Shown here: one piece after another, positions 1-64,000 of the stretch
Position numbering within the stretch: position 1 is the stretch's first letter
Layout of the letters: each line of letters begins with the position of its first letter
Assembly (NCBI GenBank): GCA_040879145.1
Contig: JBBDKX010000036.1
Location: 434 to 64,433, forward strand
Source of the DNA: Candidatus Spechtbacterales bacterium
Lineage (GTDB): Bacteria; Patescibacteriota; Minisyncoccia; Spechtbacterales; 2-12-FULL-38-22
Reading direction: 5' to 3'
Length of the DNA: 64,000 nt
Notes under the pieces: model-generated
What the model saw: the letters and a program-made list of their open reading frames with translations, nothing else
What the model was told of the DNA's origin: nothing
Database searches by the model: none
Program-made: the position numbers and the translations under genes

Positions 1-401
1 GTGACTCTTTCACTAATGGTCGCCCAATTCGTAAGTGTTCCCCCAAACCAACGATTTACCAGATAAGGCATTCCTACAGCTTCGGCTGTTTCTTTAACCG
101 CCTCGCGCATAGGAAGCTTGGTTCCCACAAACAATATAACCTTTCCCTCTTCTGCAAGGCTTTTTATAACCTCCAGGGCCTCATCAAGTTTTTCACTTGT
201 GCGAGCAACATCTATGATGTGTACATTGTTTCGCACACCAAAAATATACGGAAACATCCCCGGATGAACATGGCTTTTTAGGTGTCCAAATTGAACCCCA
301 GCCTCAATAAATACCCTTAACTCTTTGGGTATGTCTGCTATATTTTCTTCTTCTGTTTTTTTAACCTCAGCTTCTGAGGTCTCTTTTTTGGTTTTTGGCA
401 T
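1..401 (-). CDS. rpsB: 30S ribosomal protein S2, partial (N-terminal part; gene continues beyond window start)
   Basis: Reverse translation gives MPKTKKET...GVQFGHLKSHVHPGMFPYIFGVRNNVHIID...ILFVGTK...GMPYLVNRWFGGTLTNW, a classic S2 N-terminal region; ATG at 399-401. Confidence 0.85.
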   Translation of the reverse strand, partial: MPKTKKETSEAEVKKTEEENIADIPKELRVFIEAGVQFGHLKSHVHPGMFPYIFGVRNNVHIIDVARTSEKLDEALEVIKSLAEEGKVILFVGTKLPMREAVKETAEAVGMPYLVNRWFGGTLTNWATISERV

Positions 402-491
402 ATGCTTGAAAGTATACCTAAAAAAAATTTTTATGGCAACCCCTCTCTACAAAATTGATAAAAAAAAGAACCCGTTGTCAGCAGGTTCTTT

Positions 492-1439
492 TCAAAGTTC
501 TTTGTTGTTGTCACAATCCACACAATCATCAACATCCTCGGTTCTTTCATAATCTTCAATATGGTCAAGGTGATTTTTAATCAAGCTTTCATCATCAGTT
601 CCAAATATGCGGCGCCTAATAAGGTCTTTAAGCATAAATTTTCCACCGGCTCCGACTCCGAGTATAATAATTGTTATCATAAAGAACGGTGTAATAAATC
701 TTGGCAATCCAGCCACATCCAAGGCATTCAATATATATACCCCTGCTGTGAATACGGTAACACCCAACGCAACCAGTTCTCCGTGTCTTTTTTGCGGGAT
801 ACCCGGCCTTACTATAGCAAATATGACATTATGCGCGACATAGCTGGATAAAATAATACTGTAACTCCATAAGTAGTCATCAACAAGCCGGACGCCTCCA
901 AAAGCATCTACCGTTAAGAGCATCAGTATAATGCCTGTGGTATATACGCTTAAAAAATAGAGGGCGCTATTGTGCCTTTTGCGCTGCACTTTTGGCAAAG
1001 TTATGATTTTCGCAATTGATGCTAAGGTAATTATAGCCACTGTAATATCGATAGCTACAAAAGCCGCGTCCGGCATAATTTTGAAATTCCAAAACTGGAA
1101 ACCTGCCAACAGTCCTACAAAAAACAGTACAGCAACGAAGCCCGTACCAACAAACTCGCCGTAAGAAGGCTGTGTTTTGGCATTGCCATTACTGTTCTTT
1201 TTTTCTATCTGCTCTTTTCTCTTTCTTTCCCTGTACAAAAGCGTACTTAAGAGAGAATAAGATAAATCAGCTGCCGCATAGGCCGCAACCACAGACGGTA
1301 AAAGAATCTCATCTGTAAAGCGCTTTCCTGTTGCGGACCAAAAAACAAGCGCTGTTATCAGAAGAGTAAAAATCATAACCGCCCAACGCAACACGGGGAT
1401 AGCATCGCTTGGCGTTCTTTTTCCTATGAAATCCTTCAT
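492..1439 (-). CDS. hypothetical polytopic membrane protein
   Basis: 315-aa ORF with multiple hydrophobic helices; no recognisable motif. Confidence 0.55.
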   Translation of the reverse strand: MKDFIGKRTPSDAIPVLRWAVMIFTLLITALVFWSATGKRFTDEILLPSVVAAYAAADLSYSLLSTLLYRERKRKEQIEKKNSNGNAKTQPSYGEFVGTGFVAVLFFVGLLAGFQFWNFKIMPDAAFVAIDITVAIITLASIAKIITLPKVQRKRHNSALYFLSVYTTGIILMLLTVDAFGGVRLVDDYLWSYSIILSSYVAHNVIFAIVRPGIPQKRHGELVALGVTVFTAGVYILNALDVAGLPRFITPFFMITIIILGVGAGGKFMLKDLIRRRIFGTDDESLIKNHLDHIEDYERTEDVDDCVDCDNNKEL

Positions 1440-1583
1440 CTTAAACCACCTCCTTTCTTTCTGGATTGTTCAAGTTCTGCTTAAATTTAAACACAATTAG
1501 TTTTTTTTGACAACAACGCAACCACAACAAGTACTCACGGACGAATAAGCTTACGTCTTTCTTTATTTAGCCATACAAGGGGT

Positions 1584-1612
1584 TTACATGAAATTATATT
1601 TGCTATATAATA
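1584..1612 (+). promoter_or_regulatory. sigma70-like promoter upstream of rpmE (TTTACA-17-TATAAT)
   Basis: tttaca tgaaattatatttgcta tataat directly 5' of rpmE. Confidence 0.4.
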
Positions 1613-1642
1613 TTTTTGTTTGTTACACATTTAATATTATTC

Positions 1643-1900
1643 ATGAAAAAAGGAATACATCCCGAATACCATACAAAAGCAAAAGTAAAGTGCGCTTGCG
1701 GCACTGAATTTATAGTTGGCTCTACACTTAAAGAAACTGAAGTTGAAACCTGCAGCAGGTGCCACCCCCTGTACACAGGACAGGAACGCGGAGCTATTAA
1801 AGGAGGACGTGTTGAAAAATTCCAGGAACGTCTCCAGAAAAAAGAGGGCTACAAGAAAAAATCTGAAAAACGAGCACGAAAAACCGAAGAAAAAACCTAA
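1643..1900 (+). CDS. rpmE: 50S ribosomal protein L31
   Basis: [10 protein letters not shown]...CxC...[10 protein letters not shown] motif set typical of L31; the track ORF is extended upstream. Confidence 0.9.
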
Positions 1901-2024
1901 GCTCGCTTCGCTCGCTTAAACCGCTGATAAATGCAGATAAAGCTGATAAGATGCGGATAGTATCGGCATAGAATCTGTTAAAATCAGCATAAATCCGCGG
2001 TTATTGTGAGGCAAAGCCGAACAG
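1901..2024 (+). repeat. intergenic repeat family R1, copy A (head gctcgcttcgc + phased GCNGAT/ATCNGC array + ttattgtgagg..gccgaaca tail), ending at the prfA start codon
   Basis: About 80% identical to copies at 42873-43002 (+) and 51780-51903 (-). Confidence 0.65.
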
Positions 2025-3071
2025 ATGATGGCCTCTGAAGAAAGAAAAAAAATAAAAGAAGAGTATGATTCTATTACAAATAGCCTCTCGTCTCAAGAGG
2101 TTATTTCGGATCATAAAAAATTACAGGAACTTTCAAAGAGGCATCGTGAACTAAAAGAGTTGCTTGATATACAGGAAAAAATAGTTAAAGTTGAAAAAGA
2201 AATACAGGAAAATGAGCAAATAGCCGAAAGTGAGACTGAAGAAGAACTCAAAACGATGGCAGAAGAAGAACTTGAAAAAGACAAGATTTTGCTGGATGGC
2301 TTACAAAACGACTTAAATGAAAAACTATATCCTGAGCCGGGCGCGCATATTAATGAGGTAATTATGGAAATACGAGCGGGAGTAGGCGGAGATGAGGCAG
2401 CGCTTTTTGCGCAAAATCTTTTTAATATGTATACAAGATACGCGGAGCTAAACGGATGGAAATTAAATATCATAGAGGAAAGTATAAGTGATCTAAAGGG
2501 TATAAAAGATGTAACACTTGAAATATCCGGTGAGGGGGTGTATTCAAAACTCAAAAATGAGAGCGGAGTGCACAGGGTGCAAAGAGTGCCTGAAACCGAA
2601 AAAAACGGCAGATTACATACCTCAAGCGCCTCTGTGGCGGTTTTACCCAAAGCGAAGCCTATAGATATTGAAATAAAACCGGAAGATGTAAAAATTGAAA
2701 CTTTTCGTTCTTCAGGGCCGGGAGGGCAAAATGTCAACAAAGTAGAAACAGCTGTGCGTGTAATACATATACCTTCCGGTATTGCTGTAGCATCCCAAGT
2801 GCACAAAAAACAAGCGCAAAACAAAGAAGCTGCCATGACACTGCTGAGAAGCCGCCTGCTTCAGCAAAAGCAGGAAGAGGCAGAAAGAAAGATACGTGCC
2901 GAAAGAAAAGAGCAGATAGGTTCCGGGGACAGAAGTGAAAAAATAAGAACCTACAACTTCCCGCAAGACAGAGTAACAGACCACAGAATAAACCACTCAT
3001 GGCATGGCATTGATAAAATTATGGCCGGTTACATTGACGAAATAGTTGCAGAAATAAGAAAAGAATTGTAA
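2025..3071 (+). CDS. prfA: peptide chain release factor 1
   Basis: SGPGGQNVNK GGQ motif and an RVQRVPETE PxT-type loop (here PET); 348 aa. Confidence 0.92.
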   Translation: MMASEERKKIKEEYDSITNSLSSQEVISDHKKLQELSKRHRELKELLDIQEKIVKVEKEIQENEQIAESETEEELKTMAEEELEKDKILLDGLQNDLNEKLYPEPGAHINEVIMEIRAGVGGDEAALFAQNLFNMYTRYAELNGWKLNIIEESISDLKGIKDVTLEISGEGVYSKLKNESGVHRVQRVPETEKNGRLHTSSASVAVLPKAKPIDIEIKPEDVKIETFRSSGPGGQNVNKVETAVRVIHIPSGIAVASQVHKKQAQNKEAAMTLLRSRLLQQKQEEAERKIRAERKEQIGSGDRSEKIRTYNFPQDRVTDHRINHSWHGIDKIMAGYIDEIVAEIRKEL

Positions 3072-3075
3072 AATA

Positions 3076-3168
3076 GCAATCCATCGGCAAGCTCAGGATA
3101 CTGAGTTTATCGAAGTATAGAAAATCCATCGGCAAGCTCAGGATACTGAGTTTATCTAAGTATGGAAA
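3076..3168. repeat. tandem direct repeat, 2 x ~46 bp
   Basis: aatccatcggcaagctcaggatactgagtttatcgaagtatagaaa repeated with 3 mismatches immediately after the prfA stop. Confidence 0.7.
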
Positions 3169-3392
3169 TCCTGGCGCTTAAAATATCGGCTCCATGGAAA
3201 CGTTCCTTAATTGTTCCTTAACAACCCTACGACCACTTCAAACTTGAGAGCATAAGCTTTCATTTATTAACGCTTATAAAACTAATTTTTATCCGGCTCT
3301 CAATTTGAAGTTCAGACTTGCAGTTTTAAATATGGTTTTTAAAAATTTGTTTAAACCTGTAAGTCTCGATTGAGAATAGGACAACCTCTACC

Positions 3393-4100
3393 ATGCAAAA
3401 CGACAACAAAGTGCTATTGCCACATCTTACGCAAACAACAGAAAATATTTCAGCCAGCTCTGCTCAAAATAGCGGACAGACAACGCAAAGCTTCAATTCA
3501 AATTTCATAGTAACAGTAGCTGATTCAGGCGCAACTGAACTATCCGGACCTCGATTTCATGAAAAAACACAGAAAACAGAAAAATCCTACAACAATGGGT
3601 GGGGTGGAAAAATAAAAAACACCCTAAAGAAAAAAAAATCTGTTATTGTAGCATTTGGAATTATTCTTACTTCCATCGTGGGAGGAGTTCTTCTTGCAAG
3701 TACGCTTAACTCAGGAACAGAAAGCCTGCAGTCAAACTTAACTGCGGCAGTAAATACTGAGACAGTAGTAACAACAAATAATACAAGCACGCTGAATATT
3801 ACATCTGAAAGCGCGACGGGAGAAATCACACAAACTGCAAGTTACGGCGAAGGTACAACTCATCTTGCCAGAAAAGCTGTATCTGAATACCTTGCTGTAA
3901 GCGGTGTTGAACTAAACGCGGAACAAAAAATATACGCGGAAGATTACTTGCGAAAAGCAACAGGCTCACAATCTCTTGAAGAAGGAGATGTGTTAATATT
4001 CGCGGCAAGCAACATAAAATCCGCTGTTGATGCCTCACTGGCACTCCAAGAGTGGCAACTAAACAACCTTTCCCAGTACACACAAAACGTACAGTTATAA
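3393..4100 (+). CDS. hypothetical membrane-anchored protein, Ser/Thr/Asn-rich
   Basis: 235-aa ORF with a single TM helix (VIVAFGIILTSIVGGVLLA), followed by a terminator. Confidence 0.5.
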   Translation: MQNDNKVLLPHLTQTTENISASSAQNSGQTTQSFNSNFIVTVADSGATELSGPRFHEKTQKTEKSYNNGWGGKIKNTLKKKKSVIVAFGIILTSIVGGVLLASTLNSGTESLQSNLTAAVNTETVVTTNNTSTLNITSESATGEITQTASYGEGTTHLARKAVSEYLAVSGVELNAEQKIYAEDYLRKATGSQSLEEGDVLIFAASNIKSAVDASLALQEWQLNNLSQYTQNVQL

Positions 4101-4107
4101 AACTAAA

Positions 4108-4133
4108 AACCCCGCATTGCGGGGTTTTTAGTT
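4108..4133 (+). terminator. rho-independent terminator (aaaaccccgcattgcggggttttt)
   Basis: Perfect GC stem plus a T-run after the 3393-4100 ORF. Confidence 0.6.
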
Positions 4134-4228
4134 TTATTTCAAAAGGGATCTACGCGCTCCGACGGCACTATCGTCGCCGGAACTGCGTAGTAATAAATAA
4201 TACTACATAATTTAAAAAATGTCAATAA

Positions 4229-5776
4229 TTATCGGCCTTCCAGTATGTCTATATCTCGTTGATACTCTGCCGCTCTTTTCATAACCTGGTCTCCGTAAAA
4301 CCTGTTGACACTCAAATTCCTCGTACAACTGCCTGAGTAATATATAAGCGCGGAACACCACTCAGAATTATATGTCTGGGCTCTCGCTCCACCATCGCCC
4401 AGCTTTACAGCAGAAGCGACAAAGGCGTCCAGTATAAGCCAAGGGTCCGCCGGACGTCCTAAGAGTGAAGAAACTCTGCTATGATACCCTAGCCACGTTG
4501 TCGGCAAAAATTGTGCCGGGCCCATAGCGCCTCCATAGCCAAATGGATACGGTGTATGTGCCGGACAACTAATAGATCCGTCCGCGCCTATTGTGGGCTT
4601 TGCGGAAGTTGTAATAGCATTATTAACACACATTGCAGGCCAACAAGACACTCTTGTATTATATGGATCCCGTCCAACACTTTGTGTAATTTGCAAAAAG
4701 GCCTGAACATCATTTCTTGCGTGGTCCGCTCTCATTATTCTTGGAATAAGGCTACCACTGTTTACTCCTCTTCCCATACCTGTCTCATCTACCAAAGTGC
4801 ACTGCCCAACATTTGCACCCCAAGAACTTTCCTGTTTTAAGATAGACAAAAGAAGTGCCGGGCGAACACCTGTAATTTCTCCCGCCCGCTTAGCATAGTC
4901 GTATGCCTCTTCAAAAGTTACCGCGATACCCGCGCCTTCAAGACGAAAGATTTGATTTCTAACTTCCTGTATTGTTTTTTGTTTTATCTCTGCGATTTCC
5001 CTGTATTCATATTCCTTGGACTTACTGGCATCAAGAAGATTTTCTTTTTCATCTACCTTTTCTGCAACCTGGGCTCTTTGAATAGTTTGTATTTGTAAAA
5101 ACTGTGACTGCTCATCCCTTTTTGCTTCCATTTCACGCTGTTCCTCTTCTATATCCGCCTTTATCTCTTTTACATCATCTAAGGTGAGTTTTAGCCCCTC
5201 CTGTAAATTTCTCCTTCTTGCAATATCATTAAAGAAATCCGAAAGCGTGTCCCCCATCAATAAAATTTCTACAGATGAAGTGTCTTCCATCTTATAAAGC
5301 CCTAAAATAATACTGCTCAAAAGTTGTTTTTGTTTCTCTTCCTTTTCACTTAACTCTTCTATTGCCTGCTGGTTTGTACTAATAGCAACCCCGGTTTGCT
5401 GTATTACCAGTTGAGTCTGTTGCTGTTGTAGGCGTATTTTTCTTATCTCTGCCTCAAGTATGGCAATATCTCTTTCATAACTTGCAGCTTCCTGACTATG
5501 TTTGTTTAATTCACCCTGTATTTCGTTAAGTTCCGCCTGAAGAAGTTCCAGCTGTTGTTGTAATTCTTTTTTTTCCTGTTCTATGGTTTTTTGATTTGTC
5601 GCAGAACCCTCCTCCTGGGCAAGCCCCGTAAAACCAAAAGAAAACACTGCAAAAGCAATAAAAAAAACCGATACAGACAAGCACATTACCAAAACGTTAA
5701 AGCGTCGCAGGCAGTGTGTATCTACCGGTTTTTTATTTATATTAAATTTTAGAGGGTCCTTTTTCATTATCCCCAT
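4229..5776 (-). CDS. coiled-coil protein with a C-terminal lytic transglycosylase-like (MltB/SLT) domain, N-terminal TM anchor
   Basis: GAMGPAQFLPTTW motif typical of lytic murein transglycosylases, and a long Q/E-rich coiled coil. The track ORF start at 5842 overlaps rplY, so an internal Met at 5776 is more likely. Confidence 0.65.
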   Translation of the reverse strand: MGIMKKDPLKFNINKKPVDTHCLRRFNVLVMCLSVSVFFIAFAVFSFGFTGLAQEEGSATNQKTIEQEKKELQQQLELLQAELNEIQGELNKHSQEAASYERDIAILEAEIRKIRLQQQQTQLVIQQTGVAISTNQQAIEELSEKEEKQKQLLSSIILGLYKMEDTSSVEILLMGDTLSDFFNDIARRRNLQEGLKLTLDDVKEIKADIEEEQREMEAKRDEQSQFLQIQTIQRAQVAEKVDEKENLLDASKSKEYEYREIAEIKQKTIQEVRNQIFRLEGAGIAVTFEEAYDYAKRAGEITGVRPALLLSILKQESSWGANVGQCTLVDETGMGRGVNSGSLIPRIMRADHARNDVQAFLQITQSVGRDPYNTRVSCWPAMCVNNAITTSAKPTIGADGSISCPAHTPYPFGYGGAMGPAQFLPTTWLGYHSRVSSLLGRPADPWLILDAFVASAVKLGDGGARAQTYNSEWCSALIYYSGSCTRNLSVNRFYGDQVMKRAAEYQRDIDILEGR

Positions 5777-5795
5777 TATAGCACAACAGAGAAAT

Positions 5796-6542
5796 TTATT
5801 CGGAGTCTTCCTCAGCTTCGCGTTCTTCTCTCTTTTCTTCACTTTCTGTCTTTATTTCAGCAATCTTATCATCTTCATCTCCCTCAAGAGTTTCGTCTTC
5901 TTCTTCTTCCGGTTCTTCCTCGCGCGGTTCTTCTATCTTAAATACAACTTCATCCTGTTCAACTTGGGCAGTAACTGTTGAAGGAAGGTTAAGGTCCTGA
6001 ACCAATATAGAATCTTCTATGTTTTCTAATACGGAAATATCCACCTCAACTCCATGTATAAGATCCTTCGGTAGTGCCTTAATGGGTAGCTCGTACATGT
6101 TTTGAACCAAAACACCTCCCTGCTCTTTAACAGCGGGGGCCTCGTTAATACTCTCAATATCAATAGAAATTTCAATTTCCGTATCCATAGGAAGCTGATA
6201 AAAATCAATGTGAACAAATTCCCCACTTACAGGATGTACCTGTACATCACGTACAAGAACAACGTTATCCTCCTCCTCCTGTTTTTGTGCCTGTGTGTCC
6301 TTATTATCTTCTCCTCTTTCTTTTTCTGCTTCAGACTCCTCTGTCTTTACTTTCATATCTAACGCTATCAAAGTTGTTTCTCCCGCCTCTTTATAGACAT
6401 TTAAAAACGTCTTCTTATTCACAGAAAGAGATATTGGTTTTATCCTGGGGCCATACATAACACCGGGAATTGAACCTTCCTTTAGAAGGTCTTTTGCTTT
6501 TATTTTATCAGGGTCTCGTTTTTTTACTTTTAGATGCAACAT
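5796..6542 (-). CDS. rplY: 50S ribosomal protein L25 / general stress protein Ctc, with an acidic C-terminal tail
   Basis: N-terminal MLHLKVKKRDPDKIKAKDLLKEGSIPGVMYG..., characteristic of L25/Ctc, and an E/D-rich tail. Confidence 0.8.
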   Translation of the reverse strand: MLHLKVKKRDPDKIKAKDLLKEGSIPGVMYGPRIKPISLSVNKKTFLNVYKEAGETTLIALDMKVKTEESEAEKERGEDNKDTQAQKQEEEDNVVLVRDVQVHPVSGEFVHIDFYQLPMDTEIEISIDIESINEAPAVKEQGGVLVQNMYELPIKALPKDLIHGVEVDISVLENIEDSILVQDLNLPSTVTAQVEQDEVVFKIEEPREEEPEEEEDETLEGDEDDKIAEIKTESEEKREEREAEEDSE

Positions 6543-6691
6543 GGTTTTGTTCGGCTCCGTCTCACAAAAAGTATAAAGTATAGAGTATGAAGTATAAAGG
6601 GTGCTTGTAAAAAGCTTTGCTCTATACTTTATACTGTATACTCTATACCTGAACGAGCGTGAAGCGCGAGTTTTAAGCTCGCGGAGCGAGC

Positions 6692-7024
6692 TTATTCTTC
6701 TAATGCCTTGTGGAGCTCCAGAACATCATCAGCTGTTATGGGCTTCATCTTCTTAAACTTATCTATATCTTCTTTTGCCATATCCGTCAACATGCCAACC
6801 GTTGTTACAAATCCGGTTCCACTCTTTAAGACGAAAACTATAGCAGAACTCTTGCACTCTGAACACTGTGTATATATATGGCTCAATTCCGGTTTGCGCG
6901 CCAAAACATGCGCGTTTCTTGCCTGAAAAGAAATTCCGCAAACCGAGCAATTTCCTATATATTTAAACTCGAAGTCTGTCTTGCGCATAAGTGATATATT
7001 ATTATAAATACCGCTGAATGTCAA
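6692..7024 (-). CDS. hypothetical small protein with CxxC...CxxC zinc-ribbon-like cysteines
   Basis: 110 aa; CSVCG and CSEC pairs. Confidence 0.45.
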   Translation of the reverse strand: MTFSGIYNNISLMRKTDFEFKYIGNCSVCGISFQARNAHVLARKPELSHIYTQCSECKSSAIVFVLKSGTGFVTTVGMLTDMAKEDIDKFKKMKPITADDVLELHKALEE

Positions 7025-7026
7025 AG

Positions 7027-7893
7027 CTATGCCTTGCCTGCTGCTCCAAATATTTCTAATTTCTGCTTTACAACCTCAGCTACCGCATTTCTGGCTACAT
7101 CAAGATACTTATAGGGAGCAACTTCATCTGGGTTTTCCTCCAGGGATTTACGCAAAGCATCTGTATAAGCAACTCTGAGCTCTGTTGATATGTGTATGTT
7201 GTTAAACCCCATATCTACCAGTTTTTTCATATCCTCATCGCTAATACCGCTGCCTCCATGCAATACAAATGTCACATCGGGCAAAGCAGCTCTTAGTTTT
7301 TCAACAAGTTCAAAACGAATTTGTGGCTTATTGGCAGCGATACCGTGTAAGTTTCCAATAACCGGCGCGAAGCGGTCTATACCTGTACGCTCAACAAATT
7401 CCACGGCCTGCTCCGGTTGTGTATAGCTGTCCTCCGGTATTTCAACAACCTCTTTATATATTTTAGAGGACTCGGTCGCAAAATATCCGAGTTCTCCTTC
7501 TACTTCAACCTCGGGCCGCGTGCTTTTTACATAGTCCACAACCTTTTTCACGCCTTCTATATTATCCTTATAACTTTCTTTTGAAAGGTCCGCATGTACT
7601 GAGTCATATCCGGCTTCAAACGCCTCAATAGCGGCGTCAGGGGTTTTGTGGTGATCGGCGTTCAAAAAAACAGGTATACCCTCTGTCTCTCGAAAACTCC
7701 GTACCAGATACAGTGCCTGTTTTGCGCCAACAAACTTCTGCTCCCCCTCAGATGTTCCCAAAACCACGGGGGCTTTTAATTCTCTTGCCGCGTCTAAAAT
7801 ACCGTTTAACTGGGCAAGACTGGCAAAATTGAAGTGTCCAACTGCCCATTTTTCTTTAAGCGCGCGCTTGTGTATTTCTGTAAGTGTTTCCAT
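7027..7893 (-). CDS. fba: class II fructose-bisphosphate aldolase
   Basis: HFNF..LNADHH..VLHGGSG motifs typical of class II FBA. Confidence 0.9.
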   Translation of the reverse strand: METLTEIHKRALKEKWAVGHFNFASLAQLNGILDAARELKAPVVLGTSEGEQKFVGAKQALYLVRSFRETEGIPVFLNADHHKTPDAAIEAFEAGYDSVHADLSKESYKDNIEGVKKVVDYVKSTRPEVEVEGELGYFATESSKIYKEVVEIPEDSYTQPEQAVEFVERTGIDRFAPVIGNLHGIAANKPQIRFELVEKLRAALPDVTFVLHGGSGISDEDMKKLVDMGFNNIHISTELRVAYTDALRKSLEENPDEVAPYKYLDVARNAVAEVVKQKLEIFGAAGKA

Positions 7894-7906
7894 TATAATT
7901 TTAATT

Positions 7907-9166
7907 CTATAACTGTATAGAGCCTTTGTGAAAATTATCTATAATTAATTCCTGTCTTTTTTCTTTGCCCACATATCTTTTAAATATCTCATTCCATAAA
8001 GCCTCATTCTGGTGGTAGTTGAACCTAGTAGGATCTCCCGATTTTTTTGAAACAAGAGACATCGCCGTATCTTCCATGTCAAAACTTACAAGCTGCTGCT
8101 CTCCTTCGTTATTCTCAAAATAACCTGCCACCCAGTCCAAATCATTCCAGAATTCAAGCCCTATCTCATCAAATTTTTCCCCAAAAGCAACCGCATCATC
8201 CTCTCCTCTTCTCCAGTGCAGAGATTCGGGATTTACACGGGGTAAAAATATTCTGGGATCCTCTGGGTCTACTTTCCATAAATACCGCTGAACAATAAGC
8301 CACTCCCCTTTTCCAATGGAATTTTTTTCGGGAACATCGCCACGCAAGAATGATAAAAATCTTTCATTAAATTCAGGGGTTTCCGCGTGTTTTTGAAAAA
8401 GCCTACTGTAAAAACTAACTTCATGAAAATAGTGGAAAAATAAAGCAAAATCACGCAAAAGCGCGCCATGCGCATTCTGATCTATCGGGTTTAAAAATAT
8501 AACTCCAAACTCCTTAAGATGACTTACGTTGTGGTGTTTTTTTGCCACAAATTTTCTGGCTATCTCTTCCCACTCTGGTCCCAAAACTCTAAGCTCTATC
8601 TGTCTTTTTTCAAAATCATCAGGTGTAAATTTTATATACGCGACGTCAAATGCCTTATGCATCCACTCATCTTTCTCTGTAAAGCGGAGCGCGCTCATAA
8701 CATCCATAACGTCCTCTTTTTCTAAAAGCTCATCTACATTTTTATATCCCAGATATTCAATAGTTCCCTCCGGAGGATATGCTCTTAATATTTCTTCTGC
8801 CTTCTCTTTTTTAAGAAAAAATCCACTGTCTTCTGATGTTATCTGATAAGCTGTGTTTCTAATTTTTTCAAACACATCCTTAACGCCTTGAGGTGTAGAA
8901 ACATCATCGCGCGTGATTCCTATATATTTATAAAGCTCTTCTTCGCCTTCATCTGCTTTGTCTGTAAGTGCGTCTATAACGTCCTCGGCCTTAGAGTTCC
9001 ATGATAACCCAAACTGCTCCAGGCGACTTTCTGTGTGCTTATCCATATCTTTTTCCATGCTTTCAATTACGCCTGATACTCCAACGATATCCTCCATATC
9101 TTTTTCAAGTTTTTCAAAAACTTCGGGGTCCACGTTTGCAATTTTTGAAAGTTTTGTTCTCGTCAT
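7907..9166 (-). CDS. hypothetical protein (419 aa) embedded in the glycolytic gene cluster
   Basis: Long intact ORF between fba and the PfkB kinase; no motif recognised. Confidence 0.55.
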   Translation of the reverse strand: MTRTKLSKIANVDPEVFEKLEKDMEDIVGVSGVIESMEKDMDKHTESRLEQFGLSWNSKAEDVIDALTDKADEGEEELYKYIGITRDDVSTPQGVKDVFEKIRNTAYQITSEDSGFFLKKEKAEEILRAYPPEGTIEYLGYKNVDELLEKEDVMDVMSALRFTEKDEWMHKAFDVAYIKFTPDDFEKRQIELRVLGPEWEEIARKFVAKKHHNVSHLKEFGVIFLNPIDQNAHGALLRDFALFFHYFHEVSFYSRLFQKHAETPEFNERFLSFLRGDVPEKNSIGKGEWLIVQRYLWKVDPEDPRIFLPRVNPESLHWRRGEDDAVAFGEKFDEIGLEFWNDLDWVAGYFENNEGEQQLVSFDMEDTAMSLVSKKSGDPTRFNYHQNEALWNEIFKRYVGKEKRQELIIDNFHKGSIQL

Positions 9167-10161
9167 TATATTTTTATTTCCTTAATTTCTAATTTTCCAA
9201 ATTTATCAGTAGAGTCGTTCTTTTTAAGAATTCCATTATTTGCCCCCCACTCGCCGACTACTCCGGTAGCATTGGTACTTCCCGCTTGTATGGCTTCGAG
9301 TATACTTTGTCCGCGCATTATAACACTTGTAAACCCGGAGCCAAAAGCATCCCCCGCACCTGTTCTGTCTTTAAACACAGGCTCTTTTAACGCTGGGGCT
9401 TCCCACTTTGTTTTTCCATCAGACACAGCCACACCTCCGGATCCTTTAGTCATAACAGCAATACCTTTAACCCAGCTGTCTAATTTTTCAAATACTTTGT
9501 GTTCATCTTTGTAATCTTCTCCTGTTAAATGCGCGGCCTCTTCCTGGTTTACAAACAAAATATCAACCTTATCAAGTAAAGGAATTAAAGACTCTCCCGA
9601 CTCAAGCTGTGTAGAGCCCGGATTCAATGCTATCTTAACTCCTTTTTCATGGGCTGTTGTTACCAACTCTTCAAATATCTCGGAGCTATCTCCTCCCATG
9701 TGGGTCACATATATCCATTTGGTACTTTGGAGCAAATTAAAATTAAACTCACTTTTTGGAAAATGTGCCGAAGCGCCCCTGTAAACAAAGATGCTTCGTT
9801 CTCCCGAAGTTGAGTGCACAATAACCGAATAGGCAGTTTTGTATTCATCACTGCCTATTATATGCTTTGTCTCAACTCCGGCCTTTTTAAGCTGTTCTTT
9901 AATGGTATTTCCTTCGGAATCATTTCCTGTTTTAGAAACCAGCGCAGCATTAAACCCCTGATTGGCAAAAGTAACTGCGGCGTTAACAGCACTGCCTCCG
10001 GTAGTAAGGTAAATGTTATCTATTTCTACTTTAGAGCCAGCAGGAATACAAACACCTTCCCCTGTTGAAAAATGTTCACTCTTTAAGGTGGTTAAAGCGC
10101 CGCTTTCAAGAAAAACGTCGCGTGTTGCGGAACCAATTGTTATAACATCAAATTTTGACAT
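9166..10161 (-). CDS. PfkB/ribokinase-family carbohydrate kinase (possibly a 6-phosphofructokinase-like role, given context)
   Basis: DRTGAGDAF anion-hole motif and a GG dipeptide region typical of the PfkB family. Confidence 0.8.
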   Translation of the reverse strand: MSKFDVITIGSATRDVFLESGALTTLKSEHFSTGEGVCIPAGSKVEIDNIYLTTGGSAVNAAVTFANQGFNAALVSKTGNDSEGNTIKEQLKKAGVETKHIIGSDEYKTAYSVIVHSTSGERSIFVYRGASAHFPKSEFNFNLLQSTKWIYVTHMGGDSSEIFEELVTTAHEKGVKIALNPGSTQLESGESLIPLLDKVDILFVNQEEAAHLTGEDYKDEHKVFEKLDSWVKGIAVMTKGSGGVAVSDGKTKWEAPALKEPVFKDRTGAGDAFGSGFTSVIMRGQSILEAIQAGSTNATGVVGEWGANNGILKKNDSTDKFGKLEIKEIKI

Positions 10162-10209
10162 ACTTATATTTTAACACAAAGTCAAAATATAAGAAAAAAC
10201 AACTATGTA

Positions 10210-11883
10210 CTATATTCTCTCTGCAAGATCGCGTGATACCTGCTCTAAAATAGCGCCGCTCATGTTAATAGCATCTTCAAAATTATTCACAACTCCGTCT
10301 AATTGAGCTTCGTAGACCTCATTTAGAATTTTCCCAAATTGGTGTCCCGGTTTCGCATTAAAGTGCTCTATTAAATGCCTTCCTTTAATTAGCGGGTCTG
10401 GTTTTTCATGTCCCACATTAAGTTCTTTAGCTCTTTGCAATAAAAAAACAGCGCCATCCTCACGCCATGCGTTAGTTGTTCCTCTGCCTTTAACATCTGC
10501 CTCCATCACCAAAACAAGCTCTTCAATACTTGCGGGTCCCAGCCGGCGAGCCAGGCGGTTAATAGTGGCGTCAGAAAGTTTTTTCTCCATAATATGCTCC
10601 TTGTTCATGGCCAAAAACATATGTTCCTGAATTAAAGGAAGCACGCGTGACTCTATCTCTTTGCCAAACTCCATTTTTGATAAAAATTTCTTTGCGGTTA
10701 AAACTCCCGCCTTCTCATGTCCGTGACTTATCCATCTTCCGTCTTTGTTTTCGGTAACATCCGGTTTGCCCACATCATGCAAAAGAGATGCAAGCATTAT
10801 TACAAGAGCATCATCTCCTTCCAATTTTTCTCTTGCTACTATGCTGGCGGCAACATCAGTCGTCATTTTTGTATGTATCCACACATCGCCTTCCGGATGC
10901 CACTCTTTTTCCTGCGGAGTACCCTCTAAAGCAGTAATTTGAGGGTGCAAAACTTTTAATGCGCCTGTTTGAAGCGCAACCTCCAACCCAACTGAAGGAC
11001 GCCTGCTTTTTAAAAGTAGTTTTTTCCACTCTTCTGTTATTCTTGCTGTGGGTAATTCTTTAAACTCATCTTCTTTGGTTATTTGTCGACACAGTTTAAG
11101 TGTTTCATCATTAACTTTAAATCCAAAACGAGCAGCAAATTGCGCCACACGCAAAACACGCAGAGGGTCGTCAATAAATGTTTTTGGATCTGTAGCGCGC
11201 AACACTCCTTTCGCAAGATCTTTGTGTCCGCCAAAACTATCTATTATTTCTCCTGTAAGCGGGTCCTGCGCAAGTGAATTTATTGTAAGGTCGCGCCTGC
11301 GCGCGGCCTCTTTTGGAGTAAGTCCGGGGTCGCCCTTTATTTCAAAACCCCTGTGCCCGTTTCCGTTTTTTGATTCGGTTCTTGGAATTGATATATCAAA
11401 TTCATCTTCGCCAAATTTTGCTTTTATAACACCAAAAGACCGACCCACAGTATCCATATGATCGGGGTTAATTTTTTCTAATATGCTCTCTATTTTGGAA
11501 AGTTCAACGCCGTATATTTCAATATCATAATCCTTACACTCTCTACCTAACAGCGCGTCTCTGACACCGCCACCCACCAAAAGAGCTCTCCCTCCTACCT
11601 GTTTTATTTCTTTTGCTAAACCTATAGCGGGCGTGGGAATATCTATAATACGCTCACCTTTCGCGGTAATTTTTTTCCACACACCTCCCCTTGCCTCAAA
11701 TACCCCAACCGGCCTCTCTTTCTCAAATACTTCCCTCATATCACCTTTATACGTAGCGAAAACAACCTGTCCGTTAACAGGGTCTATTAATTGCGTAATT
11801 GTAACACGCGTGCCTTTTGGCTGCCTTGCGCGCATTGTCAAAAACGGAGGTATGCTTTTGTAGATAGTTGGTTTACAAGTCAT
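10210..11883 (-). CDS. cca: CCA-adding tRNA nucleotidyltransferase with an HD domain and an ~85-aa N-terminal extension
   Basis: LLVGGGVRDALLG..DYDIE head motif, and a HD..HDVGK phosphohydrolase region. Confidence 0.85.
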   Translation of the reverse strand: MTCKPTIYKSIPPFLTMRARQPKGTRVTITQLIDPVNGQVVFATYKGDMREVFEKERPVGVFEARGGVWKKITAKGERIIDIPTPAIGLAKEIKQVGGRALLVGGGVRDALLGRECKDYDIEIYGVELSKIESILEKINPDHMDTVGRSFGVIKAKFGEDEFDISIPRTESKNGNGHRGFEIKGDPGLTPKEAARRRDLTINSLAQDPLTGEIIDSFGGHKDLAKGVLRATDPKTFIDDPLRVLRVAQFAARFGFKVNDETLKLCRQITKEDEFKELPTARITEEWKKLLLKSRRPSVGLEVALQTGALKVLHPQITALEGTPQEKEWHPEGDVWIHTKMTTDVAASIVAREKLEGDDALVIMLASLLHDVGKPDVTENKDGRWISHGHEKAGVLTAKKFLSKMEFGKEIESRVLPLIQEHMFLAMNKEHIMEKKLSDATINRLARRLGPASIEELVLVMEADVKGRGTTNAWREDGAVFLLQRAKELNVGHEKPDPLIKGRHLIEHFNAKPGHQFGKILNEVYEAQLDGVVNNFEDAINMSGAILEQVSRDLAERI

Positions 11884-11898
11884 GCTTTTTAAACTTAC

Positions 11899-11926
11899 TT
11901 AGCACCCTCTGAGGGTGCTAAGTAAG
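11899..11926. repeat. 28-bp hairpin-forming repeat (ttagcaccctctgagggtgctaag), left copy
   Basis: Near-palindrome; a second copy at 12503-12530 brackets the tRNA-like/ZnF segment. Confidence 0.7.
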
Positions 11927-12037
11927 ACAGAAATTATCCTCACCTGAGTCTCCACTGGGCATTGCCCATGGAGAGAGTGGAAACTCAGGTGAGGACAGGA
12001 GACAACACGATTAAACGTGTTGTCTCCTGTGTTGTCT

Positions 12038-12274
12038 TCAGTGCGAAAACGCGCTGAAGACGGACCGCAGAAACCTCTTCTTTTGGGGCTTCTCGGTCGG
12101 AGTGGGGGCAGTGGTGGAGGTGGAAACCGCAGCTGTCTTGTTGCGATTCTCCGCATTGCGCCGACGCTCGTTGCGACTGCCGCGGGTAACTCCACCACGG
12201 TCGTGATACACGGAATGAGTCTCCGCATATCGATTTGGAACGCGCTTCCCACATCCGGAAACATTGCACTTCAT
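12038..12274 (-). CDS. small Arg-rich protein with an N-terminal C2H2-like zinc finger (C3,C8,H20,H24)
   Basis: MKCNVSGCGKRVPNRYAETHSVYH (C-x4-C-x11-H-x3-H), preceded by the strong RBS aaggaggagcaaATG; lies within the GC-rich island. Confidence 0.4.
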   Translation of the reverse strand: MKCNVSGCGKRVPNRYAETHSVYHDRGGVTRGSRNERRRNAENRNKTAAVSTSTTAPTPTEKPQKKRFLRSVFSAFSH

Positions 12275-12344
12275 TTGCTCCTCCTTAAGGTACGTTTGAG
12301 GGACTTTCCCTCATATAAAAGCAAGTTTTTGATGCTTTTATTCG

Positions 12345-12420
12345 TGGCTGAACCGGGATTCGAACCCGGTATACTTTACCGCTTGAGGCGGAGTTTTCCA
12401 CACGTTGCCGTGCTCAGCCA
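12345..12420 (-). ncRNA. tRNA-like element (perfect 7-bp acceptor stem, perfect T-arm GGTTCGAATCC, degenerate D/anticodon arms; anticodon loop reads CCUCAAG, i.e. UCA)
   Basis: Reverse complement GGCTGAG...CCGGGTTCGAATCCCGGTTCAGCCA; a possible pseudo-tRNA or att-site remnant. Confidence 0.35.
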
Positions 12421-12502
12421 TGCGAGAGGCAGTTTACGACTTGCCCAGGTCGAAATATGCTACATGCCGTTCCTCCTTAGAAAACCTGCTCCTATGAACC
12501 CC

Positions 12503-12530
12503 TAGCACCCTCTGAGGGTGCTAAGAGTTC
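12503..12530. repeat. 28-bp hairpin-forming repeat, right copy (cctagcaccctctgagggtgctaaga)
   Basis: Same palindrome as at 11899-11926. Confidence 0.7.
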
Positions 12531-12573
12531 TTTTCGTGGAACGTGTTACCCTACCGACCTAGGGTTCGCCAAA

Positions 12574-12987
12574 TCAAATCATTGAATTGGCGTGCACCAT
12601 CCAGTTACGGATGGCTTGACCTGTCTGGGCCTCGTAGAAGCCCAGATGGCGGAAGACCGAGATCTTCCGACTCTCTCCCGTCTCGGGATCGGTCTCTTCG
12701 ACCGACTCCCGGCGGGAGAAGGCATACAGGACCTGTATGCTGTATGCCGCCAGCTCGTACTCGAGCTGCGGCATCAGGAAGGGCGCTCCGCCGATCATAA
12801 CGGCTTCGACACCTTCCTCTCGAGCGAGTGCGGCAAGCACCCTCGCTCGCTTTGACACCTCATCGGGTGTCGGTAGCTCCTCAAAAGTGAGAAGCTTCTG
12901 TACGAGCTCCTTGTTCTGGGGCTCATACGCCCCCGCCTCCACCTGCTCAGGCGAGGCGGCGTGCTGGGTTAAATTGAGGATGAACAT
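12574..12987 (-). CDS. hypothetical protein (137 aa) in the GC-rich island
   Basis: RBS ggagaaaggaaacaagATG; MFILNLTQHAASPEQ...VMIGGAPFLMP; the track ORF was trimmed to the RBS-supported Met. Confidence 0.5.
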   Translation of the reverse strand: MFILNLTQHAASPEQVEAGAYEPQNKELVQKLLTFEELPTPDEVSKRARVLAALAREEGVEAVMIGGAPFLMPQLEYELAAYSIQVLYAFSRRESVEETDPETGESRKISVFRHLGFYEAQTGQAIRNWMVHANSMI

Positions 12988-13024
12988 CTTGTTTCCTTTC
13001 TCCGTCCCGGGCATTTGCCTAGAA

Positions 13025-13219
13025 TCAGAACTTGAACCTTCTAGGAGCTTTGATTTCAACAACCATGCGAAGTGCACCAAGCACTCCGGCGATGGCCACG
13101 AAAACGGAAAGGTGCTTTAACATCCACGGGCATACAAATTTCAGAGACACGTACATAGCGCCTCCTGAAACTGCCGCTCCGGCGATGGCCACACCAACAA
13201 CGAACAATATGTTCTTCAT
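13025..13219 (-). CDS. small two-helix membrane protein (64 aa)
   Basis: Strong RBS aaaggaggaaataATG; hydrophobic AIAGAAVSGGA and VFVAIAGVLGAL segments. Confidence 0.45.
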   Translation of the reverse strand: MKNILFVVGVAIAGAAVSGGAMYVSLKFVCPWMLKHLSVFVAIAGVLGALRMVVEIKAPRRFKF

Positions 13220-13547
13220 TATTTCCTCCTTTAGGAAATTTTCTCCCGCTTACTCGTTATTCAGCGGAAAGTTTAAAGAGCTACGATGTTTGTTTAAACA
13301 CCGGGAATGAGTACTTCAACGCGCTGTGCTTGCTCAGTATAAAATATGCAACATTTACTTTTATCCTGAGTTTACCGAAGGACTCCTTCTCGAAGTTTAA
13401 TAAAAAGAACTCTTACGGGAAGAGTTCTTTTTATTATTGCCTCACTCCAGCCGAAGCCAGGGTGGGTAATAGTTGCGAATAAATCGCAGCGCTGTGATTT
13501 AAAACTCTCTCCAAAGTTTTATTCTATTTTAAAGGTGAGTTTGTTTA

Positions 13548-14030
13548 AAAACTCATAATGAGAGGGACAAGCCTTTATAAAATATATTTGCCTCCCTCTC
13601 CTTATAAATTTTTAAACTGATTTTAAGAACTCAGAATGAGAGGGCAAAGCGTGTTGTATAACTTTTTGCCTCCCTCTCCTTCCGAATGCTTAAACCTATT
13701 GTTCACTATTTACTGCTAACTGATTTTGTGAGGTACTGATAGCGAGAGAGTCAAGGTATGTAGTATTACTTTTGACCTACTCTCTCCCTATCAATATCTC
13801 AATTTTTACTTTTCATTCTATATTTACATTATAACATGCTTTAAATTATTTGTCAAGGGTTTTTAGTGATTTTGTAAAAATTTATGACAAAAAACTTTTT
13901 TCACTTTCCTTTAAGAACATCGCCATTATATCATACAACAAAAAATCTGTCAACCCCAATCGACAAAAAATTTAAATTTTTGTGAGGGGTTAAAAGCTTT
14001 TTTGACATTATTTTACCACCCCTCTCCTTT
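13548..14030. repeat. array of about 4 imperfect hairpin repeat units (gagaggga...tccctctcc core) in a ~1-kb non-coding AT-rich region
   Basis: Units at ~13548-13610, 13627-13690, 13738-13800 and 13982-14030; the first two are tandem with a ~78-bp period. Confidence 0.5.
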
Positions 14031-14087
14031 TTCCAGTAAACGGCAAAATAAAAAAACTGCCTATCGGCAATTTAAAATTTATCTAAA

Positions 14088-14286
14088 GGATTTCTGGTAT
14101 TAATTTTATTCCGTCGTAAGCGGGAATGAGAGAGCTTTGTGCAAATACCCGAAGCGAGTAGAAAAACGGCTCTGCCGCGAGGCCTATCCCGAAGGGTAGC
14201 TGGCGTTTTTCGTAAACGAGCGAGGTTGTCCCGCATTTCTTGAAGCGAACGAATGGCAGCGTGGAATAAAATTATACCAGAAATCC
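14088..14286. ncRNA. structured element with ends pairing (24-bp terminal inverted repeat) around a GC-rich core; copy 1 of 2
   Basis: Shares the core ttttattccgtcgtaagc...gggaatgagRgagctttgtgcaaatacccgaagc...gcgaacgaatggcagc..gtggaataaaat with 57396-57652; the outer stems differ but stay complementary in each copy. Confidence 0.4.
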
Positions 14287-14287
14287 T

Positions 14288-15307
14288 TTACTTCTTTTTT
14301 CTACCTATCACCATTTTAGATCGTTTTACTATATGCTCAACATCCATTTCAAAAACCCCAAAAAGCTCATCCGGTTCGCCACTCTCTCCAAACCTGTCCC
14401 TCGTTCCTATAAACTCCTGGGGCACAGGATAATGCTGGCTTAAATATTCACTTACCGCCGAACCCATGCCTCCTAAAATATTATGCTCTTCCGCTGTTAC
14501 TATAGCTCCTGTTTTTCTAACAGACGCCTCAATGGTCTCACCATCCAACGGCTTTATTGTATGACTGTTTATAACTTCCGCCTTGATCCCCTCCTCCTCT
14601 AATTCTTTAGCAGCTAATAGGGCTTTATAAACTAAAGGCCCGCATGCAACGATAGTTACATCTTTGCCTTCTGTAATTACATATGCCTTGCCTACCTCAA
14701 ACGGAGTTTTTTCTGTAGTGAACACAGCATAATTCGCGCGTCCAAGGCGCAGATAAGCAGGGCCGGGGCGTTCTGCCAGTTCCATGGTCGCTCTCTTTGC
14801 TTCATGTACATCCGCGGGAGCCACAACTGTCATACCCGGATGTGTCCTCATTAAAGCAATGTCTTCAAGCGCCTGATGTGTCGCGCCGTCAGGGCCTACA
14901 GAAATTCCCGCGTGAGAGCCCACAACTTTTACATTTATTTCTTTACTCTCTTCAGCTCCCCAGCTATTATAACTTATTGTTGTCCGTATCTGCTCATTGT
15001 TGCGCCCGGGAGAAAACACGGCATAAGACGACATAAAAACAATCTTTCCCGCGGCTGCCATTCCACTGGCAATAGTAGCGAGATTTTGTTCCGCCACTCC
15101 AAGCTCTACAAATCTTTCGGGGAATTTTTCGGCGAAAAAATGAGTGTTTGTGCTTTCTGTAAGATCGGCGCACAAAGCAACGATTTTCTCGTTTTTCTCC
15201 CCAGCTTCAAGCAGACCCTTTCCATAGCCGGCACGGGTTTTAGCCTTTTCTATTTTATCCACATCAAAAAGATTTGATACTAATTTTAGCTTTTTATTTA
15301 TTTTCAT
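14288..15307 (-). CDS. tkt: transketolase, C-terminal (pyrimidine-binding / C-terminal domain) subunit of a split enzyme
   Basis: Tkt central/C-terminal domain sequence; pairs with the N-terminal subunit just upstream. Confidence 0.88.
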   Translation of the reverse strand: MKINKKLKLVSNLFDVDKIEKAKTRAGYGKGLLEAGEKNEKIVALCADLTESTNTHFFAEKFPERFVELGVAEQNLATIASGMAAAGKIVFMSSYAVFSPGRNNEQIRTTISYNSWGAEESKEINVKVVGSHAGISVGPDGATHQALEDIALMRTHPGMTVVAPADVHEAKRATMELAERPGPAYLRLGRANYAVFTTEKTPFEVGKAYVITEGKDVTIVACGPLVYKALLAAKELEEEGIKAEVINSHTIKPLDGETIEASVRKTGAIVTAEEHNILGGMGSAVSEYLSQHYPVPQEFIGTRDRFGESGEPDELFGVFEMDVEHIVKRSKMVIGRKKK

Positions 15308-15509
15308 GATTTTGCTTATAAAATATACAATAGCAGAACATTAATAATTTGAGTGCAATTCTAGGCGCGGCTGGATGTTGAGGATAGCGAGCGAAAAGAA
15401 AGCTTGCTTTCTTTTCCGAGCGACGCAGACAATGCTTTGGAACACAGCGGAATTTGCATAATGGCAAATGAAGCGAGTACCGCAGGCCGCAACAACGAAA
15501 TGTGCCAAA

Positions 15510-16379
15510 TTATTGGTGTTCGCTTTCAATTTTACCTCCTAATGTGCGTAGGTCTTCTAAAGCTTCCTTCAATTCTTCCTTCGTTCCCGGAGGCTTGCCG
15601 TGCCACTCAAATTTATTCTCCATAAACTCAACTCCATATCCGGGAATTGTATTTGCAATTATCATAACAGGTTTCTCCTGTATAGCTTCGGCCTCGCGAC
15701 ATGCTTCCACAATATCAAGTATACTGTGGCCGTTTATCTCAATTACATGCCAACCGAAACTTTCGTATTTATGGTCCAAAGGTTCAAGTGGCATTATATC
15801 CTCTGTGTTGCCGTCTATTTGGATATTATTGCGATCCATAATCGCGGTTAAATTGCTTAGGTGGTATTTCGAGGCAAACATGGCACTTTCCCATGTATTA
15901 CCCGCATCCTGCTCTCCGTCGCTTACAAGGCAGTATGTTCGCCATGGTTTACCATCCATTTTTGCGGCGAGAGCCATTCCCGCCGCCTGTCCAAGACCGC
16001 TACCAAGCGGACCGCTTGTAGTTTCCAAACCAGGCAATGCTCCCCTGTGCGGGTGACCTTGCAAACGGGTGCCTAACTTGCGCAAAGTTTTAAGTTCTGT
16101 TCGTGGAAAATACCCCGCGTGTGCAAGAGTTACATACTGTACGGGGCAAATATGTCCATTGGAAAGTATAAGGCGATCTCTGTCTTCCCAGTCAGGGTTT
16201 TTAGAGTCATGGTCTAAAACATGAAAATACATGGCCGTAAAAACATCGGCCATGCCTAAAGGGCCGGCGCTGTGTCCGCTCCCTGCCTCAAAAAGCATCT
16301 CTAAAATGTCTTTTCTGATTGCATTGGCTTTTTTCTCCAAAGCCCTCTGTTTTTCTGAACTAATACTTAAAATCGGCAT
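15510..16379 (-). CDS. tkt: transketolase, N-terminal TPP-binding subunit
   Basis: GHSAGPLGMA...SNGH..DGEQDAGNTWE TPP-binding motifs. Confidence 0.88.
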   Translation of the reverse strand: MPILSISSEKQRALEKKANAIRKDILEMLFEAGSGHSAGPLGMADVFTAMYFHVLDHDSKNPDWEDRDRLILSNGHICPVQYVTLAHAGYFPRTELKTLRKLGTRLQGHPHRGALPGLETTSGPLGSGLGQAAGMALAAKMDGKPWRTYCLVSDGEQDAGNTWESAMFASKYHLSNLTAIMDRNNIQIDGNTEDIMPLEPLDHKYESFGWHVIEINGHSILDIVEACREAEAIQEKPVMIIANTIPGYGVEFMENKFEWHGKPPGTKEELKEALEDLRTLGGKIESEHQ

Positions 16380-16546
16380 AATTATTGTGTGGAGTGATTT
16401 TTAAATAAACGCCGTTGCAAACGCATACCCATAAAATGATTTTGTATTGTAAATTTATGCCACACTTTTGCTTCGCAGCGTTTGCAGTGGCAAAAATTTG
16501 CAATACAAAATCTATAAATAAAAAGAGTGGGGTGTTTATTTAAAAA

Positions 16547-17212
16547 TCACGAAACACTCTCTTGTAATTCTTCTATTGCCTTCTTCGGGTCGTTGCTGTT
16601 CCAGATGTATGAACCGCTCACTATCGCGTTCGCTCCCGCCTCAACCGCCTGTTTTGCGGTTTCGGGATTCATTCCCCCGTCTACCTCTATTGTAAGCTTT
16701 GGGTACTCTTGACGTAAAGTGGAAATCTTGACCAAACTTGCTTCCGCGTTAAAACTTCCTCCATAATATCCGAGACTTCCCGCAAAAATTAAAACAGCAT
16801 CTACATCATTTAAAAACTCGTCTAAAACAGTTATTGGTGTTTCGGGCAAAATAGCTATGCCCGCCTCTTTTCCCGCGTCTTTTATTTTTTTAATAATTTC
16901 GGCGTGTTGGGATGTAGCTTCGTAATGAAAGTAAATCCGCGCAACTCCCGAATCCTTTTCTTCAGAGTTCCCCGTTATCCAGGCATCTATTACATTTTCG
17001 GGTTCCGCCACCATTAAATGCGCTTCAATGAATACACCCGGGTCAATATCGTGCAAGGCAACAGGATCGCCCCAGGTTTTATTAGGCGCGAAATCGCCGT
17101 CAGCCGCATCCAAATGCATCCAGCCCACATAATTTTCAACAGCCCTTATTTTTTCCTCAACCTCTTTCTGAGTACGGACGGTTATCGAAGGTATTATTTC
17201 TATGTTTGTCAT
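16547..17212 (-). CDS. rpe: ribulose-phosphate 3-epimerase
   Basis: HLDAADGDFAPN..HLMV..IEVDGG..GSYIW pattern of Rpe. Confidence 0.85.
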   Translation of the reverse strand: MTNIEIIPSITVRTQKEVEEKIRAVENYVGWMHLDAADGDFAPNKTWGDPVALHDIDPGVFIEAHLMVAEPENVIDAWITGNSEEKDSGVARIYFHYEATSQHAEIIKKIKDAGKEAGIAILPETPITVLDEFLNDVDAVLIFAGSLGYYGGSFNAEASLVKISTLRQEYPKLTIEVDGGMNPETAKQAVEAGANAIVSGSYIWNSNDPKKAIEELQESVS

Positions 17213-17224
17213 AAGTTTCACTTG

Positions 17225-18127
17225 TTAGTTTTCTTTTTTATTATCTTCAACCTTAACATCCGAACTTTTAAGCGCCTTTAAATTAAGATAAAGCTCCACT
17301 GTGTAAATAATCGGTATCGGCATTAATAACCAACTTATTAAATCTGTTATATTTTGCCCAGTTTCAGGATAACTTATAAAAAGAATACCTAAAACAAGTG
17401 AGAGAAATATTGTAAAGATTGAAAAAATAACAATCATAAATGCCCATCGACTAAGATAACCCCACAAATCTCTTTTTATATATTCTTTACTTTTTCTTAA
17501 CGCATCCATGCCTACCGCATTCTCAAGAACAACGATAGTCGTTGCTAAACCATAAAATACGGCAAATATTACACCAGGAATTATTAAAAGAAGTAATCCC
17601 CCAAAAACAATTAGTCCAACAAGTATGGCTGTACCCAGATATTTAAAAAAATAATCTTTCGCCTGCTTATACAAAATAAAAACTCTTTTTTCATCTTTGT
17701 TTTTTATCGCCAATACAAGTGCTATCTGTTGAAGAATAAATACGGGTATTATTACCAAAATAGCAACAATACCAGCCATAAACGCATATCTGTCATCAGA
17801 TACTACATCCTTACCGGTAACCAAAAATAATGCGCCCAAAATAATAAATATCCAAAAAATCGGTATGCTAACAATACCCAGAAATGTACCCAATCTTTCT
17901 TTGTATGTACGTATGCTCCTGCTTAAAATTTCACTCCCTTTCATCATTTTGTCCGAGGAATACTCCAAGCTTTGACTAACAATCTTCTCGCTTTTAATAT
18001 ATAAAAATGCCTCTTCAATTTCTTCTTCTTTAAACTTGCGAAAACGCAAAGCCACCCGTATCTCAGTCTCGGACACACCCTCTTCCAATTGTTTTTTTAT
18101 ATAATCTATTATCTCCTGATTAGGCAT
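17225..18127 (-). CDS. hypothetical polytopic membrane protein with a cytosolic N-terminal domain
   Basis: 300 aa with 6-7 hydrophobic helices. Confidence 0.55.
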   Translation of the reverse strand: MPNQEIIDYIKKQLEEGVSETEIRVALRFRKFKEEEIEEAFLYIKSEKIVSQSLEYSSDKMMKGSEILSRSIRTYKERLGTFLGIVSIPIFWIFIILGALFLVTGKDVVSDDRYAFMAGIVAILVIIPVFILQQIALVLAIKNKDEKRVFILYKQAKDYFFKYLGTAILVGLIVFGGLLLLIIPGVIFAVFYGLATTIVVLENAVGMDALRKSKEYIKRDLWGYLSRWAFMIVIFSIFTIFLSLVLGILFISYPETGQNITDLISWLLMPIPIIYTVELYLNLKALKSSDVKVEDNKKEN

Positions 18128-18175
18128 GGTTTTTTGCTTGTTAGTTTAAATTATATCCTTAGAAAACTCCTGCTC

Positions 18176-18667
18176 CTAACCGGACATATCTATTTTTTTA
18201 ATTCTCCTAACGTGGCGTTCTTCGCCTGTGAACGGCGTTTCCAACCATAACTTTATTGCCTCCTCTGCCTCGTCGTCAGCTAAAAATCCGGATGCCAGAG
18301 AAAGAACGTTTGTATCATCATCTTCCCGGCTTAAAATTATCATATTATGAGGCTTGTCTTTTCTCCCCTGCCCCATTTCAGATATATCGGATGGCTCGCC
18401 GTAATACACAGCCGCGCGCACGTTATCAAAACGATTTGCCGCGATAGCCTCGCCCTGCCCGTTAAAGCCCAAAATTATCCCCCTTGTTTCTTCAGGGTCA
18501 TTTGCCACGGCTTTTGCCACGGGTTTTATAAAATCGGGGTAATCGTCCGCCTTATCGTACTCATACGCTCCCATATCGTCATACTCATATCCCCACTCCT
18601 GGAGCCAAACCTTTATTTTCTCTTTTAAATTGTATCCAGCGTGGTCACTGCCTAAATAAATCTTCAT
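18176..18667 (-). CDS. rpiB: ribose-5-phosphate isomerase B
   Basis: MKIYLGSDHAGYNLK... RpiB/LacAB signature. Confidence 0.9.
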   Translation of the reverse strand: MKIYLGSDHAGYNLKEKIKVWLQEWGYEYDDMGAYEYDKADDYPDFIKPVAKAVANDPEETRGIILGFNGQGEAIAANRFDNVRAAVYYGEPSDISEMGQGRKDKPHNMIILSREDDDTNVLSLASGFLADDEAEEAIKLWLETPFTGEERHVRRIKKIDMSG

Positions 18668-18687
18668 AAATTATGTGGTTGCCGGGG

Positions 18688-18775
18688 TCAGACCCCTCCC
18701 GCTTCGCTCAAGCGGTCTGACCCCAACTTTTAACTCAAACCCTGCATGGTCGCTTCCTAAATATATTTTCATAAG
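18688..18775 (-). pseudogene. orphan, diverged 5' fragment of an rpiB-like gene (MKIYLGSDHAGFELK) fused to a GC-rich hairpin
   Basis: atgaaaatatatttaggaagcgaccatgcagggtttgagttaaaa, followed by the palindrome ggggtcagacc...ggtctgacccc. Confidence 0.5.
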
Positions 18776-18776
18776 T

Positions 18777-19232
18777 TTAATCTAAAAATTCTTTAATATA
18801 TTTAATTGTAGGCTGATACCATTCTTTGATCGGGCGAAACGGCATATCATCTGCCAGGTACTGCACTTCAACCCTTAATATGTGCATATCGCGGTCTTCT
18901 TCCAGTTTTTCAACGCCGATTGCTTCTTCAAGAGGCTGTATGCGATTATTTATTTCTTCAAGCTTTTCCTTGTACTCATCTATAAATTTTTCACTGACCT
19001 TTTCCAATTCTGACAAAGCTTCTTTTAACCTGTCTTTATTGGCACCCTCGTTTGGAATATATCTTTGCACAGCGCTTTCAGTAATTATATCATTATATTT
19101 TTCAACAATACCGTAAAAACCATCGCGGAGATGGTTAAAAACTTCCCGGCCTAATTCTTTCTTTTCTTTATAAAGCCCGGCGATACTTTCCCAATCATTA
19201 TTTTCACGTTCAAATTTTGGTTTTTCAGGCAT
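18777..19232 (-). CDS. hypothetical protein (151 aa)
   Basis: Intact ORF; no motif recognised. Confidence 0.5.
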   Translation of the reverse strand: MPEKPKFERENNDWESIAGLYKEKKELGREVFNHLRDGFYGIVEKYNDIITESAVQRYIPNEGANKDRLKEALSELEKVSEKFIDEYKEKLEEINNRIQPLEEAIGVEKLEEDRDMHILRVEVQYLADDMPFRPIKEWYQPTIKYIKEFLD

Positions 19233-19236
19233 ATTT

Positions 19237-19875
19237 TTATTTTATTCCCAACTTTTTAAACTCTCTTTTTAAATCTTCTATTCCCCTAAATAAAACAGCA
19301 TCCATGCCCACTGCTTCAGCGCCGTCTATATTTGGCTGAAGGTCATCTATAAATACTGATTCTTCCGCTTTAACCTCTAATTTTTCAAGCGCTAATTTAT
19401 AAATTTCAGGACGTGGTTTATACAAATCTACCTCATTAGATAAAATAACCTCGTCAAAATGCTCTAAAAAGCCGAAATTCTTAAACACCTTCACATGATC
19501 ATCTATCGTATTTGAGATTATGCCAAGCTTATATTTACCGGGAGCCCTAAGTCCTTTTATTAATTCTACCATTTTTTTGTCCGTTCTTACCGTGCGCTTA
19601 TACACACCCGGGAATATATCATCCAAAACTTCATCTGCGGGGGGCTCAATATTTAACGCCTTACAAACTCTTTTCCAAAATTCAATATCCGTTATCTCCC
19701 CTGCCTGCAAAGTATCTATTTCGGCATTAAATGCCTGCATGTATTTCTCTTTCTCAACGGAAAAAAGCCCGATAGCGTAATCGTGCAGGCTGTCGTTGTT
19801 CCAGCGGGTTAAAATTACCCCACCTATGTCAAAAATTATAGCTTTTATTGTTGGATTTTTTTTCATTCTATTCAT
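19237..19875 (-). CDS. HAD-superfamily hydrolase
   Basis: IIFDIGGVIL motif I; HAD-like spacing of the later motifs. Confidence 0.75.
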   Translation of the reverse strand: MNRMKKNPTIKAIIFDIGGVILTRWNNDSLHDYAIGLFSVEKEKYMQAFNAEIDTLQAGEITDIEFWKRVCKALNIEPPADEVLDDIFPGVYKRTVRTDKKMVELIKGLRAPGKYKLGIISNTIDDHVKVFKNFGFLEHFDEVILSNEVDLYKPRPEIYKLALEKLEVKAEESVFIDDLQPNIDGAEAVGMDAVLFRGIEDLKREFKKLGIK

Positions 19876-20012
19876 TTTAACATACGTACTGCCGATTCTA
19901 GAAACTAAAAACCGGCATAATGAACCGCACCCCATTTAGTGGACACGAAAACGTCCACTTTTTTGTATTTTGATACAAAAGAGAATACAATTAATTCAAT
20001 AAACAAAAAAAT

Positions 20013-20426
20013 ATGAGAAAAGAATTCACCCAGGATGAAATAAGAAGGTTAAACTCCAATGATGGCGTACAGAGCTGTACATCCAAGAGTATAACATTCA
20101 CCGAGACATTTAAAACAAAGGCTCTAAAGAGGTATGCGGATGGCCTAATGCCGATTCAGATATTCAGAGATATGGGCCTGGATGTTAACATAATCGGAAG
20201 AAAAACTCCCAAACGATGCATAGAAAGATGGAGAAAGCAGCTTAAAACAGAAGGTAGCCTTAAAGATAGTCGGGGCAAGCATTCTAAAGGAGGAGGCAGA
20301 AAACCAAAAGAAAAGATACCTAAAGATGAAAAGGAAAGAATAAAGTATCTTGAAGCCAAAGTGGCATATCTTGAGAAAGAGAACGCTTTTTTAGCAAAGC
20401 TCCGGGCCAAAAGAAAGGAGGAGTAA
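20013..20426 (+). CDS. IS3-family transposase OrfA (HTH + leucine zipper)
   Basis: 137 aa with a basic/LZ C-terminus KYLEAKVAYLEKENAFLAKL. Confidence 0.85.
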   Translation: MRKEFTQDEIRRLNSNDGVQSCTSKSITFTETFKTKALKRYADGLMPIQIFRDMGLDVNIIGRKTPKRCIERWRKQLKTEGSLKDSRGKHSKGGGRKPKEKIPKDEKERIKYLEAKVAYLEKENAFLAKLRAKRKEE

Positions 20427-21286
20427 TAATACTCAGGCCGCATCAGAAGTATGCTATTATCAGGAGCATACACAAGAACATTAAGATACTCTGCGAAATA
20501 GCAGAAGTATCAACAAGCGGATACTACAAAAGGCTCAAAACCGCGGATGATAAAGATAAGGACTACGAAGACTATCTGACTATCAAAAAGATATGCCAAA
20601 AAGGCAAAATGAGGTGGGGATATCGCAGAGTATGCATGGAATTAGATGGAAAGATGAACCACAAGAAGATCCTGCGCATAATGAACAAGTACGGACTTCT
20701 GGCAAAAACAAGGAGAGCCAATCCTTACAGGCAGATGGCTAAAAAGACCCAAGAACATAGAACCTTTCCAAATATATTAGATCGCAATTTCAAACAAGAA
20801 CATCCGCGCTCAGTATTTTGCGCAGATATCACATATCTTCCTTTTAATCACCGTTTCGCGTATCTGTCTGCCGTGAAGGACATAGCCACCAAGGAAATCG
20901 TAGCAGCACACCTTTCCATGCACATAGACGTGGAACTGGTGATAAGGACCATGGAAAAGTTCCGTAAAGATTCGTATATGCATAAAGAAGCCCTGATCCA
21001 TTCAGATCAAGGCTTCCATTACACCAATCCGGAGTTCATTGCGCTAACGAAACAGCTTAGATTAACGCAGTCAATGTCTAGAAAAGGAAATTGCATAGAC
21101 AACGCGCCAATAGAATCTTTCTTCGGGCACTTCAAGGATGAGATAGATTACAAGTCATGCAGAACATTTGAAGAATTAGAAATGCTCATTAACAATTACA
21201 TAGACCATTACAACAACGAAAGGAGGCAATGGGAATTAAAAAAGATGACCCCCGTACAATACAGAGATCATCTTTTGATGAAATAG
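20375..21286 (+). CDS. IS3-family transposase OrfB (DDE integrase core), expressed by a -1 frameshift from orfA
   Basis: The -1 frame opens at 20375; slippery heptamer T TTT TTA at 20387-20393; STSGYYKR, HSDQGFHYT and NAPIESFFGHFK motifs. Confidence 0.85.
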   Translation, partial: ERERFFSKAPGQKKGGVIILRPHQKYAIIRSIHKNIKILCEIAEVSTSGYYKRLKTADDKDKDYEDYLTIKKICQKGKMRWGYRRVCMELDGKMNHKKILRIMNKYGLLAKTRRANPYRQMAKKTQEHRTFPNILDRNFKQEHPRSVFCADITYLPFNHRFAYLSAVKDIATKEIVAAHLSMHIDVELVIRTMEKFRKDSYMHKEALIHSDQGFHYTNPEFIALTKQLRLTQSMSRKGNCIDNAPIESFFGHFKDEIDYKSCRTFEELEMLINNYIDHYNNERRQWELKKMTPVQYRDHLLMK

Positions 21287-21338
21287 CCGCTTTTTTATTC
21301 GTGTCCACTAAATGGGGTGCGGTTCATTATGCCGGTTT

Positions 21339-21629
21339 TTAGTTTCTTCTCTGAATTTCCCTGTATACTACTGAGCGATGTTCTATCAATAAAATATATA
21401 TATTGCGCCCGTTTACCTTAAAAATAATCCTGTAATCCCCCACTCTTAATTTTCTATACCCTTTCAAATTTTGCCGCAATGGCTGGCCGAATATTTCAGG
21501 ACGCGTTGAAAGCTTTGTCTCTATGCTCTCTTTGATGCGCTTTTGCCAGATTTTACTTAATTTGGGAATATCTTCAGAAATAACAAGCGGATGATATTCT
21601 ATACTAAACTTACTTCCAGGCATTTTCAT
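21339..21629 (-). CDS. RelE/ParE-family type II toxin
   Basis: LRVGDYRIIFKVNGRNIYILLIEHRSVVY; the stop codon lies inside the IS3 right terminal repeat. Confidence 0.8.
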   Translation of the reverse strand: MKMPGSKFSIEYHPLVISEDIPKLSKIWQKRIKESIETKLSTRPEIFGQPLRQNLKGYRKLRVGDYRIIFKVNGRNIYILLIEHRSVVYREIQRRN

Positions 21630-21834
21630 GCTTTACATATTTTACATTTTTTATATCACGCTTCTCAGCCATCTCGCCTAAAACAATATCCTCTTCAACC
21701 ACAAGCGCTTCTTTCAAAAGTTCAAGTGTTTTTGTGGCAACAGGAACATCGTCCCTCTTGGCAAGGGCTGATAACGCTTTTTCCATTTCCTCAGAAACAG
21801 AAAGATTTATTCTTTTTTTGGTTTTATAAGCCAT
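21610..21834 (-). CDS. ribbon-helix-helix (CopG/RelB-like) antitoxin
   Basis: MAYKTKKRINLSVSEEMEKALSALAKR...; overlaps the toxin start by 20 nt. Confidence 0.7.
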   Translation of the reverse strand: MAYKTKKRINLSVSEEMEKALSALAKRDDVPVATKTLELLKEALVVEEDIVLGEMAEKRDIKNVKYVKHENAWK

Positions 21835-22064
21835 ATACTTATATGTAACAAATTTGTAACACTGTGTCAACACCTATCTTAACTGCGCGGTTTATGTTTT
21901 TCATTATATAAATGTAGTAATTTTGATCCCACACCACATCGGATGCGAGACAGGTATTTAGATGATATATGTAGAAATTGATAAAATTTGGCGTAATACA
22001 AGGCGTAAGCGAGGAGCGGAATAAGGCGTAGGTGATAACTACGTCGTTGAGCACCGCAGGCAGG

Positions 22065-22323
22065 CCCTCTATTTAAAATACAGAATTCATTTAGCGGAGC
22101 GTATATTCTCCATATTCGAGGCGTGAGGAGTGAAATGCACAAATGTGCATGAGCGACGAAAACAAAGAATATGGAGAATATACGCCCGCCCTTTGGGAAG
22201 CAAAATAATGCACTGCCTGCTGTGTTGCTCCTCGCTTGCGATACTATGGCATCGCCACACTCGTCGCGCCGTGCATCCAGTGCATTATTTTGCTTCTAAA
22301 GCGTATTCTGTATTTTAAATAGA
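22065..22323. repeat. ~260-bp multi-hairpin palindromic element bounded by 22-bp perfect inverted repeats
   Basis: Outer repeat ccctctatttaaaatacagaat / attctgtattttaaatagaggg; inner 19-bp and 16-bp inverted repeats. Confidence 0.45.
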
Positions 22324-22365
22324 GGGCTAAACGCAGTAGTACGTCAAATTTTAAATTTCCTTTCC

Positions 22366-24024
22366 TTACTTATGGTCTATGTGCTTCATTGCATACTCCA
22401 TACTACTATTCACCTTCTTTCCCGGGTTAAAAATATTTTCGGAATCAAATATATTTTTTGTTTCTTCAAAGAGGTGGTATATTTCCTCGCCGTACATCTG
22501 CTTAAGGTACGGGCTACGTATTAAGCCGTCGTTGTGCTCGGCGGTAATTGACCCTTTATATTCTAAGACCAAGTCATATATCTTTTTGGAAACTATAGGA
22601 ATTTTTGCCCTCTCCTCTTCGCGGCTTAAATCCATCAAAGGAATTATATGAAAGTTTCCGCTTGCCGCATGCCCTGCAATTGTCTCTTTGATTCCGTACT
22701 CTTTTAAAATTGCGTGCACTTTTGGCAAAACCTCGGGCAAATGTTCGGGTTTTACTATAAAATCATCAATAAAAGGCGCTGTTCTTTTTCCTTTTACATG
22801 CTCTCGCAATAAACTAAAACTCTTTCTCCGAATAACAAAGTACTTTTCACTCTCCTCGTTTTCGTACAGATAACGAACCTTCGCGTTATATTTTCCAAGA
22901 ATTTCGCGCGCCTTTTCCAGTTTACGCTCCGCCTCTTCCTCTTCGTTCTCAGCAAATTGGGCAAGTATTATCATTTTTGGCAATTTCATCATACGGAGTG
23001 TAATAAGCGCTTCGGGAATAAATTTAACCAAAAGTGAAAGTAGGTTTTCTCCCGGAACCATTTTTGCAATACTTGGGAAAAACCTCAAAGCCAACTTAAG
23101 TGTCTCATCATCAAAAGCTTCTATCGCCTCCGGTTCCAGCTCCAAAAGTTCGTTTACCATTTGCGGCAACTCTTTAATATCCGGTAAAAATATTGCCGCT
23201 AATTTTGTATAAGGCTCGGGGGTTATAAGTTGTATTTCAGCTTCTGTCATAAAGCCAAGCGTACCCTGCGCGCCAACAAAAATTTGCGCCATGTTAAACT
23301 CCCCTTTTTCTCTGTCCCAAATATCCCAGAGTTTATACCCGGCTGAATTCTTAGCTACATCCGGCTTTGCTTTTTTGATAGCATCGTAATTGTTTTCTAC
23401 GAGCTCATGCATCTTTCTGTAAACTTCGCCCTCAAAGTTGTCTTGAGCTTTTTTGCGTTCTAACTCCTCTTTCATGATTTTTCCAAACTCATACTCATTG
23501 CCGTCCGCCAGTACCATTTTTACCTTATTTACAAATCGCTCCGTTTTTCCATGGCGCGTTGTTTTTTCACCACCCGAATTATTATTTACTATACCCCCCA
23601 TGGCGGCCAAACTCTTTGAGGCCGGGTAAGAAGGCATAAGTAGATTCTTTTCCAAAGTTGCCTTTTCAAAGTCTCTGTAAAAAACTCCCGGCTGTGTGCG
23701 AGCTGTTTTTGTACTCTCATCTATTTCAAAATGATTCATGTGTTCAGTAAAACTAAGCACTACACTCTCAGTAAGCGGACCGCCGGTCATGTCAGTTCCC
23801 GCGGAACGCGCGGTTACAGAAACATCTTTCCCGGCTCTTTTCTGTTCAGCAGCAAACTTAACCGCCGCTTTAACATCGGCGACGTCCTTTGGAAACACAA
23901 CCACAGCGGGCTTAATTTTAAACAAGCTCGCGTCGGTTGAGAATTTCTCAAGAGTGGCATCATCTGTCTTAACTTCTCCTTTTATTAAATTTTTTAAATC
24001 AGATTCTAAATTCATACTTGACAA
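22366..24024 (-). CDS. FAD-binding oxidoreductase (GlcD / D-lactate dehydrogenase-like family)
   Basis: FAD-binding PCMH-type N-terminal region; 552 aa. Confidence 0.8.
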   Translation of the reverse strand: MSSMNLESDLKNLIKGEVKTDDATLEKFSTDASLFKIKPAVVVFPKDVADVKAAVKFAAEQKRAGKDVSVTARSAGTDMTGGPLTESVVLSFTEHMNHFEIDESTKTARTQPGVFYRDFEKATLEKNLLMPSYPASKSLAAMGGIVNNNSGGEKTTRHGKTERFVNKVKMVLADGNEYEFGKIMKEELERKKAQDNFEGEVYRKMHELVENNYDAIKKAKPDVAKNSAGYKLWDIWDREKGEFNMAQIFVGAQGTLGFMTEAEIQLITPEPYTKLAAIFLPDIKELPQMVNELLELEPEAIEAFDDETLKLALRFFPSIAKMVPGENLLSLLVKFIPEALITLRMMKLPKMIILAQFAENEEEEAERKLEKAREILGKYNAKVRYLYENEESEKYFVIRRKSFSLLREHVKGKRTAPFIDDFIVKPEHLPEVLPKVHAILKEYGIKETIAGHAASGNFHIIPLMDLSREEERAKIPIVSKKIYDLVLEYKGSITAEHNDGLIRSPYLKQMYGEEIYHLFEETKNIFDSENIFNPGKKVNSSMEYAMKHIDHK

Positions 24025-24054
24025 ATAAATTAGCTTATGCTATTATGTTCATAC
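24025..24054 (+). promoter_or_regulatory. near-consensus sigma70 promoter (TTGACA-17-TATTAT)
   Basis: ttgacaaataaattagcttatgctattatg on the + strand. Confidence 0.4.
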
Positions 24055-24055
24055 C

Positions 24056-24187
24056 GTTAAGGAGTTGTGGGACCCTTATATGGTTTTTTACCCGAATCGC
24101 TCACCGTGAAGGGTACCCGTGTCTATTGAGTGAGATGGACTGAAGCCACAGTGCTGATCCGCTGTGATGTTCGAGGGTTTTTTCTTC
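24056..24187 (+). ncRNA. candidate small RNA (~130 nt) ending in gagggttttttc
   Basis: Consensus promoter, no ORF and a T-run end; no + strand gene lies downstream. Confidence 0.3.
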
Positions 24188-24347
24188 CAAAAGCCGGTCA
24201 GGGCATCCCACACTTTAAACCCGTATGCTGCGCGCTGCGGGTTCTCTTATTTATATAATGTGGAAATTTTCAGATTTTGACGCAAATCTACCTGCCTGCC
24301 GGCAGGCAGGGGCGCTGACAACGAAATGCACCAAATTTTAAAGTTCA

Positions 24348-25376
24348 TTAAACTAACTTCCCAACATCAACAACATGCTTAAGCAAAGCCCCTGTATACC
24401 CCCACTCATTATCGTACCAAGCCATAATCTTTACCATGTCGCCGTCAACAACTCTTGTAAATGTCAGGTCCGCTATTGAAGCGTGAGTGTTGCCTATAAT
24501 ATCTGTAGAAACAAGCGGTTCCTCAGTTACTGTAAATACTCCTTCCCATTTTTCCTCTTTAGCGGCGTTTCGCAGAATGTCGTTTATCTCTTCAGTTGAG
24601 GTTTTTCGCTTTGCCAAAAACGTAAAATCTATAATAGAGCCCACGATCACAGGAACACGAATTGCCACAGCGTCAAATTTATCACTTAAATCAGGTACGG
24701 CTTTTGCCGCAGCCAGTGCCGCTCCTGTGTGCGAGGGAATAATGTTCATTGCCGCCGCCCTTCCTCTTGTGTGGTCTTTTGAGTTTGGGCCATCAACCAG
24801 TGACTGTGTCGCGGTGTAGCCATGCACTGTCGTCATCATGCTTTTTACAATTCCCGGCTCATTTAGCATTATTGCCGCCACAGGAACTACGGCATTTGTA
24901 GTACATGAAGCGTTTGAAGTTATTTTTGCAAGCTCTTTGTTGGAAAGCTCTTCTTTGTTTGTACCGGCCAAAGGATGTGGAGTTTCTTCATCTTTTGCGG
25001 GTGCTGATATTACCACTCGCTTTGCTCCCGCATCCAAGTGGGCCGAGGACTTCTCTGTGCTTGTGAAAAATCCCGTACTCTCCACAACAACATCAACGTC
25101 CAACTCTTTCCATGGAAGCTCCGCGGGTTCTTTTTGGCTTAAATAAGGATACTTCTTCCCATCTACCACAAGATAATTGGCTCCACCACTAACTTCTGTT
25201 TCTACTTTTTTATTATAAGGTCCGTAAGCCGAATCGTACCGCAAAAGATAAGCTATATTGTCTATTGTTGTTAAATCATTAATCGCAACCACCTCAAGCT
25301 CTTCCAACTCAAGTGCTTGTTTAAATACTGCGCGGCCTATTCGGCCAAAACCATTTATTGCTATTTTAGTTGACAT
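24348..25376 (-). CDS. gap: glyceraldehyde-3-phosphate dehydrogenase
   Basis: INGFGRIGR...SNASCTTN motifs. Confidence 0.93.
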   Translation of the reverse strand: MSTKIAINGFGRIGRAVFKQALELEELEVVAINDLTTIDNIAYLLRYDSAYGPYNKKVETEVSGGANYLVVDGKKYPYLSQKEPAELPWKELDVDVVVESTGFFTSTEKSSAHLDAGAKRVVISAPAKDEETPHPLAGTNKEELSNKELAKITSNASCTTNAVVPVAAIMLNEPGIVKSMMTTVHGYTATQSLVDGPNSKDHTRGRAAAMNIIPSHTGAALAAAKAVPDLSDKFDAVAIRVPVIVGSIIDFTFLAKRKTSTEEINDILRNAAKEEKWEGVFTVTEEPLVSTDIIGNTHASIADLTFTRVVDGDMVKIMAWYDNEWGYTGALLKHVVDVGKLV

Positions 25377-25427
25377 ATTTTTAAACTATTTCACCCAAAG
25401 GCTAAACCGTCTCCGGCGAAAATTTTA

Positions 25428-26138
25428 TTAATTAATAAACCCCGAAAGAAAATCACCCACAAAATAGGCAACCACAGCGGCAAGACCTGCAACCAGCAAC
25501 ATCTCAAATCCTCCTGCCCACCACTTTTTATCTGAATACATAGTTCGCGCGCTACCAACTAAAAACATGGCTCCGCCCGCAAATATGCTCGCGTACAAAA
25601 ATTGATTTGTTATAACGCTGTCATAAAAAATAACAAAAGGCAAAAGCGGGATAGTTCCTGCTATTATAAAAGCTACAAGTGTCACAATAGATGCCTTAAC
25701 CGCGTCTGAGTTTGTTGTAATAGATAAGCCCCTTCTTTCAAAAATTATAAAATCTAAAAAGAATTTTTTATTTTTTATAATAAGAGGTGTTATTGTTTCG
25801 GCGTCTTGCGCGCTATACCCCTTTCCGCTAAAAATTTCCTTTACTTCTTTTTTTGCATCTTCGGTGGACGTATCAAACACTCTTTCTTCTTTGGACAACT
25901 CGCTTTCATACTGGTCGCTTTCAGATTTAGTTCCCAAATAATTTCCCGCCGCCATAGAAATACCGTCAGCCAAAACATTTGCAAATCCTAATATCAAAAC
26001 AACAACAGGGCTCAGTGAAGCTCCCACAACTCCCGCAACAATAGCAAAAGTTGTAACAATACCATCGCTTGCGGCATACACCGCATCTTTAAGATAATTT
26101 TCTGCCAAATTATTTATTTTTCCTATCATATTAAACAT
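25428..26138 (-). CDS. VIT1/CCC1-family iron/manganese transporter
   Basis: AASDGIVTTFAIVAGVVGA motif; 5 TM helices. Confidence 0.75.
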   Translation of the reverse strand: MFNMIGKINNLAENYLKDAVYAASDGIVTTFAIVAGVVGASLSPVVVLILGFANVLADGISMAAGNYLGTKSESDQYESELSKEERVFDTSTEDAKKEVKEIFSGKGYSAQDAETITPLIIKNKKFFLDFIIFERRGLSITTNSDAVKASIVTLVAFIIAGTIPLLPFVIFYDSVITNQFLYASIFAGGAMFLVGSARTMYSDKKWWAGGFEMLLVAGLAAVVAYFVGDFLSGFIN

Positions 26139-26215
26139 TGTAATACACTCTTGTACTTAGAGCAAAATTTTCTGTGTATAAAAAAGCCCCGGAAATTACC
26201 GGGGCATCAAAAGTA

Positions 26216-26743
26216 CTAATTAAAAACAGGGTCTAATTCCTCAAAAAGATAGTGGATCAAATCACGCAATTTGTGGCTGAATTCTGTAACATCTTTTGTG
26301 TCAAAATCAAAACCCATGTCCTCAGCGCCTTCAGGCACGAGGTCTATATATTCAGAATGCGTACGCGACTTTTTAACAATAAAGCGCAAAAGATCCAACA
26401 TAAGCTGAGGACGGCTCTCATTAAATCTATCGTACACAAACGGGTAACGGGGAAAAGCGTTTCTAACTCCTTTCTTTACAAGCTCCTCCTGCTTTTTGCG
26501 GTATGCTTCCACGCCGGCCTTGCTGCTTTTGGCATCAAGCCCTATCCAAAGATGTAAATTTCCGGTGCCTTTTATCTCAATATCAACACCTTGATAGTCA
26601 AGCTTTTTGGAAGATGTAAGCAGTATCGGAGCATTGTACTCATCCCGAAGCGCGTACAAAGCATTAATTACTTCTCTTTCAGTAAAATCGCCTTTTTCAC
26701 GCGCGAGTTTATCAAATGTCTGCAAAGAAGCTCTCCTGTGCAT
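26216..26743 (-). CDS. hypothetical protein (175 aa)
   Basis: Intact ORF. Confidence 0.5.
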   Translation of the reverse strand: MHRRASLQTFDKLAREKGDFTEREVINALYALRDEYNAPILLTSSKKLDYQGVDIEIKGTGNLHLWIGLDAKSSKAGVEAYRKKQEELVKKGVRNAFPRYPFVYDRFNESRPQLMLDLLRFIVKKSRTHSEYIDLVPEGAEDMGFDFDTKDVTEFSHKLRDLIHYLFEELDPVFN

Positions 26744-26861
26744 GCGTTAACCCTTTGCCTTTCTGTTTTGCTTAAAGAAACCTACAATAATATATACTTT
26801 TTATTATATTATGTCAAGGTTTAAAATAAAAAAGACCTGTATTTTACAGGTCTTTTAAAGA

Positions 26862-27197
26862 TCATAAATACTGTCCCATGCCTTCGTCTTCTTCCTGTTG
26901 TGAAGTTTGATTGCCGTGCTCACCCCGTTCTCTATAAAACATGCCTGCATACTGCTCCTGCGCGCGAGCTATCTCATTTTGAAGTAATATGCGGCCGGTT
27001 TGAAACCCGGTATTATACCCGGACTCATATCCGGCCTCATGTCCGTCAGTATGGCCTGCTTCGTAAGCGGATGAGTTTATAATTACCAAAACATCCTTTT
27101 CTGACACGCCCTGCTTTCTAAGCCGGTCAAAACGTTTAAAAATATCGTTTGCAAGAATCTTGTTAGGGTCGTTGTCGTCTGAGACAGAAGTATCCAT
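26862..27197 (-). CDS. hypothetical acidic protein (111 aa)
   Basis: Intact ORF. Confidence 0.45.
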   Translation of the reverse strand: MDTSVSDDNDPNKILANDIFKRFDRLRKQGVSEKDVLVIINSSAYEAGHTDGHEAGYESGYNTGFQTGRILLQNEIARAQEQYAGMFYRERGEHGNQTSQQEEDEGMGQYL

Positions 27198-27314
27198 ACA
27201 AAAACCTCCTTTTGTTAATCATGTGCTAAGTTTATAATTATATTTTTGAAGAGATTTGTCAATAAAAAAATAGGCCCACAACTTACTTTAAATAAGTTGC
27301 GGGCCTCTTGGTAC

Positions 27315-27590
27315 TCACAGATACCCACCTTGGCTGGACAGTTCTGCCTGCGGTGGCTCGCTGGCGGGTCTTTGTCGTTGTTGCATCTGCTGGATGGCAA
27401 GAGCCATGCCCTGCTCTCTGCCTGCCTGCATATTAACCTCAGCAACTTTCTGAAGGTTCACACCTATCAGAAAAGACTTTTCTGCGATACTCTTTTGAAT
27501 ATTGGCCTGGGACAGCCCTTCAGCGAGCAATGCTGGCCGAAGGGCTTCAGCTGTTTCCAGAAAAATCTCCAGAATAGGATTGTTCATCAT
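27315..27590 (-). CDS. hypothetical small protein (91 aa) with a strong RBS, GC-rich
   Basis: aaaggaggaaaatgATG. Confidence 0.5.
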   Translation of the reverse strand: MMNNPILEIFLETAEALRPALLAEGLSQANIQKSIAEKSFLIGVNLQKVAEVNMQAGREQGMALAIQQMQQRQRPASEPPQAELSSQGGYL

Positions 27591-27647
27591 TTTCCTCCTT
27601 TCTATGATAGAGCCCCGGGTTCCAAAGAACCCGGGGCCGGTTGGTGC

Positions 27648-27785
27648 TTAGGATTCCTTGTCCTTGGAATCCTGCTTCTTCTTGTCGGCCTTCTTGTCGG
27701 CGCGACGTCGCTTGTTGGTGGGGTTGGGCGGTCCGCAGACCGGCCCGTCGCACCCACAACGACCACCAATGACCTTTTGAGCCAT
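27648..27785 (-). CDS. 45-aa Cys-rich basic peptide (MAQKVIGGRCGCDGPVCGPPNPTNKRRRADKKADKKKQDSKDKES); not in the ORF track (under 60 aa)
   Basis: RBS aaaggaaagaaATG; followed by a perfect 11-bp GC hairpin (27612-27640). Confidence 0.35.
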   Translation of the reverse strand: MAQKVIGGRCGCDGPVCGPPNPTNKRRRADKKADKKKQDSKDKES

Positions 27786-27828
27786 TTCTTTCCTTTCTTG
27801 CTTCACTAAAAGAGCGAAGCGGGTCTTG

Positions 27829-28029
27829 TTACTTCACAGGAATATGACTTACGTCAAATCCCTGAAGCTCGCACTGTTCGGCCTGCCAGCCGGTGATATA
27901 AAAGCCCGAGTATTCCTCAGACTGCTCTATCCACCGGACACATTCCGCTTCCTCCGCCCTGTTGACCCCCATGTGCAGCACAAGCCACACAAGCAGAAAA
28001 AACAGGAAAAACAGAATTGCATTTCGCAC
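27829..28029 (-). CDS. small secreted or membrane protein (66 aa), GTG start
   Basis: ggaggtagcactGTG; N-terminal hydrophobic ILFFLFFLLVWLVL. Confidence 0.4.
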   Translation of the reverse strand: MRNAILFFLFFLLVWLVLHMGVNRAEEAECVRWIEQSEEYSGFYITGWQAEQCELQGFDVSHIPVK

Positions 28030-28165
28030 AGTGCTACCTCCTTCAAGGTACTAACTGACAACATTATATCATACTTTATATAATTTGTCCAGTATTTCTG
28101 GCAAGGACTGTCCTTGCCAGAAAATATATTTCAAAAGTTGTCCAGCACTACCATGAGTCATTAAT

Positions 28166-28184
28166 ACACCGGTCTGACCGGTGT
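28166..28184. promoter_or_regulatory. palindrome ACACCGGTC-N-GACCGGTGT, copy 1 of 3; flanked on both sides by the palindrome ctggcaaggactgtccttgccag
   Basis: Other copies at 28719-28737 and 29351-29369, all intergenic within the small-gene island. Confidence 0.5.
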
Positions 28185-28228
28185 CTGGCAAGGACTGTCC
28201 TTGCCAGACATGCATGCGAGTAAACAAT

Positions 28229-28268
28229 AAAAAGCCCCCGCACTATCCAGCTGGAGTGTGGGGGCGAA
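28229..28268 (-). terminator. rho-independent terminator for the 28278-28616 gene
   Basis: Reverse complement gcccccacactccagctggatagtgcgggggc + ttttt. Confidence 0.6.
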
Positions 28269-28277
28269 TCCCGGATA

Positions 28278-28616
28278 TTATTCCGGGATTATGTCTGACT
28301 TTTTGCAATGTTCTATAAACTTTCGTACAGATTCTTCATACTTTTCCCTGCTAAAATTCGGCATATCTTTCCTAAGATGATAGGGAATATTGCCCTCTAT
28401 AGAAGGTATAACTACCCCACCTCTTTCAAACCTTCTGCGCTCGTTTTGCGGCAAATCCAAAAAAATATCTATATCTTTTTCGGTGTAACCTGTAATTCTG
28501 TATTCCCGCTCAGCACTTTGTACAGGATACGAACGAGAGGGATTTCTTCTAAAAAATTTCCTCAAAATTCTGTGCGCGCACTTTCTCTCATCTCTTCTAA
28601 AAAGACTCATCCGCAA
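28278..28616 (-). CDS. hypothetical basic protein (112 aa)
   Basis: Intact ORF. Confidence 0.5.
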   Translation of the reverse strand: MRMSLFRRDERKCAHRILRKFFRRNPSRSYPVQSAEREYRITGYTEKDIDIFLDLPQNERRRFERGGVVIPSIEGNIPYHLRKDMPNFSREKYEESVRKFIEHCKKSDIIPE

Positions 28617-28685
28617 CTCCTTTATTTATGAACTGCCAATATCATAACAAAAAACCAATCTTAGTCAACCAAATTTTAATATTAA

Positions 28686-28712
28686 ATGGGAAAACCGGTT
28701 TTCCCATTTAAT
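28686..28712. terminator. palindromic hairpin aaatgggaaaaccggttttcccattta (second copy at 40478-40504)
   Basis: Perfect stem; T-rich flanks. Confidence 0.5.
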
Positions 28713-28718
28713 TTTAAA

Positions 28719-28737
28719 ACACCGGTCTGACCGGTGT
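28719..28737. promoter_or_regulatory. palindrome ACACCGGTCTGACCGGTGT, copy 2
   Basis: Identical to copies 1 and 3. Confidence 0.5.
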
Positions 28738-28789
28738 AAAAAAAGCCCCGCACGTTGAAGTTTGGGGCTTCTTGTGCGGGGCTAAAGAG

Positions 28790-29224
28790 CTATGTAAGTG
28801 CGATTTTGGATCCGTTTGAAAGTATCCAGAATACAAAATCGTTTTCTGGGATTCCAATCTTAGCTCCAACTTCGCGGAGTCGCTTGTGAATCTTTTCCGG
28901 AACAGTGCCGGTTTGTGATTCCACGCCCAGAATCGCATTTACAAGATTCGCAAAAAGGTTGAGGGACGCTGCCTCCTCCTGCGTCATACCTACTTCAAGA
29001 CGTTTACTGACCAGAGTCCGCTTCAGTTCCCAAGCGGGACCTTCTTCCGTCTGACGATGGCGCGCGCCCAATCTCTCAAGAGCGCCTCTGATCTTTCGCT
29101 CTGCAGATGCTAAATTGCCCTCCAGCGATTCCACTTTACAGGAGTAGGATTCATGCAAATTGTTCCTGTTGTCAAGAACGTGATGTAGGTGACCCCATTC
29201 CTCAACGGTGAGTTGAATTTTCAT
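28790..29224 (-). CDS. hypothetical protein (144 aa), GC-rich
   Basis: RBS gaaaggaaaaagaATG; a terminator hairpin at 28740-28788 follows. Confidence 0.5.
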   Translation of the reverse strand: MKIQLTVEEWGHLHHVLDNRNNLHESYSCKVESLEGNLASAERKIRGALERLGARHRQTEEGPAWELKRTLVSKRLEVGMTQEEAASLNLFANLVNAILGVESQTGTVPEKIHKRLREVGAKIGIPENDFVFWILSNGSKIALT

Positions 29225-29350
29225 TCTTTTTCCTTTCTTCGGGTTTTGCAAATACTGCGAAAAGTATATCACAGTTAAACTAAAAAATCAAGTTTCAGTT
29301 TTAATTCTCGGCAATTTTTATATTTGGATGCAATTCTAAAAATCATTAAT

Positions 29351-29369
29351 ACACCGGTCTGACCGGTGT
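29351..29369. promoter_or_regulatory. palindrome ACACCGGTCTGACCGGTGT, copy 3
   Basis: Identical to the other copies. Confidence 0.5.
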
Positions 29370-29431
29370 ATAGCAAGGTCGGTACTTAAAAAAGATCTGC
29401 CGAAGCAACTACATCTTTCTCAAATACTGCC

Positions 29432-29510
29432 CTGTGTAACTATTTTTAATTTTGCTAACTTCTTGCGGTGTGCCTTGTGCTACGACATACCCGCCCTCAT
29501 CACCTCCTTC
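29432..29510 (-). repeat. orphan duplicate of the last ~78 bp of uvrA (encodes ...[10 protein letters not shown])
   Basis: 78/79 identical to 29889-29967 (the true uvrA 3' end); flanks the GIY-YIG insert. Confidence 0.85.
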
Positions 29511-29575
29511 CCGATTTTGTTCAAATCTACGATTTGACCCAAAATCGTGGATCCTCGATTTCTCAACAACAGTTG

Positions 29576-29821
29576 CTATTTTTTATTGATAAGCCGCTCA
29601 ATGGCAGCTCGACTTTTCCATCCTTTGATTTGCTTCTCTCTCCTGCGCGCCTCGCTAAGCGTTTTATACTCTTCTAAATGCACTAATTCCCAAGGCTGAG
29701 CTGTCTTAGTGGATTTAACACAACCTTGATTATGTCGCTCTAAGCGACCCAATATATCATTACAAGACCCGATGTAATAAATACCTTTATTTAAAGATTT
29801 AATAATATAAATATAGTACAT
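29576..29821 (-). CDS. small stand-alone GIY-YIG nuclease-domain protein (YhbQ/UPF0213-like)
   Basis: [30 protein letters not shown]...KGWKSR. Confidence 0.75.
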
Positions 29822-29854
29822 AGATAGCAACTGTTGGAGAAATCGGGACAGGCC

Positions 29855-32689
29855 CTATTGATTTAGGACCTTTCGGAGGTATTGACCAGTGTAACTATTT
29901 TTAATTTTGCTAACTTCTTGCGGTGTGCCTTGCGCTACGACATACCCGCCCTCATCACCTCCTTCCGGTCCTAAATCAATCAAATGGTCGGCGTTTTTCA
30001 CAATATCCAGATTGTGCTCTATAACCAAAACTGAATTTCCTGTTGTAACAAGATCTTTAAGTACGCTTAAAAGTTTATTTACATCATCGGGATGCAGTCC
30101 TGTTGTGGGCTCGTCCAAAATATACAGAGTTTGTCCCGTTCCCCTGCGCGCAAGCTCTGTCGCAAGCTTTACCCTTTGCGCCTCCCCTCCGGAGAGCTGT
30201 GGCGCGGGCTGGCCTAAATGAATATACCCAAGTCCTACCTGAGCCAAAACATCCAGCTTGTTACGAACATAGGGTATGTTTTCAAAAAACTCGCGGGCTT
30301 CATCTACTGTCATCTCCAAAACATCGTGAATATCTTTTCCTTTGTATTTTATTTCCAAAACTTCTTTGTTATATCTTTTCCCTCCGCATGTTTCACACTC
30401 CACATAAATATCGCTCATAAAAAACATTTCTACCTTTGTTACTCCCCCACCCCTGCAACGCGAACACCTGCCACCTTTTACATTAAAGCTAAAACGACCA
30501 GGCTTATATCCACGTGCCCGCGATTCAGGAAGCCCCGCAAAAAGTTCACGAACCGGAGTAAACACATTTGTATAGGTTGCGGGATTACTGCGAGGCGTTC
30601 TGCCTATGGGCGACTGATCAATTACAATAGCTTTATCCAGATTATGCAAACCGATGATGCTTTTATGCTCGCCGGGCATGGTGTGCGCGCCGTGAAACTC
30701 TCGCCTTAATACTTTTGCCATAACATCATTTACAAGCGAACTCTTGCCCGAACCCGAAACACCTGTTATTGCAACAAGTTTGCCGAGCGGAATTTTCACA
30801 TCAATGTTTTTTAAATTATTGTGCCTTACTCCCTTAACGGTTAGATATTTTTGCGCATTACTTTTATTTTTTGGAATTTGAGCTTTGACATTTGACATTG
30901 GCATACGTTCGCCTACACGGCGTTTGCCATTCATATATTCCCCCGTCAGCGATTTAGATTTAAGGAGTTGATTATAAGTTCCCTCAAAAACAACCTCTCC
31001 CCCGTGTTTTCCCGCACCCGGACCAATATCTATAATATAGTCTGCTTCTTTTATGGTTAGCGTGTCGTGTTCTACGACCAAAACACTGCTACCCAAATCC
31101 CGCAACTCCTTCATGGTATCTATAAGGCGCTTTTGGTCCCGTGCGTGAAGACCGATTGAGGGTTCGTCCAAAATATACAAGACCCCGGCAAGATGTGAAC
31201 CCAGTTGTGTCGCAAGTTGAATGCGCTGCGCCTCTCCCCCGGACAAAGTTCCGGCCTGACGGGACAAAGTTAGGTAGTGCAACCCTACTCTACGCAAAAA
31301 ATTAAGCCTGTTGACTACCTCTTTAACTACCGGCTCCATTATCTTTTTTTCCGCGCTATTAAAATCTTTACTGTTAGGCAATTCAGAAAAAAAGACGTGC
31401 GCGTCATTAATGTGGTAGCTTACAACATCGTAAATGTTTTTACCTGCTATTTTTACAGACAGGGCTTCTTTTTTAAGACGCTTACCCTGACAAGCGGGAC
31501 AGTTGCGAATATTCATATATTTTTCTATCTCCGCGCGAGTGTGCTCACTCTCAGTCTCCTTGTGCCTGCGTTCCAAATTAGGTATTACGCCTTCCAGGTT
31601 TTCATCTCCGTAAAGTACAATATCCAAAGCTGACTTAGGCAAATCTTTTATCCTCACACTCATTGAAAAACCATACTTTTGACTCATCCTGTGGAGTATC
31701 GTCCAATACCATCCCTGGCGGCCAACCCTATGCGAAGCCATCATCCAAGGACGTATAGCTCCCTCATCCAGTGTTAAGTTTTTATTCGGCACAACAAGCT
31801 CAGGGTCAACTTCCATCTTTGTACCGAGGCCCGAACACTCGGGGCAAGCGCCGTAAGGACTATTAAATGAAAAAGTGCGCGGTTCTACCTCGCGCATGCT
31901 AAACCCGCACTTAGGACAAGCAAACTTTTCAGAAAAAACATGCTCGTCATACACAGGTTGAACCTGTGTATTTTTATGTAAAACTATTAGCTGTCCCTTT
32001 CCTATCTTTAAGGCCGTTTCTATGGAATCTAAAAGCCGTATTTTATCAAGCTCCTTTTCTATTTCCAACTTATCTACAACAACATCTATTGAGTGCTTTT
32101 TCTTAGGATCCAATTCTTTCCCCAATGCTTCTGCGAACGCCATGATAGTGCCGTCAACCCGCGCACGCACAAAACCCGCACTTCCAACCTCTTCTAAAAT
32201 TGCCTTATGCTCACCCTTCTTTCCTGAAACAAGAGGTGCTAAAATCACAACTTCGCCCTTCAGTTTTTTAACTGTTTCCGATATTTCCTGTGGACTGGAT
32301 GCCTCAATTAAAATATTACAATTAGGACAATACGGCTTTCCAATATGCGCAAACAAGAGCCGTAAATAATCGTATATTTCTGTTATCGTGCCCACCGTTG
32401 AACGTGGATTTTTGGAAACCGTCTTTTGGTCTATCGCGATTGCGGGAGAAATACCCTCAATGCTGTCCACTTCCGGCTTATCCATGACACCCAAAAACTG
32501 CCTGGCGTAACTTGAAAGTGATTCTACATAACGTCTTTGGCCTTCCGAATATATGGTGTCAAAAACAAGTGAGCTTTTACCTGAACCGCTTACACCCGTA
32601 AAAACCACAAGACTATTCTTGGGAACATCAATATCTATATTCTTTAAATTGTGGGTTTTAGCGCCCTTTATTTTTAGTTTATTGGTCAT
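29855..32689 (-). CDS. uvrA: excinuclease ABC subunit A
   Basis: Two ABC ATPase modules (GVSGSGKSSL twice); zinc fingers CPKCGFSMREVEPRTFSFNSPYGACPEC; 944 aa. Confidence 0.95.
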   Translation of the reverse strand: MTNKLKIKGAKTHNLKNIDIDVPKNSLVVFTGVSGSGKSSLVFDTIYSEGQRRYVESLSSYARQFLGVMDKPEVDSIEGISPAIAIDQKTVSKNPRSTVGTITEIYDYLRLLFAHIGKPYCPNCNILIEASSPQEISETVKKLKGEVVILAPLVSGKKGEHKAILEEVGSAGFVRARVDGTIMAFAEALGKELDPKKKHSIDVVVDKLEIEKELDKIRLLDSIETALKIGKGQLIVLHKNTQVQPVYDEHVFSEKFACPKCGFSMREVEPRTFSFNSPYGACPECSGLGTKMEVDPELVVPNKNLTLDEGAIRPWMMASHRVGRQGWYWTILHRMSQKYGFSMSVRIKDLPKSALDIVLYGDENLEGVIPNLERRHKETESEHTRAEIEKYMNIRNCPACQGKRLKKEALSVKIAGKNIYDVVSYHINDAHVFFSELPNSKDFNSAEKKIMEPVVKEVVNRLNFLRRVGLHYLTLSRQAGTLSGGEAQRIQLATQLGSHLAGVLYILDEPSIGLHARDQKRLIDTMKELRDLGSSVLVVEHDTLTIKEADYIIDIGPGAGKHGGEVVFEGTYNQLLKSKSLTGEYMNGKRRVGERMPMSNVKAQIPKNKSNAQKYLTVKGVRHNNLKNIDVKIPLGKLVAITGVSGSGKSSLVNDVMAKVLRREFHGAHTMPGEHKSIIGLHNLDKAIVIDQSPIGRTPRSNPATYTNVFTPVRELFAGLPESRARGYKPGRFSFNVKGGRCSRCRGGGVTKVEMFFMSDIYVECETCGGKRYNKEVLEIKYKGKDIHDVLEMTVDEAREFFENIPYVRNKLDVLAQVGLGYIHLGQPAPQLSGGEAQRVKLATELARRGTGQTLYILDEPTTGLHPDDVNKLLSVLKDLVTTGNSVLVIEHNLDIVKNADHLIDLGPEGGDEGGYVVAQGTPQEVSKIKNSYTGQYLRKVLNQ

Positions 32690-32849
32690 AAATTTATAGG
32701 AGTTAGGCTTTAGCTTTTTAGCTTCTTAGACGTTATTTTTGTTTTTCCTACAAAGCTAAGAACCTAACTCCTAAGACCTACTCACGAAGTAAGCATACCA
32801 TTATACAGTGTTGTCAATAGTTAATCAAGTAGTGTACAATATGTCCGCA

Positions 32850-34187
32850 ATGAACAAAAATGTATCGATAGAGAAGATAAAAGAACTCCCCCAAAAACCA
32901 GGCGTGTATTTTTTAAAAAATAAAAACGGGGATGTTTTTTACATTGGAAAAGCAATAAACATAAAAAGCAGGGTGCAAAACCATAAAAACAACAGTGACC
33001 TTTTTAAACCTGAAAAAATACATACTGTTGAGTGGGTGGAAACTGTAAACGAGATAGAAGCGCTCTTAAAAGAGTCTGAGTACATAAAAAAACTTAACCC
33101 AAAAATGAACATCCGCCTGCGAGATGATAAAAAATATTTTTATGTAGGAATTACCGGCGAAGATTTGCCGCGGATATTTATTACCCACCAACCACTCAAC
33201 AAGAAACAAGGTACAAGGATACAAGAAACAAACAAATCTCAAATTACAAATTCCAAACAAAAAGCTAAAAGCCAAAAGCTAAAAGCTATAACCTACTTAG
33301 GTCCCTATACTGACGGAGGGGCTTTAAAGTTGACCCTCAAATACCTAAGAAGGCTTTTTCCTTACTACACAACAAATCCAAAACGGCCTCTTTCCGCTAA
33401 AAAACATGGCAAGCTCCTCTGTTCTTACTGCCATCTCGGATTATGTCCGGGTCCGGAACCTAAAAAAAGCGAGTACCTAAAAAGTATCAAAGTAATGAAG
33501 CAAATCCTTAAGGGCAGAAAAAAGAGCGTAATAAGCGCCCTCAAAAAAGAGATGAAAGAAAACTCCAGACTGGAGAAATTTGAAAAAGCGGCCGAACTTC
33601 GCAATATTGCTCAATCCGTTGAAAATATCTTTTCTCACAACACAGTCCTGCCATGGAATGAAGAAGTCAGTAGCAAGCGAACAGATATGGGAACTGCCGA
33701 ATATCTTGCAAATCTTGTTGGATCAAAAAAACCAATACACTCCATTGAGGGTTACGACATATCAAATATTCAGGGAAAAGAACCCACAGCATCAATGGTG
33801 CGATTTCAAAACGGAAAGCCGGAAAAAAACTTATACAGAAAATTCAATATCAAATCTCCGGATGAACCCAACGACTACCTAATGATGCGCGAAGTTGTCA
33901 GGCGACGATTAAAAAACAACTGGCCCCTTCCGGACCTCATGCTTATTGACGGCGGTCGCGGACAATTAAATTCAGTTCTTGTTGAACTTCGCAGTGCAAA
34001 AGTTAACATACATGCGGTATCTCTTGCTAAGCGCGAGGAGGAGTTATACCTGCCCAAACAAGTAAAACCCATTCCCCTAAATACAATGCCCAGTGAAGTT
34101 GAAAACCTTTTGCGCTATGCCCGGGATGAAGCGCACAGATTTGCTGTAAGCCACCACCGCCAAAGACACAGAAAAAAATTCCAATAA
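32850..34187 (+). CDS. uvrC: excinuclease ABC subunit C, short form lacking the C-terminal (HhH)2 domain
   Basis: N-terminal GIY-YIG (PGVYFLKNKNGDVFYIGKA) and the endonuclease V-like region IEGYDISNIQG; ends ~150 aa short of a typical UvrC. Confidence 0.8.
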   Translation: MNKNVSIEKIKELPQKPGVYFLKNKNGDVFYIGKAINIKSRVQNHKNNSDLFKPEKIHTVEWVETVNEIEALLKESEYIKKLNPKMNIRLRDDKKYFYVGITGEDLPRIFITHQPLNKKQGTRIQETNKSQITNSKQKAKSQKLKAITYLGPYTDGGALKLTLKYLRRLFPYYTTNPKRPLSAKKHGKLLCSYCHLGLCPGPEPKKSEYLKSIKVMKQILKGRKKSVISALKKEMKENSRLEKFEKAAELRNIAQSVENIFSHNTVLPWNEEVSSKRTDMGTAEYLANLVGSKKPIHSIEGYDISNIQGKEPTASMVRFQNGKPEKNLYRKFNIKSPDEPNDYLMMREVVRRRLKNNWPLPDLMLIDGGRGQLNSVLVELRSAKVNIHAVSLAKREEELYLPKQVKPIPLNTMPSEVENLLRYARDEAHRFAVSHHRQRHRKKFQ

Positions 34188-34255
34188 TCTTGCGTAGGGC
34201 ATTGTTTTGTTTGGATTTTTTTGATATCCTAAACTTATAACTTTTAAATTTAATT

Positions 34256-34615
34256 ATGTTGTTTACTTCAGTGCTAAAAATAGTTGTTAACGCGTTTGCC
34301 ATATACTTGGCATCTTTGCTTTTAGACGGCGTACAACTAAATATACCGAACGAATCACAGTGGCAGTATTACGCTATCTTCGCTTTAATTGGTTTTGTAA
34401 TATGGTTTGGCAATACAGTAATAAAGCCGGTTCTTAAAGTATTGACTTTTCCGCTCATTCTTGTAACATTCGGTTTGTTCAATGTTGTGCTTAACATGCT
34501 TATTTTGTGGGGTGCAGACCTACTGCTTCCTCAATTAGAAATAACAGGATTTCTAACTCTGTTGTGGGCATCATTAATAGTTTCATTTATTAACGGCTTA
34601 CTATTTTTTATATAG
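34256..34615 (+). CDS. DUF360 / phage-holin-4-like small membrane protein
   Basis: 4 TM helices; GtrA/YvlD-like topology. Confidence 0.55.
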   Translation: MLFTSVLKIVVNAFAIYLASLLLDGVQLNIPNESQWQYYAIFALIGFVIWFGNTVIKPVLKVLTFPLILVTFGLFNVVLNMLILWGADLLLPQLEITGFLTLLWASLIVSFINGLLFFI

Positions 34616-34730
34616 CTCGCTTCGCCTGCCTGTGCGTGAACGCACGCAGACAGGCTCGCAGGTATCAGGTTTTAGGTTTTAGGTATTAGACTAATATCTA
34701 ATACTTAGTGCTTAAAACCTATTTGTGAAC
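34615..34730 (+). repeat. intergenic repeat family R2 copy (gctcgcttcgc + GC hairpin cctgcctgtgcgtgaacgcacgcagacagg + AT-rich aggtatYaggttttag hairpin)
   Basis: Homologous copies at 36988-37100 (+), 42132-42275 (-), 55128-55262 (-) and 58796-58913 (-). Confidence 0.65.
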
Positions 34731-34740
34731 GAAGTTAACT

Positions 34741-34825
34741 CCGACGCTATCAAAATCTTTGATTTTGTTATAGCGTCGAGGATCCACGATACCGCAAGCG
34801 AATCAAAGATTCGGGTGGTATCGGG
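34741..34825 (+). promoter_or_regulatory. double-hairpin leader element (E3) immediately 5' of secG
   Basis: GACGCTAT[CAAAATCtttGATTTTG]ttATAGCGTC and CGATACCGCaag[CGAATCaaaGATTCG]ggtGGTATCG; about 97% identical to 37108-37195. Confidence 0.6.
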
Positions 34826-34833
34826 GCAAATAC

Positions 34834-35061
34834 ATGGATTTAAAAAACATTCTTCTAATTGCGCAGGTAATAATATCTATCGCGCTAATGACAACAATAC
34901 TACTCCAAAGAAGAGGCGCAAGCCTTGGGGCTACCTTTGGAGGTGGCGGCGGAGGAGGATACTACCAAAAAAGAGGGGCAGAAAAACTGCTTTTTAATGC
35001 GAGTATCGTGCTTTCTATGCTATTTATAGGAATAGCTTTTGTAATACTTGTGATCTCATAG
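34834..35061 (+). CDS. secG: preprotein translocase subunit SecG
   Basis: 75 aa, two TM helices and a Gly-rich loop (GATFGGGGGGGYY), as in SecG. Confidence 0.75.
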   Translation: MDLKNILLIAQVIISIALMTTILLQRRGASLGATFGGGGGGGYYQKRGAEKLLFNASIVLSMLFIGIAFVILVIS

Positions 35062-35136
35062 TTTGCTACGTTCATATAACATAGGTCGTATAACGTATAA
35101 CATCGCGCTTGCTTCGCGAGCACCTAAAAATGTTCT

Positions 35137-36987
35137 ATGTTCCAAGTTCTATGTTCTGTAATTTTGTGTGGCAAAACCGAACAAATGTTTAAAAGAAAGG
35201 AAAATAGACTACTTGCTAAGGAAGGGGCTAAAAAAGAAAAGGAAACCGTAAAATTTAGCCAGCGAATACATGATGGATATGTATCGCTGGTTTCTTTTGG
35301 TAAAGGAGTGTTCCACAGATTCAAACCTCAGGAAAAATATTTTGCGGGCATCGCCGCGCTTATTATTATAAGCTCTCTTTTTGCCATAGGTGTACAGGTG
35401 TACATAACAAAAACAAGCTCTGTTCCAGCCTTTGGCGGAGAATACAGAGAGGCAGTTATCGGTGTTCCGCGTTTTATAAATCCCGTACTTGCGTCTACTA
35501 ACGATGTAGATAGAGATTTGGTCCACCTTGTTTACTCATCTTTGGTGCGCTACGACAAAAATGGGGGTATAGTTCCCGATCTTGCAGAAGAATACACAAT
35601 ATCAGAAGACGGAAAACAGTATCGCTTTACTCTAAAAAACAACCTAAGGTGGGAGGATGGAACTCCCCTCACCGTCGATGATATTTTATACACGATAGGG
35701 CTCATACAAAATCCGCAGTACTCAAGTCCGCTGTTTCAAAGCTGGCAGGGTGTCCAGGTATTTAGCGAAGATAGCAGAACAGTAATTTTTGAACTATCCT
35801 CTCCTTATCCGGCATTTATAGAAAATGTCACCTTAGGAATCCTTCCAAAACACATATGGCAGGATGTAGATGAAAAAAATTTTGTTTTAACAGATTTGAA
35901 TTTAAAACCCATAGGTTCGGGGCTATACAAAGTTGAAAAATTCACAAAAGACAACGCGGGTTTTATATCCTCTTACACGCTTGTGCGCAACGAAAGATAT
36001 TACAACCAAAAACCGTTTATAAATAAGATTACTTTTAAATTTTTCTCATCAGAAACAGACACGGTAAAAGCTTATAACGCCAAGAGTGTAGACGGAATAT
36101 CTTTCATTTCTTCAGGGGTAATAACCGAAATGGAAGACAAAGAAGCCTTCAATATGCATGAATTTAAAATGCCAAGATATTTTTCCATATTCATTAACAA
36201 GGAAAAAAACGAGGCCTTGCAAGACCTAAAGGTGCGCCAGGCTTTAAGTTACGCCACCAACAGAAAACAAATAATAGACGGCGTTCTTTTAGGTTACGCG
36301 CAAGAGGTGGGAACCCCCATACCTCCCAACTTAACTTCATACTACAATGAAAGCGCTGAATTTTTAGACTACAATCCGGAAAAAGCGCGAGAACTTCTTA
36401 GAGAAGCGGGGTGGGAGGACAACAACGAAGATGGTATTTTAGAAAAAAGTACAGGGGAAGAAGATGCCGAAGTGCAGGAATTATCCTTAACCCTTGTAAC
36501 AGCGCAGCGTCCCGAACTTGAGCAGGTTGCGCAACTACTACAAGAGCAGTGGAGGCAAGTTGGAATCAACTTAAATTTTAAAACAGAAGAGTTGGGAGAA
36601 CTTCAACAAAGCACAATACGTTCGCGCAACTATGAGCTACTCATGTTTGGAGAGATTCTCGGAACCATACCGGATCCCTTCAGTTTCTGGCATTCTTCAC
36701 AAAAAAATGACCCGGGACTTAATCTTGCAAATTATGATAATAGGGAAATAGATAAGCTGCTTGAAGAGGCGCGGCAAGAGACAAACAAAGAGGCACGCAT
36801 TGAAAAGCTTAACGAATTTCAGCTCAAGGTAACGGCGGATGTGCCTGCAATATTCCTGTATGACCCCGCATATCTTTACCCTATACAAAAAAGCATACGA
36901 GGAATTGAACCTGTCTTTATGGTTGACAGCTCGTGGCGATTCGCAGACATACAAAACTGGTATATAGCAACTAAGAGAGTATTTTAA
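35137..36987 (+). CDS. ABC transporter substrate-binding protein, family 5 (oligopeptide/dipeptide type), N-terminally membrane-anchored
   Basis: SBP_bac_5-like sequence; the start may be an internal Met near 35185. Confidence 0.75.
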   Translation: MFQVLCSVILCGKTEQMFKRKENRLLAKEGAKKEKETVKFSQRIHDGYVSLVSFGKGVFHRFKPQEKYFAGIAALIIISSLFAIGVQVYITKTSSVPAFGGEYREAVIGVPRFINPVLASTNDVDRDLVHLVYSSLVRYDKNGGIVPDLAEEYTISEDGKQYRFTLKNNLRWEDGTPLTVDDILYTIGLIQNPQYSSPLFQSWQGVQVFSEDSRTVIFELSSPYPAFIENVTLGILPKHIWQDVDEKNFVLTDLNLKPIGSGLYKVEKFTKDNAGFISSYTLVRNERYYNQKPFINKITFKFFSSETDTVKAYNAKSVDGISFISSGVITEMEDKEAFNMHEFKMPRYFSIFINKEKNEALQDLKVRQALSYATNRKQIIDGVLLGYAQEVGTPIPPNLTSYYNESAEFLDYNPEKARELLREAGWEDNNEDGILEKSTGEEDAEVQELSLTLVTAQRPELEQVAQLLQEQWRQVGINLNFKTEELGELQQSTIRSRNYELLMFGEILGTIPDPFSFWHSSQKNDPGLNLANYDNREIDKLLEEARQETNKEARIEKLNEFQLKVTADVPAIFLYDPAYLYPIQKSIRGIEPVFMVDSSWRFADIQNWYIATKRVF

Positions 36988-37100
36988 GCTCGCTTCGCCT
37001 GCCTGTGCGTGAACGCACGCAGACAGGCTCGCAGGTATTAGGTTTTAGCTTTTAGGTATCAGACTAGTACCTAGTACCCACAACCTATTTTGTGAGGTGG
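36988..37100 (+). repeat. R2 repeat copy upstream of pgi
   Basis: gctcgcttcgcctgcctgtgcgtgaacgcacgcagacaggctcgcaggtattaggttttagcttttaggtatcag... Confidence 0.65.
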
Positions 37101-37107
37101 AGCGAAT

Positions 37108-37195
37108 CCCGACGCTATCAAAATCTTTGATTTTGTTATAGCGTCGAGGATCCACGATACCGCAAGCGAATCAAAGATTCGGGCGGTATCGGGAC
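37108..37195 (+). promoter_or_regulatory. double-hairpin leader element (E3), copy 2, immediately 5' of pgi/pmi
   Basis: Same two nested hairpins as 34741-34825. Confidence 0.6.
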
Positions 37196-37201
37196 AAAAA
37201 C

Positions 37202-38206
37202 ATGAATGAAAAAAATATAGACTCGTATAATATGAGGCAAATAATACTGGACTTTCCCAGGCAGTTCCCCGTCGGGTACGGTGCAGTTGGTGATGCGGGA
37301 AAAGAATTTACAAGCAAAGAGTTTAAAAACATAATTATCGCGGGAATGGGAGGGTCAGCGCTTGCGGGGGAGGTTTTAACACTTCTTTCAGGAGCATTAA
37401 AACTTCAACTACCTGTGTTTATACATCGAGATTACGGATTAAGCTCTATGGCAAACAAAAACAGTCTTATTGTAACCCTATCCTACTCAGGTAATACAGA
37501 GGAAACTCTTTCCGTGTATCAGGCAGCCAAAGAAAAGGGTATAACGCTTGCGGTTATTACAAGCGATGGAAGTCTTAAGCAGATGGCCAAAAAAGACAAA
37601 AAACCTTTAGCAATTGTGCCCGAGGGTATCCCCCCTCGCCTCGCAATTGGATATCAATTTTCTGCTCTTTTGGCTATACTTTCAAATGTGGGGATAATTG
37701 AACCAAAAGAAGATGTGGTGCAAAAAATATCCTCTGAGTTGAAATCCGCTGAAGTAATGAGTCTCGCAAAAGAATTGGTGGGTGAGATAAAAGAAAAAAC
37801 TCCCATAATATACTCATCCAAGGCAAATAGTCCCCTTGCATACATAATGAAGATACAGATAAACGAGAACGCGAAAAGACACGCTTTTTATAACTCGTTT
37901 CCGGAACTTAATCACAATGAAATACTGGGATACGAAAACTCAAACCCCGACAACTTCTTTGTCTTTATGTTGCGGGATAAAAACGACCACCCGAAAAATC
38001 AAAGAAGAATGGAAATAACAGCCAGACTGCTTGAAAAAAGAAAGTACAAAGTTAAATTTATTGACATTGAGGGTGAAAATATGTATAATAGAGCTTTCAA
38101 TGCCATACTTTTTGGCACTTGGCTCTCATATTATTTAGCTATACAAGATAGTATAGACCCCACTCCTGTTACCCTGATAAAAGAAATTAAACGCTCGCTC
38201 AGTTAA
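37202..38206 (+). CDS. bifunctional phosphoglucose/phosphomannose isomerase (SIS domain)
   Basis: IIIAGMGGSALAGEVL SIS motif; archaeal-type PGI/PMI family length. Confidence 0.75.
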   Translation: MNEKNIDSYNMRQIILDFPRQFPVGYGAVGDAGKEFTSKEFKNIIIAGMGGSALAGEVLTLLSGALKLQLPVFIHRDYGLSSMANKNSLIVTLSYSGNTEETLSVYQAAKEKGITLAVITSDGSLKQMAKKDKKPLAIVPEGIPPRLAIGYQFSALLAILSNVGIIEPKEDVVQKISSELKSAEVMSLAKELVGEIKEKTPIIYSSKANSPLAYIMKIQINENAKRHAFYNSFPELNHNEILGYENSNPDNFFVFMLRDKNDHPKNQRRMEITARLLEKRKYKVKFIDIEGENMYNRAFNAILFGTWLSYYLAIQDSIDPTPVTLIKEIKRSLS

Positions 38207-38301
38207 AACTTCGCTCTCTTTAGCTTTCAACTTCTGGCTTTTGAACCATTGCGTCAAAGGCGCAATATAAGCTAACAAGCTAAAAGCTATAAGCTAACTC
38301 T

Positions 38302-38385
38302 GCGCAGATGGCGGAATCGGTAGACGCGCTACGTTCAGAACGTAGTGGGCGCAAGCCCGTGGAGGTTCAAGTCCTCTTCTGCGCA
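38302..38385 (+). tRNA. tRNA-Leu (anticodon CAG), type II with a long variable arm
   Basis: GCGCAGA acceptor; GGCGGAATCGGTAGACGC D-arm; CTACG-TTCAGAA-CGTAG anticodon arm; GGAGGTTCAAGTCCTCT T-arm. Confidence 0.9.
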
Positions 38386-38387
38386 CA

Positions 38388-38544
38388 ATTTAACGAAGTG
38401 AAATTGAGAGTAGGAGAGGATGCAGAACCTCAGGAAGGGGTCCCACCAGAGGCGGGCAAGCAGGCCTGCCTGCCGGCTCGCCTCGCTCTCTCGGCGGAGC
38501 GGGCAGGCAGGGAAGCGGGGGGAGTCCTCTTCTGCGCACATGTA
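38388..38544 (+). repeat. GC-rich ~140-bp insert ending in an 18-bp direct repeat of the tRNA-Leu 3' end (agtcctcttctgcgcaca)
   Basis: Contains the CCTGCCTGCC...GGGCAGGCAGG palindrome (38465-38511); an attL/attR-like duplication. Confidence 0.6.
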
Positions 38545-38614
38545 TTATTATAAATTAACATACAAACTAATTAACACTGTATTCGAACTCTAAAGAATAC
38601 AATAATTTTGCATT

Positions 38615-40405
38615 ATGAATGCACAACAAAACACACAAAGAAGGTCTCCGCGTCCGCCTGCTATGCAGGCAGATTCGTCTGCGCACATATCAACAAGTAG
38701 AGACCCTCAAGCGCAAAAAACAAGTACAGCACCAGAATCAGTTGTAAAAATAATACCTATAGGCGGTCTTGAAGAAGTGGGTCGCAACATGGCGGCTATT
38801 GAATACCAAAACAAGGTATTAATAATTGATGTGGGTTTGCAGTTTCCGGAAGAAGATATGCCGGGAATTGATTACATAATACCCAACATCTCATACTTTA
38901 CCGAAAATAAAGAAAAGGAAATTGTGGGAGTGATAATAACCCACGGGCACCTGGACCATTTTGGAGCCATCCCGCACATAATACCCAAACTGGGAAACCC
39001 TCCTATGTTTGCCACGAAGCTAACAAAAGCTTTAATACTAAAAAGACAAACAGACCATCCTGAATCAGGTCCCATTGAAGTAACTGAGTTCACCAAAGAC
39101 GACGTTTTAAAACTACACCCTTTTGAAATAGAATTTTTCCATGTAAATCACAATGTTCCCGATAGTGTGGGTCTTGTAATAAAGACGCCCGAGGGAAACA
39201 TTATGCATACGGGTGATTTCAAGTTTGACCACTCCCCCGTAGGGGAAGAACCGGCTGACATAGGAAGAATAGTACAGCTTGCATCCCGGGGCATAGATGT
39301 TTTAATGTGCGACTCAACTAACTCGGAAACTCCCGGATACACACTAAGCGAAAGTGAGGTTCAAAGAAACCTTGAAGAGATAGTAAAAGCAGCGCCTGGA
39401 AGAGTAATTGCAGCAACTTTCGGCTCTCTTACAAGCCGCGTGCAGGAACTTATAAACATAGCCGAAAAACATGACCGATATGTTGTATTAGACGGTTATA
39501 CAATGCGGACAAACTACGAGATAGCAAAAGAGTTAGGATATATAAAATCACCGAGAGGCAGGGTCGTATCCATGAAAGAGATAAAAAAATACCCTCCAGA
39601 GAAGATTATAGTTATATGTACGGGAGCCCAAGGAGAGGGAGAAGCCGTGCTTATGCGAATTGCGAATAAAGAACACCAGCACATACAGTTGCAGAAAGGA
39701 GATTCTGTTATATTCAGTTCTTCAATAGTTCCCGGAAACGAACGTGCTGTACAAGGGTTAAAAGACTTACTAATGAGTCAGGGAGCTAAAATTTTCCATT
39801 CACAACTTATGGATATACACGCTTCCGGACACGCCTCAGCGGAGGACTTAAAGCTTATGTTTAACCTTGTAAAGCCTACATATTTGATACCCATACATGG
39901 ACACAGATATATGCGCCAGACCGAGGCAGACCTGGCTGAAAGCGTGGGTATACCTCAGGAAAACTCTATGGTTATTGAAAACGGGCGGGTTGTTACATTA
40001 AGTAAAAAAGATGGTTTGCAGGTAACAAAGGAGCGTGTGCCGACATCTTACGTTATGGTTGACGGACTCGGCATTGGAGACGTCGGACAGGTAGTCTTGC
40101 GGGACAGACAAGCACTCAGCCAGGATGGAATGCTTGTTGTTATAGCTGTTGTCGATTCAGAAAAAGGCAAGGTGCGGGGAAATCCCGATATAATATCAAG
40201 AGGGTTTGTGTACCTTAGAGAATCAAAACCTCTGTTAATGGATGTGCGCAAAAAAACCAAGGCAATAGTAGAGCACGCGGCAAGCGAGGGTGGCACCACA
40301 AACTGGGATTACGTAAAAGAAAACATACGCGATCAGCTGGGAAAACTACTTTTCCAAAAGACAAAGAGAAGGCCGATGATACTACCTGTTATCATACATA
40401 CCTAA
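38615..40405 (+). CDS. rnj: ribonuclease J (metallo-beta-lactamase / beta-CASP)
   Basis: VIITHGHLDHFGAIP, HTGDFKFD and a C-terminal RNase J domain; N-terminal Pro/Ser-rich extension. Confidence 0.88.
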   Translation: MNAQQNTQRRSPRPPAMQADSSAHISTSRDPQAQKTSTAPESVVKIIPIGGLEEVGRNMAAIEYQNKVLIIDVGLQFPEEDMPGIDYIIPNISYFTENKEKEIVGVIITHGHLDHFGAIPHIIPKLGNPPMFATKLTKALILKRQTDHPESGPIEVTEFTKDDVLKLHPFEIEFFHVNHNVPDSVGLVIKTPEGNIMHTGDFKFDHSPVGEEPADIGRIVQLASRGIDVLMCDSTNSETPGYTLSESEVQRNLEEIVKAAPGRVIAATFGSLTSRVQELINIAEKHDRYVVLDGYTMRTNYEIAKELGYIKSPRGRVVSMKEIKKYPPEKIIVICTGAQGEGEAVLMRIANKEHQHIQLQKGDSVIFSSSIVPGNERAVQGLKDLLMSQGAKIFHSQLMDIHASGHASAEDLKLMFNLVKPTYLIPIHGHRYMRQTEADLAESVGIPQENSMVIENGRVVTLSKKDGLQVTKERVPTSYVMVDGLGIGDVGQVVLRDRQALSQDGMLVVIAVVDSEKGKVRGNPDIISRGFVYLRESKPLLMDVRKKTKAIVEHAASEGGTTNWDYVKENIRDQLGKLLFQKTKRRPMILPVIIHT

Positions 40406-40426
40406 AATATAAAATTTTATCAAACT

Positions 40427-40453
40427 TAAAACCCCGCTTTACACGGGGTTTTA
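40427..40453. terminator. bidirectional rho-independent terminator aaaaccccgctttacacggggtttt
   Basis: GC stem flanked by A-run and T-run. Confidence 0.6.
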
Positions 40454-40500
40454 AGTTTGATATTTATATTTTGACTAAATGGGAAAACCGGTTTTCCCAT

Positions 40501-40656
40501 TTATTTTAACTCTTCCAAGGTATCCAAAAGCTCCTTTTCTTTACTTTCAAGCAATTCTTCACTACGAGCATCAACTATTAACCGTAACTTCGCCTCCGTA
40601 TTAGATGCGCGAAGCAAAAAGCTCCAATCGGGATACTCAACACGCAACCCGTCCAT
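40501..40656 (-). pseudogene. remnant of a second, diverged phosphohexomutase C-terminal domain (DGLRVEYPDWSFLLRASNTEAKLRLIVDA...)
   Basis: Homologous to the pgm C-terminus (DGARVNFEELEGWGLVRVSNTGPNLTLRFEA) but only ~45% identical; no N-terminal domains. Confidence 0.45.
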
Positions 40657-40742
40657 TTCATTGCAAGAATGGCGAGGTCGGACCTTGCCAAAAAAATGTA
40701 TCACAGCCGTGATACATTTTTGATACGATTTGATACAATTTT

Positions 40743-42131
40743 CTACCCCGCAACCCATTCTTTTGAGACAAAATCATAACGGGAAAGCTTTTCTCGGAAT
40801 ATTTGTTCTATTTTTTTTAAATTCTCTTCTGTTTTGGCTTCAAACCGAAGCGTGAGGTTGGGGCCGGTATTTGAAACACGCACAAGCCCCCAGCCCTCTA
40901 ATTCTTCAAAATTAACGCGTGCGCCGTCAATGTCTATAACAGCATAGCCCTCTTTTTTAAATTCCTCGGTTACTTCTTTTACAGTACCAAACTTTTTATC
41001 ATCCGGCGTTTCGGCGGTATAGCCCGGACTTGAAATATATTGCGGTGTTTCCGCCTCTAACTCTGAGACGCTTTTGTTCTGCTCTGAAAAATACTGCACT
41101 AAACTAACTGCCGCCATAGAGGCATCATCAAAACCATAGTAGTTGTGCTTTAAAAATATATGGCCGCTGAGCTCCGCCCCTAGCTCTGCTTTTTCTTTCT
41201 TCATAATTCTCTTAATATTTGAATGGCCAGTTGGCGCCATTACGGCCTCACCTCCGTGCGCCTCAATATCTTCGGGTAGCGCCTTTGAGCTTTTGACATC
41301 ATAAATTATCTTGGCTGCCGACTTATTTTCTAAAACAAGGCGGGATAAAAATATAGAAAACTTATCCGGCCATACAATTTGCCCTACTTCATCAACCATA
41401 CCTAAACGGTCGCCGTCACCGTCAAAGGCGAACCCGAAATCTGCCTTATTCTCTAAAACAACTTTTGCAGTATCTTCCATCATTTTAGTGTCAGCTGGAT
41501 TTGGCGTATAATTTGGAAAGTCAGCATCAGGTTTTGTATAACGCTCAACCACCTCACACCCTATGGTACGTAACAAGTCGGGAGCAAAAAGCCCTGCCGT
41601 GCCGTTGCCCGTATTTACAACTATCTTAAATTTCTTTTCAACATTTACACGCGATGATAGATCTTTTATATACTCCTTTTTTATATTTTCTTTTCTAACC
41701 CCTCCCCCATCGTGTTCTTCGAGATCATTATCCAATATCATTTTATACAGCCCTTTTAACTCCTTGCCCCCAAGCGTACTCGCAAAACCATCTGCCAGTT
41801 TTGCGCCGTTCCATCCTTTGGGGTTGTGTGATGCGGTTATCATTATGCCACCTCCTGTTTTAAAATAAAACTGCGCCCAGGACATCATGGGCGTCATAAC
41901 AGTACCTATATTTATTACTTTCCTGCCCGTAGATACAAGGCCTTTTATAGCAGCCTCGCGAAATTTCTCAGATGTTGAACGGCTGTCATTGCCTATTACA
42001 ACAGTTTCAATGCCTTTGCGCGCCAAATAGGTGCCGTATGCACGACCTATAAGCTCCAGAGAGCTAATATTTAGCTCATCGTTGCTTTCTCTTCCGCGTA
42101 TATCATATTGGCGAAAAATTGATTCATTCAT
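40743..42131 (-). CDS. phosphoglucomutase/phosphomannomutase (alpha-D-phosphohexomutase family)
   Basis: GIMITASHNPKGWNG active-site loop; all 4 domains. Confidence 0.88.
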   Translation of the reverse strand: MNESIFRQYDIRGRESNDELNISSLELIGRAYGTYLARKGIETVVIGNDSRSTSEKFREAAIKGLVSTGRKVINIGTVMTPMMSWAQFYFKTGGGIMITASHNPKGWNGAKLADGFASTLGGKELKGLYKMILDNDLEEHDGGGVRKENIKKEYIKDLSSRVNVEKKFKIVVNTGNGTAGLFAPDLLRTIGCEVVERYTKPDADFPNYTPNPADTKMMEDTAKVVLENKADFGFAFDGDGDRLGMVDEVGQIVWPDKFSIFLSRLVLENKSAAKIIYDVKSSKALPEDIEAHGGEAVMAPTGHSNIKRIMKKEKAELGAELSGHIFLKHNYYGFDDASMAAVSLVQYFSEQNKSVSELEAETPQYISSPGYTAETPDDKKFGTVKEVTEEFKKEGYAVIDIDGARVNFEELEGWGLVRVSNTGPNLTLRFEAKTEENLKKIEQIFREKLSRYDFVSKEWVAG

Positions 42132-42275
42132 AGATTTTATTTCGGCTCTACCTCACAAAATAGGTATTAGGTTTTAGCTATTAGGTATTACACTAGTGTA
42201 GCACCTAATAGCTAAAACCTAATACCTGCGAGCCTGTCTGCGTGCGTTCACGCATAGGCAGGCGAAGCAAGCTTG
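42132..42275 (-). repeat. R2 repeat copy upstream of pgm, with a perfect 25-bp inverted repeat AGGTATTAGGTTTTAGCTATTAGGT
   Basis: Reverse complement gcttcgcctgcctatgcgtgaacgcacgcagacaggctcgcaggtattaggttttagctattaggt... Confidence 0.65.
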
Positions 42276-42311
42276 TTGACTAATACACTTATTATGATAC
42301 CATATCTAAGT

Positions 42312-42869
42312 ATGTCAGACACAATAATAAAACCAAAAAAATCATATGAATTGTACATGCTTCTAAGCCCCGCGTCCTTTGATGGAGATGTTTCGGGTGT
42401 AGAGGAAGCTGTTGGTAAGATTTTACAAAAACATGGAGCACAAATAGAACGATCAGATAGGTTCACAAAAAAAGATTTAGCTTACAATATACAAAAATTT
42501 GGCTATGCGTACGCTGCAAGTGTTTATTTTTTTGCTCCAACTGAAAGTATAGAGGAAATAACAACTGAGCTAAATACATCAGATATAGAGTTTCTGCGAA
42601 TATTAATTACAAAAGCTCAAAAAAGACCTAAAATTTCTACAAAGCCACGCAGAACAAAACCAAAGCAAAATACGGAAGAAATGTCTAAAGAAAAGGTGGC
42701 TGTTACTGAAGCTAATCCTAAAAAAGAGGAGGTAGCATCAAAAAATACTGACGAACCAAACACAAAAAAAGAACAGAACCAAAAAAATGAAGACAAAGAA
42801 CCGGATGGAGATAAAATAACATTAGACGACATAGACAAGAGGCTTGATGAAATAATGGAACAACTATAA
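42312..42869 (+). CDS. rpsF: 30S ribosomal protein S6 with a long charged C-terminal extension
   Basis: YELYMLL...LAYNIQKFGYAYAASVYFFAP pattern of S6. Confidence 0.75.
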   Translation: MSDTIIKPKKSYELYMLLSPASFDGDVSGVEEAVGKILQKHGAQIERSDRFTKKDLAYNIQKFGYAYAASVYFFAPTESIEEITTELNTSDIEFLRILITKAQKRPKISTKPRRTKPKQNTEEMSKEKVAVTEANPKKEEVASKNTDEPNTKKEQNQKNEDKEPDGDKITLDDIDKRLDEIMEQL

Positions 42870-42872
42870 TTA

Positions 42873-43485
<613 letters not shown>

Positions 43486-43563
43486 GCTCGGACTAAAGCC
43501 CTCGTAATTTCAAATTTAGAATGCTGAATTTCAAATGAATGACTAAATGACCCAATGTTTCAA

Positions 43564-43623
43564 CCTGCCTGCCGGTCCCGACTCTCGATGAGAGTACGAG
43601 GACTCGAAATCGGAGCAGGCAGG
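43564..43623. repeat. GC-rich palindromic mini-element CCTGCCTGCCGG...GCAGGCAGG inserted between ssb and rpsR
   Basis: Same terminal motif as 24291-24310, 38465-38511 and 57619-57638. Confidence 0.55.
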
Positions 43624-43684
43624 AATTAAAGCATTAAAAAATTAAATTGAAATTTAAAATTTAGAATTTAAAATTTTTGCCAAA

Positions 43685-43891
43685 ATGAAAGAATGTCAAA
43701 TTTGTAAAAATCAAATGATGGTTGACTGGAAAAACGCAGAACTTTTGCGTCGTTTTATGGATTACGATTTTAAAATCATGTCCCCAAGAAAAACGGGAAC
43801 GTGCGCGAAACACCAAAGACAAGTTGCAAAAGCTATCAAAAGGGCGCGACAGGCAGGAATACTGCCTTATACACCAATGCTAAGCGACTAG
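43685..43891 (+). CDS. rpsR: 30S ribosomal protein S18
   Basis: ...LLRRFMDYDFKIMSPRKTGTCAKHQRQVAKAIKRARQAGILPY. Confidence 0.9.
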   Translation: MKECQICKNQMMVDWKNAELLRRFMDYDFKIMSPRKTGTCAKHQRQVAKAIKRARQAGILPYTPMLSD

Positions 43892-44006
43892 TTGTATTAT
43901 AAAAAGAACCTACAAAGAGGATCTTTATACTAAGTAAAACAGCAAACCAACACTAAAAAAACCGCTCCAATGGAGCAGTTTTTTTAGTGTTGGAAATTAA
44001 TATTTT

Positions 44007-45026
44007 TTAACTAACTGCTTTTAATATCTCCCTCTCTATCTCTTTTGCTACCTTACTATTATCTTTTAGAAATTCTTTGGCGCCTTCTATTCCCTGTCCC
44101 AATTTCTGATCTCCGTAACTAAACCATGCACCTGATCTCTTAACCACATCATACTTAACACCGGCATTAACCAAGTCACTCAAATAGGATATCCCTTCAT
44201 TATAGAAGATATCAAACTCGGCGGTTCTAAACGGAGGCGCTGTTTTATTTTTTACCACTTTGCTTTTTACCCTGTTCCCTATTATTTCTTCCCCGCTTTT
44301 TATTTTTGCGGACTGACGCACCTCTATGCGAACTGATGAATAAAACTTAAGCGCGTTTCCCCCTGTTGTGGTTTCCGGATTGCCGAACATAACACCGATC
44401 TTCATTCTTATCTGGTTAATGAAGATTATTGCGGTATCGCTTTTTTGGGCTATGGCTGTAAGCTTTCTGAGGGCTTTTGACATTAAACGGGCCTGTAGCC
44501 CGATCTGTTGGTCTCCCATCTCTCCCTCTATTTCTGCTCTTGGAGTTAAGGCAGCCACAGAGTCTATAACTATCAAGTCCAAGGACCCGCTGCGAACCAA
44601 ACTTTCCACAATATCCAATGCCTGTTCCCCGCTATCGGGTTGTGATATTAAAAGATCTTTCATTTTAACTCCTATGCGTTTTGCATACTCAGGATCAAGC
44701 GCGTGCTCAGCATCTATAAAAGCGCATAAACCACCCTTCTTTTGCGCTTCAGCTATTACATGCAGGGTGAGTGTTGTTTTCCCGGAGCTTTCAGGGCCAT
44801 ATACCTCGGTTATTCTGCTTTTTGGAACCCCTCCTCCAAGCGCGATGTCCAGAGAAATGGAACCTGTGCTTATTCTTTCTATTTTACTTTTTACATGCGG
44901 ATCCATCTGCATTATGGACCCTTCGCCAAATTTAGTTCTTATATCCTCCAATACCGCGCTTAAAGCGTTTTCATCTTTTTTCCCTTCCTTTGGTGCGGAG
45001 CTTTTTTTAGTTTCTTTTTTTGTCAT
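44007..45026 (-). CDS. recA: recombinase A
   Basis: GPESSGKTT Walker A; [28 protein letters not shown]. Confidence 0.95.
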
Positions 45027-45080
45027 AAAATTTTATTAACTTCTGTCTCAATTTTAACGTTAAAAACCTATAGGGTCAAA

Positions 45081-45710
45081 TTACAGCTTAAGTATCTTTC
45101 TCGCTGTCTCTACTTCTTTACCTGCAGGGCTTATGGCTTTAATAGTTATTGTGTTCAAACCGGCACTTAGAGGTACTCTAACTTCAAAGTTGCCGCCTTT
45201 TTGGGGTTCCACCTCCTGCCCGTCAATAAATATCTTTTCCGCGTTTTGAACCTCACCCTGAATAAACACAGAATCTTCTTCCGTTACACTACTAAAATCA
45301 ACGGGGTTAAGTACTTCAACTTGTGGAATCTCAGAAACAAGCTTTTGGTTAAAGTAAAAAAAAACGGCAAGAGCTATGCCTGAAAGCAAAACAACTGTAA
45401 GTATTATGTGTTTTGAAGTAATAATAAAAGAGGGTTGTGATATTTTTGTATCAGTTTCTGCACCTTTTTCAAGAAGGTCTTGATTCTCTCTCTCAAACTG
45501 CAATATAATCTCATCCGCGTTTTCATTGCAAGCTCCTGCCCACTTTTTAATAAACCCGCGTATGTATACGGGGCTTGGAAGTTTTTCAAAATCATTATTT
45601 TCCAGACGAAGCAGATACTTTTCCTGAATCTTAGTAGATTTAGATAATTCCTCTATAGACAACTCTGCATCCTCCCGCATCAATTTTAGATTTTCTCCTA
45701 TACTGGACAT
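45081..45710 (-). CDS. RodZ-like cytoskeleton protein (XRE HTH + TM + C-terminal domain)
   Basis: N-terminal HTH (IGENLKLMREDAELSIEELSKSTKI) and a KLPSPVYIRGFIKKWA RodZ signature. Confidence 0.65.
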   Translation of the reverse strand: MSSIGENLKLMREDAELSIEELSKSTKIQEKYLLRLENNDFEKLPSPVYIRGFIKKWAGACNENADEIILQFERENQDLLEKGAETDTKISQPSFIITSKHIILTVVLLSGIALAVFFYFNQKLVSEIPQVEVLNPVDFSSVTEEDSVFIQGEVQNAEKIFIDGQEVEPQKGGNFEVRVPLSAGLNTITIKAISPAGKEVETARKILKL

Positions 45711-45726
45711 AATTTTTTTAATTTAG

Positions 45727-47982
45727 TTAGGCCAAATACTCATCATCATCTTCTTCATATTCCTCATTATCCGCGTTTTCTTCAAGCATCTTTTGACCCG
45801 CCATATCCTCTTCCTCAAGATACACATCTCTGGGTTTTGAGCCTTCTGCCGGGCCGACAACGCCATTTTCTTCAAGCATATCCAAAAGACTCGCTGCGCG
45901 CGCGTATCCCACTCTTAACTTTCGCTGTAAGTATGAAGCAGACGCTTTTTGCGCCTCAATTACCAGCTGTTTTGCGTAATCGTACAGCTCATCGTCTGCT
46001 TTTGATAAGCCAGCGCCATCAAAATCTATAGAATGGTTTGGTGAATTAACTGCCCGCGGTGAAAAGTCTTTAACCTCCTCCACCCCACTCTCTTCGGTTC
46101 TGAGATTTTCTCTTTGTTTTCGCAAATGGTCTGTAACCTTTTTTATTTCTGTCTCGCTAACAAAGGCGCCCTGTACTCTCGAAGGTTTTGAACGATCAGG
46201 TGAAAGATAAAGCATGTCACCTTTTCCAAGCAATTTTTCAGCACCGCCCATGTCAAGAACTGTGCGTGAATCTACTTGAGAAGCAACCTGAAACGCCATG
46301 CGAGCTGTTATGTTGGCCTTAATAAGACCCGTAATGACCTCCACTGAAGGACGCTGAGTGGCAAGAACAAGGTGTATTCCAACGGCGCGAGCCATCTGAG
46401 CTATCCTTACGATAAGCGCCTCCACTTCCTTGCCCTTAGAAGACATAAGATCTGCAAGCTCATCTATAACTATTACTATATAAGGCAATTGGTCTCCCGC
46501 CTCTATAACCTTTTTGTTGTTATTATAAGAAAATATATCTCGGGAACCCACCTGAGAAAGCTCGTCAAACCTCCTTTCCATCTCGTTAACAGCCCACTTT
46601 AGCGCGTTAACAGCTTTACTATTGTCTACCACTATTGGAGCTAAGAGATGGGGTATATCAGCATAAACAGAAAACTCCACACGCTTTGGATCTACCATAA
46701 TAAAACGAAGTAAGCGCGGGTGGTTTTTGTAAAGCATGCTTAAAATAACAGCGTTAAGCGCTATCGTCTTACCACTGCCGGTAGAGCCGGCTATAAGCAG
46801 GTGGGGCATGCGACTAAGGTCTGCATAAACAGGTGCTCCTTTCACATCTCGACCCAGAGCCATGGTTAAATCACCCTCTGCTTCGGCAAACTTAGGATTT
46901 TCTATAAGATTTCGCAAACGAACCCATGTAGTAGCTTTATTTGGAATCTCAATACCGACAAAAGAACGACCCGGTATTGGTGCCTCTATTCTTATCGGAT
47001 GTGCCGCAAGCGCCAGGCTTAAATCATTGCCAAGAGCTGTAATACGCGCCAGTTTCACGCCCTCAGCCGGCTTTAAAGTATACTGGGTTACTGTCGGACC
47101 CACATTTACCTCGCCCATCTCAACATCTATTCCGAAATTCTGCAGAGTTCTCTTAATAATATTCGCGTTAGCCACAATATCACCGCTTGTAGGTTTTCCA
47201 GTTTCGGGCTCAAGTAGTTCTGAGGAGGGGAACTCATAATTTGCGAACTCACCCTGTGTAAGCTGTGTAAAAGACTCTTCTTTTTGTTTCCCCCTTTTTT
47301 TGTTTTGTTTTTTATTTTCAACCACGGAAGATTTAGGTTCTTCTTTTTGGTCTGCACCCCGCTCATCTTCTTCGTCTATTTCACTTTTAGATTTTTTCTT
47401 GAACTTCTTACCGGGAACTGCGCCTCCAATATCTAAGGCACCTTTTCTGATTCTTCTTTGCTCGGCAATTCCCTCCAGAAACTTACTCACATTAATATGA
47501 AATCCAAGAATTACAGAAATGGCTATAATTGAAAGCAAGAGTATAACAGCGGCTACTCCTCCCATAAAATGAAGAGGTACATACGAGAACAAATATCCCC
47601 AATAACCGCCCCGAAGTATGTGAACATCGCTTGAATATCCGCTTATTGCAAATATGCCTAAAACGCTGGAGAAAAACAAAAAAGCCGCCAACACGGTTGA
47701 TTTGTTTGACTCCCTACTCCAGGAAAATACAAAACCAAGCGCTACAGCGACAAGCACAAATGGCGCAACATACATACCCCACCCAAATATATTATTCAAA
47801 AATTCAGAAAATACCTCGCCGAACTGTCCGGCTTTATCAAACAAGCTTAAAAAACTCAAAAGAGCTATAGCTATAAGTGTCGTACTCCATATTCCTTTCT
47901 TTACACCCGGATCCAGCTCATGCTTCAATTTCTTCTTCTTTTTGGAAGACACTTTTTTAAGAGGTTTCTTCTTCTTTGCCAT
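45727..47982 (-). CDS. ftsK: DNA translocase FtsK/SpoIIIE
   Basis: 4 N-terminal TM helices; motor domain with the GSTGSGKT Walker A; the track start is a GTG at 48036, the Met at 47982 is more likely. Confidence 0.88.
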   Translation of the reverse strand: MAKKKKPLKKVSSKKKKKLKHELDPGVKKGIWSTTLIAIALLSFLSLFDKAGQFGEVFSEFLNNIFGWGMYVAPFVLVAVALGFVFSWSRESNKSTVLAAFLFFSSVLGIFAISGYSSDVHILRGGYWGYLFSYVPLHFMGGVAAVILLLSIIAISVILGFHINVSKFLEGIAEQRRIRKGALDIGGAVPGKKFKKKSKSEIDEEDERGADQKEEPKSSVVENKKQNKKRGKQKEESFTQLTQGEFANYEFPSSELLEPETGKPTSGDIVANANIIKRTLQNFGIDVEMGEVNVGPTVTQYTLKPAEGVKLARITALGNDLSLALAAHPIRIEAPIPGRSFVGIEIPNKATTWVRLRNLIENPKFAEAEGDLTMALGRDVKGAPVYADLSRMPHLLIAGSTGSGKTIALNAVILSMLYKNHPRLLRFIMVDPKRVEFSVYADIPHLLAPIVVDNSKAVNALKWAVNEMERRFDELSQVGSRDIFSYNNNKKVIEAGDQLPYIVIVIDELADLMSSKGKEVEALIVRIAQMARAVGIHLVLATQRPSVEVITGLIKANITARMAFQVASQVDSRTVLDMGGAEKLLGKGDMLYLSPDRSKPSRVQGAFVSETEIKKVTDHLRKQRENLRTEESGVEEVKDFSPRAVNSPNHSIDFDGAGLSKADDELYDYAKQLVIEAQKASASYLQRKLRVGYARAASLLDMLEENGVVGPAEGSKPRDVYLEEEDMAGQKMLEENADNEEYEEDDDEYLA

Positions 47983-47989
47983 TTTGTTC

Positions 47990-48110
47990 GGCTTCGCATC
48001 ACAAAACAAGATTACACTGATAATAACTGATACCACTGATGATTTTTACATGCATCAGCGTAATCAGCCATTATCTGTGATATCTAAGCGAGCGAAGCGA
48101 GCTTAGCGAG
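47990..48110 (-). repeat. degenerate R1-like repeat upstream of ftsK (3 x CTGAT direct + 3 x ATCAG inverted at ~10-bp phase, then the gagcgaagcgagc head)
   Basis: cactgataataactgataccactgatgatttttacatgcatcagcgtaatcagccattatctgtgat ... aagcgagcgaagcgagcttagcgagc. Confidence 0.5.
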
Positions 48111-51100
48111 CTATTTCTTTTTATTATAACCTGTTCCCGCTGGTATTATTTTACCAATAATTACGTTCTCCTTCAAACCTTTGAGTTCATCTTTACGCCC
48201 CTCTATAGCAGCTTGAATAAGCACTCTGGCTGTTTCTTGGAAAGAGGCCGCGGACAAAAAGCTATCAGTGGTAAGCGCTACTTTTGTAATACCTAAAAGC
48301 AATCTTGTTCCTTTTGCCTTTTCTTTTTTAGCATTTTCAAGCGTTTCATTAGCAATCTGGAACTGTGATTGCACAACTATCTCTCCGGGGCTAAACCTTG
48401 AATCTCCGGGTTCGCTAATCCTAACGCGAGAGAACATCTGGCGTGCTATAATTTCTATGTGCTTGTCATGGATTGTAGCACCGTGTGAGGTGTATATTTT
48501 TTGCACCTCATCAACAACATACTTTTGAACACCCTCCTTGCCCTTCTGCTTATACAGTTCTTTTAAGTCTATATTTCCTTCTGTCAGCTGTGCTCCCGGG
48601 GTAACAAGATCACCCTTTTCAACCCATAAAGCAACGTTCAAAGGTACCGCATACTCAACCACATCCTTAGCTTTAGATTTTTTACCTGATGATTTCTTGC
48701 TTTCTACTGTAACAGGCCCGTTGGAGGTTTTTATTTTTATAACGCGCGCCTTTTCTGTATCTTCAATAGCTTCAACCTTGCCATCCACCTCTGATATAGC
48801 GGCTTTACCCTTAGGGGTTCTAACCTCAAATATCTCTTCAATACGAGGCAGTCCCTGAGTAATGTCTGCGGTTCCTGCCACACCACCGGTGTGGAACGTA
48901 CGCATGGTAAGCTGAGTTCCGGGCTCTCCAATTGCCTGCGCGGCAATTACTCCAACCGCCTCGCCTGAGACAACTATTTCTCCTCTACCAAGATCTAAAC
49001 CGTAACACCTCGCGCATATACTCCCATCCTTGCAGGTTATAGGGCTAAATGCCTTAACCTCTCTAATACTGTCGTCGGCATCAATTTGCTTAGCTTTAGT
49101 ATAGTCTATAAAATCTCCCTTCTTAACGATTACAGTTTTATCTTTACCCTTAACAGATGCGGCTGCGACACGGCTATATATCTTTTCAGAAAATGCCTGC
49201 CCTGTATCTTTAATGTTTTCTCTTAGGAAAACAGCGCCCTTTACATCATCGCACTTTTTATTACGTACTATAAGGTCTTGTGTTACATCAACAAGCCGTC
49301 TTGTCAAATATCCCGCGGATGCTGTACGCAAAGCTGTATCCGCGGTACCTTTTCGCGCGCCATGTGTTGAAATAAAGTATTCAAGAGCGGTAAATCCTTC
49401 TTTGTAGCTACTCTCCACGGGCATCTCCATAATTTGTCCTGCTGGGTTCACAACAGAACCCTTCATGCCCATCATCTGCACCGGCTGAGACCACGAGCCC
49501 CTCGCACCGGAGGAAACAATAAGCGCGACTGAGCCATGCGGATCAAGATACTTTGGAACCATCTTTTCTACTTTACGCTTTGATTCGGCCCATACCTCAA
49601 TTATCTTGCTACGCCTCTCTTGTGTGCTCAAAAGCCCGTCTTCAAACTGTCCCTGTATCTCAGCTATTCTCTTGTGTGCTTCTTTTAATATCCCCGGCTT
49701 TTCATCCGGAACTTTAAGGTCGTCCATGCTCCATGTCGTGCCTGAAATTGTTGAGTAATGAAAACCAAGATTTTTAATCCTATCCAAAACTCCTACAGTC
49801 TCTTCAGCTCCAAACTCACGCAATATTTCCGCGGTAATATTCTTAAGCGCCTTAGAGTTAAGCTCTTCGTTAATAAACGGGTATTCTTCAGGAAGCGCGT
49901 CATTAAAAATCACTCTTCCCGCACAAGTCTCTATAAATCTTTCGTCTTCAGGAATATTCTTAAATTTGGGATTATCCCTATCAACCTTAAGTTTTATTGA
50001 TGCTTTTATATTCATAACTCCGGAGTCAAACGCGAGAATAACATCATCCATTGAGTAAAATGCCTCTCCTTCGCCCTTAGCTCCTTCTTTTATCTTACTC
50101 ATCCAGTAACACCCTAAAACCATATCCTTTGTGGGATTAACAATTGGTTCACCTGTAGCGGGCTTACTCAAGTTAACCGAAGAAAGCATAAGAGTTCTTG
50201 CCTCCTCCTGGGCTTCTTCAGAAAGCGGTAAATGCACAGCCATCTGGTCACCGTCAAAGTCCGCATTAAATGCGGTACAAACAAGCGGGTGTAACTGAAT
50301 CGCGTTACCCTCTATAAGTACAGGTTGAAATGCCTGTACACCTAAGCGGTGCAGAGTAGGAGCTCTGTTCAAAAGCACATACTTGCCTTCAATTACTCCT
50401 TCCAATATGGCCCACACCTCGGGAGGCGCGTCGTCTATCATATGATTAGCCGCGCGCACGTTATATGCGAGTTCTTTTTCTAAAATTTGATTTATAACAA
50501 AAGGTCTAAAGAGTTCAAGCGCCATCTTTTTAGGCAGACCGCACTGGCTTAAATCAAGCTCAGGGCCGACAACAATAACGGAGCGTCCCGAATAGTCCAC
50601 ACGCTTACCAAGCAAGTTTTGGCGAAATCTTCCCTGCTTTCCTTTTAGCATGTCCGCGAGTGATTTAAGCGCTCTTCTTCCGCCGGATGTTGCGGTAACA
50701 ACAGTCTTTCCCGGTCGCGCGGAATTATCCAGCAACGCATCCACCGCTTCTTGGAGCATTCTGCGTTCATTTCTAACAATAACTTCAGGCGCGTTAAGTT
50801 CAATCAGACGCTTAAGGCGATTATTTCTGTTAATCACTCTTCTATAGAGGTCGTTAAGGTCGCTTGACGCGTACCTGCCTCCATCCAATTGCACCATAGG
50901 CCTAAGCTCAGGAGGCAATATAGGAAGGTATGTCAGAAACATCCAGTCAGGATCTATGTCGGCATCTTTCATTCTTTGCGCTAAAATCAATCTGCGGTAT
51001 ACCTTCTTTTTCGCAACGGAATTTGTCCCCTTATCCTGTATCTCCTTTTTAAGTTCTTTAATGAGTTTATCAAGGTCAAGATCCTGCAATATCTTCTTTA

Positions 51101-51746
51101 CCGGTTCAGAACCTGTACTGGCCTCAAATATCTCACCATACTTTAGACTCATGTCGTGATAATCGTATTCATTCAAAATAGCAAGAAGTTTAAGATTCTT
51201 AAGTCTTGACAACTCTCTGTCGCGCAACTCTTTAAGTTTGGCTTTTTCTTTATCCTCTAAACCGCGTACCTTTTTCTTGTACTCGGCATGAACACGCTTG
51301 ATAGCATCTTCCTTTTTTTCACCATCCAAACTAATAACTATATAGTTCGCGTAATATATAACCTTCTCCAATTGTTGTATAGGAGCTCCAAGTATCATAC
51401 CCATCCTGCTGGGCACTCCTCTCAAAAACCAGATGTGGGCTATGGGGGTAGCAAGCTTAATGTGGCCCATTCGCTCACGCCTCACACTGCTACGTGTTAC
51501 CTCAACACCACACTTATCACAAATAACACCCTTATATCTTACCCTTCTGTATTTTCCACAATAGCACTCATAGTCCTTTTCGGGACCAAATATTCTCTCG
51601 CAAAAAAGACCGTCCTTTTCAGGCTTTTGGGTTCTGTAATTAATGGTTTCGGGCTTTGTAACCTCGCCATGCGACCACGAAAGAATGTCCTCGGGAGAGG
51701 CGATTTTTAATTGTATTGATTTTAGGTCTGATACTTTAAGGCTCAT
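48111..51746 (-). CDS. rpoC: DNA-directed RNA polymerase subunit beta'
   Basis: 1211 aa; NADFDGDQM catalytic motif and zinc-binding cysteines. Confidence 0.97.
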   Translation of the reverse strand: MSLKVSDLKSIQLKIASPEDILSWSHGEVTKPETINYRTQKPEKDGLFCERIFGPEKDYECYCGKYRRVRYKGVICDKCGVEVTRSSVRRERMGHIKLATPIAHIWFLRGVPSRMGMILGAPIQQLEKVIYYANYIVISLDGEKKEDAIKRVHAEYKKKVRGLEDKEKAKLKELRDRELSRLKNLKLLAILNEYDYHDMSLKYGEIFEASTGSEPVKKILQDLDLDKLIKELKKEIQDKGTNSVAKKKVYRRLILAQRMKDADIDPDWMFLTYLPILPPELRPMVQLDGGRYASSDLNDLYRRVINRNNRLKRLIELNAPEVIVRNERRMLQEAVDALLDNSARPGKTVVTATSGGRRALKSLADMLKGKQGRFRQNLLGKRVDYSGRSVIVVGPELDLSQCGLPKKMALELFRPFVINQILEKELAYNVRAANHMIDDAPPEVWAILEGVIEGKYVLLNRAPTLHRLGVQAFQPVLIEGNAIQLHPLVCTAFNADFDGDQMAVHLPLSEEAQEEARTLMLSSVNLSKPATGEPIVNPTKDMVLGCYWMSKIKEGAKGEGEAFYSMDDVILAFDSGVMNIKASIKLKVDRDNPKFKNIPEDERFIETCAGRVIFNDALPEEYPFINEELNSKALKNITAEILREFGAEETVGVLDRIKNLGFHYSTISGTTWSMDDLKVPDEKPGILKEAHKRIAEIQGQFEDGLLSTQERRSKIIEVWAESKRKVEKMVPKYLDPHGSVALIVSSGARGSWSQPVQMMGMKGSVVNPAGQIMEMPVESSYKEGFTALEYFISTHGARKGTADTALRTASAGYLTRRLVDVTQDLIVRNKKCDDVKGAVFLRENIKDTGQAFSEKIYSRVAAASVKGKDKTVIVKKGDFIDYTKAKQIDADDSIREVKAFSPITCKDGSICARCYGLDLGRGEIVVSGEAVGVIAAQAIGEPGTQLTMRTFHTGGVAGTADITQGLPRIEEIFEVRTPKGKAAISEVDGKVEAIEDTEKARVIKIKTSNGPVTVESKKSSGKKSKAKDVVEYAVPLNVALWVEKGDLVTPGAQLTEGNIDLKELYKQKGKEGVQKYVVDEVQKIYTSHGATIHDKHIEIIARQMFSRVRISEPGDSRFSPGEIVVQSQFQIANETLENAKKEKAKGTRLLLGITKVALTTDSFLSAASFQETARVLIQAAIEGRKDELKGLKENVIIGKIIPAGTGYNKKK

Positions 51747-51779
51747 ATTTTTGTTCCTACCTGCGCCGCATTATGCAAC

Positions 51780-51903
51780 GCGGCAGGCAGGCACTTCGTT
51801 CACATTAACCGCTGATATATGCTGATTTTGCGGATTTTATGCTGATAACATCCGCATCTATCTGCTTTTATCCGCATTAATCCGCGGTTTAAGCGAAGCG
51901 AGC
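51780..51903 (-). repeat. R1 repeat copy C, occupying the rpoB-rpoC intergenic spacer
   Basis: Reverse complement taagctcgcttcgcttaaaccgcggattaatgcggataaaagcagatagatgcggatgttatcagcataaaatccgcaaaatcagcatatatcagcggttaatgtgaacgaag. Confidence 0.65.
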
Positions 51904-54900
51904 TTAATTTTCTTCTTCAATTTCAACATTAAGACCCAGGGCCTTGAGTTCATTTACCAGCACGTTAAAGGATTCCGGTATGTTGGGTTTTTTAATAGAC
52001 TCTCCCTTTATAATACTTTCATACGCGGCGGACCGTCCCATAACATCGTCACTCTTAATGGTTAATATTTCCTGTAAATTATGTGCTGCGCCGTAACCTT
52101 CAAGCGCCCACACTTCCATCTCTCCAAATCTTTGTCCTCCAAACTGACTCTTTCCTCCAAGAGGCTGTTGGGTAATAAGTGAATAAGGTCCGATGGAACG
52201 CATATGTATCTTATCTTCTATCATGTGCACTAACTTAAGAACGTACATATACCCTACAGTAACATCCTGCTCAAAAGGCTCTCCTGTGCGCCCATCGCGC
52301 AACTGAATTTTTCCATTCTCAGGAAGTCCCGCTTTTTTCAGCTCTCCCTTAATATCCTCTTCGGTAGCACCTGAAAAAGTTGGTGTTACAGCCCTATATC
52401 CCAGCTCATGAGCGGCCCATCCAAGGTGAGTTTCAAGTATCTGTCCAATATTCATACGCGAAGGCACACCAAGCGGGTTAAGCACTATATCTACCGGAGT
52501 ACCGTCGGGCATAAAAGGCATATCTTCTTCCATTAAAACCCTGGAGATAACTCCTTTATTACCATGACGTCCTGCAATTTTGTCTCCCGCTTCTATCTTC
52601 CTTAGTTGAGCTACCTCTACCTGTATAGACTTAATAACTCCGGTGGGGAGCTTGTCCCCATTGTCACGGGAAAATACAGTAACTCCAACCACTCTTCCGC
52701 GCTTACCATGCGGAGTCCTCAAGGATGTATCTTTTACATCGCGGGCCTTTTCGCCAAATATCGCTCTAAGTAGTCTCTCTTCACTGGTAAGGTCTGCCTC
52801 ACCCTTAGGTGATATTTTTCCAACAAGTATGTCTCCGGGGTTTACCTCAGCCCCTATTCTTACAATCCCCTCCTCATCCAGGTCTTTAAGTTTATCTTCA
52901 CCCACATTCGGAATATCCGGTGTTGTTATTTCGGGTCCAAGCTTTGTTTCACGAACATCAATAGTAAAATCTTCTATATGTATTGAAGAAAGGGTGTCAT
53001 TCTTAACCAGGCGCTCACTTATAAGAATGGCATCTTCAAAATTACCACCTCTCCATGGCATAAAGGCAACTAATATGTTTTTACCCAATGAAAGCACGCC
53101 ATCACTTACAGATGAGGTGTCAGCCAAAAGATCTCCCTTCTTTATTTTATCTCCGGGCTTTACCTTCGGAGATTGATGTATTACTGTATATTGGTTTGAG
53201 TGTATAAAATTCTTAAGCTCATATTCTGTGGTTCCCTTTTTACTTTTTGTGGAGCTGTTTCCGTAGCGTACTACAATTTTATTGCCATCCGACTCTTCAA
53301 CAACGCCATTATCTTCAGCATATACTCCCAAACCGGAATCTTTAGCAATTTTCTCTTCAAGTCCTGTTCCCACAAGCGGAGCTTCGGGTCGTACACAGGG
53401 AACAGCCTGTCTTTGCATGTTCGCGCCCATCAATGCGCGATTTGCGTCGTCATGTTCCAGGAAGGGAATTATAGCTGTTGCAACAGATATGGACTGTCTT
53501 GGAGATACGTCCATATACTGCACATCTTTTTTATCAACAAAAGTCGGTACTCCTTTAATTCGCGCCTGCACAAGCTTATCTTTAAGGTTGTTGTTTGAAT
53601 CAACATTTGTAGCAGAAGAAGCTATGACATTTCTCTCTTCCTTTAACGCGTTCAAGAATTCTATATCCTTTGTCAACTTTCCATTTTTTACTACAAAATA
53701 CGGAGTCTCAAGAAAACCTAACTCATTAATTCTCGCGTAAGACGCCATTCGGGTTACGATTCCAACATTCGGACCTTCGGGAGTCTGTATGGGGCAAATT
53801 CTTCCGTAGTGAGACGGCTGCACGTCACGCACCTCAAAACCAGCGCGTTCACGCGTTAAACCTCCTGGTCCTGTAGCAGAGAGAATTCTTTTGTGCTCAA
53901 GTTCGCTCAATGGGTTTGTATTATCCATGAACTGCGAAAGTTGTCCTGTGGTGAAAAACTCCTTAACAACAGATGCAACAGGCCTCGCATTAACAAGCTG
54001 TACAGGAGTTACAGTATCAACATCCAGGGTAGACATCCTGTCCTTTGCAATCCTTTCCATTCGGGTAAGTCCTACACGCAATCTGTTTTGCAGTAGCTCC
54101 CCTATAGAGCGCACCCTTCTGTTTCCCAGGTGGTCTATGTCGTCAGCCTTGGCATCGGGATCTTCGTTCATGTGAATAACCTCCGCGATAACAGCTATAA
54201 GATCTTCTTTTTTAAGCACTCTGTCCTCAGGCTCAAACTCTGTTTTTTTAGGATCTTCTGTTTTAAATCCAAGCTCTTCAAATATTCCCCCTAAACGCTG
54301 ATTACTTTTCCATCGTCCGACATTTGACAAATCGTACCTGTCAAAGTTAAAGAACATGTTATCCAAAAGATTCTTTGCGTTATCCGCGGTTGCAAAATCT
54401 CCCGGACGTACGCGCTTATATATTTCAATATATGCCTCTTCAGCGCTCTTTGTTGTGTCTTGCTTTAATGTTTCTAAAATATAATCTATCTCTGAATTAG
54501 CTATGATTTTTTTAAACGCCTTTTGTATATCGGCGTCACTCATACCAAAAGTACGCAAAATAGTCGTTGCGGCAATTTTTCTTTTTCTGTCTATTTTTAG
54601 ATAAATAGCGCCTGAATAATGTGTTTCAAATTCAAGCCACGCGCCTCGGTTTGGTATTATTTTTGCCCCAAAACGCTGCTGTCCGCGTGACACCTCAGAT
54701 GTAAAAACAGCACCAGGAGAGCGTATCAACTGAGAAATCATTACTCTCTCAACACCATTTACAACAAAGGTACCCCTTGATGTCATAAGAGGAAAATCAC
54801 CAAGATATACTTCCTGTTCTTTTATCTCTCCGGTCTTTTTATTTTTAAGTTTTACAAGCGCGCGCAAAGCCGCCTCATATGAAGCATTCTGTTTGCGAGC

Positions 54901-55116
54901 GGTAGCCTCTGTATACTTGGGCTCTTCAAGGCGATACTCATCAAACCAAAGCTCAAGATCTTTACCGCCATAGTCTCTTATTGGGGATATTTCGCTAAAA
55001 AGCGCCTTCAATCCCTTATCCCAGAACCACTGATAAGACTCCCTCTGAACATCCAGAAGATTAGGGAGTTCTGCTTCTTTATATGTATGATGAGAAAAAA
55101 CTTTTATAGGAAGCAT
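51904..55116 (-). CDS. rpoB: DNA-directed RNA polymerase subunit beta
   Basis: 1070 aa; the rifampicin cluster and C-terminal catalytic region are conserved. Confidence 0.97.
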
Positions 55117-55127
55117 AAAATTTTATT

Positions 55128-55262
55128 CCTGCCTGCGCCGGCTACGCTAGCGCGGCAGGCAGGTTGCTTAGCCTTACAAGTAGGTTTTAGGTACTAGGGG
55201 TTAGGTATTAGTCTAATACCTAAAAGCTAAAACCTGATACCTGCTCGCGAAGCGAGCTTAAT
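55128..55262 (-). repeat. R2-like repeat upstream of rpoB (a variant lacking the inner GC hairpin but with an adjacent cctgcctgcgcc...gcggcaggcagg hairpin)
   Basis: Reverse complement gctcgcttcgcgagcaggtatcaggttttagcttttaggtattagactaatacctaacccctagtacctaaaacctac. Confidence 0.6.
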
Positions 55263-55512
55263 TTAAACAGACAAAAAAACACCTGCTCCGCAGATACGGA
55301 GTTTCTTTGAGACTGCTATTCAGTTTTATTTTTTACTTTTCAACCCCAAAATATTGATAGAACCCCCACCTCTAAGGGTTTATGATATACTCTTATACAT
55401 AATACCTGTGTTTAAAAAAAAGTCAACCCCAATCATATTTTGTAAAGCAAAATATGGAATTTTTAATGTTTTAATTTTCAAATCAAAAGATAAGGCAAAA
55501 ATGGAACAAAAG

Positions 55513-55695
55513 CTATTTTTTCCAATCCTTTATAATAATCTTGCCGTCTTTTTCTTCAACTACAACTTTTTGCCGCTCGCGCCAGCCGAGCTTTTTTACT
55601 ATCTCTTTTGGTAAAGTTAAACCAAACGAAGCGCCCTCGCGCCCTGTCCGCATTATTTTCCTTATATTTTTTTCTTCTAATTTCCGCCTGCCCAT
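55513..55695 (-). CDS. AbrB/MazE/SpoVT-family small DNA-binding protein (solo)
   Basis: IRKIMRTGREGASFGLTLPKEIVKKLGW...DGKIIIK swapped-hairpin pattern. Confidence 0.55.
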   Translation of the reverse strand: MGRRKLEEKNIRKIMRTGREGASFGLTLPKEIVKKLGWRERQKVVVEEKDGKIIIKDWKK

Positions 55696-55912
55696 ATTTT
55701 TTATTATATAATTTGTTATATAATAGTCAAACTTATCTGTTGCATAGTTTTTCTATTTCTATAAAAACTTTTTGAAAATCTTTGTTTATAAAAAATGTAT
55801 CAATAAATCTTTTTCTATTTTCTTCGGAAATATTAAGGATCTTATCTATCTTCCACGCCTCAAAACCCTGTGATTTGCCCTTTTCAACCTTAAGGTCATT
55901 TATATCTCCTTC

Positions 55913-56296
55913 CTATTGAAAAACATAAATCGCGCGCAGTACATTGTTAGTCATCCCTGTTATCTCATCATAAAAACGGCCTCTCATGGTCAAAATATAT
56001 TGAAGTTCGTCAATATTCGCCTCTATGCTTGCTTCTTCTTCAAGCTCCTTGACGGCTGCAGTTTCAAAGCTATCACCTATCTCAACATGCCCGCCAACCG
56101 AAGCGTCAAGCAAATCGGGATATGTATCCTTATCTTTAGCCCTGTGTTGGAATATTATTTTACAATCCGGAGTATACAACCATACGTGCACCTCTCTGTG
56201 CAATAAACCCTTTTCGTGTATATCCTCTCTTGTTGCCTCACCAATTATTTCTCCTTTTTTATTTACAATATTTAATTTTTCGCCATCTTTAGTCAT
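55913..56296 (-). CDS. Nudix hydrolase
   Basis: Nudix box GGHVEIGDSFETAAVKELEEEASI. Confidence 0.8.
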   Translation of the reverse strand: MTKDGEKLNIVNKKGEIIGEATREDIHEKGLLHREVHVWLYTPDCKIIFQHRAKDKDTYPDLLDASVGGHVEIGDSFETAAVKELEEEASIEANIDELQYILTMRGRFYDEITGMTNNVLRAIYVFQ

Positions 56297-56332
56297 AATC
56301 TTATAATAACAAAAACCCCGCCTTGTGCGGGA

Positions 56333-56725
56333 TTATCTCTTGTCAATTTTATTGGAATGGCTTTTCAGCCATTTTACAATGTCAGAAATTTCTAATTTAT
56401 CCTCAACTGTCTTTAATGCAAACTCAACCACCTCTTCATCAGTGGCTTTAAATATATATCCATTATTTTCCAAAAACACAGAGGCGACAGTTATTGCGGT
56501 TCGTTTATTACTGTCCACAAAAGGATGCTGTGTTATTATCTCCCGCAGATATACAGCGGCTTTTTCGTAAATACTGTTGTAAAGAATTTTTCCAAAAACT
56601 TTTTGTTTTGGCGCGCTTTCCAAACTCAAAACGGCGTGACTATCACGCACACCATGAGAGCCTCCAGTTTCATCAACTACCATGGAATGTATTAAAAGTA
56701 TTTGCTCTGAAGTTAAATAGCGCAC
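56333..56725 (-). CDS. Doc/Fic-family toxin
   Basis: HPFVDSNKRTA (Doc variant of the Fic motif). Confidence 0.8.
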   Translation of the reverse strand: MRYLTSEQILLIHSMVVDETGGSHGVRDSHAVLSLESAPKQKVFGKILYNSIYEKAAVYLREIITQHPFVDSNKRTAITVASVFLENNGYIFKATDEEVVEFALKTVEDKLEISDIVKWLKSHSNKIDKR

Positions 56726-56727
56726 AA

Positions 56728-56967
56728 TTATTTATCCGCTAATTCATTTAAAGCTCCTCGATAACGGTCAATGAAGTTCATAGTAAGCTTGGCTATCTTC
56801 TCATCTTCTTTAGATATCTCTGTGGCGGAATGTATTGTTATAACCTTATTCTTCCTATTGAAATTTACCTCAACATTATCACCCGGCTTTAAGCCCAGTT
56901 CTTTTAACGCTTTCTTTGAAAGGGTAACTCCTGCGGAGGTTCCTATTTTTATAACTTTTTGAGACAT
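56728..56967 (-). CDS. AbrB/MazE-type antitoxin (Phd-like partner of Doc)
   Basis: VIKIGTSAGVTLSKKALKELGLKPGDNVEV; 3 bp upstream of doc. Confidence 0.7.
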   Translation of the reverse strand: MSQKVIKIGTSAGVTLSKKALKELGLKPGDNVEVNFNRKNKVITIHSATEISKEDEKIAKLTMNFIDRYRGALNELADK

Positions 56968-57018
56968 ATTTTCAAAAATTAATATTATATAAGCTACACT
57001 ATATAATCTGCGCCGTTC

Positions 57019-57081
57019 GAAAAAAGAAATAAATTTTAAGAAAAAAGCAAGCTTTTTTCTTAAAATTTATTTCTTTTTTGC
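57019..57081. promoter_or_regulatory. 63-bp near-perfect palindrome (29-bp arms) upstream of the phd/doc-like operon
   Basis: gaaaaaagaaataaattttaagaaaaaagc aag gcttttttcttaaaatttatttcttttttgc. Confidence 0.55.
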
Positions 57082-57185
57082 TCGCTATCCTCGATTATAA
57101 TAACATTATAATATATGCAGGAATGCTGTCAATAGCTTACGCTTACCACAAGTACTCTTCTTGGGCACCAAACGCCTCGCCCGCC

Positions 57186-57295
57186 GTGTATATCCTCTCT
57201 TGTTGCCTCACCAATTATTTCTCCTTTTTTATTTACAATATTTAATTTTTCGCCATCTTTAGTCATACTCTTATTATACTAAAAAACCGCCCTCT
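57186..57295 (-). repeat. orphan duplicate of the Nudix gene 5' end (start codon + first ~26 codons, 85 bp identical to 56216-56300)
   Basis: gtgtatatcctctcttgttgcctcaccaattatttctccttttttatttacaatatttaatttttcgccatctttagtcata present twice. Confidence 0.8.
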
Positions 57296-57395
57296 TAGGC
57301 AGTCAGGCTTTTCAGATTTTGAATTAGTTCTATATCGCAAAAATTCTAAGATTTGCTTACACTCAACTCAACCAAGGCCGGAAACAGCAACCATT

Positions 57396-57652
57396 TTATT
57401 CCGTCGTAAGCCCGTCTCGCCTGAGGCTTGCCGAGGTGGACGGGAATGAGGGAGCTTTGTGCAAATACCCGAAGCTTATAAGAAAAGGGTCTTGCCTTTA
57501 GGCCTATCTTTTGCGTGTGGGCAAAAGTAGCTGTCGCTTTTCCGTTAAGTAAGCGAGGTTTACCCGCCGAAGCCTTGGCGTAGGCTGGGCTGTATTTGCC
57601 AAAGCGAGCGAATGGCAGCCTGCCTGCCGGCAGGCAGGCGTGGAATAAAATG
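57396..57652. ncRNA. structured element copy 2 (same core as 14088-14286), with a 14-bp terminal inverted repeat and an embedded CCTGCCTGCCGGCAGGCAGG palindrome
   Basis: Conserved blocks ttttattccgtcgtaagc, gggaatgagggagctttgtgcaaatacccgaagc, aggcctatc, gcgaatggcagc, gtggaataaaat. Confidence 0.4.
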
Positions 57653-57675
57653 GTTACTATTGGAGGCTAAATCAC

Positions 57676-58788
57676 CTACTCTACTCCTATGCTTCTAAAT
57701 GTTGAATGGCGGTAAATACTCTGCACTATTCCCAGCGCTAAAAACAAGGTTAAAAGGCTTGAACCTCCATAACTTACAAATGGTAGCGGAAGACCTGTTA
57801 TGGGAGCTATGCCAAAAGACATCGCGATATTTAGGAATAACTGAAAAATTATCATAACAGAAACTCCTATTATTGTTAGTCTTGCAAAGTTGTCACTCGC
57901 GTACTTGGATATCACAAAAAGACGCCAAAACAGAACTCCGTACAATAAAATAATTGCCAAAGACATAACTACGCCAAATTCCTCTATTATAGCCGCGAAT
58001 ATAAAGTCGGTGTGGGCTTCAGGTAAAAAGCCGAGCTGGCTTTGAGTTCCCTGGGCAAAACCCTTTCCCCACATACCGCCTGAACCCACAGACACTCTTG
58101 ACTGTATTGAATTATATCCGGTTCCATAAGGGTCGGCTGTAGGATTTAAAAAAGTATGTATTCTGTCTTTTTGATAGGGTTGTAGCATAAAGCTCCACGC
58201 CAAAGATGCAAGAATAATTCCGACCATTCCTAAAACTGCCAAATGCTTAACCTTAATTCCCGCCACAAGCATCATTCCAACCCAAATGACTGTTAATATC
58301 GCGAATGAGCCAAAATCGGGTTGTATTAAAACAAGCGCTGAGGGAATAAACACATACAATCCCGACACCACAATATGGTGCATTCTGTATATCTCAACAT
58401 GCCTCATAGAAAAATACTTAGCAAGAATAAATACAAGTATAAGCTTTAAAGGTTCAACCGGCTCTATATTTATAGGGCCCAACGGTATCCAGCTCTTAGC
58501 TCCCCTAACCTCCGGAGCAAATAAATAAACAATGAGCAAGCCAACTAACGCAAGGGCGTACAAAAACAACACAGGAGAAAAGTGAAGACGCAAAAGCCTG
58601 TAATCAATTGAAGAAAAGAAAAAAAATACGGCCACACCCAAACCAAGCCACACTAACTGTTTATAAAAATTCAAAAGATCGGGCTGGCTCAGGCTAAACA
58701 AAGAAACGAGTCCCACAACAACAAGTAAAATGGATGCTGTAAACAGCACCCAGTCATAACCCTGAAGTTTTTTGCCGAAATTGTTCAT
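57676..58788 (-). CDS. SEDS-family peptidoglycan glycosyltransferase (RodA/FtsW)
   Basis: 10 TM helices; LPLPFVSYGGSSLL conserved C-terminal motif. Confidence 0.85.
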   Translation of the reverse strand: MNNFGKKLQGYDWVLFTASILLVVVGLVSLFSLSQPDLLNFYKQLVWLGLGVAVFFFFSSIDYRLLRLHFSPVLFLYALALVGLLIVYLFAPEVRGAKSWIPLGPINIEPVEPLKLILVFILAKYFSMRHVEIYRMHHIVVSGLYVFIPSALVLIQPDFGSFAILTVIWVGMMLVAGIKVKHLAVLGMVGIILASLAWSFMLQPYQKDRIHTFLNPTADPYGTGYNSIQSRVSVGSGGMWGKGFAQGTQSQLGFLPEAHTDFIFAAIIEEFGVVMSLAIILLYGVLFWRLFVISKYASDNFARLTIIGVSVMIIFQLFLNIAMSFGIAPITGLPLPFVSYGGSSLLTLFLALGIVQSIYRHSTFRSIGVE

Positions 58789-58795
58789 AAAAAAG

Positions 58796-58913
58796 TTTTA
58801 GGTTTTAGGTATTAGGTACTAGGTTCTAGATATTAGTCTAATCCCTAAAAGTTAAAACCTGGTACCTGCGAGCCTGTCTGCGTGCGTTCACGCACAGGCA
58901 GGCGAAGCGAGCC
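58796..58913 (-). repeat. R2 repeat copy immediately upstream of the rodA/ftsW start
   Basis: Reverse complement gctcgcttcgcctgcctgtgcgtgaacgcacgcagacaggctcgcaggtaccaggttttaacttttagggattagactaatatctagaacctagtacctaatacctaaaacctaaaac. Confidence 0.65.
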
Positions 58914-58914
58914 T

Positions 58915-59793
58915 TTAGAAAATGCTCCAACCCTGGAATCGTTTAAACAGTTCGGGTAACTGAAAATAGTTGCGTGAATCAGCATCTCCTCTGGAACCCT
59001 CGGTTTCAATGGGTCTGTCTACTCCAAACTGTCTTACAAAGTTTTCATTCTTTAGTACATTAGAGTACGCGTATACATTATATTTTACAACATCATCCAA
59101 GGGTACAAATTGAGACCAAAACATTTCCACCTCTCTCATTTCACCCTCCAGTACTGTCTGTATGGATGTTCTGTTAACAGCAATTATATCTCCTCTACTA
59201 TCAAAAAGAATGCCAAAAACTCTTACATCCGTCAATCCAAATACAGAATTATTTTTAACAAACGCGGCAAGGCGCGCGTAAAAAACATTTGAATCCAACA
59301 ACCGCTCAAGTTTAAGGTCAAAGACATCCAAATTAAGGGAGATAAAATCGTCAAGCTGTCTCCACAGTACATCCCGAAAATCCAGGCTAACATCATCAAA
59401 AAAAGAATTCACCTCCATGTTTGTAAGCACAATATACTTTTCTTCTGCAGGTAGTATGTAGGAAGTTTCTTCTATAGCATGGACCTCTGACCCATTACTG
59501 GAAAATACAACTCTATATCGCAGTTCTTCTGCGCCGTGCTCAGGGTTTGGATTTCTAAGTTTAATAACAACATCGTAAACATTCCCCTGTTTTGGCAAAG
59601 CTTGTACGTCTAAAACCTCCAGACTATCTAAAGACGGGCCTTGGTCAGGTGTTTGATATGGTGTTTGGTATGGCTCTTCCGGCTCAGTATTATCCGCAAA
59701 AATACGGGCTAATAAAAAACCTCCCGCAGATATGGCAAGCCCCAGAACAGAAACAGTAATTACCAGTATTACTAATTGTTTTACAGATCTCAT
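58915..59793 (-). CDS. hypothetical membrane-anchored protein (292 aa)
   Basis: N-terminal TM helix; repeated PYQTP. Confidence 0.5.
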   Translation of the reverse strand: MRSVKQLVILVITVSVLGLAISAGGFLLARIFADNTEPEEPYQTPYQTPDQGPSLDSLEVLDVQALPKQGNVYDVVIKLRNPNPEHGAEELRYRVVFSSNGSEVHAIEETSYILPAEEKYIVLTNMEVNSFFDDVSLDFRDVLWRQLDDFISLNLDVFDLKLERLLDSNVFYARLAAFVKNNSVFGLTDVRVFGILFDSRGDIIAVNRTSIQTVLEGEMREVEMFWSQFVPLDDVVKYNVYAYSNVLKNENFVRQFGVDRPIETEGSRGDADSRNYFQLPELFKRFQGWSIF

Positions 59794-59883
59794 TATATAA
59801 AACCTTCTAATACATCCTTATACTATCATAAATTTAAATGTTGATTAATAGAAAAATCAACCAAAATAAAAAAACAGATATAA

Positions 59884-59989
59884 GGCGTCTACCTACTTTC
59901 CCAGCGCGAAGCTAGTATCATCGGCCTTAGAGGATTTCACTGCCGTGGTCGGAATGGGAACGGGTGGAGCACCTCCAGCATAAACGCCT
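59884..59989 (-). rRNA. rrf: 5S ribosomal RNA
   Basis: Reverse complement ...cccgttcccattccgaccacggcagtgaaatcctctaaggccgatgatactag...; terminal stem ggcgtc/gacgcc. Confidence 0.9.
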
Positions 59990-60043
59990 TATATCTGTTT
60001 TTTTGTTTTTATTAACACGAACAAAACCTAAAAAGTTATTCAA

Positions 60044-60060
60044 AAGAAACTTATAATTCC
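60044..60060. promoter_or_regulatory. 3' half of the 23S processing stem (cttataattccgcggtt), pairing with 63699-63715 (aaccgcggaattataag)
   Basis: 17-bp perfect complementarity flanking the 23S gene. Confidence 0.6.
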
Positions 60061-60415
60061 GCGGTTGAAACACTGACCGCTTTCCCTCTGTGTTTGTAAA
60101 AACACAGAGGTATGACTATTAGTACTACTCAGCTTAACCCCTCTCAGGGCTTACACTTATAGCCTATCAACCTGTTAGTCTAACAGGAGTCTAAGAGCTC
60201 TAATCTTGAGGCGGGCTTCGTGCTTATATGCTTTCAGCACTTATCCCTTCCGAACATAGCTACCCAGCGATGCTCCTGGCGGAACAACTGGTACACCAGA
60301 GGTTCGTTCACTCCGGTCCTCTCGTACTAGGAGCGAGTCCCCTCAAAGCTCAAGCGCCCACGGAAGATAGGGACCAACCTGTCTTGCGACGGTCTGAACC
60401 CAGCTCGCGTAGCGT

Positions 60416-60451
<36 letters not shown>

Positions 60452-60481
60452 CCAGCCCCAGGATACGCCGAGCCGACATCG

Positions 60482-60872
60482 CTGTCGATTTTTCTCTTGT
60501 TGCCAAGAGGATCGGACTATATCTTCATCCTATTGCGGACTTTAGGCGTTCTTAGCCATAGCCTCGCTTTTTATAATAGGAGTCGGCGTGTTGTCCTTCA
60601 AATTTTTTCGAAGAACCTCCCCTTTCGGGTCAGTCTCTACGGGGTCATAACCCAATTTGTATTCCATAGATGGAATAATATGTGGTTTAACGATCTGCTT
60701 AAGCAATGGAATACTCGATTAACCACAGGTCTTTGAAATTGAGTTAGACTTCCCACGGTATTGTCCATACGTATATTCTACCATTATTTGGTAGCGCTAG
60801 TGCATGGAGTTCACCGTTATAAGCCGAATTGTTTTTGTATGAGATTACTCTCATAGGCACCCCGATATGTTA
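60482..60872 (-). ncRNA. probable group I intron (~391 nt, no ORF) inserted at 23S position ~2500 (E. coli numbering) in the peptidyl-transferase region
   Basis: Interrupts GGCACCU | CGAUGUCGGCUC; 5' exon ends in U, insert ends in G; IGS GGGGUGCC pairs with the exon GGCACCU; UAGUC P7-like element. Confidence 0.6.
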
Positions 60873-61492
60873 AGGTGCCGAACCTCCCCGTCGATGTGGA
60901 CTCTCGGGGGAGACCAGCCTGTTATCCCCGGGGTAACTTTTATCTGGTGATCTTCCTCTTTTCTATAAAAGAAGGTCGGTTCACTAAGTTCTGCTTTCGC
61001 AACTCTCTACTCCAGTAAACTGGAGTAGAGTCTGTTACTTCCCTGAGATTAAAATCACAGGGTTTTACAGAGCGCGGCTTATTTGCCTTGCAGTAAAGCT
61101 GGCTTGTGCCTTTACACTATCGCTCCGATTTCCATCCGGAGCTAGCCAACCTTAATAAACGCCTCCGCTACCATTTAGGAGGCAAGCGCCCCACTTAAAC
61201 TACCTACCATCCACTGTCCCGAATGTGTTTAGCATCCGGTTAGTCACAGTATTTTGAAAGATGGGTATTTCACTGGCGACTCCACACTGGCCGAAACCAG
61301 CGCTTCAAAGTCTCCCCACTATGCTACGCAGCCAAAACACTGCAACAATAGAAAGCTGTAGTAAAGCTCCCGGGGTCTTTCCGTCTATCCGCGGGTAACC
61401 GGCATCTTCACCGGTACTGCATTTTCACCGGGCTTCTCGTCGAGACAGTTGTCCAGTCGTTACGCCTTTCGTGCGGGACAGAACTTACCTGC

Positions 61493-61541
<49 letters not shown>

Positions 61542-62341
61542 CGGCGCTTGTATCACCAGCTTTCCAGCGAACTGGAAAACCAACAATACTTAACGTTCCG
61601 GCATTGGTCAGGCGTCACCCCCTATACATCCCCTTACGGGTTCGCAGGGAGCTGTGTTTTTGATAAACAGTCGCTAGACAGACTTTAGCTGCGCCCTATA
61701 TTGCTATAGGGAAGGCATATCCCTAAGTTACGCCTAGTTTTTTTGCCGAGTTCCTTGACGAGAACTCACCCGTTCGCCTTGGTATACTCTACCTGCCCAC
61801 CTGTGTCGGTTTGCGGTACGGATTCATATCTATTAACCTTAGAAGCTTTTCTCGGAAGGTTGCTGGGAGGAATAATCTCCATTACAGAGACTTTTCCCGA
61901 CGCTTAGAATTGCCTTACGGCCACCTGGGCATTTCTCCCAGGCATTCCTTACGCAAGGAACACAAATCCAATAACATGCTCCCCTTACTAACCTCCGTCA
62001 CTCCGTCGAATAAATATGAAGAGATGGAATATTAACCATCTGTCCATCCCCGTGACCCTTTCGGGCCCCGGGTTAGGGCCGCCTAACCCTTGGCTGATTG
62101 ACATTGCCAAGGAAACCTTGGGCTTTCGGCGTGGGGGTCTCTCACCCCCATTGCGGTTACTCATGCCAACATTCTCTCTTCCTGCCGCTCCACCATGCCT
62201 TACAGCACAGCTTCAGCGCAACAGAAATGCTCTCCTACCACACACTACCCAAAGGTAGTGCATCCACGTCTTCGGTAGTAAACTTTAGCCCCGTTAAATT
62301 TTCAGCGCAGAAACTCTCGACTAGTAAGCTGTTACGCACTT

Positions 62342-62374
<33 letters not shown>

Positions 62375-62878
62375 AGCTGTTTGTGAATTTCTACATCTTT
62401 TCCCACTTAGTTTACATTTAGGGACCTTAGACTGTGATCTGGGCTGTTTCCCTTTTGAACATGGAGCTTAGCCCCCATATTCTAACTTCCTGCTATGACT
62501 TGATAGAATTCGGAGTTTATCTGATCTTACTCAGCAAATGCCTCGCAAGACCAATTAGTGCTCTACCTCTACCAAGATAAGGCAGGAGCTAGCCCTAAAG
62601 CTATTTCGGAGAGAACCAGCTATTACCAGGCTCGATTAGCTTTTCACTGCGACCCACGGCTCATCCCCTCCTATTGCATCAGAAGTGGGTTCGGGCCTCC
62701 CCCCGGTCTTACCCGGGGTTCACCCTGGCCATGGGTAGATCGCCTGGCTTCGGGTCTATTGCGTGCTACTTTAATTCGCCGTATTAAGACTCGGTTTCCC
62801 TATGGCTTCGTTCGTTAAAGAACTTAGCCTGCAACACACAATAACTCGTTGGCTCATTCTGCAAAAGGCACTGCGTCA

Positions 62879-63013
62879 CCCCTCACATGGAATGAATCCT
62901 GCTTACATTTCACTAAAAAGTGATGATGTTTTTAGCATTATTTTAATTTAAGAATATTTCCTGAACTACGATTTTACCCGCAGGCCAAGAAATATTCATT
63001 CCATGTGAGGGGC
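62879..63013 (-). other. ~135-nt AT-rich expansion hairpin in 23S domain I (replaces the short E. coli hairpin ACGCTTAGGCGTG)
   Basis: cccctcacatggaatgaat ... attcattccatgtgagggg closing stem. Confidence 0.5.
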
Positions 63014-64000
63014 TCCGCATCCTTGTAGGCATATGGTTTCAGGTTCTATTTCACCGCCCTCACCGGGCTACTTTTCACCTTTCCCTCACGGTACTTGTTC
63101 GCTATCGATCACCAAAGATATTTAGCCTTACCCGATAGGTCGGGTAGATTCACCCGAGATGGACGTGTCTCGGGCTACTCAGGATACACAACCGGTAATC
63201 AAAACTTTTAAAATACGGGGCTTTTACCCTCTTTGGCCGCCCTTTCCAGGGTCATTTTTCTAAGTTCTTCATACGTTATGTCGTGTCCTACAACCCCATT
63301 TTGTGCAAGCACAAAATGGTTTGGGCTCCTCCCTCTTCGCTCGCCGCTACTAAGGGAATACGTGACCTAATGGTCTTTTGTATCTTTTCCTCCGCTTACT
63401 GAAATGTTTTACTTCAGCGGGTACGGTCTCCGGCATAAAGCCGGAGTACTGTGGGTTTGCCACAGTGGGTTTCCCCATTCGGAAATCTCCGGATCAAAGG
63501 TTGCTACGCACCTCCCCGAAGCTTATCGCAGCTACGCCACGTCCTTCATCCCTCTTTGGTGTCAAGGCATCCACCATATGCCCTTATAAAATGTTACAAC
63601 ACTCAACGGAATAAGTGTTGTAACTACGGTCAATGTAGATCTAACTCTGAGTCGTAAAGGAAGGGTCTAAAGACCCCCTACAAACCAAAGTTAGATAACC
63701 GCGGAATTATAAGACTCTCTTGTTAGTCCTCTATCTATCAAATAAAATCAAACTTGAAAGATAAAGGACAATTGTATTCCATATAAATATAGAATACGGA
63801 TAACTTTTTATGTCTTGTCGTTGTCCTCTAACTTTTCCTGTAAAGTTTTGAGGACATATGAATCTCATAGAAAGACCTACAAGATTATTTGACAAAGTTC
63901 AACAAAAAAGCCGCTCGCAAGCGACTGTCTGAGTGCGCGCAAATTGTGGCGCATTAGCCGCTTGTCTTAAATTTCTTTATTGAGCTTTTTTGCATACTCA

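Follow-up and report, generated by a model that had tools for sequence, protein, structure and literature searches.

A strain-specific island beside uvrA

The window analysed here is a 64-kb (64,000-nt) stretch of a Candidatus Spechtbacterales (Patescibacteria/CPR) MAG, and all coordinates without a locus name are positions in it. Between uvrA and VIT1, in a neighbourhood that also holds a GIY-YIG gene and a GAPDH gene, lies a hypervariable gap. An insert specific to this strain fills it from the original end of uvrA, near 29410, down to a terminator at 27272; its left border may lie as far out as ~26830. The five minus-strand ORFs of 91, 45, 66, 112 and 144 aa described in the initial annotation are all present, the fourth being either 112 or 110 aa depending on the start codon (Table 1). 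The island had been said to end at the GIY-YIG insert, but its right edge is instead a remnant of the original uvrA 3′ end, and the GIY-YIG gene lies farther out.

Table 1. Features of the island and related palindromes elsewhere in the window
Feature	Position	Strand	Remarks
P1-family palindrome in uvrA ORF	31949-31971	.	ATACACAGGTTGAACCTGTGTAT, encodes NTQVQPVY
uvrA 3′ remnant	29410-29512	-	duplicate of 29870-29966, 92% identity; right border of island
P1 copy c	29351-29369	.	perfect over 29349-29371; REP-family
Predicted promoter, 144-aa gene	29263-29291	-	sigma-70-type TTGATT-17-TATACT, TG present; consensus scan
144-aa ORF	28790-29224	-	orphan, predicted all-helical; NCBI: 160 aa from GTG at 29272, WDZ40_04090
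Intrinsic terminator, 144-aa gene	28738-28783	-	GCCCCGCAC...GUGCGGGGC then U7; -23.4 kcal/mol, z = -5.4
P1 copy b	28719-28737	.	REP-family; directly after terminator of 144-aa gene
P3	28681-28712	.	perfect 32-bp palindrome ATTAAATGGGAAAACCGGTTTTCCCATTTAAT; fold -15.3 kcal/mol
Predicted promoter, 110/112-aa gene	28641-28668	-	TTGACT-16-TATGAT, TG present; consensus scan
112-aa version of 110-aa ORF	28278-28616	-	start is TTG at 28616
110-aa ORF	28278-28610	-	ATG at 28610; basic N-terminus, orphan; SD AAAGGAG
Intrinsic terminator, 110-aa gene	28229-28265	-	-21.0 kcal/mol, then U-run
P2 right copy	28184-28208	.	TCTGGCAAGGACTGTCCTTGCCAGA; adjoins P1 copy a; family D6
P1 copy a	28166-28184	.	REP-family; RNA hairpin -12.4 kcal/mol
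P2 left copy	28097-28121	.	directly upstream of -35 box of 66-aa gene; hairpin -20.3 kcal/mol
Predicted strong promoter, 66-aa gene	28063-28091	-	TGGACA-17-TATAAT, TG present; 11/12 matches, consensus scan
66-aa ORF	27829-28029	-	N-terminal hydrophobic helix, two invariant Cys; SD GAAGGAGG
45-aa ORF	27648-27785	-	Cys-rich, Lys-rich; coding status uncertain
Hairpin between 45- and 91-aa ORFs	27612-27637	-	G+C-rich, no U-run; -26.3 kcal/mol
91-aa ORF	27315-27590	-	SD AAAGGAGGAAA
Terminator closing 66-45-91 aa unit	27272-27306	-	strong, intrinsic; -25.5 kcal/mol, z = -8
Degenerate inverted doublet	18684-18724	.	GGGGTCAGACCCCT / AGCGGTCTGACCCC, 13-nt spacer, intergenic; shares P1 core GGTCWGACC

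The island is organised in three units of autonomous expression: the 66-, 45- and 91-aa genes make up an operon, and the 144- and 110-aa genes each stand alone. Each unit has a near-consensus predicted promoter of the sigma-70 type, a Shine-Dalgarno (SD) sequence and an intrinsic terminator, all promoters given here being predictions of a consensus scan. By analogy, the build of these units is moron-like. A strong SD had been claimed for every gene; this holds for the 91-, 66- and 110-aa genes (AAGGAGG-type), whereas the 45- and 144-aa genes have merely GAAAGGAAA. A 5-mer SD occurs in just 2 of 33 long host ORFs, a greater contrast between island and host than had been known. The island genes have atypical codon usage, and four of the ORFs are GC-richer than their surroundings, as claimed (0.48-0.59, where the host averages 0.415), the exception being the 112-aa ORF (0.383).

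The initial annotation recognised no domains in the products and could give the module no function. Searches of billions of proteins with the 144- and 110/112-aa proteins found no homologue. The 144-aa protein, whose codon score is highest in its own frame (0.17; host genes average 0.33), is its own sole match among 5.8 billion proteins and has no match in Pfam, PHROG, NCBIfam, PADLOC or the PDB, while an exhaustive HMMER search of 1.84 billion representatives with the 110/112-aa protein returned only itself and one spurious match to a repeat protein. The AF2 models of the two (pLDDT 55.6 for the 144-aa and 53 for the 110-aa protein) are unusable, and a helix-turn-helix (HTH) of XRE-like appearance, picked out by eye at residues ~75-130 of the 144-aa protein, is unsupported by Pfam, NCBIfam, phmmer against the PDB or that model. 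The 66-aa gene is the only island gene with homologues at the locus in relatives: its product matches a 63-aa ORF between uvrA and VIT1 in L043/L044 (tblastn E = 4e-12), the alignment has 24 invariant columns, and we infer a small membrane-anchored disulfide protein. The 45-aa gene is present as an ORF, but its codon usage is indistinguishable from that of non-coding sequence (codon score -0.04, other frames equally good, GC3 0.72); a 12-bp tandem repeat lies within it at 27678-27701, and it has no family match in Pfam or PHROG. For the 91-aa protein no homologue was found at the loci of relatives or in the family libraries; its similarity to a 137-aa ORF of L043 is weak and not significant (E = 0.24), and a comparison with a 111-aa protein, suggested by a common ...G-x-YL C-terminus, was not significant either. 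None of the five proteins has a PHROG match below E = 0.1 or a regulator domain in Pfam, and the island yields no PADLOC match and no Rfam match at the gathering threshold or with E below 0.01.

Relatives with a 70-78% identical UvrA keep the order uvrA ... VIT1-GAPDH and hold nothing or other small genes in the gap, which bears out the proposal of an accessory module and shows it to be strain-specific. In L046 uvrA and VIT1 are adjacent, and the small genes in the same gap of L043 likewise carry SD sequences. A close architectural parallel is with the morons of lambdoid phages. Each of these is a self-contained unit of promoter, gene and terminator, and it separates genes that adjoin one another in relatives. 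The island units resemble these in having their own promoter, SD and terminator, in a composition unlike that of their neighbours and in their place between genes that are adjacent in L046; they differ in their chromosomal setting outside any prophage, with no phage genes nearby, and the searches found no similarity to phages or viral contigs. A phage or plasmid origin had been suggested, but blastn against phages and plasmids found no match to the island, and the viral contigs hold no relative of the three island proteins searched.

Palindromes in the island and the window

Palindromes are strongly concentrated in the island. Counting perfect palindromes with arms of at least 9 and a loop of at most 6, 8 of the 29 in the window fall inside its 2.2 kb (3.4% of the window; binomial P = 4e-6), and shuffled sequence has ~1.25 per window. 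P1, ACACCGGTCTGACCGGTGT, is present in three exact copies in one orientation within 1.2 kb, starting at 28166, 28719 and 29351, and no further copy was found in 64 kb with 3 mismatches allowed. P2, CTGGCAAGGACTGTCCTTGCCAG, has two exact copies, starting at 28098 and 28185; the chance expectation is 0 for either palindrome. The copy numbers given in the initial annotation are thus exact, and within the 64 kb such copies occur in this island alone. The nested arrangement described for the first gap is also there, but the spacing is 45 bp, not 40 bp, and P1 adjoins the right copy of P2. Contrary to what had been stated, not every gap carries a palindrome: there is none between the 45- and 66-aa ORFs, and the gap between the 91- and 45-aa ORFs has a different, G+C-rich hairpin, while the gap between the 112- and 144-aa ORFs also holds the overlooked P3, which has a second copy in the spacer of convergent genes at 40476-40503. 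P1, P2 and P3 have no match in viral contigs. Both P2 and P3 are low in copy number and probably represent additional palindromes of a mobile or terminator kind. Another palindrome of the window, P5, recurs in two relatives at non-syntenic sites.

As a stem-loop, P1 is REP-like (19-23 nt, arms of 8-9 bp, -12.4 kcal/mol, z = -3.7), and its copies in the island are singlets and perfect palindromes. Copy c follows the original uvrA stop by ~40 nt and precedes the -35 box of the 144-aa gene by ~60 nt. It carries a terminator-like flag on the minus strand, and its right flank is a decayed P2 (family D1, 81% identical to copy a across 58 nt). The island palindromes are centred at about -53, -62, -94, -104, -119 and -140 from the predicted starts; all lie upstream of the predicted -35 boxes, and none overlaps a core promoter (-35, -10, +1). 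In all, the 64 kb contain the three exact P1 copies, one variant inside an ORF and one degenerate doublet. The in-ORF variant lies in uvrA, where it forms an insertion that the closest UvrA homologues lack. The doublet resembles a REPIN.

P1 beyond the island and RAYT-like transposases

A scan of 596 Gb of genomes gave 29 P1 matches, two of them from one low-GC MAG (L012, L023) and the others single. The identical 19-21-mer of P1 is thus shared with that MAG, and it is also found in the metagenome contigs L032/L036 and L033. These low-GC sequences are Patescibacteria-like and unrelated to the island; no island protein is encoded at the P1-bearing low-GC loci. Matches in G+C-rich genomes (Streptomyces, Rhodobacterales and others) were judged to be chance or unrelated (596 Gb should contain ~2 chance matches to a uniform 19-mer, and G+C-rich DNA should give more), and paired ACCGGTCTGACCGGT near a copia-type gag in the plant-like contigs L030, L031, L034 and L035 was judged an unrelated eukaryotic repeat.

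P1-family palindromes stand within ~60 nt on both sides of an IS200-like Y1 transposase gene in five independent gene contexts (L032/L036; L037/L038; L039-L041; L042; L047-L052). The flanking palindromes have the shape TTACA-nn-GGTC-W-GACC-nn-TGTAA or CAGGGGGCGACCCCCTG, and at L047 they are in opposite orientation, with a central A upstream and a central T downstream. The gene at L032:1839-2594 matches Pfam Y1_Tnp at E = 7e-13; among the NCBIfam models REP_Tyr_transpos scores highest, at 45.7 bits and below the 80-bit cut-off, with IS200 at 16.3 bits, and JGI names some members of the family RayT. The family has more than 2388 homologues, the best 120 being 59-99% identical, and its HUH motif (NHIHLL) and Y-x-H-T-N-P are invariant. 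Searches with tblastn and profiles found no RAYT gene or remnant in the 64-kb window. In the RAYT-like loci of 10-20 kb that we examined, REP copies are confined to the transposase gene and its immediate borders, so that copy number in such genomes may be low.

Members of the P1 family also lie in frame inside a prmC-like ORF, RAYT ORFs and uvrA (in the window and in L053), which we take as a sign of mobility. The copy in the uvrA of L053 is an inverted REP doublet, situated in the loop that holds the palindrome in the uvrA of the window. Doublets occur at L053:10721-10773, at L032:1777/1810 and at the intergenic site in the window. Rickettsia palindromic elements, which are 100-150 nt long and lie in frame in protein-coding genes, offer a parallel: the P1 family too lies in frame in uvrA, the prmC-like gene and the RAYT gene with the ORFs intact. 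The P1-family insertions differ in length, 21-27 nt or a 53-nt doublet, and the parallel concerns copies outside the island.

The REP reading and its alternatives

Most of what is known of REP and RAYT biology comes from Proteobacteria. Classical REPs are dispersed, usually in more than 100 copies per genome, and REPINs are typically imperfect inverted doublets. We consider it likely, with a probability of about 0.7, that P1 is a mobile REP-type element of a RAYT-linked family, served in other Patescibacteria by a domesticated transposase and collected here in a strain-specific patch of minigenes, and that the locus is accordingly a REP-littered, hypervariable patch of moron-like minigenes next to uvrA. 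P1 is best read as a REP because identical copies occur without the island genes, because its family flanks RAYT-like genes, and because copies lie in frame within ORFs. REP/REPIN elements and RAYT are known from Stenotrophomonas, Pseudomonas and E. coli (PMC2817692, PMC3116915, PMC5581495); a RAYT gene is flanked on both sides by the same palindrome family in inverted orientation (PMC2817692), and the replicative unit of REPINs is the inverted doublet (PMC3116915). Several traits recall these systems. P1 is a short palindrome, G+C-rich, that sits in the extragenic stretch following a gene; in related genomes members of the P1 family stand on either side of a Y1 HUH gene that is single-copy and housekeeping-like; the flanking copies may be inverted; the palindrome sequence co-varies with the transposase locus; and L053 has a REPIN-like inverted doublet.

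There are differences too. The P1 copies of the 64-kb window are few and clustered in 1.2 kb, unlike the more than 100 dispersed copies of classical REPs, and they are perfect singlets in one orientation, unlike imperfect inverted REPIN doublets. The P1 19-mer is identical across lineages, whereas REPs are usually species-specific; it lacks a 5′ tag of the GTAG or CGTC type, with TTAC/GTAA flanks instead; and copies of its family lie in frame inside essential genes. The RAYT-like protein, of ~250-260 aa with a variable insert, falls below the curated NCBIfam RAYT cut-off (45.7 against 80 bits). The initial annotation had named a generic REP at high copy number as the reading that would count against it: P1 fits such a REP in kind, but a high copy number is not seen in the 64-kb window.

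If it works like the RAYT and IS200/IS605 enzymes that have been characterised, a RAYT-type HUH/Y1 transposase would bind the hairpin on single-stranded DNA, cut it and rejoin it, and P1 copies would in this way reach sites that tolerate them. Such sites would be few where the genome is compact, the promoter and terminator spacers of a non-essential island being among them, and this scarcity elsewhere would explain why each of the three P1 copies here lies between one unit's terminator and the next promoter. There they would add at most some hairpin insulation between transcription units.

P1 is probably neither an operator nor a cassette recombination site, the two roles suggested initially. 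An operator model, in which a dimeric regulator binds P1, P2 or both as double-stranded DNA and so coordinates transcription of the island units, is in our judgement improbable, whether the regulator is island-encoded (for example the 144- or 110-aa protein) or a host factor. The sites are perfect dyads of 19-25 bp in promoter-proximal spacers, the left copy of P2 comes to within 6 nt of a strong -35 box on its upstream side, P2 was seen only in the island (among the 64-kb window and viral contigs), and a partial duplicate of the P1+P2 composite precedes the 144-aa gene (family D1). An operator would, however, hardly recur identically in genomes without any island protein, flank RAYT genes and lie within ORFs, as P1 or its family does, and no palindrome covers a predicted -35, -10 or +1. 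Pfam, NCBIfam and phmmer against the PDB detected no HTH or other DNA-binding domain in the island proteins; the two structure models are unusable, and the 144- and 110-aa proteins, both orphans, cannot be the binders of a P1 shared across lineages. P2, with no known relative in the 64-kb window or the viral contigs and with its left copy at a -35 box, may have a regulatory role.

It is likewise improbable that the direct P1 copies are the ends of non-autonomous IS200/IS605-like units, with a RAYT acting in trans to capture or move orphan minigenes. The three same-orientation copies do delimit two complete promoter-ORF-terminator units, P1-144 aa-P1 (632 bp) and P1-110 aa-P1 (553 bp), both with atypical codon usage and orphan cargo proteins, and RAYTs are members of the IS200/IS605 HUH superfamily, in which hairpins on one strand, subterminal in position, bound each element (PMC2817692, PMC3116915). 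Yet the searches made found no second copy of either unit and no RAYT in the 64-kb window, the P1 flanks share no cleavage motif beyond TCATTAAT in two copies, and REP build-up in any non-coding spacer is the simpler account. Short genes in one orientation, parted by repeated palindromic sites, do recall an integron. Integron cassettes, however, are mostly promoterless and have the tyrosine recombinase intI adjacent, and their attC sites are imperfect, 57-141 bp long and built of R/L boxes; here there is no adjacent integrase, the sites are perfect palindromes of 19-25 bp linked to RAYT, and the units have their own predicted promoters. The occurrence of P1 in genomes lacking the island proteins and the in-ORF copies of its family also tell against the cassette array initially proposed. 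The wider proposition, that direct P1 repeats delimit minigene cassettes which a domesticated HUH transposase (RAYT) captures or shuffles at a chromosomal hotspot while the same REP family edits essential proteins (uvrA, the prmC-like gene and the RAYT gene), is an unlikely one; if true, RAYT-mobilised P1 units would represent a single-strand version of the integron cassette.

Very unlikely, finally, are locally duplicated hairpin terminators or insulators with no transposase link: all the palindromes are stable hairpins (-12 to -20 kcal/mol), two carry a terminator-like flag, P1 copy b has T/A runs on either side and P3 recurs between convergent genes, but local duplication fails to account for identical P1 elsewhere, for RAYT flanking and for in-ORF copies, each unit already has a stronger canonical terminator just upstream of the palindromes, and copies a and c of P1 have no U-run.

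On the REP reading, a conspicuous pattern is explained by mobile REP hairpins and hotspot minigenes, with no new regulatory or recombination system, and the island itself is an accessory module of strain-specific genes. For annotation this is a warning that palindromes of the P1 kind should not be read as operators. Our literature search found no description of REP/RAYT for Patescibacteria, its single match mentioning a K07491 gene in an archaeon. The system is of interest for work on REPINs and on genome streamlining in the CPR: it has a very conserved RAYT-like family, a REP that is identical across lineages and low in copy number, and palindromes inserted without a frameshift in uvrA, in a prmC-like gene and in the transposase gene itself.

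Palindromes and genes of the island

The palindromes in the island, the run of small ORFs between uvrA and VIT1-GAPDH, occur there non-randomly. When we scanned for perfect palindromes with arms of at least 9 and a loop of at most 6, the window gave 29, against about 1.25 in a shuffled window, and 8 of the 29 fell within the 2.2-kb island (P = 4e-6). P1 and P2 are present there in three and two exact copies (0 expected by chance for each), and no further copy of P1 was found in the 64-kb window, even with up to 3 mismatches allowed. The initial annotation had described the five ORFs and these two repeats correctly; its statement that every gap holds such a palindrome went too far, as the gap between the 45-aa and 66-aa genes has none and that between the 91-aa and 45-aa genes has a hairpin unlike P1-P3, and it had missed P3 altogether.

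Features of the window, with related palindromes in other loci
Feature	Position	Description
Island ORFs (five)	27315-29224	minus strand; 91, 45, 66, 112 (110 from ATG) and 144 aa
91-aa ORF	27315-27590	
111-aa ORF	26862-27197	
P1	28166, 28719, 29351	ACACCGGTCTGACCGGTGT
P2	28098, 28185	CTGGCAAGGACTGTCCTTGCCAG
P3	28681-28712	32-bp perfect palindrome (palindrome scan)
P3, second copy	40476-40503	between convergent genes
Palindrome in window uvrA	31949-31971	ATACACAGGTTGAACCTGTGTAT, in frame
P1-family copies in other loci	L053:10721-10773; L012:4626-4650; L047:2123-2141; L037:10217; L039:10214; L042:1696	in frame
Intergenic doublet	18684-18724	GGGGTCAGACCCCT / AGCGGTCTGACCCC, 13-nt spacer
P5	24291-24310, 57618-57639	CCTGCCTGCCGGCAGGCAGG
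P5 in relatives	L046:13022, L046:6056, L053:11872	
GIY-YIG ORF	29576-29830	84 aa
Copies of uvrA 3' end	29415-29511, 29870-29966	last ~97 nt
Inverted repeat	29567-29579 / 29824-29836	CAACAGTTGCTAT, 13 bp
Candidate GIY-YIG cassette	29410-29966	
G+C-rich segment	11927-12502	~580 bp
Segment with flanking palindromes	11894-12523	TAGCACCCTCTGAGGGTGCTA, two copies
Group I intron	60493-60884	Rfam RF00028
23S rRNA gene	60099-63597	

The island comprises three units, the 144-aa gene, the 110-aa gene and the 66-45-91-aa group, each with a promoter of the sigma-70 type and a strong intrinsic terminator predicted by consensus scans and folding. Every P1 copy lies 3' of one unit's terminator and at least 60 nt before the -35 box that follows, with centres at about -94, -104 and -119 from promoters predicted by consensus scan. 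P2 adjoins P1 and a -35 box, its left copy centred at about -53 and its right at about -140, and P3 is centred at about -62; the third P1 has a decayed P2 after it (the P1+P2 composite family D1).

Four of the five ORFs score clearly best for codon usage in the annotated one of the six frames, and the 45-aa ORF is indistinguishable from non-coding sequence. The island scores, 0.03-0.17, do not exceed the 5% quantile for fragments of host genes (host mean 0.33), and GC3 is 0.48-0.72 in four ORFs and 0.35 in the 112-aa ORF (host mean 0.37). AAGGAGG-type Shine-Dalgarno (SD) sequences precede the 91-, 66- and 110-aa genes, while the housekeeping genes are almost without them: even a 5-mer is found at only 2 of the 33 long host ORFs in the window. 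None of the island proteins had a meaningful match in Pfam, PHROGs, NCBIfam, PADLOC or PDB sequences; the 144-aa protein matched only itself among 5.8 billion clustered proteins, as did the 110-aa protein when 1.84 billion representatives were scanned exhaustively with HMMER, and their single-sequence AF2 models were unusable (pLDDT 55.6 and 53.2, respectively). The 91-aa product and that of the 111-aa ORF both have an acidic/polar tail followed by a C-terminal G-x-Y-L (…SQGGYL and …GMGQYL, respectively), and, compared as a pair, they are not significantly similar (E = 0.11).

P1 outside the window and a RAYT-like transposase

P1 is best explained as an element of the REP family (repetitive extragenic palindromes). 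An exact search located an identical 19-21-mer in further contigs of low GC, namely two of one MAG (L012 and L023) and metagenome contigs L032/L036 and L033, none of which encodes an island protein at the locus. On L032, a 251-aa ORF has two P1 copies before it and three after it. It matches Pfam Y1_Tnp (E = 7e-13), and its best NCBIfam model is the REP-associated tyrosine transposase (RAYT), at 45.7 bits, below the cut-off of 80 (IS200, 16.3 bits). Homologues of this transposase number more than 2388 and mostly carry a Patescibacteria label; identity is 59-99% for the top 120, and neither HUH nor Y-x-H-T-N-P varies among those aligned. In all four further contexts (L037/L038, L039-L041, L042 and L047-L052) the RAYT-like gene stands among housekeeping genes, and palindromes built on the P1 plan occur on either side, no farther than about 60 nt from it: TTACA-nn-GGTC-W-GACC-nn-TGTAA or, as a variant, CAGGGGGCGACCCCCTG. 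Their stem bases vary between loci with complementarity kept. In L047 the central bases of the upstream and downstream palindromes are opposite, so the flanking copies are inverted, which is the defining layout of a RAYT with its REPs (PMC2817692).

Under the REP reading, P1 would have built up in non-coding spacers that are the only ones nearby with room for it, and the RAYT, to judge from its family, would recognise the P1 hairpin on single-stranded DNA and then cut and rejoin it. The weak points of this reading are that the 64-kb window contains neither a RAYT gene nor a remnant of one, that P1 is clustered and low in copy number there, that its copies are perfect singlets in a single orientation, and that the transposase scores under the curated RAYT cut-off. 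For P2, a regulatory role or a place in a BIME-like composite is possible.

It is improbable that the REPs bound cassettes that a RAYT can mobilise; we keep the idea alive because in two cases the stretch from one P1 to the next holds a single, complete orphan unit. For P1, the operator or cassette recombination site initially proposed is not supported: an identical P1 occurs at loci without island proteins, and palindromes of its family flank RAYT-like genes. The centres of P1, P2 and P3 (about -53 to -140 from the predicted promoters) are not repressor positions, and conservation of P1 in genomes without it rules out an orphan island protein as the binder.

Plant-like contigs (L030, L031, L034 and L035; ENA OFG*) contain many ACCGGTCTGACCGGT pairs, spaced 21-22 bp, beside a copia-type gag ORF; these share the P1 core and are probably an unrelated eukaryotic transposon repeat.

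The uvrA-VIT1 gap in relatives

The contig is annotated as Candidatus Spechtbacterales (locus tags WDZ40_*), with GCA_033721955.1, GCA_040879075.1 and GCA_040900345.1 as closest relatives. That the island is accessory is supported by the relatives' loci. The gap has no called gene in L046 (UvrA identity 70%), where VIT1-GAPDH directly follows uvrA, four other small ORFs in L043/L044 (78%) and about 8 kb of other genes in L045 (73%); in L053 (72%) synteny is broken. The only island product with a homologue at these loci is the 66-aa protein, matched by a 63-aa ORF (E = 4e-12); both are hydrophobic at the N-terminus and share two invariant Cys. The 175-aa gene adjoining VIT1 is also conserved. 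In L043, too, the small genes of the gap have SD sequences and the housekeeping neighbours do not. These differing contents, with only the 66-aa protein kept, indicate by sequence comparison that the island fills a hypervariable gap with strain-specific content. In architecture its units are phage-moron-like; nothing matching it was found in phage, plasmid and viral collections, and the suggested phage or plasmid origin was not borne out.

Next to the island, two copies of the uvrA 3' end, 92% identical to each other, enclose a GIY-YIG ORF (Pfam E = 4e-19), which is bounded by an inverted repeat. The insert is absent at the relatives' loci and looks like a small mobile cassette, the uvrA 3' end being rebuilt on insertion.

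Probable short mobile palindromes in the lineage

P1-family copies also lie in frame within uvrA, the RAYT-like gene and a gene for a prmC-like methyltransferase. The palindrome in the window's uvrA encodes NTQVQPVY and is an insert that the two closest UvrA homologues lack. The uvrA of L053 carries, in the same UvrA loop as this singlet, an exact doublet, inverted and with 15 nt between its halves. The copy in the prmC-like ORF encodes LHRSDRC, and those in the RAYT ORFs lie within a variable insert (e.g., DTGLTRV). REPINs are inverted REP doublets (PMC3116915), and a degenerate intergenic inverted doublet in the window, with the GGTCWGACC core common to P1, looks from its sequence like a decayed one. 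P5, found at non-syntenic sites in the window and in two Spechtbacterales relatives, L046 and L053, one of them inside the L053 uvrA, may be a second mobile palindrome family.

Elsewhere in the window, a G+C-rich segment flanked by two palindrome copies has no convincing ORF and no Rfam match at the gathering threshold, and may be either a mobile element or a structured RNA missing from the annotation; a group I intron (51.2 bits) interrupts the 23S rRNA gene.

P1 and the RAYT-like transposase are best read as belonging to the known REP/RAYT type, here in Patescibacteria, and the locus that P1 occupies in the window is an ordinary hypervariable one. The in-frame P1-family copies, together with P5 at non-syntenic sites, indicate that short mobile palindromes are, as far as these loci can be compared, a general feature of this lineage.

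Follow-up and report, generated by a model that had tools for sequence, protein, structure and literature searches.

A probable mobile GIY-YIG mini-element that carries a replacement end for uvrA in Candidatus Spechtbacterales

Results

The 3' end of uvrA in a Candidatus Spechtbacterales genome very probably contains a mobile element that carries a replacement gene end. In this study, we describe the anatomy of this element, its recurrence at other genes where it likewise replaces what it displaces, its ORF-less derivatives and the family of its nuclease. The analysis covered the window, which is the whole 64,000-nt stretch of DNA, and related loci (L numbers). The best explanation of the whole, which we consider likely on balance, is an autonomous, tiny selfish element of Patescibacteria that moves by homology after a start given by its nuclease.

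uvrA and its duplicated end contain the following features:
29855..32689, minus strand: uvrA (944 aa), from the ORF list, with Pfam UvrA_inter, UvrA_DNA-bind and ABC_tran domains
29889..29966, minus strand: repeat core A, the copy inside the predicted functional uvrA, 77/78 identical to 29434-29511
29855..29888, minus strand: tail B (..TGQYLRKVLNQ and a TAG stop at 29855-29857), putatively element-borne, about 63% identical to the relic tail
29434..29511, minus strand: relic copy A' of the uvrA segment, the putative displaced native 3' end, 77/78 identical to core A
29409..29433, minus strand: relic tail B' (..GQYLRKM and a TAG stop at 29409-29411)
29857-29885 and 29952-29980: 29-nt inverted repeat, 23/29 complementary with one perfect 14-mer, forming a hairpin around copy A
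29351..29371: terminator-like hairpin ACACCGGTCTGACCGGTGT directly after the relic

The direct repeat spans 97 nt (29415-29511 against 29870-29966) at 92% identity, and its copies lie 455 nt apart. A repeat of about 80 nt with one mismatch at this spacing is far beyond chance. The sole mismatch in the 78-nt core (T at 29478, C at 29933) leaves the amino acid unchanged (GCA versus GCG). Outside the core, the other 19 nt of the repeat contain seven mismatches, and ..TGQYLRK is encoded by both versions. The abrupt contrast between the core (1/78) and the tail (7/19) would fit recombination mosaics but is no proof of them. The sequence-only reading had described a 78-bp repeat with one mismatch as the last 78 bp of uvrA; the repeat and its mismatch stand, but it ends 31 nt before the stop codon, and the coordinates given were 1-2 nt off. 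The downstream copy (in gene orientation) does encode ..YLRKM*, as that reading had it.

The gene at 29855..32689 is predicted to be the functional uvrA, and its last ~11 codons, possibly more, appear to come from the element. Four codons of tail B (CTC, CGA, GTC and CTA) each make up 7-12% of their own codon family in the window. A UvrA C-terminal search found YLRKVLN-type tails in other UvrA proteins, and such tails can be regarded as natural on this comparison. The hairpin ACACCGGTCTGACCGGTGT is probably the native uvrA terminator; since the same hairpin recurs at 28165 and 28719, it is native to this Spechtbacterales genome. uvrC adjoins the locus, the GIY-YIG gene lies between uvrA and its terminator, and a 160-aa ORF next to the insert (28790-29272) has no Pfam match. 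The score of the 29-nt inverted repeat around copy A was reached by no shuffle, and its folding z was -4.1. Of the cases examined, only the window and the atpG lineage had a significant stem enclosing the cargo, whereas nine others had none, and such a stem was therefore dropped as a general feature.

The nearest UvrA found in the C-terminal search was only about 70% identical, with no relative above that and no empty allele from a close relative, and we therefore infer the insertion event from the architecture. The only other uvrA among the fetched loci (L126) is uninterrupted, but distant. No other uvrA-associated copy of the element was found; the three closest nuclease homologues sit at other genes. 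The exact-match index contained no exact-protein match to the GIY-YIG, UvrA, PGI or GAPDH proteins of the window. An assembly artefact was considered for the duplication and is unlikely, given that independent contigs of other organisms (L092, L173, L174 and L210) show this architecture too.

The insert between the uvrA ends is 377 nt long. The element core within it (29509-29848, 340 nt) is a double hairpin with 7-nt inverted ends, TCCCGAT and ATCGGGA, and has the following parts:
29849..29854, minus strand: linker GGCCTG, from the uvrA stop codon to the left inverted end; comparable linkers in L092 (GGGATGG) and L173 (CATG)
29842..29848, minus strand: left terminal inverted repeat TCCCGAT, kept in 95 ORF-less elements and in 16 ORF-bearing ones matching the skeleton pattern
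29824..29841, minus strand: stem-1 left arm TTCTCCAACAGTTGCTAT, pairing with 29560-29579 (inverted-repeat search and fold)
29576..29821, minus strand: GIY-YIG nuclease gene of UPF0213/Slx1 type, intact
29560..29579, minus strand: stem-1 right arm, overlapping the stop codon of the GIY-YIG ORF (inverted-repeat search and fold)
29544..29559: central palindrome ATCGAGGATCCACGAT, with three matches in the window versus 0.08 expected
29516..29543, minus strand: arm-2 hairpin, z = -4.85, compared with L001, L002, L012, L013 and L015
29509..29515, minus strand: right terminal inverted repeat ATCGGGA, the last 3 nt (GGA) shared with the start of the relic

The order of the skeleton is thus TCCCGAT-stem-[ORF]-stem-ATCGAGGATCCACGAT-hairpin-ATCGGGA, and the loop of the first hairpin holds the nuclease gene. 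The stem-1 sequence differs from that of other family members yet remains complementary. The central palindrome resembles a right end abutting a left end, and the arm-2 hairpin occupies the position of the replacement tRNA in tRNA-targeting relatives. The cargo, which duplicates the last ~37 uvrA codons, adjoins the core and lies outside the inverted ends. Single-strand folding gave z = -6.6 for the uvrA element and -7.8 and -5.0 for the two ORF-less copies of the window. Since no terminator precedes the nuclease gene, it is probably read through from uvrA. An Rfam search at the uvrA element returned no intron or other family match, even at E<=1. The same search detects a group I intron in the 23S rRNA gene of the window.

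The GIY-YIG ORF encodes 81 aa from the ATG at 29821, not 82 as previously counted, or 84 aa from a TTG at 29830. Pfam PF01541 (E=4e-19) covers residues 4-74 of the 81, with no extra domain. A C-terminal sequence-specific DNA-binding domain of the I-TevI/Seg type is absent, and all 81 aa form the catalytic domain. Y5, Y16, G18, R26, H30 and E62 were invariant across 16 homologues, and the catalytic set comprises Y5, Y16, R26, H30 and E62. In profile comparisons with the PDB, the best matches were UPF0213 structures 1zg2 (7e-11) and 1ywl (6e-9), followed by SLX1 (5e-5) and I-TevI (4e-4), which agrees with the YhbQ-like nuclease proposed in the sequence-only reading. The AF2 model (pLDDT 94.6) was closest to the UPF0213 and SLX1 folds; Foldseek ranked 1zg2 first, nine SLX1 chains next and I-TevI and UvrC below them, and the SLX1 structures among the matches were 7cq3, 6sei, 6seh and 7cq4. 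NCBIfam grpIintron_endo reached 17.5 bits against a cut-off of 56. By profile and model, the protein is assigned to the UPF0213/Slx1-like minimal GIY-YIG nucleases and not to the UvrC/I-TevI branch. The UPF0213-type profile matches ~24,000 clusters at the 50% identity level. This number, the intact ORF and the invariant catalytic residues across 47-69% identical homologues point to selection on a predicted nuclease activity. At 62-69% identity, even the closest nucleases occupy different targets, and target change therefore outpaces protein change. The earlier remark that no mobilising activity is known for so small a protein stands.

The same replacement logic was found at other genes. In five loci (L001, L002, L012, L013 and L015), tRNA-Ala is interrupted between nucleotides 35 and 36 of the anticodon, and hairpin 2 contains a complete replacement tRNA-Ala. 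Duplicated 5' ends were found for atpG (L174, L009), topA (L110, L155), leuS (L137, L189) and a PD-(D/E)XK nuclease gene (L210). Duplications of 3' ends like that of uvrA were found for fusA (L173) and in L092, where the native terminator stays with the relic. A displaced fragment lies beside the element and the cargo copy completes the gene in L173, L092, L174, L110, L155, L137, L189 and L210. The tRNA-type insertions are clean end to end, with the cargo inside the element and no duplication at the ends. Flanking repeats in the family consist of 35-110 nt of diverged homologous sequence. The relic always ends ..G ahead of TCCCGAT, and relic halves gather further insertions (L002, L013, L014 and L015). 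The earlier proposal of a mobile unit inserted in the uvrA 3' end is borne out by the defined inverted ends and by recurrence at many other loci, and that of a carried replacement end by three other 3'-end cases and many similar 5'-end and tRNA cases.

In the wider nuclease family, 74 of 89 loci had a tRNA gene within 400 nt, and wherever a tRNA abutted the nuclease gene the two were co-oriented. The usual target of the family is tRNA genes, not protein genes. This target preference, the double-hairpin skeleton and the ORF-less derivatives had escaped the sequence-only reading. The homologues are unlinked to uvr genes and adjoin tRNA genes and many unrelated genes. The link between the unit and duplications, on which the sequence-only reading depended, extends beyond uvrA, as flanking direct repeats scoring >=20 were present at 44/62 related loci versus 0/62 in the control.

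The window holds three copies of the family, one ORF-bearing and two ORF-less:
34740..34826, plus strand: ORF-less double hairpin of this family, with the ATG of a SecG-like ORF 7 nt downstream
37107..37194, plus strand: another ORF-less double hairpin (TCCCGAC..GTCGAGGATCCACGAT..ATCGGGA), z = -7.8, with the ATG of a PGI-like ORF 7 nt downstream

With or without the ORF, the skeleton occurs in at least 120 metagenome contigs, matched with a scan pattern built on the central palindrome ATCGAGGATCCACGAT, and in Patescibacteria genomes. The form TCCCGAT / ATCG(N)GGATCC(N)CGAT / ATCGGGA was present in L001, L002, L009, L012-L015, L092, L100, L110, L170, L174 and L209-L211. ORF-less copies far outnumber ORF-bearing ones. 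We recovered 95 ORF-less elements, in which 183/192 arm sequences were distinct and the hairpins were still formed; the mean outer stem was 4.2 bp versus 0.5 in shuffles. G precedes the left end in 62/96 and C follows the right end in 67/96, and 45 of the 95 end no more than 40 nt from the start of a long ORF. An ORF-less element simply interrupting an otherwise intact tRNA was found in 0/95. In the 39 oriented ORF-less elements, 41 G.T pairs were counted on one strand versus 42 on the other, and this equality points to a structure at the DNA level, not in RNA. The skeleton conserved in the ORF-less copies fits an end-recognising transposon-like enzyme at least as well as homing. Classical homing endonucleases need no conserved sequences in their own element.

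Discussion

The architecture suggests that a unit of uvrA end, linker and core entered uvrA ~110 nt before its stop codon. UvrA would now end on the copy of the element (..YLRKVLNQ*), and the native end (..YLRKM* with the terminator) would have been pushed downstream as a relic. The element may have been copied into an unoccupied uvrA through recombination, in which the cargo and relic copies would serve as a pair of portable homology arms, both matching one conserved coding sequence. The route would be repair of a double-strand break with an occupied allele as donor or, equivalently, integration of an excised circle by a single crossover, with the initiating cut supplied by the small nuclease. 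We put forward this specific route tentatively, as one that may well prove wrong. Because the protein has no DNA-binding domain and is SLX1-like, it most likely recognises not a long target sequence but DNA shape, either that of the element's hairpins or that of a branched intermediate of recombination; the target would then be set by the cargo and not by the protein. SLX1 cuts branched DNA, not a specific sequence, and acts with SLX4 in eukaryotic repair. Such cutting suits an 81-aa protein without a DNA-binding domain.

A further-reaching and rather doubtful proposal is that these elements form a new bacterial mobile-element class, the smallest autonomous one known (340-nt core), in which an Slx1-like structure-specific nuclease is combined with carried homology that picks the landing site. 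The nuclease might then act on its own double-hairpin ends or on the branched joint between cargo or relic and target. If true, this would be a naturally homology-programmed insertion system, and it would explain why, in many phyla, much of the uncharacterised UPF0213 family adjoins tRNA genes.

A true cut- or copy-and-paste transposon is unlikely, although it is the strongest of the other explanations. The GIY-YIG protein would be a transposase that reads the hairpin ends and the central palindrome and inserts at loose G|C sites, and cargo would be seen because insertions in essential genes survive only with a replacement end attached by chance. This would account for ORF-less derivatives that keep the end and centre motifs exactly while their stems vary, which is an autonomous/non-autonomous pattern, and for tRNA-type insertions that run end to end with the cargo within the element. 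The constant G of the relics, the G and C preferences beside the ORF-less elements and the likeness of the palindrome to two joined ends are also expected of such a transposon. Terminal inverted repeats common to protein-coding and shorter non-coding copies are a transposon-type trait. However, the cargo of protein genes lies outside the inverted ends, so an end-recognising transposase alone would not move it, and yet it is inherited at the same site across organisms (topA in L110 and L155, leuS in L137 and L189). A short target duplication of fixed length is absent. To our knowledge, the GIY-YIG fold is used by no known transposase class.

Passive spread by natural transformation and RecA recombination via conserved flanks, with the nuclease and hairpins serving another purpose such as stabilising the insertion or killing cells that have lost it, is improbable. 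Every insertion has conserved coding or tRNA sequence on either side, which suits allelic replacement across diverged genomes, and the excess of ORF-less copies would be expected. The maintenance of an intact nuclease ORF with invariant catalytic residues across diverged homologues and thousands of clusters speaks against it, and the strict conservation of the skeleton motifs would need explaining.

A local tandem duplication of the uvrA end around a resident, non-mobile housekeeping repair nuclease (UPF0213 with UvrABC) is very improbable. The position of the gene between uvrA and the terminator, with uvrC adjacent, would suit it, as would a 2006 survey that held prokaryotic Slx1-like proteins to be mainly vertical repair enzymes (PMC1564403), but homologues sit apart from uvr genes, the family has inverted ends and ORF-less copies as well as tandem arrays and decayed members, and the mismatches change abruptly between core and tail; the comparative data already contradict it. 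Equally remote is an intron-like insertion removed at the RNA level, or a remnant of an integrase-borne island, since hairpins that could fold in RNA and a gene 3'-end duplication typical of the att sites of integrative elements are outweighed by the Rfam result at the element, G.U pairs without strand bias, relic halves that collect further insertions and so are not spliced back, and a 377-nt insert with no recombinase gene beside a 160-aa ORF that Pfam does not match.

Literature searches found no published account of bacterial mini GIY-YIG elements linked to tRNAs or gene ends, and the uvrA element apparently belongs to a large, undescribed family of them. The UPF0213/YhbQ-like proteins are a very large family that has been seen as housekeeping repair enzymes. 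Their bacterial members have been taken to be inherited mainly by vertical descent (PMC1564403), and the literature searched described no mobility, tRNA linkage or hairpin skeleton for UPF0213/YhbQ-like proteins. The window offers a clean, recent-looking case that ties a protein of this type to a DNA skeleton, to non-coding derivatives and to a strategy of bringing its own replacement, by which an element can occupy genes that are essential and highly conserved with no need for introns or inteins. If the proposed movement is true, a nuclease family would be added to the known repertoire of mobile DNA, as a very small system whose target choice is perhaps set by short homologous cargo. It would also provide a mechanism for lateral replacement of gene termini and explain split or duplicated tRNA genes and chimeric gene ends in Patescibacteria; such split tRNAs and chimeric ends are relevant to annotation and to phylogenies based on the genes concerned.

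Several known systems share part of this design. As in islands and prophages at the 3' ends of tRNA and protein genes, a 3'-end direct repeat flanks the insert and the element completes the gene. Unlike these, the insert is ~100 times smaller and has no tyrosine or serine recombinase, the GIY-YIG gene being the only conserved ORF between the repeats. In place of the short identical core of islands, the repeats are longer and diverged, and 5' ends and anticodon loops are also used. Like MITEs and fungal mitochondrial double-hairpin elements, the family consists of short palindromes with conserved ends, is present in many copies per genome and includes a less common version that encodes a protein. 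The likeness of the fungal double-hairpin elements to the skeleton is in shape only. Unlike MITEs, it has no known transposase class (DDE, HUH, Tyr or Ser) and no short fixed target duplication, and a piece of the target gene travels along.

Paquin et al. in 1994 reportedly described an endonuclease insertion in Allomyces atp6 as a mobile element carrying a duplicated host-gene piece. [quoted passage not shown] As in this fungal mitochondrial type, an insert in a conserved gene brings a foreign copy of the displaced part, the gene stays whole and the native relic is kept (PMC7315562). The fungal type is organellar, usually with LAGLIDADG or long GIY-YIG enzymes, and is often intron-derived, whereas the family of the uvrA element lies on bacterial chromosomes, has a 340-nt core and a double-hairpin skeleton, and also takes tRNAs as cargo.

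The phage Seg family (SegB in the T4/T6 tRNA cluster) likewise has an intron-free GIY-YIG gene beside tRNA genes. Homologues of SegB show enrichment near tRNAs and cause a tRNA segment to be amplified in tandem (PMC13096335). Seg and I-TevI proteins have 200-270 aa with a C-terminal DNA-binding domain and belong to the UvrC/I-TevI branch, in contrast to the 81-aa, catalytic-domain-only protein of the uvrA element in the Slx1/UPF0213 branch (PMC1564403). Conserved inverted ends, ORF-less derivatives and a carried target replacement are features of the GIY-YIG mini-elements and not of Seg genes. Tandem arrays of nuclease plus tRNA are present in our family too (L051, L057, L066 and L070), together with decayed copies. 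Truncation of the last copies in Bacteroidota and Acidobacteriota arrays seemed systematic at first sight, but in L048 at least, the last copy is an older decayed insertion with an in-frame stop.

The uvrA End Is Duplicated on Both Sides of a GIY-YIG Gene

The uvrA gene occupies 29855-32689 on the minus strand and encodes 944 aa with UvrA-specific domains, as determined from the ORF list and Pfam. Its end is present twice, in a direct repeat (29415-29511 and 29870-29966) of 97 nt with 92% identity. The 78-nt core of this repeat, 29434-29511 vs 29889-29966, contains a single difference, which is synonymous (T at 29478, C at 29933); the remaining 19 nt contain 7 mismatches, and both copies encode ..TGQYLRK. 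Between the copies, an ORF of 81 aa runs from 29821 to 29576 on the same strand as uvrA and matches the Pfam GIY-YIG domain (E=4e-19). The duplication and the GIY-YIG ORF had been described in the sequence-only reading, and we found both; its coordinates were slightly shifted, and the repeat stops 31 nt before the uvrA stop codon rather than reaching the end of the gene.

The main uvrA body runs without a break into the copy at 29889-29966, and the protein ends in ..YLRKVLNQ with a stop codon at 29855-29857. The second copy terminates in ..YLRKM (stop codon 29409-29411) and is followed by a hairpin at 29351-29371. This hairpin was found twice more close by, at 28165 and 28719, and therefore looks native to the window genome. 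The functional uvrA tail includes four codons that are each rare in the window, and its YLRKVLN-type ending is also known in other UvrA proteins. Since the downstream copy adjoins a terminator hairpin that recurs in the genome, and given the rare tail codons and the type of ending, we read the present UvrA terminus from its sequence as element-borne cargo and take the downstream copy for a relic, the native end having been displaced. An unoccupied uvrA would read ..GATTTAGGACCGGAAGGAGG.. through core A, the 78-nt part inside functional uvrA, directly into the native tail CAGGGCAGTATTTGAGAAAGATGTAG. A second uvrA-associated element was not found among the homologue loci examined.

The insert has the following parts.

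Features of the insert in minus-strand order
29849-29854, minus strand: linker of 6 nt, directly after the uvrA stop codon
29842-29848, minus strand: left end TCCCGAT, the inverted complement of ATCGGGA
29824-29841, minus strand: left arm of stem 1, 18 nt, before the ORF
29560-29579, minus strand: complementary arm of stem 1, overlapping the stop codon of the ORF
29544-29559: palindrome ATCGAGGATCCACGAT
29516-29543, minus strand: hairpin 2, 28 nt
29509-29515, minus strand: right end ATCGGGA, its final three bases common to the start of the second repeat copy

Folded as a single strand, the insert formed exactly two hairpins (-56 kcal/mol, z = -6.6). The tail at 29857-29885 was also inversely complementary to uvrA 29952-29980 at 23/29 positions, including a perfect 14-mer, and no shuffle matched this pairing score; folding gave z = -4.1. 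The cargo copy is thus enclosed in a hairpin of its own. A similar stem was found in the atpG lineage and was absent from nine other cases, so we do not take it as a general feature.

The Skeleton Recurs with and without the Nuclease Gene

Homologues of the protein, 47-69% identical, came from Patescibacteria. At their loci the same three motifs flank the ORF, and the stem sequences differ. Metagenome contigs were scanned for ATCGNGGATCCNCGAT, a gap of 6-36 nt and ATCGGGA. This pattern matched at least 120 contigs, and the matches listed comprised 95 ORF-less double hairpins of 41-90 nt plus several ORF-bearing copies. Among the ORF-less arms in the matches listed, 183 of 192 sequences were distinct; the arms paired from the outermost base over a mean of 4.2 bp vs 0.5 in shuffles. 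An ORF-less end lay within 40 nt of a long ORF start in 45/95 of the listed copies, and none of these 95 simply interrupted an otherwise intact tRNA. The element therefore has two forms, one protein-coding and one short and more numerous, and the skeleton is their sole common part.

The window contains two ORF-less copies, 34740-34826 and 37107-37194, which are near-identical to one another. Each stops 7 nt upstream of an ATG, the first at a SecG-like ORF (34834) and the second at a PGI-like ORF (37202). No clear relic of a gene 5' end was seen upstream of either. A module of ~90 nt common to both lies just upstream (34616-34700 and 36987-37070), separated from each element by ~35 nt of unrelated sequence. 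It contains the hairpin GCCTGCCTGTGCGTGAACGCACGCAGACAGGC, which is GC-rich, and the palindrome GGTATTAGACTAATATCTAATAC, which is AT-rich, and it could belong to a larger composite repeat.

Protein Genes and tRNA Genes Are Targets

At the protein-gene loci, the inverted ends do not enclose the cargo. In the 5' type, TCCCGAT lies directly against the relic, which comprises the first 12-27 codons of the gene; ATCGGGAC is followed by a short leader rich in A and then by a fresh copy of these codons that runs seamlessly into the remaining gene. The 3' type has the same order as in the window, namely functional end, stop codon, short linker, element, and relic with native terminator. The nuclease gene always has the orientation of its target.

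Protein-gene targets, with loci from other genomes or metagenome contigs
5' type, atpG: L174, L009
5' type, topA: L110 (ORF present), L155 (ORF-less)
5' type, leuS: L137, L189
5' type, PD-(D/E)XK nuclease gene: L210, L209
3' type, fusA: L173
3' type, another gene, name not assigned: L092

In L209 and L210, which share the same PD-(D/E)XK nuclease gene, the relics end ~13 nt apart (after ..CPR vs ..CPRAYFL), so the insertion point in one target is not absolutely fixed.

In five loci (L001, L002, L012, L013, and L015), a tRNA-Ala gene is divided between anticodon nucleotides 35 and 36, and the loop of hairpin 2 holds a second, complete tRNA-Ala. Further ORF-less copies have entered the D, T, or anticodon arms of the outer halves, which indicates that these halves are dead relics. 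Adjoining ORF-bearing elements, such copies sit in the D loop, T loop, or anticodon stem of the relic tRNA, and DNA with a tRNA shape thus seems to be a repeated target.

Relic tRNA halves with extra elements
L014, 1400-1500
L013, ~1860-1930
L015, ~1880-1950
L002, 5400-5440

Proposed Movement of the Element

Two observations favour the cargo over the protein as the determinant of the target: the same insertion points recur, with their cargo, in different organisms, and nucleases 62-69% identical to that of the window reside at quite different genes. The simplest mechanism that would give this architecture is recombination within the duplicated segment. A break in the empty allele could be repaired from the occupied allele, with the cargo copy as the pairing partner of the left end and the relic copy as that of the right. 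Alternatively, an excised circle could integrate by a single crossover. Either route would leave a near-identical core between a foreign tail and the native tail, matching what was observed.

The skeleton is kept in ORF-less copies, which implies that something recognises the element itself. G.T pairs showed no strand bias, pointing to a structure of DNA rather than RNA. These two observations lead us to propose that the Slx1-like nuclease may act on hairpins or on branched recombination joints.

The Nuclease Belongs to a Large Family

When one genome per species was scanned, >488 relatives were returned, from Patescibacteria, Bacteroidota, Acidobacteriota, Ignavibacteriota, and other phyla. 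A tRNA gene lay within 400 nt in 74/89 loci, mostly directly next to the ORF; wherever a tRNA in the 89 loci abutted the ORF, the two shared a strand. Flanking direct repeats with a score of at least 20 were detected in 44/62 evaluable loci vs 0/62 in the reversed-sequence control. Outside Patescibacteria, a GC-rich hairpin, e.g., TCCCGAGGCATCTCGGGA, replaces one arm of the downstream tRNA copy. Several loci carry units of nuclease plus tRNA in tandem arrays. Such arrays in Bacteroidota and Acidobacteriota (L051, L057, L066, L070, L042, L048, and L022) have a truncated 5' gene part as their final unit; two units of L057 are 100% identical, and the final copy of L048 is an older, decayed insertion.

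An exhaustive profile search (E<=1e-3) gave 23,950 clusters at 50% identity, nearly all of 80-130 aa. In an alignment of 16 homologues, the catalytic residues were invariant. The 81 aa of the window protein leave no space for a DNA-binding domain. By sequence, its closest solved relatives were the UPF0213 proteins 1zg2 and 1ywl, followed by SLX1. The AlphaFold model (pLDDT 94.6) was matched better by 1zg2 and SLX1 nuclease domains than by I-TevI or UvrC, and the matched SLX1 structures include complexes with branched DNA. A 2006 survey assigned such prokaryotic proteins to the Slx1 lineage and took their inheritance to be mostly vertical (PMC1564403).

The recognition of the element implied by the ORF-less skeletons sets it apart from classical homing endonucleases and brings it nearer to a transposon. 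The closest known systems are free-standing phage GIY-YIG genes such as segB, which occur in association with tRNA genes and bring about their amplification (PMC13096335), fungal mitochondrial elements in which part of the host gene is carried along in duplicate (PMC7315562), and islands integrating into gene 3' ends. Unlike these phage, fungal, and island systems, the window element pairs its replacement cargo with a nuclease of the Slx1 type that has only the catalytic domain and with a defined double-hairpin skeleton, of which non-coding derivatives exist. Bacterial elements of this sort were not described in the literature searched, the coverage of which was incomplete, so an earlier description is possible. 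The general kind, a selfish element that supplies a replacement for what it displaces, is already known; the mechanism has a realistic chance of being new.

Other Features in the Window

UvrC (32808-34187) has only 459 aa; its GIY-YIG, UVR, and RNase-H-like domains are present, and Pfam detected no helix-hairpin-helix region at its C-terminus. The hairpin ACACCGGTCTGACCGGTGT stands behind successive minus-strand ORFs at 28165-28184, 28719-28738, and 29351-29371, and the three copies are probably a genome-specific terminator family. Another perfect palindrome, TCTGGCAAGGACTGTCCTTGCCAGA, occurs at 28097 and again at 28184. The 23S rRNA gene (60099-63597, minus strand) is 3,499 nt long, where the model has 2,925 nt, and a group I intron lies within it at 60493-60884. 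Such an intron is usual for Patescibacteria and is thus consistent with the taxonomic assignment. It explains 392 of the ~574 extra nt, so the gene may hold a further insertion.

Follow-up and report, generated by a model that had tools for sequence, protein, structure and literature searches.

The window, the whole 64-kb stretch of Candidatus Spechtbacterales DNA that was analysed, contains ten head/tail repeat elements of about 95–150 nt each, which separate co-directional genes or sit in 5′ untranslated regions (UTRs) (Table 1). The corresponding sites in most sampled relatives are spacers of 1–20 nt or short 5′ UTRs. Five of the elements are copies of the repeat R2 (94–132 nt) upstream of secG, pgi, pgm, rpoB and rodA, and all five were located where a sequence-only reading of the same DNA had placed them. 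NCBIfam models bear out the names it gave to pgi, pgm, rpoB and rodA; the putative secG (34834–35058) is named from the look of its translation, and the scanned fragment of it had no family-model match. An nhmmer profile built from the five copies and run against the 64 kb recovered exactly these five (E-values 1.3e-39 to 2.6e-23), the other matches being the copies' own palindromic reverse matches and a weak match at 32698–32790 (E 0.0085). The head, GCTCGCTTCGC, occurs 12 times in the window with at most one mismatch against a chance expectation of 0.83, and at least 12 occurrences were seen in 0 of 100 shuffles. Every R2 copy folds far beyond its shuffled counterparts (z −4.2 to −8.8).

Table 1 Repeat elements, their parts and related modules in the 64-kb window
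Feature	Position	Strand	Context
R1, GCGGAT/GATAA-word hairpin	1901–2021	+	Fills L31 to prfA spacer
R3	6550–6691	−	Upstream of L25 gene
Solo GC palindrome CCTGCCTGCCGGCAGGCAGG	24291–24310		
AT-rich hairpin, TTAGG/TTAGC words	32698–32775		Divergent uvrA/uvrC spacer
R2 copy 1	34615–34735	+	After holin-like gene, upstream of secG
R2 copy 1, head	34615–34625	+	First G is last base of upstream TAG
R2 copy 1, GC hairpin	34625–34654	+	
R2 copy 1, junction CTCGCAGGTAT	34655–34665	+	
R2 copy 1, AT-rich hairpin	about 34660–34722	+	
R2 copy 1, tail variant GTGAACGAAGT	34725–34735	+	
D3 module, two hairpins	34741–34850	+	R2 tail to secG ATG (34834); runs a few codons into secG
Head hairpin alone GCTTGCTTCGCGAGC	35107–35121	+	15 nt upstream of ATG of substrate-binding-protein gene
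R2 copy 2	36988–37106	+	0 nt past TAA of ABC substrate-binding-protein gene, upstream of pgi
D3 module, second copy	37109–37218	+	R2 copy 2 to pgi ATG (37202)
GC palindrome, longer loop	38465–38511		
R2 copy 3	42141–42272	−	pgm 5′ UTR; tail 42141–42156; head variant GCTTGCTTCGC
R1	42873–42994	+	S6 to SSB spacer
GC palindrome, longer loop	43564–43623		
R1-like	47987–48110	−	Fills rpoC to ftsK spacer, TAG through GCCGAACAAA directly before ATG (47982)
R1 (51793–51903) with GC palindrome (51756–51791)	51756–51903	−	Fills rpoB to rpoC spacer
GC palindrome module CCTGCCTGCCGCG...CGCAGGCAGG	55128–55163	−	Between R2 copy 4 and rpoB ATG (55116)
R2 copy 4	55164–55257	−	rpoB leader; no GC module; tail GTAAGGCTAAGCAA
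Solo GC palindrome, second copy	57619–57638		
R2 copy 5	58795–58912	−	2 nt past TAA of 292-aa hypothetical gene; ends 6 nt before rodA ATG (58788)

Modules of R2 and the ends of a wider superfamily

The modules that had been ascribed to R2 were recovered: the GC hairpin is present in four of the five copies and missing from the rpoB copy, in which GCTCGCTTCGCGAGC stands in its place and the head forms this hairpin of its own (55243–55257), and the perfect 25-bp arms described for the pgm copy were computed as 25-nt arms. Across the four GC-bearing copies, identity over head, GC module and junction ranges from 45/45 to 43/45. Conservation between copies drops from 5′ to 3′ (96–100%, 76–97% and 62–82%), and no two copies are identical, each being distinct from the others. 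The pgi copy has a shortened right arm and the tail TTGTGAGGTGGAGCGAA at 37090–37106, and the rodA copy, which has no canonical tail, has a (CCTAnnA)5 array as its right arm. The tail had been described as lying next to the start codon, which holds for the pgm copy only, where the ATG (42131) is 9 nt beyond GCCGAA, and not for the other four. In the secG and pgi copies a two-hairpin module of ~105 nt, D3, lies between tail and ATG; the two D3 modules are 94% identical, and the R2+D3 composite is present twice with 93–94% identity.

R2 is one sequence family of a broader superfamily that also takes in R1 and a third type, R3. The superfamily is delimited by a 5′ head, GCTCGCTTCGC[TCGC], and a 3′ tail, GTGAGGnnRAGCCGAA or GTGAACGAAG; R1 has the same head, as had been noticed, and also the same tail. 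In predicted folds the head pairs with the tail in R1, in R3, in the secG, pgi and pgm copies of R2 and in elements of three related genomes (L018, L019 and L021), forming imperfect stems of about 9–12 bp that include G·U pairs. The apical loop of this head/tail core is taken up by the long AT-rich hairpin, which is composed of ~7-nt words in tandem, and the arms of unrelated hairpin families and genomes share a 7-nt periodicity (autocorrelation 0.51–0.84 at lag 7). In the R1 element between L31 and prfA, the head begins 0 nt past the TAA, the tail is GCCGAACAG and GCCGAA ends 3 nt before the ATG. R3 consists of the head hairpin GCTCGCTCCGCGAGC, a second head-like segment, a hairpin of AGGTATA/GAGTATA 7-nt words and a canonical tail.

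Separability of the modules, part of the original description, holds in the window and beyond it. The GC palindrome (CCTGCCTG...CAGGCAGG) is independent of the remainder and may be nested within the head or follow the tail; it is found solo, nested in the R2 head and with varied loops, including other loop contents at 51756 and 55128. In one relative (L018) the head/tail core lacks any long hairpin, and in the window a head hairpin stands alone; its sense strand includes one U·G pair. Two further hairpins had been cited as related. The one between uvrA and uvrC is real (z −4.3) and has neither head nor tail, and that at 38250–38300 is present with weak folding (z −1.8 and −2.3). The pairing of head and tail, the greater age and breadth of the family and the separation of the tail from most R2 start codons had escaped the sequence-only reading.

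Orientation and occupancy of orthologous junctions

All 14 head/tail elements considered, 10 in the window and 4 in relatives, are co-oriented with their flanking genes, running from the upstream stop codon (or leader) towards the next ATG and always in the sense direction. Orientation tracks transcription rather than replication, since it flips with the genes between the R2 copy at pgm (minus strand) and the R1 copy at ssb (plus strand), about 600 bp apart. In the eight intercistronic cases the head begins −1 to +4 nt from the stop codon, and in R1, R3 and the pgm copy the tail or A-rich end is 0–12 nt from the ATG. Two R2 copies (pgm and rpoB) have no ORF upstream and sit in 5′ UTRs, preceded by promoters; the pgm copy follows a conserved −10 (ggtatcataa; promoter-like site 42318–42291). 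As anticipated, the copies are not terminators: there were no sense-strand terminator calls on R2, and its hairpins are followed not by a T-run but by UAUUUUGUGAGG or further modules. On the antisense strand, the head hairpin followed by TTAATTTAAA was flagged as terminator-like. No promoter enrichment was found in the elements (26 against 25.4 expected; 36 against 27.1 expected) and, among the window ORFs, none of at least 100 aa is confined to them; of the stop codons in the AT hairpin, the three inspected (TAG, TAG and TAA) occupy two of the three reading frames.

The gene order of the region is conserved (hypothetical gene, rodA, rpoB, rpoC, ftsK, HTH, recA, S18, SSB, S6 and then divergent pgm). 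The presence/absence comparison with sister genomes that had been proposed as a check found the elements missing at the orthologous junctions covered by each of the four closest genomes (L011, L016, L017 and L012/13; 82–86% rpoB identity). The spacers there measure 1–37 nt, with the exception of 55 nt between ftsK and HTH in L012, and module counts in the four are zero save for single relaxed-pattern matches in L012. Between rpoB and rpoC, the spacer is 1–9 nt in six relatives, 37–48 nt in L017, L018 and L019, and 218 nt in L020, where it consists of another repeat family. Left of the R2 copies at pgm and rpoB, the ancestral −10 and leader hairpin have been retained.

Elements with the same ends and other hairpins were found in more distant Spechtbacterales (L014, L018, L019 and L021), which were placed on an rpoB tree, and some of these occupy the same junction as in the window. 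L021 carries one between S6 and SSB with the same ends, the same flank (TAATTAA) and a different hairpin, and L019 carries one with the same ends between rpoC and ftsK; L019 also has CCTGCCTGTTGGCAGGCAGG where the window has a GC palindrome before the rpoB ATG. The superfamily is older and wider than this one genome. Head and tail are conserved among genomes with 78–80% rpoB identity, and the same-junction inserts differ greatly yet still fold (z −4.2 to −6.2). Such occupancy of the same junctions, with ends conserved where neutral sites should be saturated, could reflect a host function rather than selfish spread.

Searches for a mobilising parent and for RNA-level selection

The elements are flanked mostly by (T)AA on the 5′ side and by CAA/TAA-like sequence on the 3′ side, where the A-rich stretch is inseparable from the element or the ancestral sequence, and comparison of filled and empty sites gave no consistent target-site duplication. 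The only insertion sequence (IS) in the 64-kb window, of the IS3 family (about 19920–21335), was rejected as a mobilising parent, since its ends, which begin with TGAACCGCACCCC, are related to neither head nor tail. The window yielded no transposase with matching ends, no Y1 transposase (RAYT) was among the 40 window proteins scanned and no integrase was seen among the scanned proteins. Integron attC sites have other core sites (RYYYAAC and GTTRRRY, against the 5′ end GCTCGCTTCGC and the 3′ end GCCGAAC(AAAA) here), and the attC reading fails also because the neighbours are housekeeping genes in conserved order, not cassettes. A retron, a group II intron and a TIGR array were dismissed on anatomy: gene order is conserved, there are no core sites, and the copies are scattered rather than tandem. 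In public genome contigs the pattern GCTCGCTTCGCN{2,32}GCAGGTAYYAGG produced only a chance Pseudomonas match, public metagenome contigs contained no match to the R2 GC/junction 24-mer or to the head...tail superfamily pattern, and viral contigs gave none for the first pattern and eight chance matches without heads for the second. Repeats of this type were not described for CPR, Patescibacteria or Spechtbacteria in the literature searched. A separate Logan contig has an identical R2–pgm junction and stops within the GC module, the behaviour expected for a repeat with several copies.

Among the five R2 copies, none of the 31 consensus pairs shows a compensatory change, predicted G·U pairs do not differ appreciably between strands (34 in the sense fold and 29 in the antisense fold), and folding energies of sense and antisense are mixed, with no consistent strand preference. 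The head/tail stem has recurrent G·U pairs (UCGC with GUGA) that pair on the sense RNA only, and the head hairpin shows one compensatory change from C-G to U-A between the window and L014, as well as one U·G variant. A translational-coupling clamp is unsupported: masking 15 nt after the stop codon in silico gave no consistent rise in unpaired probability over −20 to +3. In Rfam 15 there was no match over the elements at gathering thresholds and, at E ≤1, solely sub-threshold hairpins of eukaryotic miRNA precursors were retrieved (14–36 bits against thresholds of 64–500); known RNA families, ribozymes and introns were dropped, as Rfam returned nothing for them.

Origin of the repeats

We interpret R2 and its superfamily as non-autonomous mobile or recombining repeats of the MITE/BIME/BOX type in Candidatus Spechtbacterales, and put the probability of this reading at roughly 0.6. 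They are a new family of an already-known kind, the small mobile intergenic repeats, and not a new kind of system. The whole element would form one long imperfect hairpin closed by the pairing of head and tail, and composites, once assembled, would be copied as units. The elements are probably transcribed within mRNA, and their orientation rule may be a survivorship filter imposed by selection: in the sense direction an A-rich, start-proximal stretch comes after the hairpin, which would not terminate transcription, whereas in the antisense direction a GC-based hairpin followed by the U-rich complement of A-rich gene ends would resemble a terminator inside essential operons. The decay among R2 copies is neutral-looking, with 0/31 compensatory pairs and G·U counts of 34 and 29. 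Counting against this reading are the lack of a definable target-site duplication and of a transposase with matching ends, the perfect co-orientation and stop-to-start placement, which are unusual for MITEs, and the 5′-to-3′ conservation gradient among R2 copies, which is unexpected under uniform neutral decay.

The BOX-like modular design suggested for R2 appears to be borne out, in that the end modules are predicted to pair, the GC module is optional and the long hairpin is variable or absent. BOX elements of Streptococcus (boxA-boxB(n)-boxC) are likewise composites with conserved ends that pair and a separable middle that may be missing or repeated; their transcripts are predicted to fold, and they co-occur with other repeat families and show new module combinations in related species (PMC3049150). 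The likeness is one of design only; the host is unrelated and the middle here is a long hairpin of 7-nt words rather than tandem boxB. Pneumococcal repeats are over-represented between convergent genes (PMC3049150), whereas those described here share the orientation of the genes throughout and are situated in 5′ UTRs or between co-directional genes. Like MITEs such as Correia/NEMIS and ERIC, the elements are apparently non-coding, about 100–150 nt long, with imperfect inverted ends and a whole-element hairpin, and have many dispersed copies, presence/absence between related genomes and, probably, co-transcription with neighbours (PMC10969869, PMC3184786, PMC2229807). In the window they are short, multi-copy and dispersed, with terminal inverted repeats (except in the rodA copy) and presence/absence at orthologous sites. 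Unlike MITEs, they show no detectable target-site duplication and no parent IS with the same ends in the window, follow absolute rules of orientation and position, and are tolerated inside essential operons (rpoB–rpoC). With REP/BIME and REPIN-RAYT systems they share a short GC palindrome (here CCTGCCTGCCGGCAGGCAGG) set in mosaics, an extragenic location that here, too, is probably transcribed, and long hairpins as the unit (PMC3184786). The palindrome here is without the conserved GTAG-type head of REP, and the AT-rich word hairpins have no REP counterpart. Orientation that follows transcription and not replication argues against single-strand transposition at the replication fork, unlike REP. 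Mycobacterial interspersed repetitive units (MIRUs) are reportedly intercistronic in operons, co-oriented with genes and abutting the flanking stop and start codons, and are said to be tandem 46–101-bp units whose short ORFs overlap those codons. The present elements are similarly intercistronic, co-oriented and next to stop and start codons, but are single palindromes. Hairpin repeats of sponge mitochondria, which have spread into the scarce spacers of a highly compact genome (PMC2800124), and a Porphyromonas MITE, a small inverted-repeat element with an internal minisatellite as its tandem-repeat interior (PMC4596501), offer analogies of process only, with different hosts and sequences.

It is possible, if unlikely, that the elements are instead host intercistronic RNA elements, that is, mRNA structures for processing (for example by RNase III on a 25–35-bp helix), segmental stability or translational coupling, the last by a structure that holds the upstream stop codon beside the downstream start. 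Strict sense orientation (14/14), heads within −1 to +4 nt of the stop in the eight intercistronic cases and tails or A-rich ends within 0–12 nt of the ATG in R1, R3 and the pgm copy all favour such a role, as do the sense-only G·U pairs of the head/tail stem, the single compensatory change relative to L014 and the U·G variant of the head hairpin, and the ends conserved at 78–80% rpoB identity at shared junctions with different hairpin-forming inserts. Also in its favour, translational coupling by RNA unfolding is an established model where spacers are about 50 nt long (PMC12548453). However, the four closest relatives do without elements at the junctions covered, R2 copies have no compensatory pairs, G·U counts are near equal on either strand with mixed folding energies, and masking 15 nt past the stop codon in silico did not consistently free the ribosome-binding region. 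Furthermore, four of the five R2 tails are not beside an ATG, and two copies, in 5′ UTRs, have no ORF upstream.

A doubtful variant would divide the element in two, with the head/tail core as an old, host-integrated intercistronic RNA module inherited with its junction (rpoC–ftsK, S6–SSB and the rpoB leader), and the apical loop as a landing or exchange site for heptamer-word hairpins. Gene conversion through the conserved ends, or transcription-linked copying, would then repeatedly replace the hypervariable hairpins and homogenise them within a genome, such that hairpin structure would be maintained while its sequence turned over. If true, this would make the elements a new class of orientation-locked, stop-to-start cassette spacer and not an ordinary transposon.

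Very unlikely are DNA-level sites, in which binding arrays or cruciform-prone palindromes would serve a nucleoid, replication or recombination protein with the ~7-nt words as binding units. The strong 7-nt periodicity across unrelated hairpin families and genomes, and the about equal folding of both strands, would fit such sites, but orientation follows transcription across the strand switch within about 600 bp, locations are restricted to transcribed spacers, and the words are wholly different between families and genomes, so that no single binding specificity is conserved. Rho-independent termination of upstream genes is highly implausible: the hairpins are stable and often start right past the stop codon, but there is no sense-strand call and no T-run, two copies lie in 5′ UTRs, R1 sits inside the rpoB–rpoC unit, and all elements have a start-proximal tail or further modules. 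An assembly artefact, with repeats collapsed or chimerically joined, is scarcely credible even for a metagenome-assembled genome with repeats prone to misassembly, as nine related genomes, each at the junctions it covers, share the gene order of every junction that bears an element, the separate Logan assembly has the identical R2–pgm junction and the copies are mutually distinct.

Genomes of CPR/Patescibacteria are regarded as small, streamlined and repeat-poor, and this 64-kb stretch holds about ten structured repeats, even between genes that in most sampled relatives are a few bases apart (rpoB and rpoC). If the repeats are selfish, even very compact genomes would be open to colonisation by elements that, in one orientation, do no harm to transcription or translation; if their ends are functional, they would offer a first handle on mRNA processing or translational coupling in an uncultivated phylum. 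Repeats of this kind also break short-read assemblies, as illustrated by the Logan contig that ends inside one, and gene callers can extend ORFs into them: mechanical ORF listings start ftsK, SSB and S6 within elements.

R2 copies and their modules

The five R2 copies, modular hairpin repeats upstream of secG, pgi, pgm, rpoB and rodA, were recovered at the places and with the architecture given by the sequence-only reading. A profile HMM built from them retrieved all five (E 1.3e-39 to 2.6e-23) and no further copy in the window, its other hits being palindromic self-hits on the opposite strand and a single weak match at the uvrA/uvrC hairpin (E 0.0085); the 11-nt head (gctcgcttcgc), allowing ≤1 mismatch, occurs 12 times in the window vs 0.83 expected. 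Head, GC hairpin and junction are 96–100% identical among four copies; along the alignment of the R2 copies conservation declines from 5' to 3', to 76–97% in the left arm and 62–82% in the right arm. The reported absence of the GC module from the rpoB copy, which has GCTCGCTTCGCGAGC in its place, and the perfect 25-nt arms of the pgm copy both held; in the latter, the right arm perfectly matches its own variant left arm, as if re-templated from it. Every copy folds far more stably than shuffled sequences (z -4.2 to -8.8).

The tail had been placed beside the start codon throughout, which is true of the pgm copy, but in three others an extra module intervenes between R2 tail and ATG (in secG and pgi the ~105-nt two-hairpin module D3, 94% identical between the two; in rpoB a GC hairpin), and the rodA copy lacks a canonical tail. 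The related hairpin described between uvrA and uvrC is real but has neither head nor tail, and that before tRNA-Leu is present but weak. The source genome belongs to the CPR/Patescibacteria (G+C about 40%), its RpoB showing 100% identity to a protein annotated as Candidatus Spechtbacterales, and the gene names beside the copies were confirmed by NCBIfam models for pgi (bifunctional PGI/PMI), pgm, rpoB and rodA. NCBIfam also matched uvrC and, slightly below the curated cutoff, S6; Pfam models matched L31, prfA, L25, SSB, S18, recA, ftsK and RNase J. The name secG is based on a reading of the translation, a scanned fragment having no family-model match.

Coordinates of elements and associated features (window positions unless a locus from a related Spechtbacterales genome, L014–L021, is named)
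Feature	Position	Description
R2, secG	34615-34733	aligned extent
R2, pgi	36988-37105	aligned extent
R2, pgm	42143-42272	aligned extent
R2, rpoB	55164-55257	aligned extent
R2, rodA	58795-58912	aligned extent
D3	34741-34850; 37109-37218	
R1	1901; 42873; 48110; 51903	four copies
R3	6691	
GC palindrome, solo	24291; 57619	
GC palindrome, other loop contents	38465; 43564; 51756; 55128	
secG	34834-35058	
L014 element		SSB-S18 junction: TAA + GTTCGCTTCGCGAAC + AGTAAC-word hairpin + ...GTGAATAAAAAATTATG
L021 element		S6-SSB junction: TAATTAAACTCGCCTTGCTCGC + ACTAAAT-word hairpin + TTTTTGTGAACGAAGTGAACAAAAAATATG
L019 element		rpoC-ftsK junction: AGCTCGCCAAAGCTTCGC + GCGAATGAT-word hairpin + TGTGAGCTTGCGAACAAAATG
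L019, before rpoB		CCTGCCTG palindrome, then GAAATAAAAT
L018 minimal core		GCTTGCTCCGTTCGC-TTTGATTTT-GTGAGGCTAAGCCGAAC, without long hairpin
Heptamer-type arrays	L014:21270-21316; L019:2570-2606; L021:14525-14568	8-nt words in L021
L020 repeat families	L020:13217-13440; 21576-21784; 22268-22528	
L018 palindromes	L018:9770-10005	CCCCGCACCTTT...AAAGGTGCGGGG
IS3-family insertion sequence	~19920-21335 (+)	HTH_Tnp_2 ORF 20013-20426; rve integrase ORF 20609-21286
ParE-type toxin gene	21339-21629	
Further palindromic families	28097-29390; 40476-40507	ACACCGGTCTGACCGGTGT (3 copies), TCTGGCAAGGACTGTCCTTGCCAGA (2 exact copies), TAAATGGGAAAACCGGTTTTCCCATTTA (2 copies)
TCTGGCAAGGACTGTCCTTGCCAGA, weaker copy	40668	
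tRNA-Leu direct repeat	38370-38387; 38523-38540	18 nt, AGTCCTCTTCTGCGCACA
Fragment duplications	29415-29511 vs 29870-29966; 56215-56323 vs 57185-57293; 14121-14188 vs 57441-57508	81–94% identity
708-nt gap	56968-57675	
Extended ORF starts	48036; 42979; 42273	GTG (ftsK); GTG (SSB); TTG (S6)
5S rRNA	59880-59991	
23S rRNA gene	60099-63597 (-)	
Group I intron	60493-60884	within 23S rRNA gene

Superfamily anatomy and distribution among relatives

Head and tail (GTGAGGnnRAGCCGAA or GTGAACGAAG) are common to R2 and the related types R1 (copies in the window 85% identical to one another) and R3. Folding predictions pair the head with the tail through a recurrent UCGC/GUGA contact that includes a G·U pair, so that each element would form one long imperfect hairpin, with an interior AT-rich hairpin specific to each family. 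The hairpin arms are tandem ~7-nt words (AGGTWTY in R2, NAGTATA in R3; lag-7 autocorrelation 0.59–0.84), and arrays of this type also occur in unrelated hairpin families (0.51–0.84 across families of different genomes), for which slippage, the only explanation to hand, may be responsible. If the GC hairpin is taken out of R2 (GCTCGCTTCG[CCTGCC...CAGACAGG]CTCGC), the sequence left is nearly the R1 head (GCTCGCTTCGCTCGC), and palindromes of the same family occur solo or with other loop contents; the hairpin is therefore a separate palindrome nested within the head. Identical nesting in four copies and the R2+D3 combination in two indicate that composites propagated as units.

As collection-wide DNA scans for the elements were empty, the evidence comes from 64 kb of source-genome sequence plus about 160 kb of sequence from related genomes. 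The presence/absence comparison with sister genomes suggested by the sequence-only reading was borne out: the four closest genomes by RpoB (82–86% identity; L011, L016, L017 and L012/13) have spacers of 1–37 nt at the covered junctions (55 nt, ftsK to HTH, in L012) with no modules except single relaxed-pattern matches in L012, and carriers are found among more distant genomes. Carriers bracket non-carriers in an RpoB neighbour-joining tree; the superfamily therefore predates the window's lineage and is patchily distributed. The L021 element has junction and flank identical to those of the window R1 between S6 and SSB, and the junction of the L019 hairpin element is also occupied in the window; interiors resemble others in the same genome, not the element at the orthologous junction of another. 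L020 (GCA_040900345.1) has its own intercistronic repeat families (one of them, TAAAGTAGGTACTTGACGAACG..., follows two stop codons) and shares with L018 palindromes that include 218 nt of its rpoB-rpoC spacer; spacer colonisation seems common in Spechtbacterales.

Placement, origin and function

Co-orientation with flanking genes was observed for 10/10 head/tail elements in the window and 4/4 found in relatives. R2 at pgm (-) and R1 at ssb (+) lie ~600 bp apart in opposite orientations, each matching its gene, and orientation thus follows transcription, not replication. [quoted passage not shown] Two R2 copies are located in 5' UTRs: left of R2, pgm retains a conserved -10 region (ggtatcataa) and ancestral leader and rpoB a conserved leader hairpin with T-run, sequences that continue directly to the ATG in relatives.

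We consider it probable (roughly 0.6) that the superfamily comprises MITE/BIME/BOX-type repeats that are modular, palindromic and non-autonomous, in support of the earlier interpretation as a whole. Such elements would colonise the short spacers of a compact genome. From the transcription of these spacers onward, we infer that conserved ends would serve copying by transposition or gene conversion, that interiors would turn over via nesting, heptamer-array slippage and re-palindromisation, and that selection would filter orientation: sense copies would present a hairpin, an A-rich stretch and then the ATG, and antisense copies a GC-based stem followed by the U-rich complement of A-rich gene ends (one antisense site was flagged terminator-like). 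No target-site duplication was definable and no parent element with matching ends was found in the window, the long inverted ends of the IS3-family insertion sequence (CCGGCATAATGAACCGCACCCCATTTAGTGGACACGAA and its reverse complement) bearing no relation to the head or tail of R2. Next to this insertion sequence lies a gene for a ParE-type toxin.

MIRUs are intercistronic and co-oriented, and set against this general description the elements are similarly placed. BOX elements are closest in design: in both, the end modules pair and the middle one is optional (PMC3049150), which upholds the proposed modular analogy. BIME mosaics, centred on a GC palindrome (PMC3184786), are also similar. The likeness to all three is one of design or placement; where sequence-defined features were compared they did not match, and the elements here differ by absolute orientation, stop-to-start placement and heptamer-word hairpins. 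No account of such repeats in CPR bacteria turned up in the literature searched.

The main rival, an intercistronic RNA module used by the host, appears unlikely. Some RNA-level constraint is suggested by the G·U pair that recurs in the head/tail stem, by a single compensatory C-G to U-A change and a single U·G variant within the head hairpin, and by retention of hairpin-forming interiors at junctions shared between genomes; the two strands, sense and antisense, fold comparably well (34 vs 29 predicted G·U pairs), as neutral decay of a DNA palindrome would predict. No compensatory pairs were found among R2 copies, and Rfam returned no family match, only sub-threshold miRNA-hairpin noise. In the RNA-unfolding model a terminating ribosome melts a stem and frees the ribosome-binding site (reviewed in PMC12548453); a translational-coupling clamp of this kind, with the ribosome melting the head/tail stem, was not consistently supported in silico. 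Terminators, the alternative that the sequence-only reading had set as its refutation, are excluded by the absence of sense-strand calls and U-tracts and by copies in 5' UTRs and within the rpoB-rpoC unit. Misassembly is ruled out by a gene order (hypothetical gene, rodA, rpoB, rpoC, ftsK, HTH, recA, S18, SSB, S6, divergent pgm) conserved across nine related genomes, each spanning only part of the stretch.

Assembly effects and other repeats

A Logan short-read contig with an identical pgm gene (L001; SRR27977663, 1741 nt) begins within the R2 GC module, and the repeats thus break assemblies. Three ORFs in a mechanical listing extend into elements, and automatic gene calling may therefore make genes too long. 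The direct repeat at the tRNA-Leu 3' end encloses ~135 nt including a CCTGCCTG-type GC hairpin and tail-like AACGAAGTGAA, and resembles an insertion scar in that end of the tRNA. The ACACCGGTCTGACCGGTGT, TCTGGCAAGGACTGTCCTTGCCAGA (two exact copies and one weaker) and TAAATGGGAAAACCGGTTTTCCCATTTA palindromes lie mostly at gene 3' ends, some being terminator-like in appearance. The duplicated fragments, one of which is the uvrA 3' end repeated immediately downstream of uvrA, and the 708-nt gap, which contains copies of sequences located elsewhere, could be remnants of pseudogenes or scars of recombination. CPR bacteria typically have interrupted rRNA genes, and the 23S rRNA gene here, adjoined by the 5S rRNA, spans ~3.5 kb, longer than its 2.9-kb model, and harbours a group I intron that barely exceeds its threshold (51 bits vs 50).
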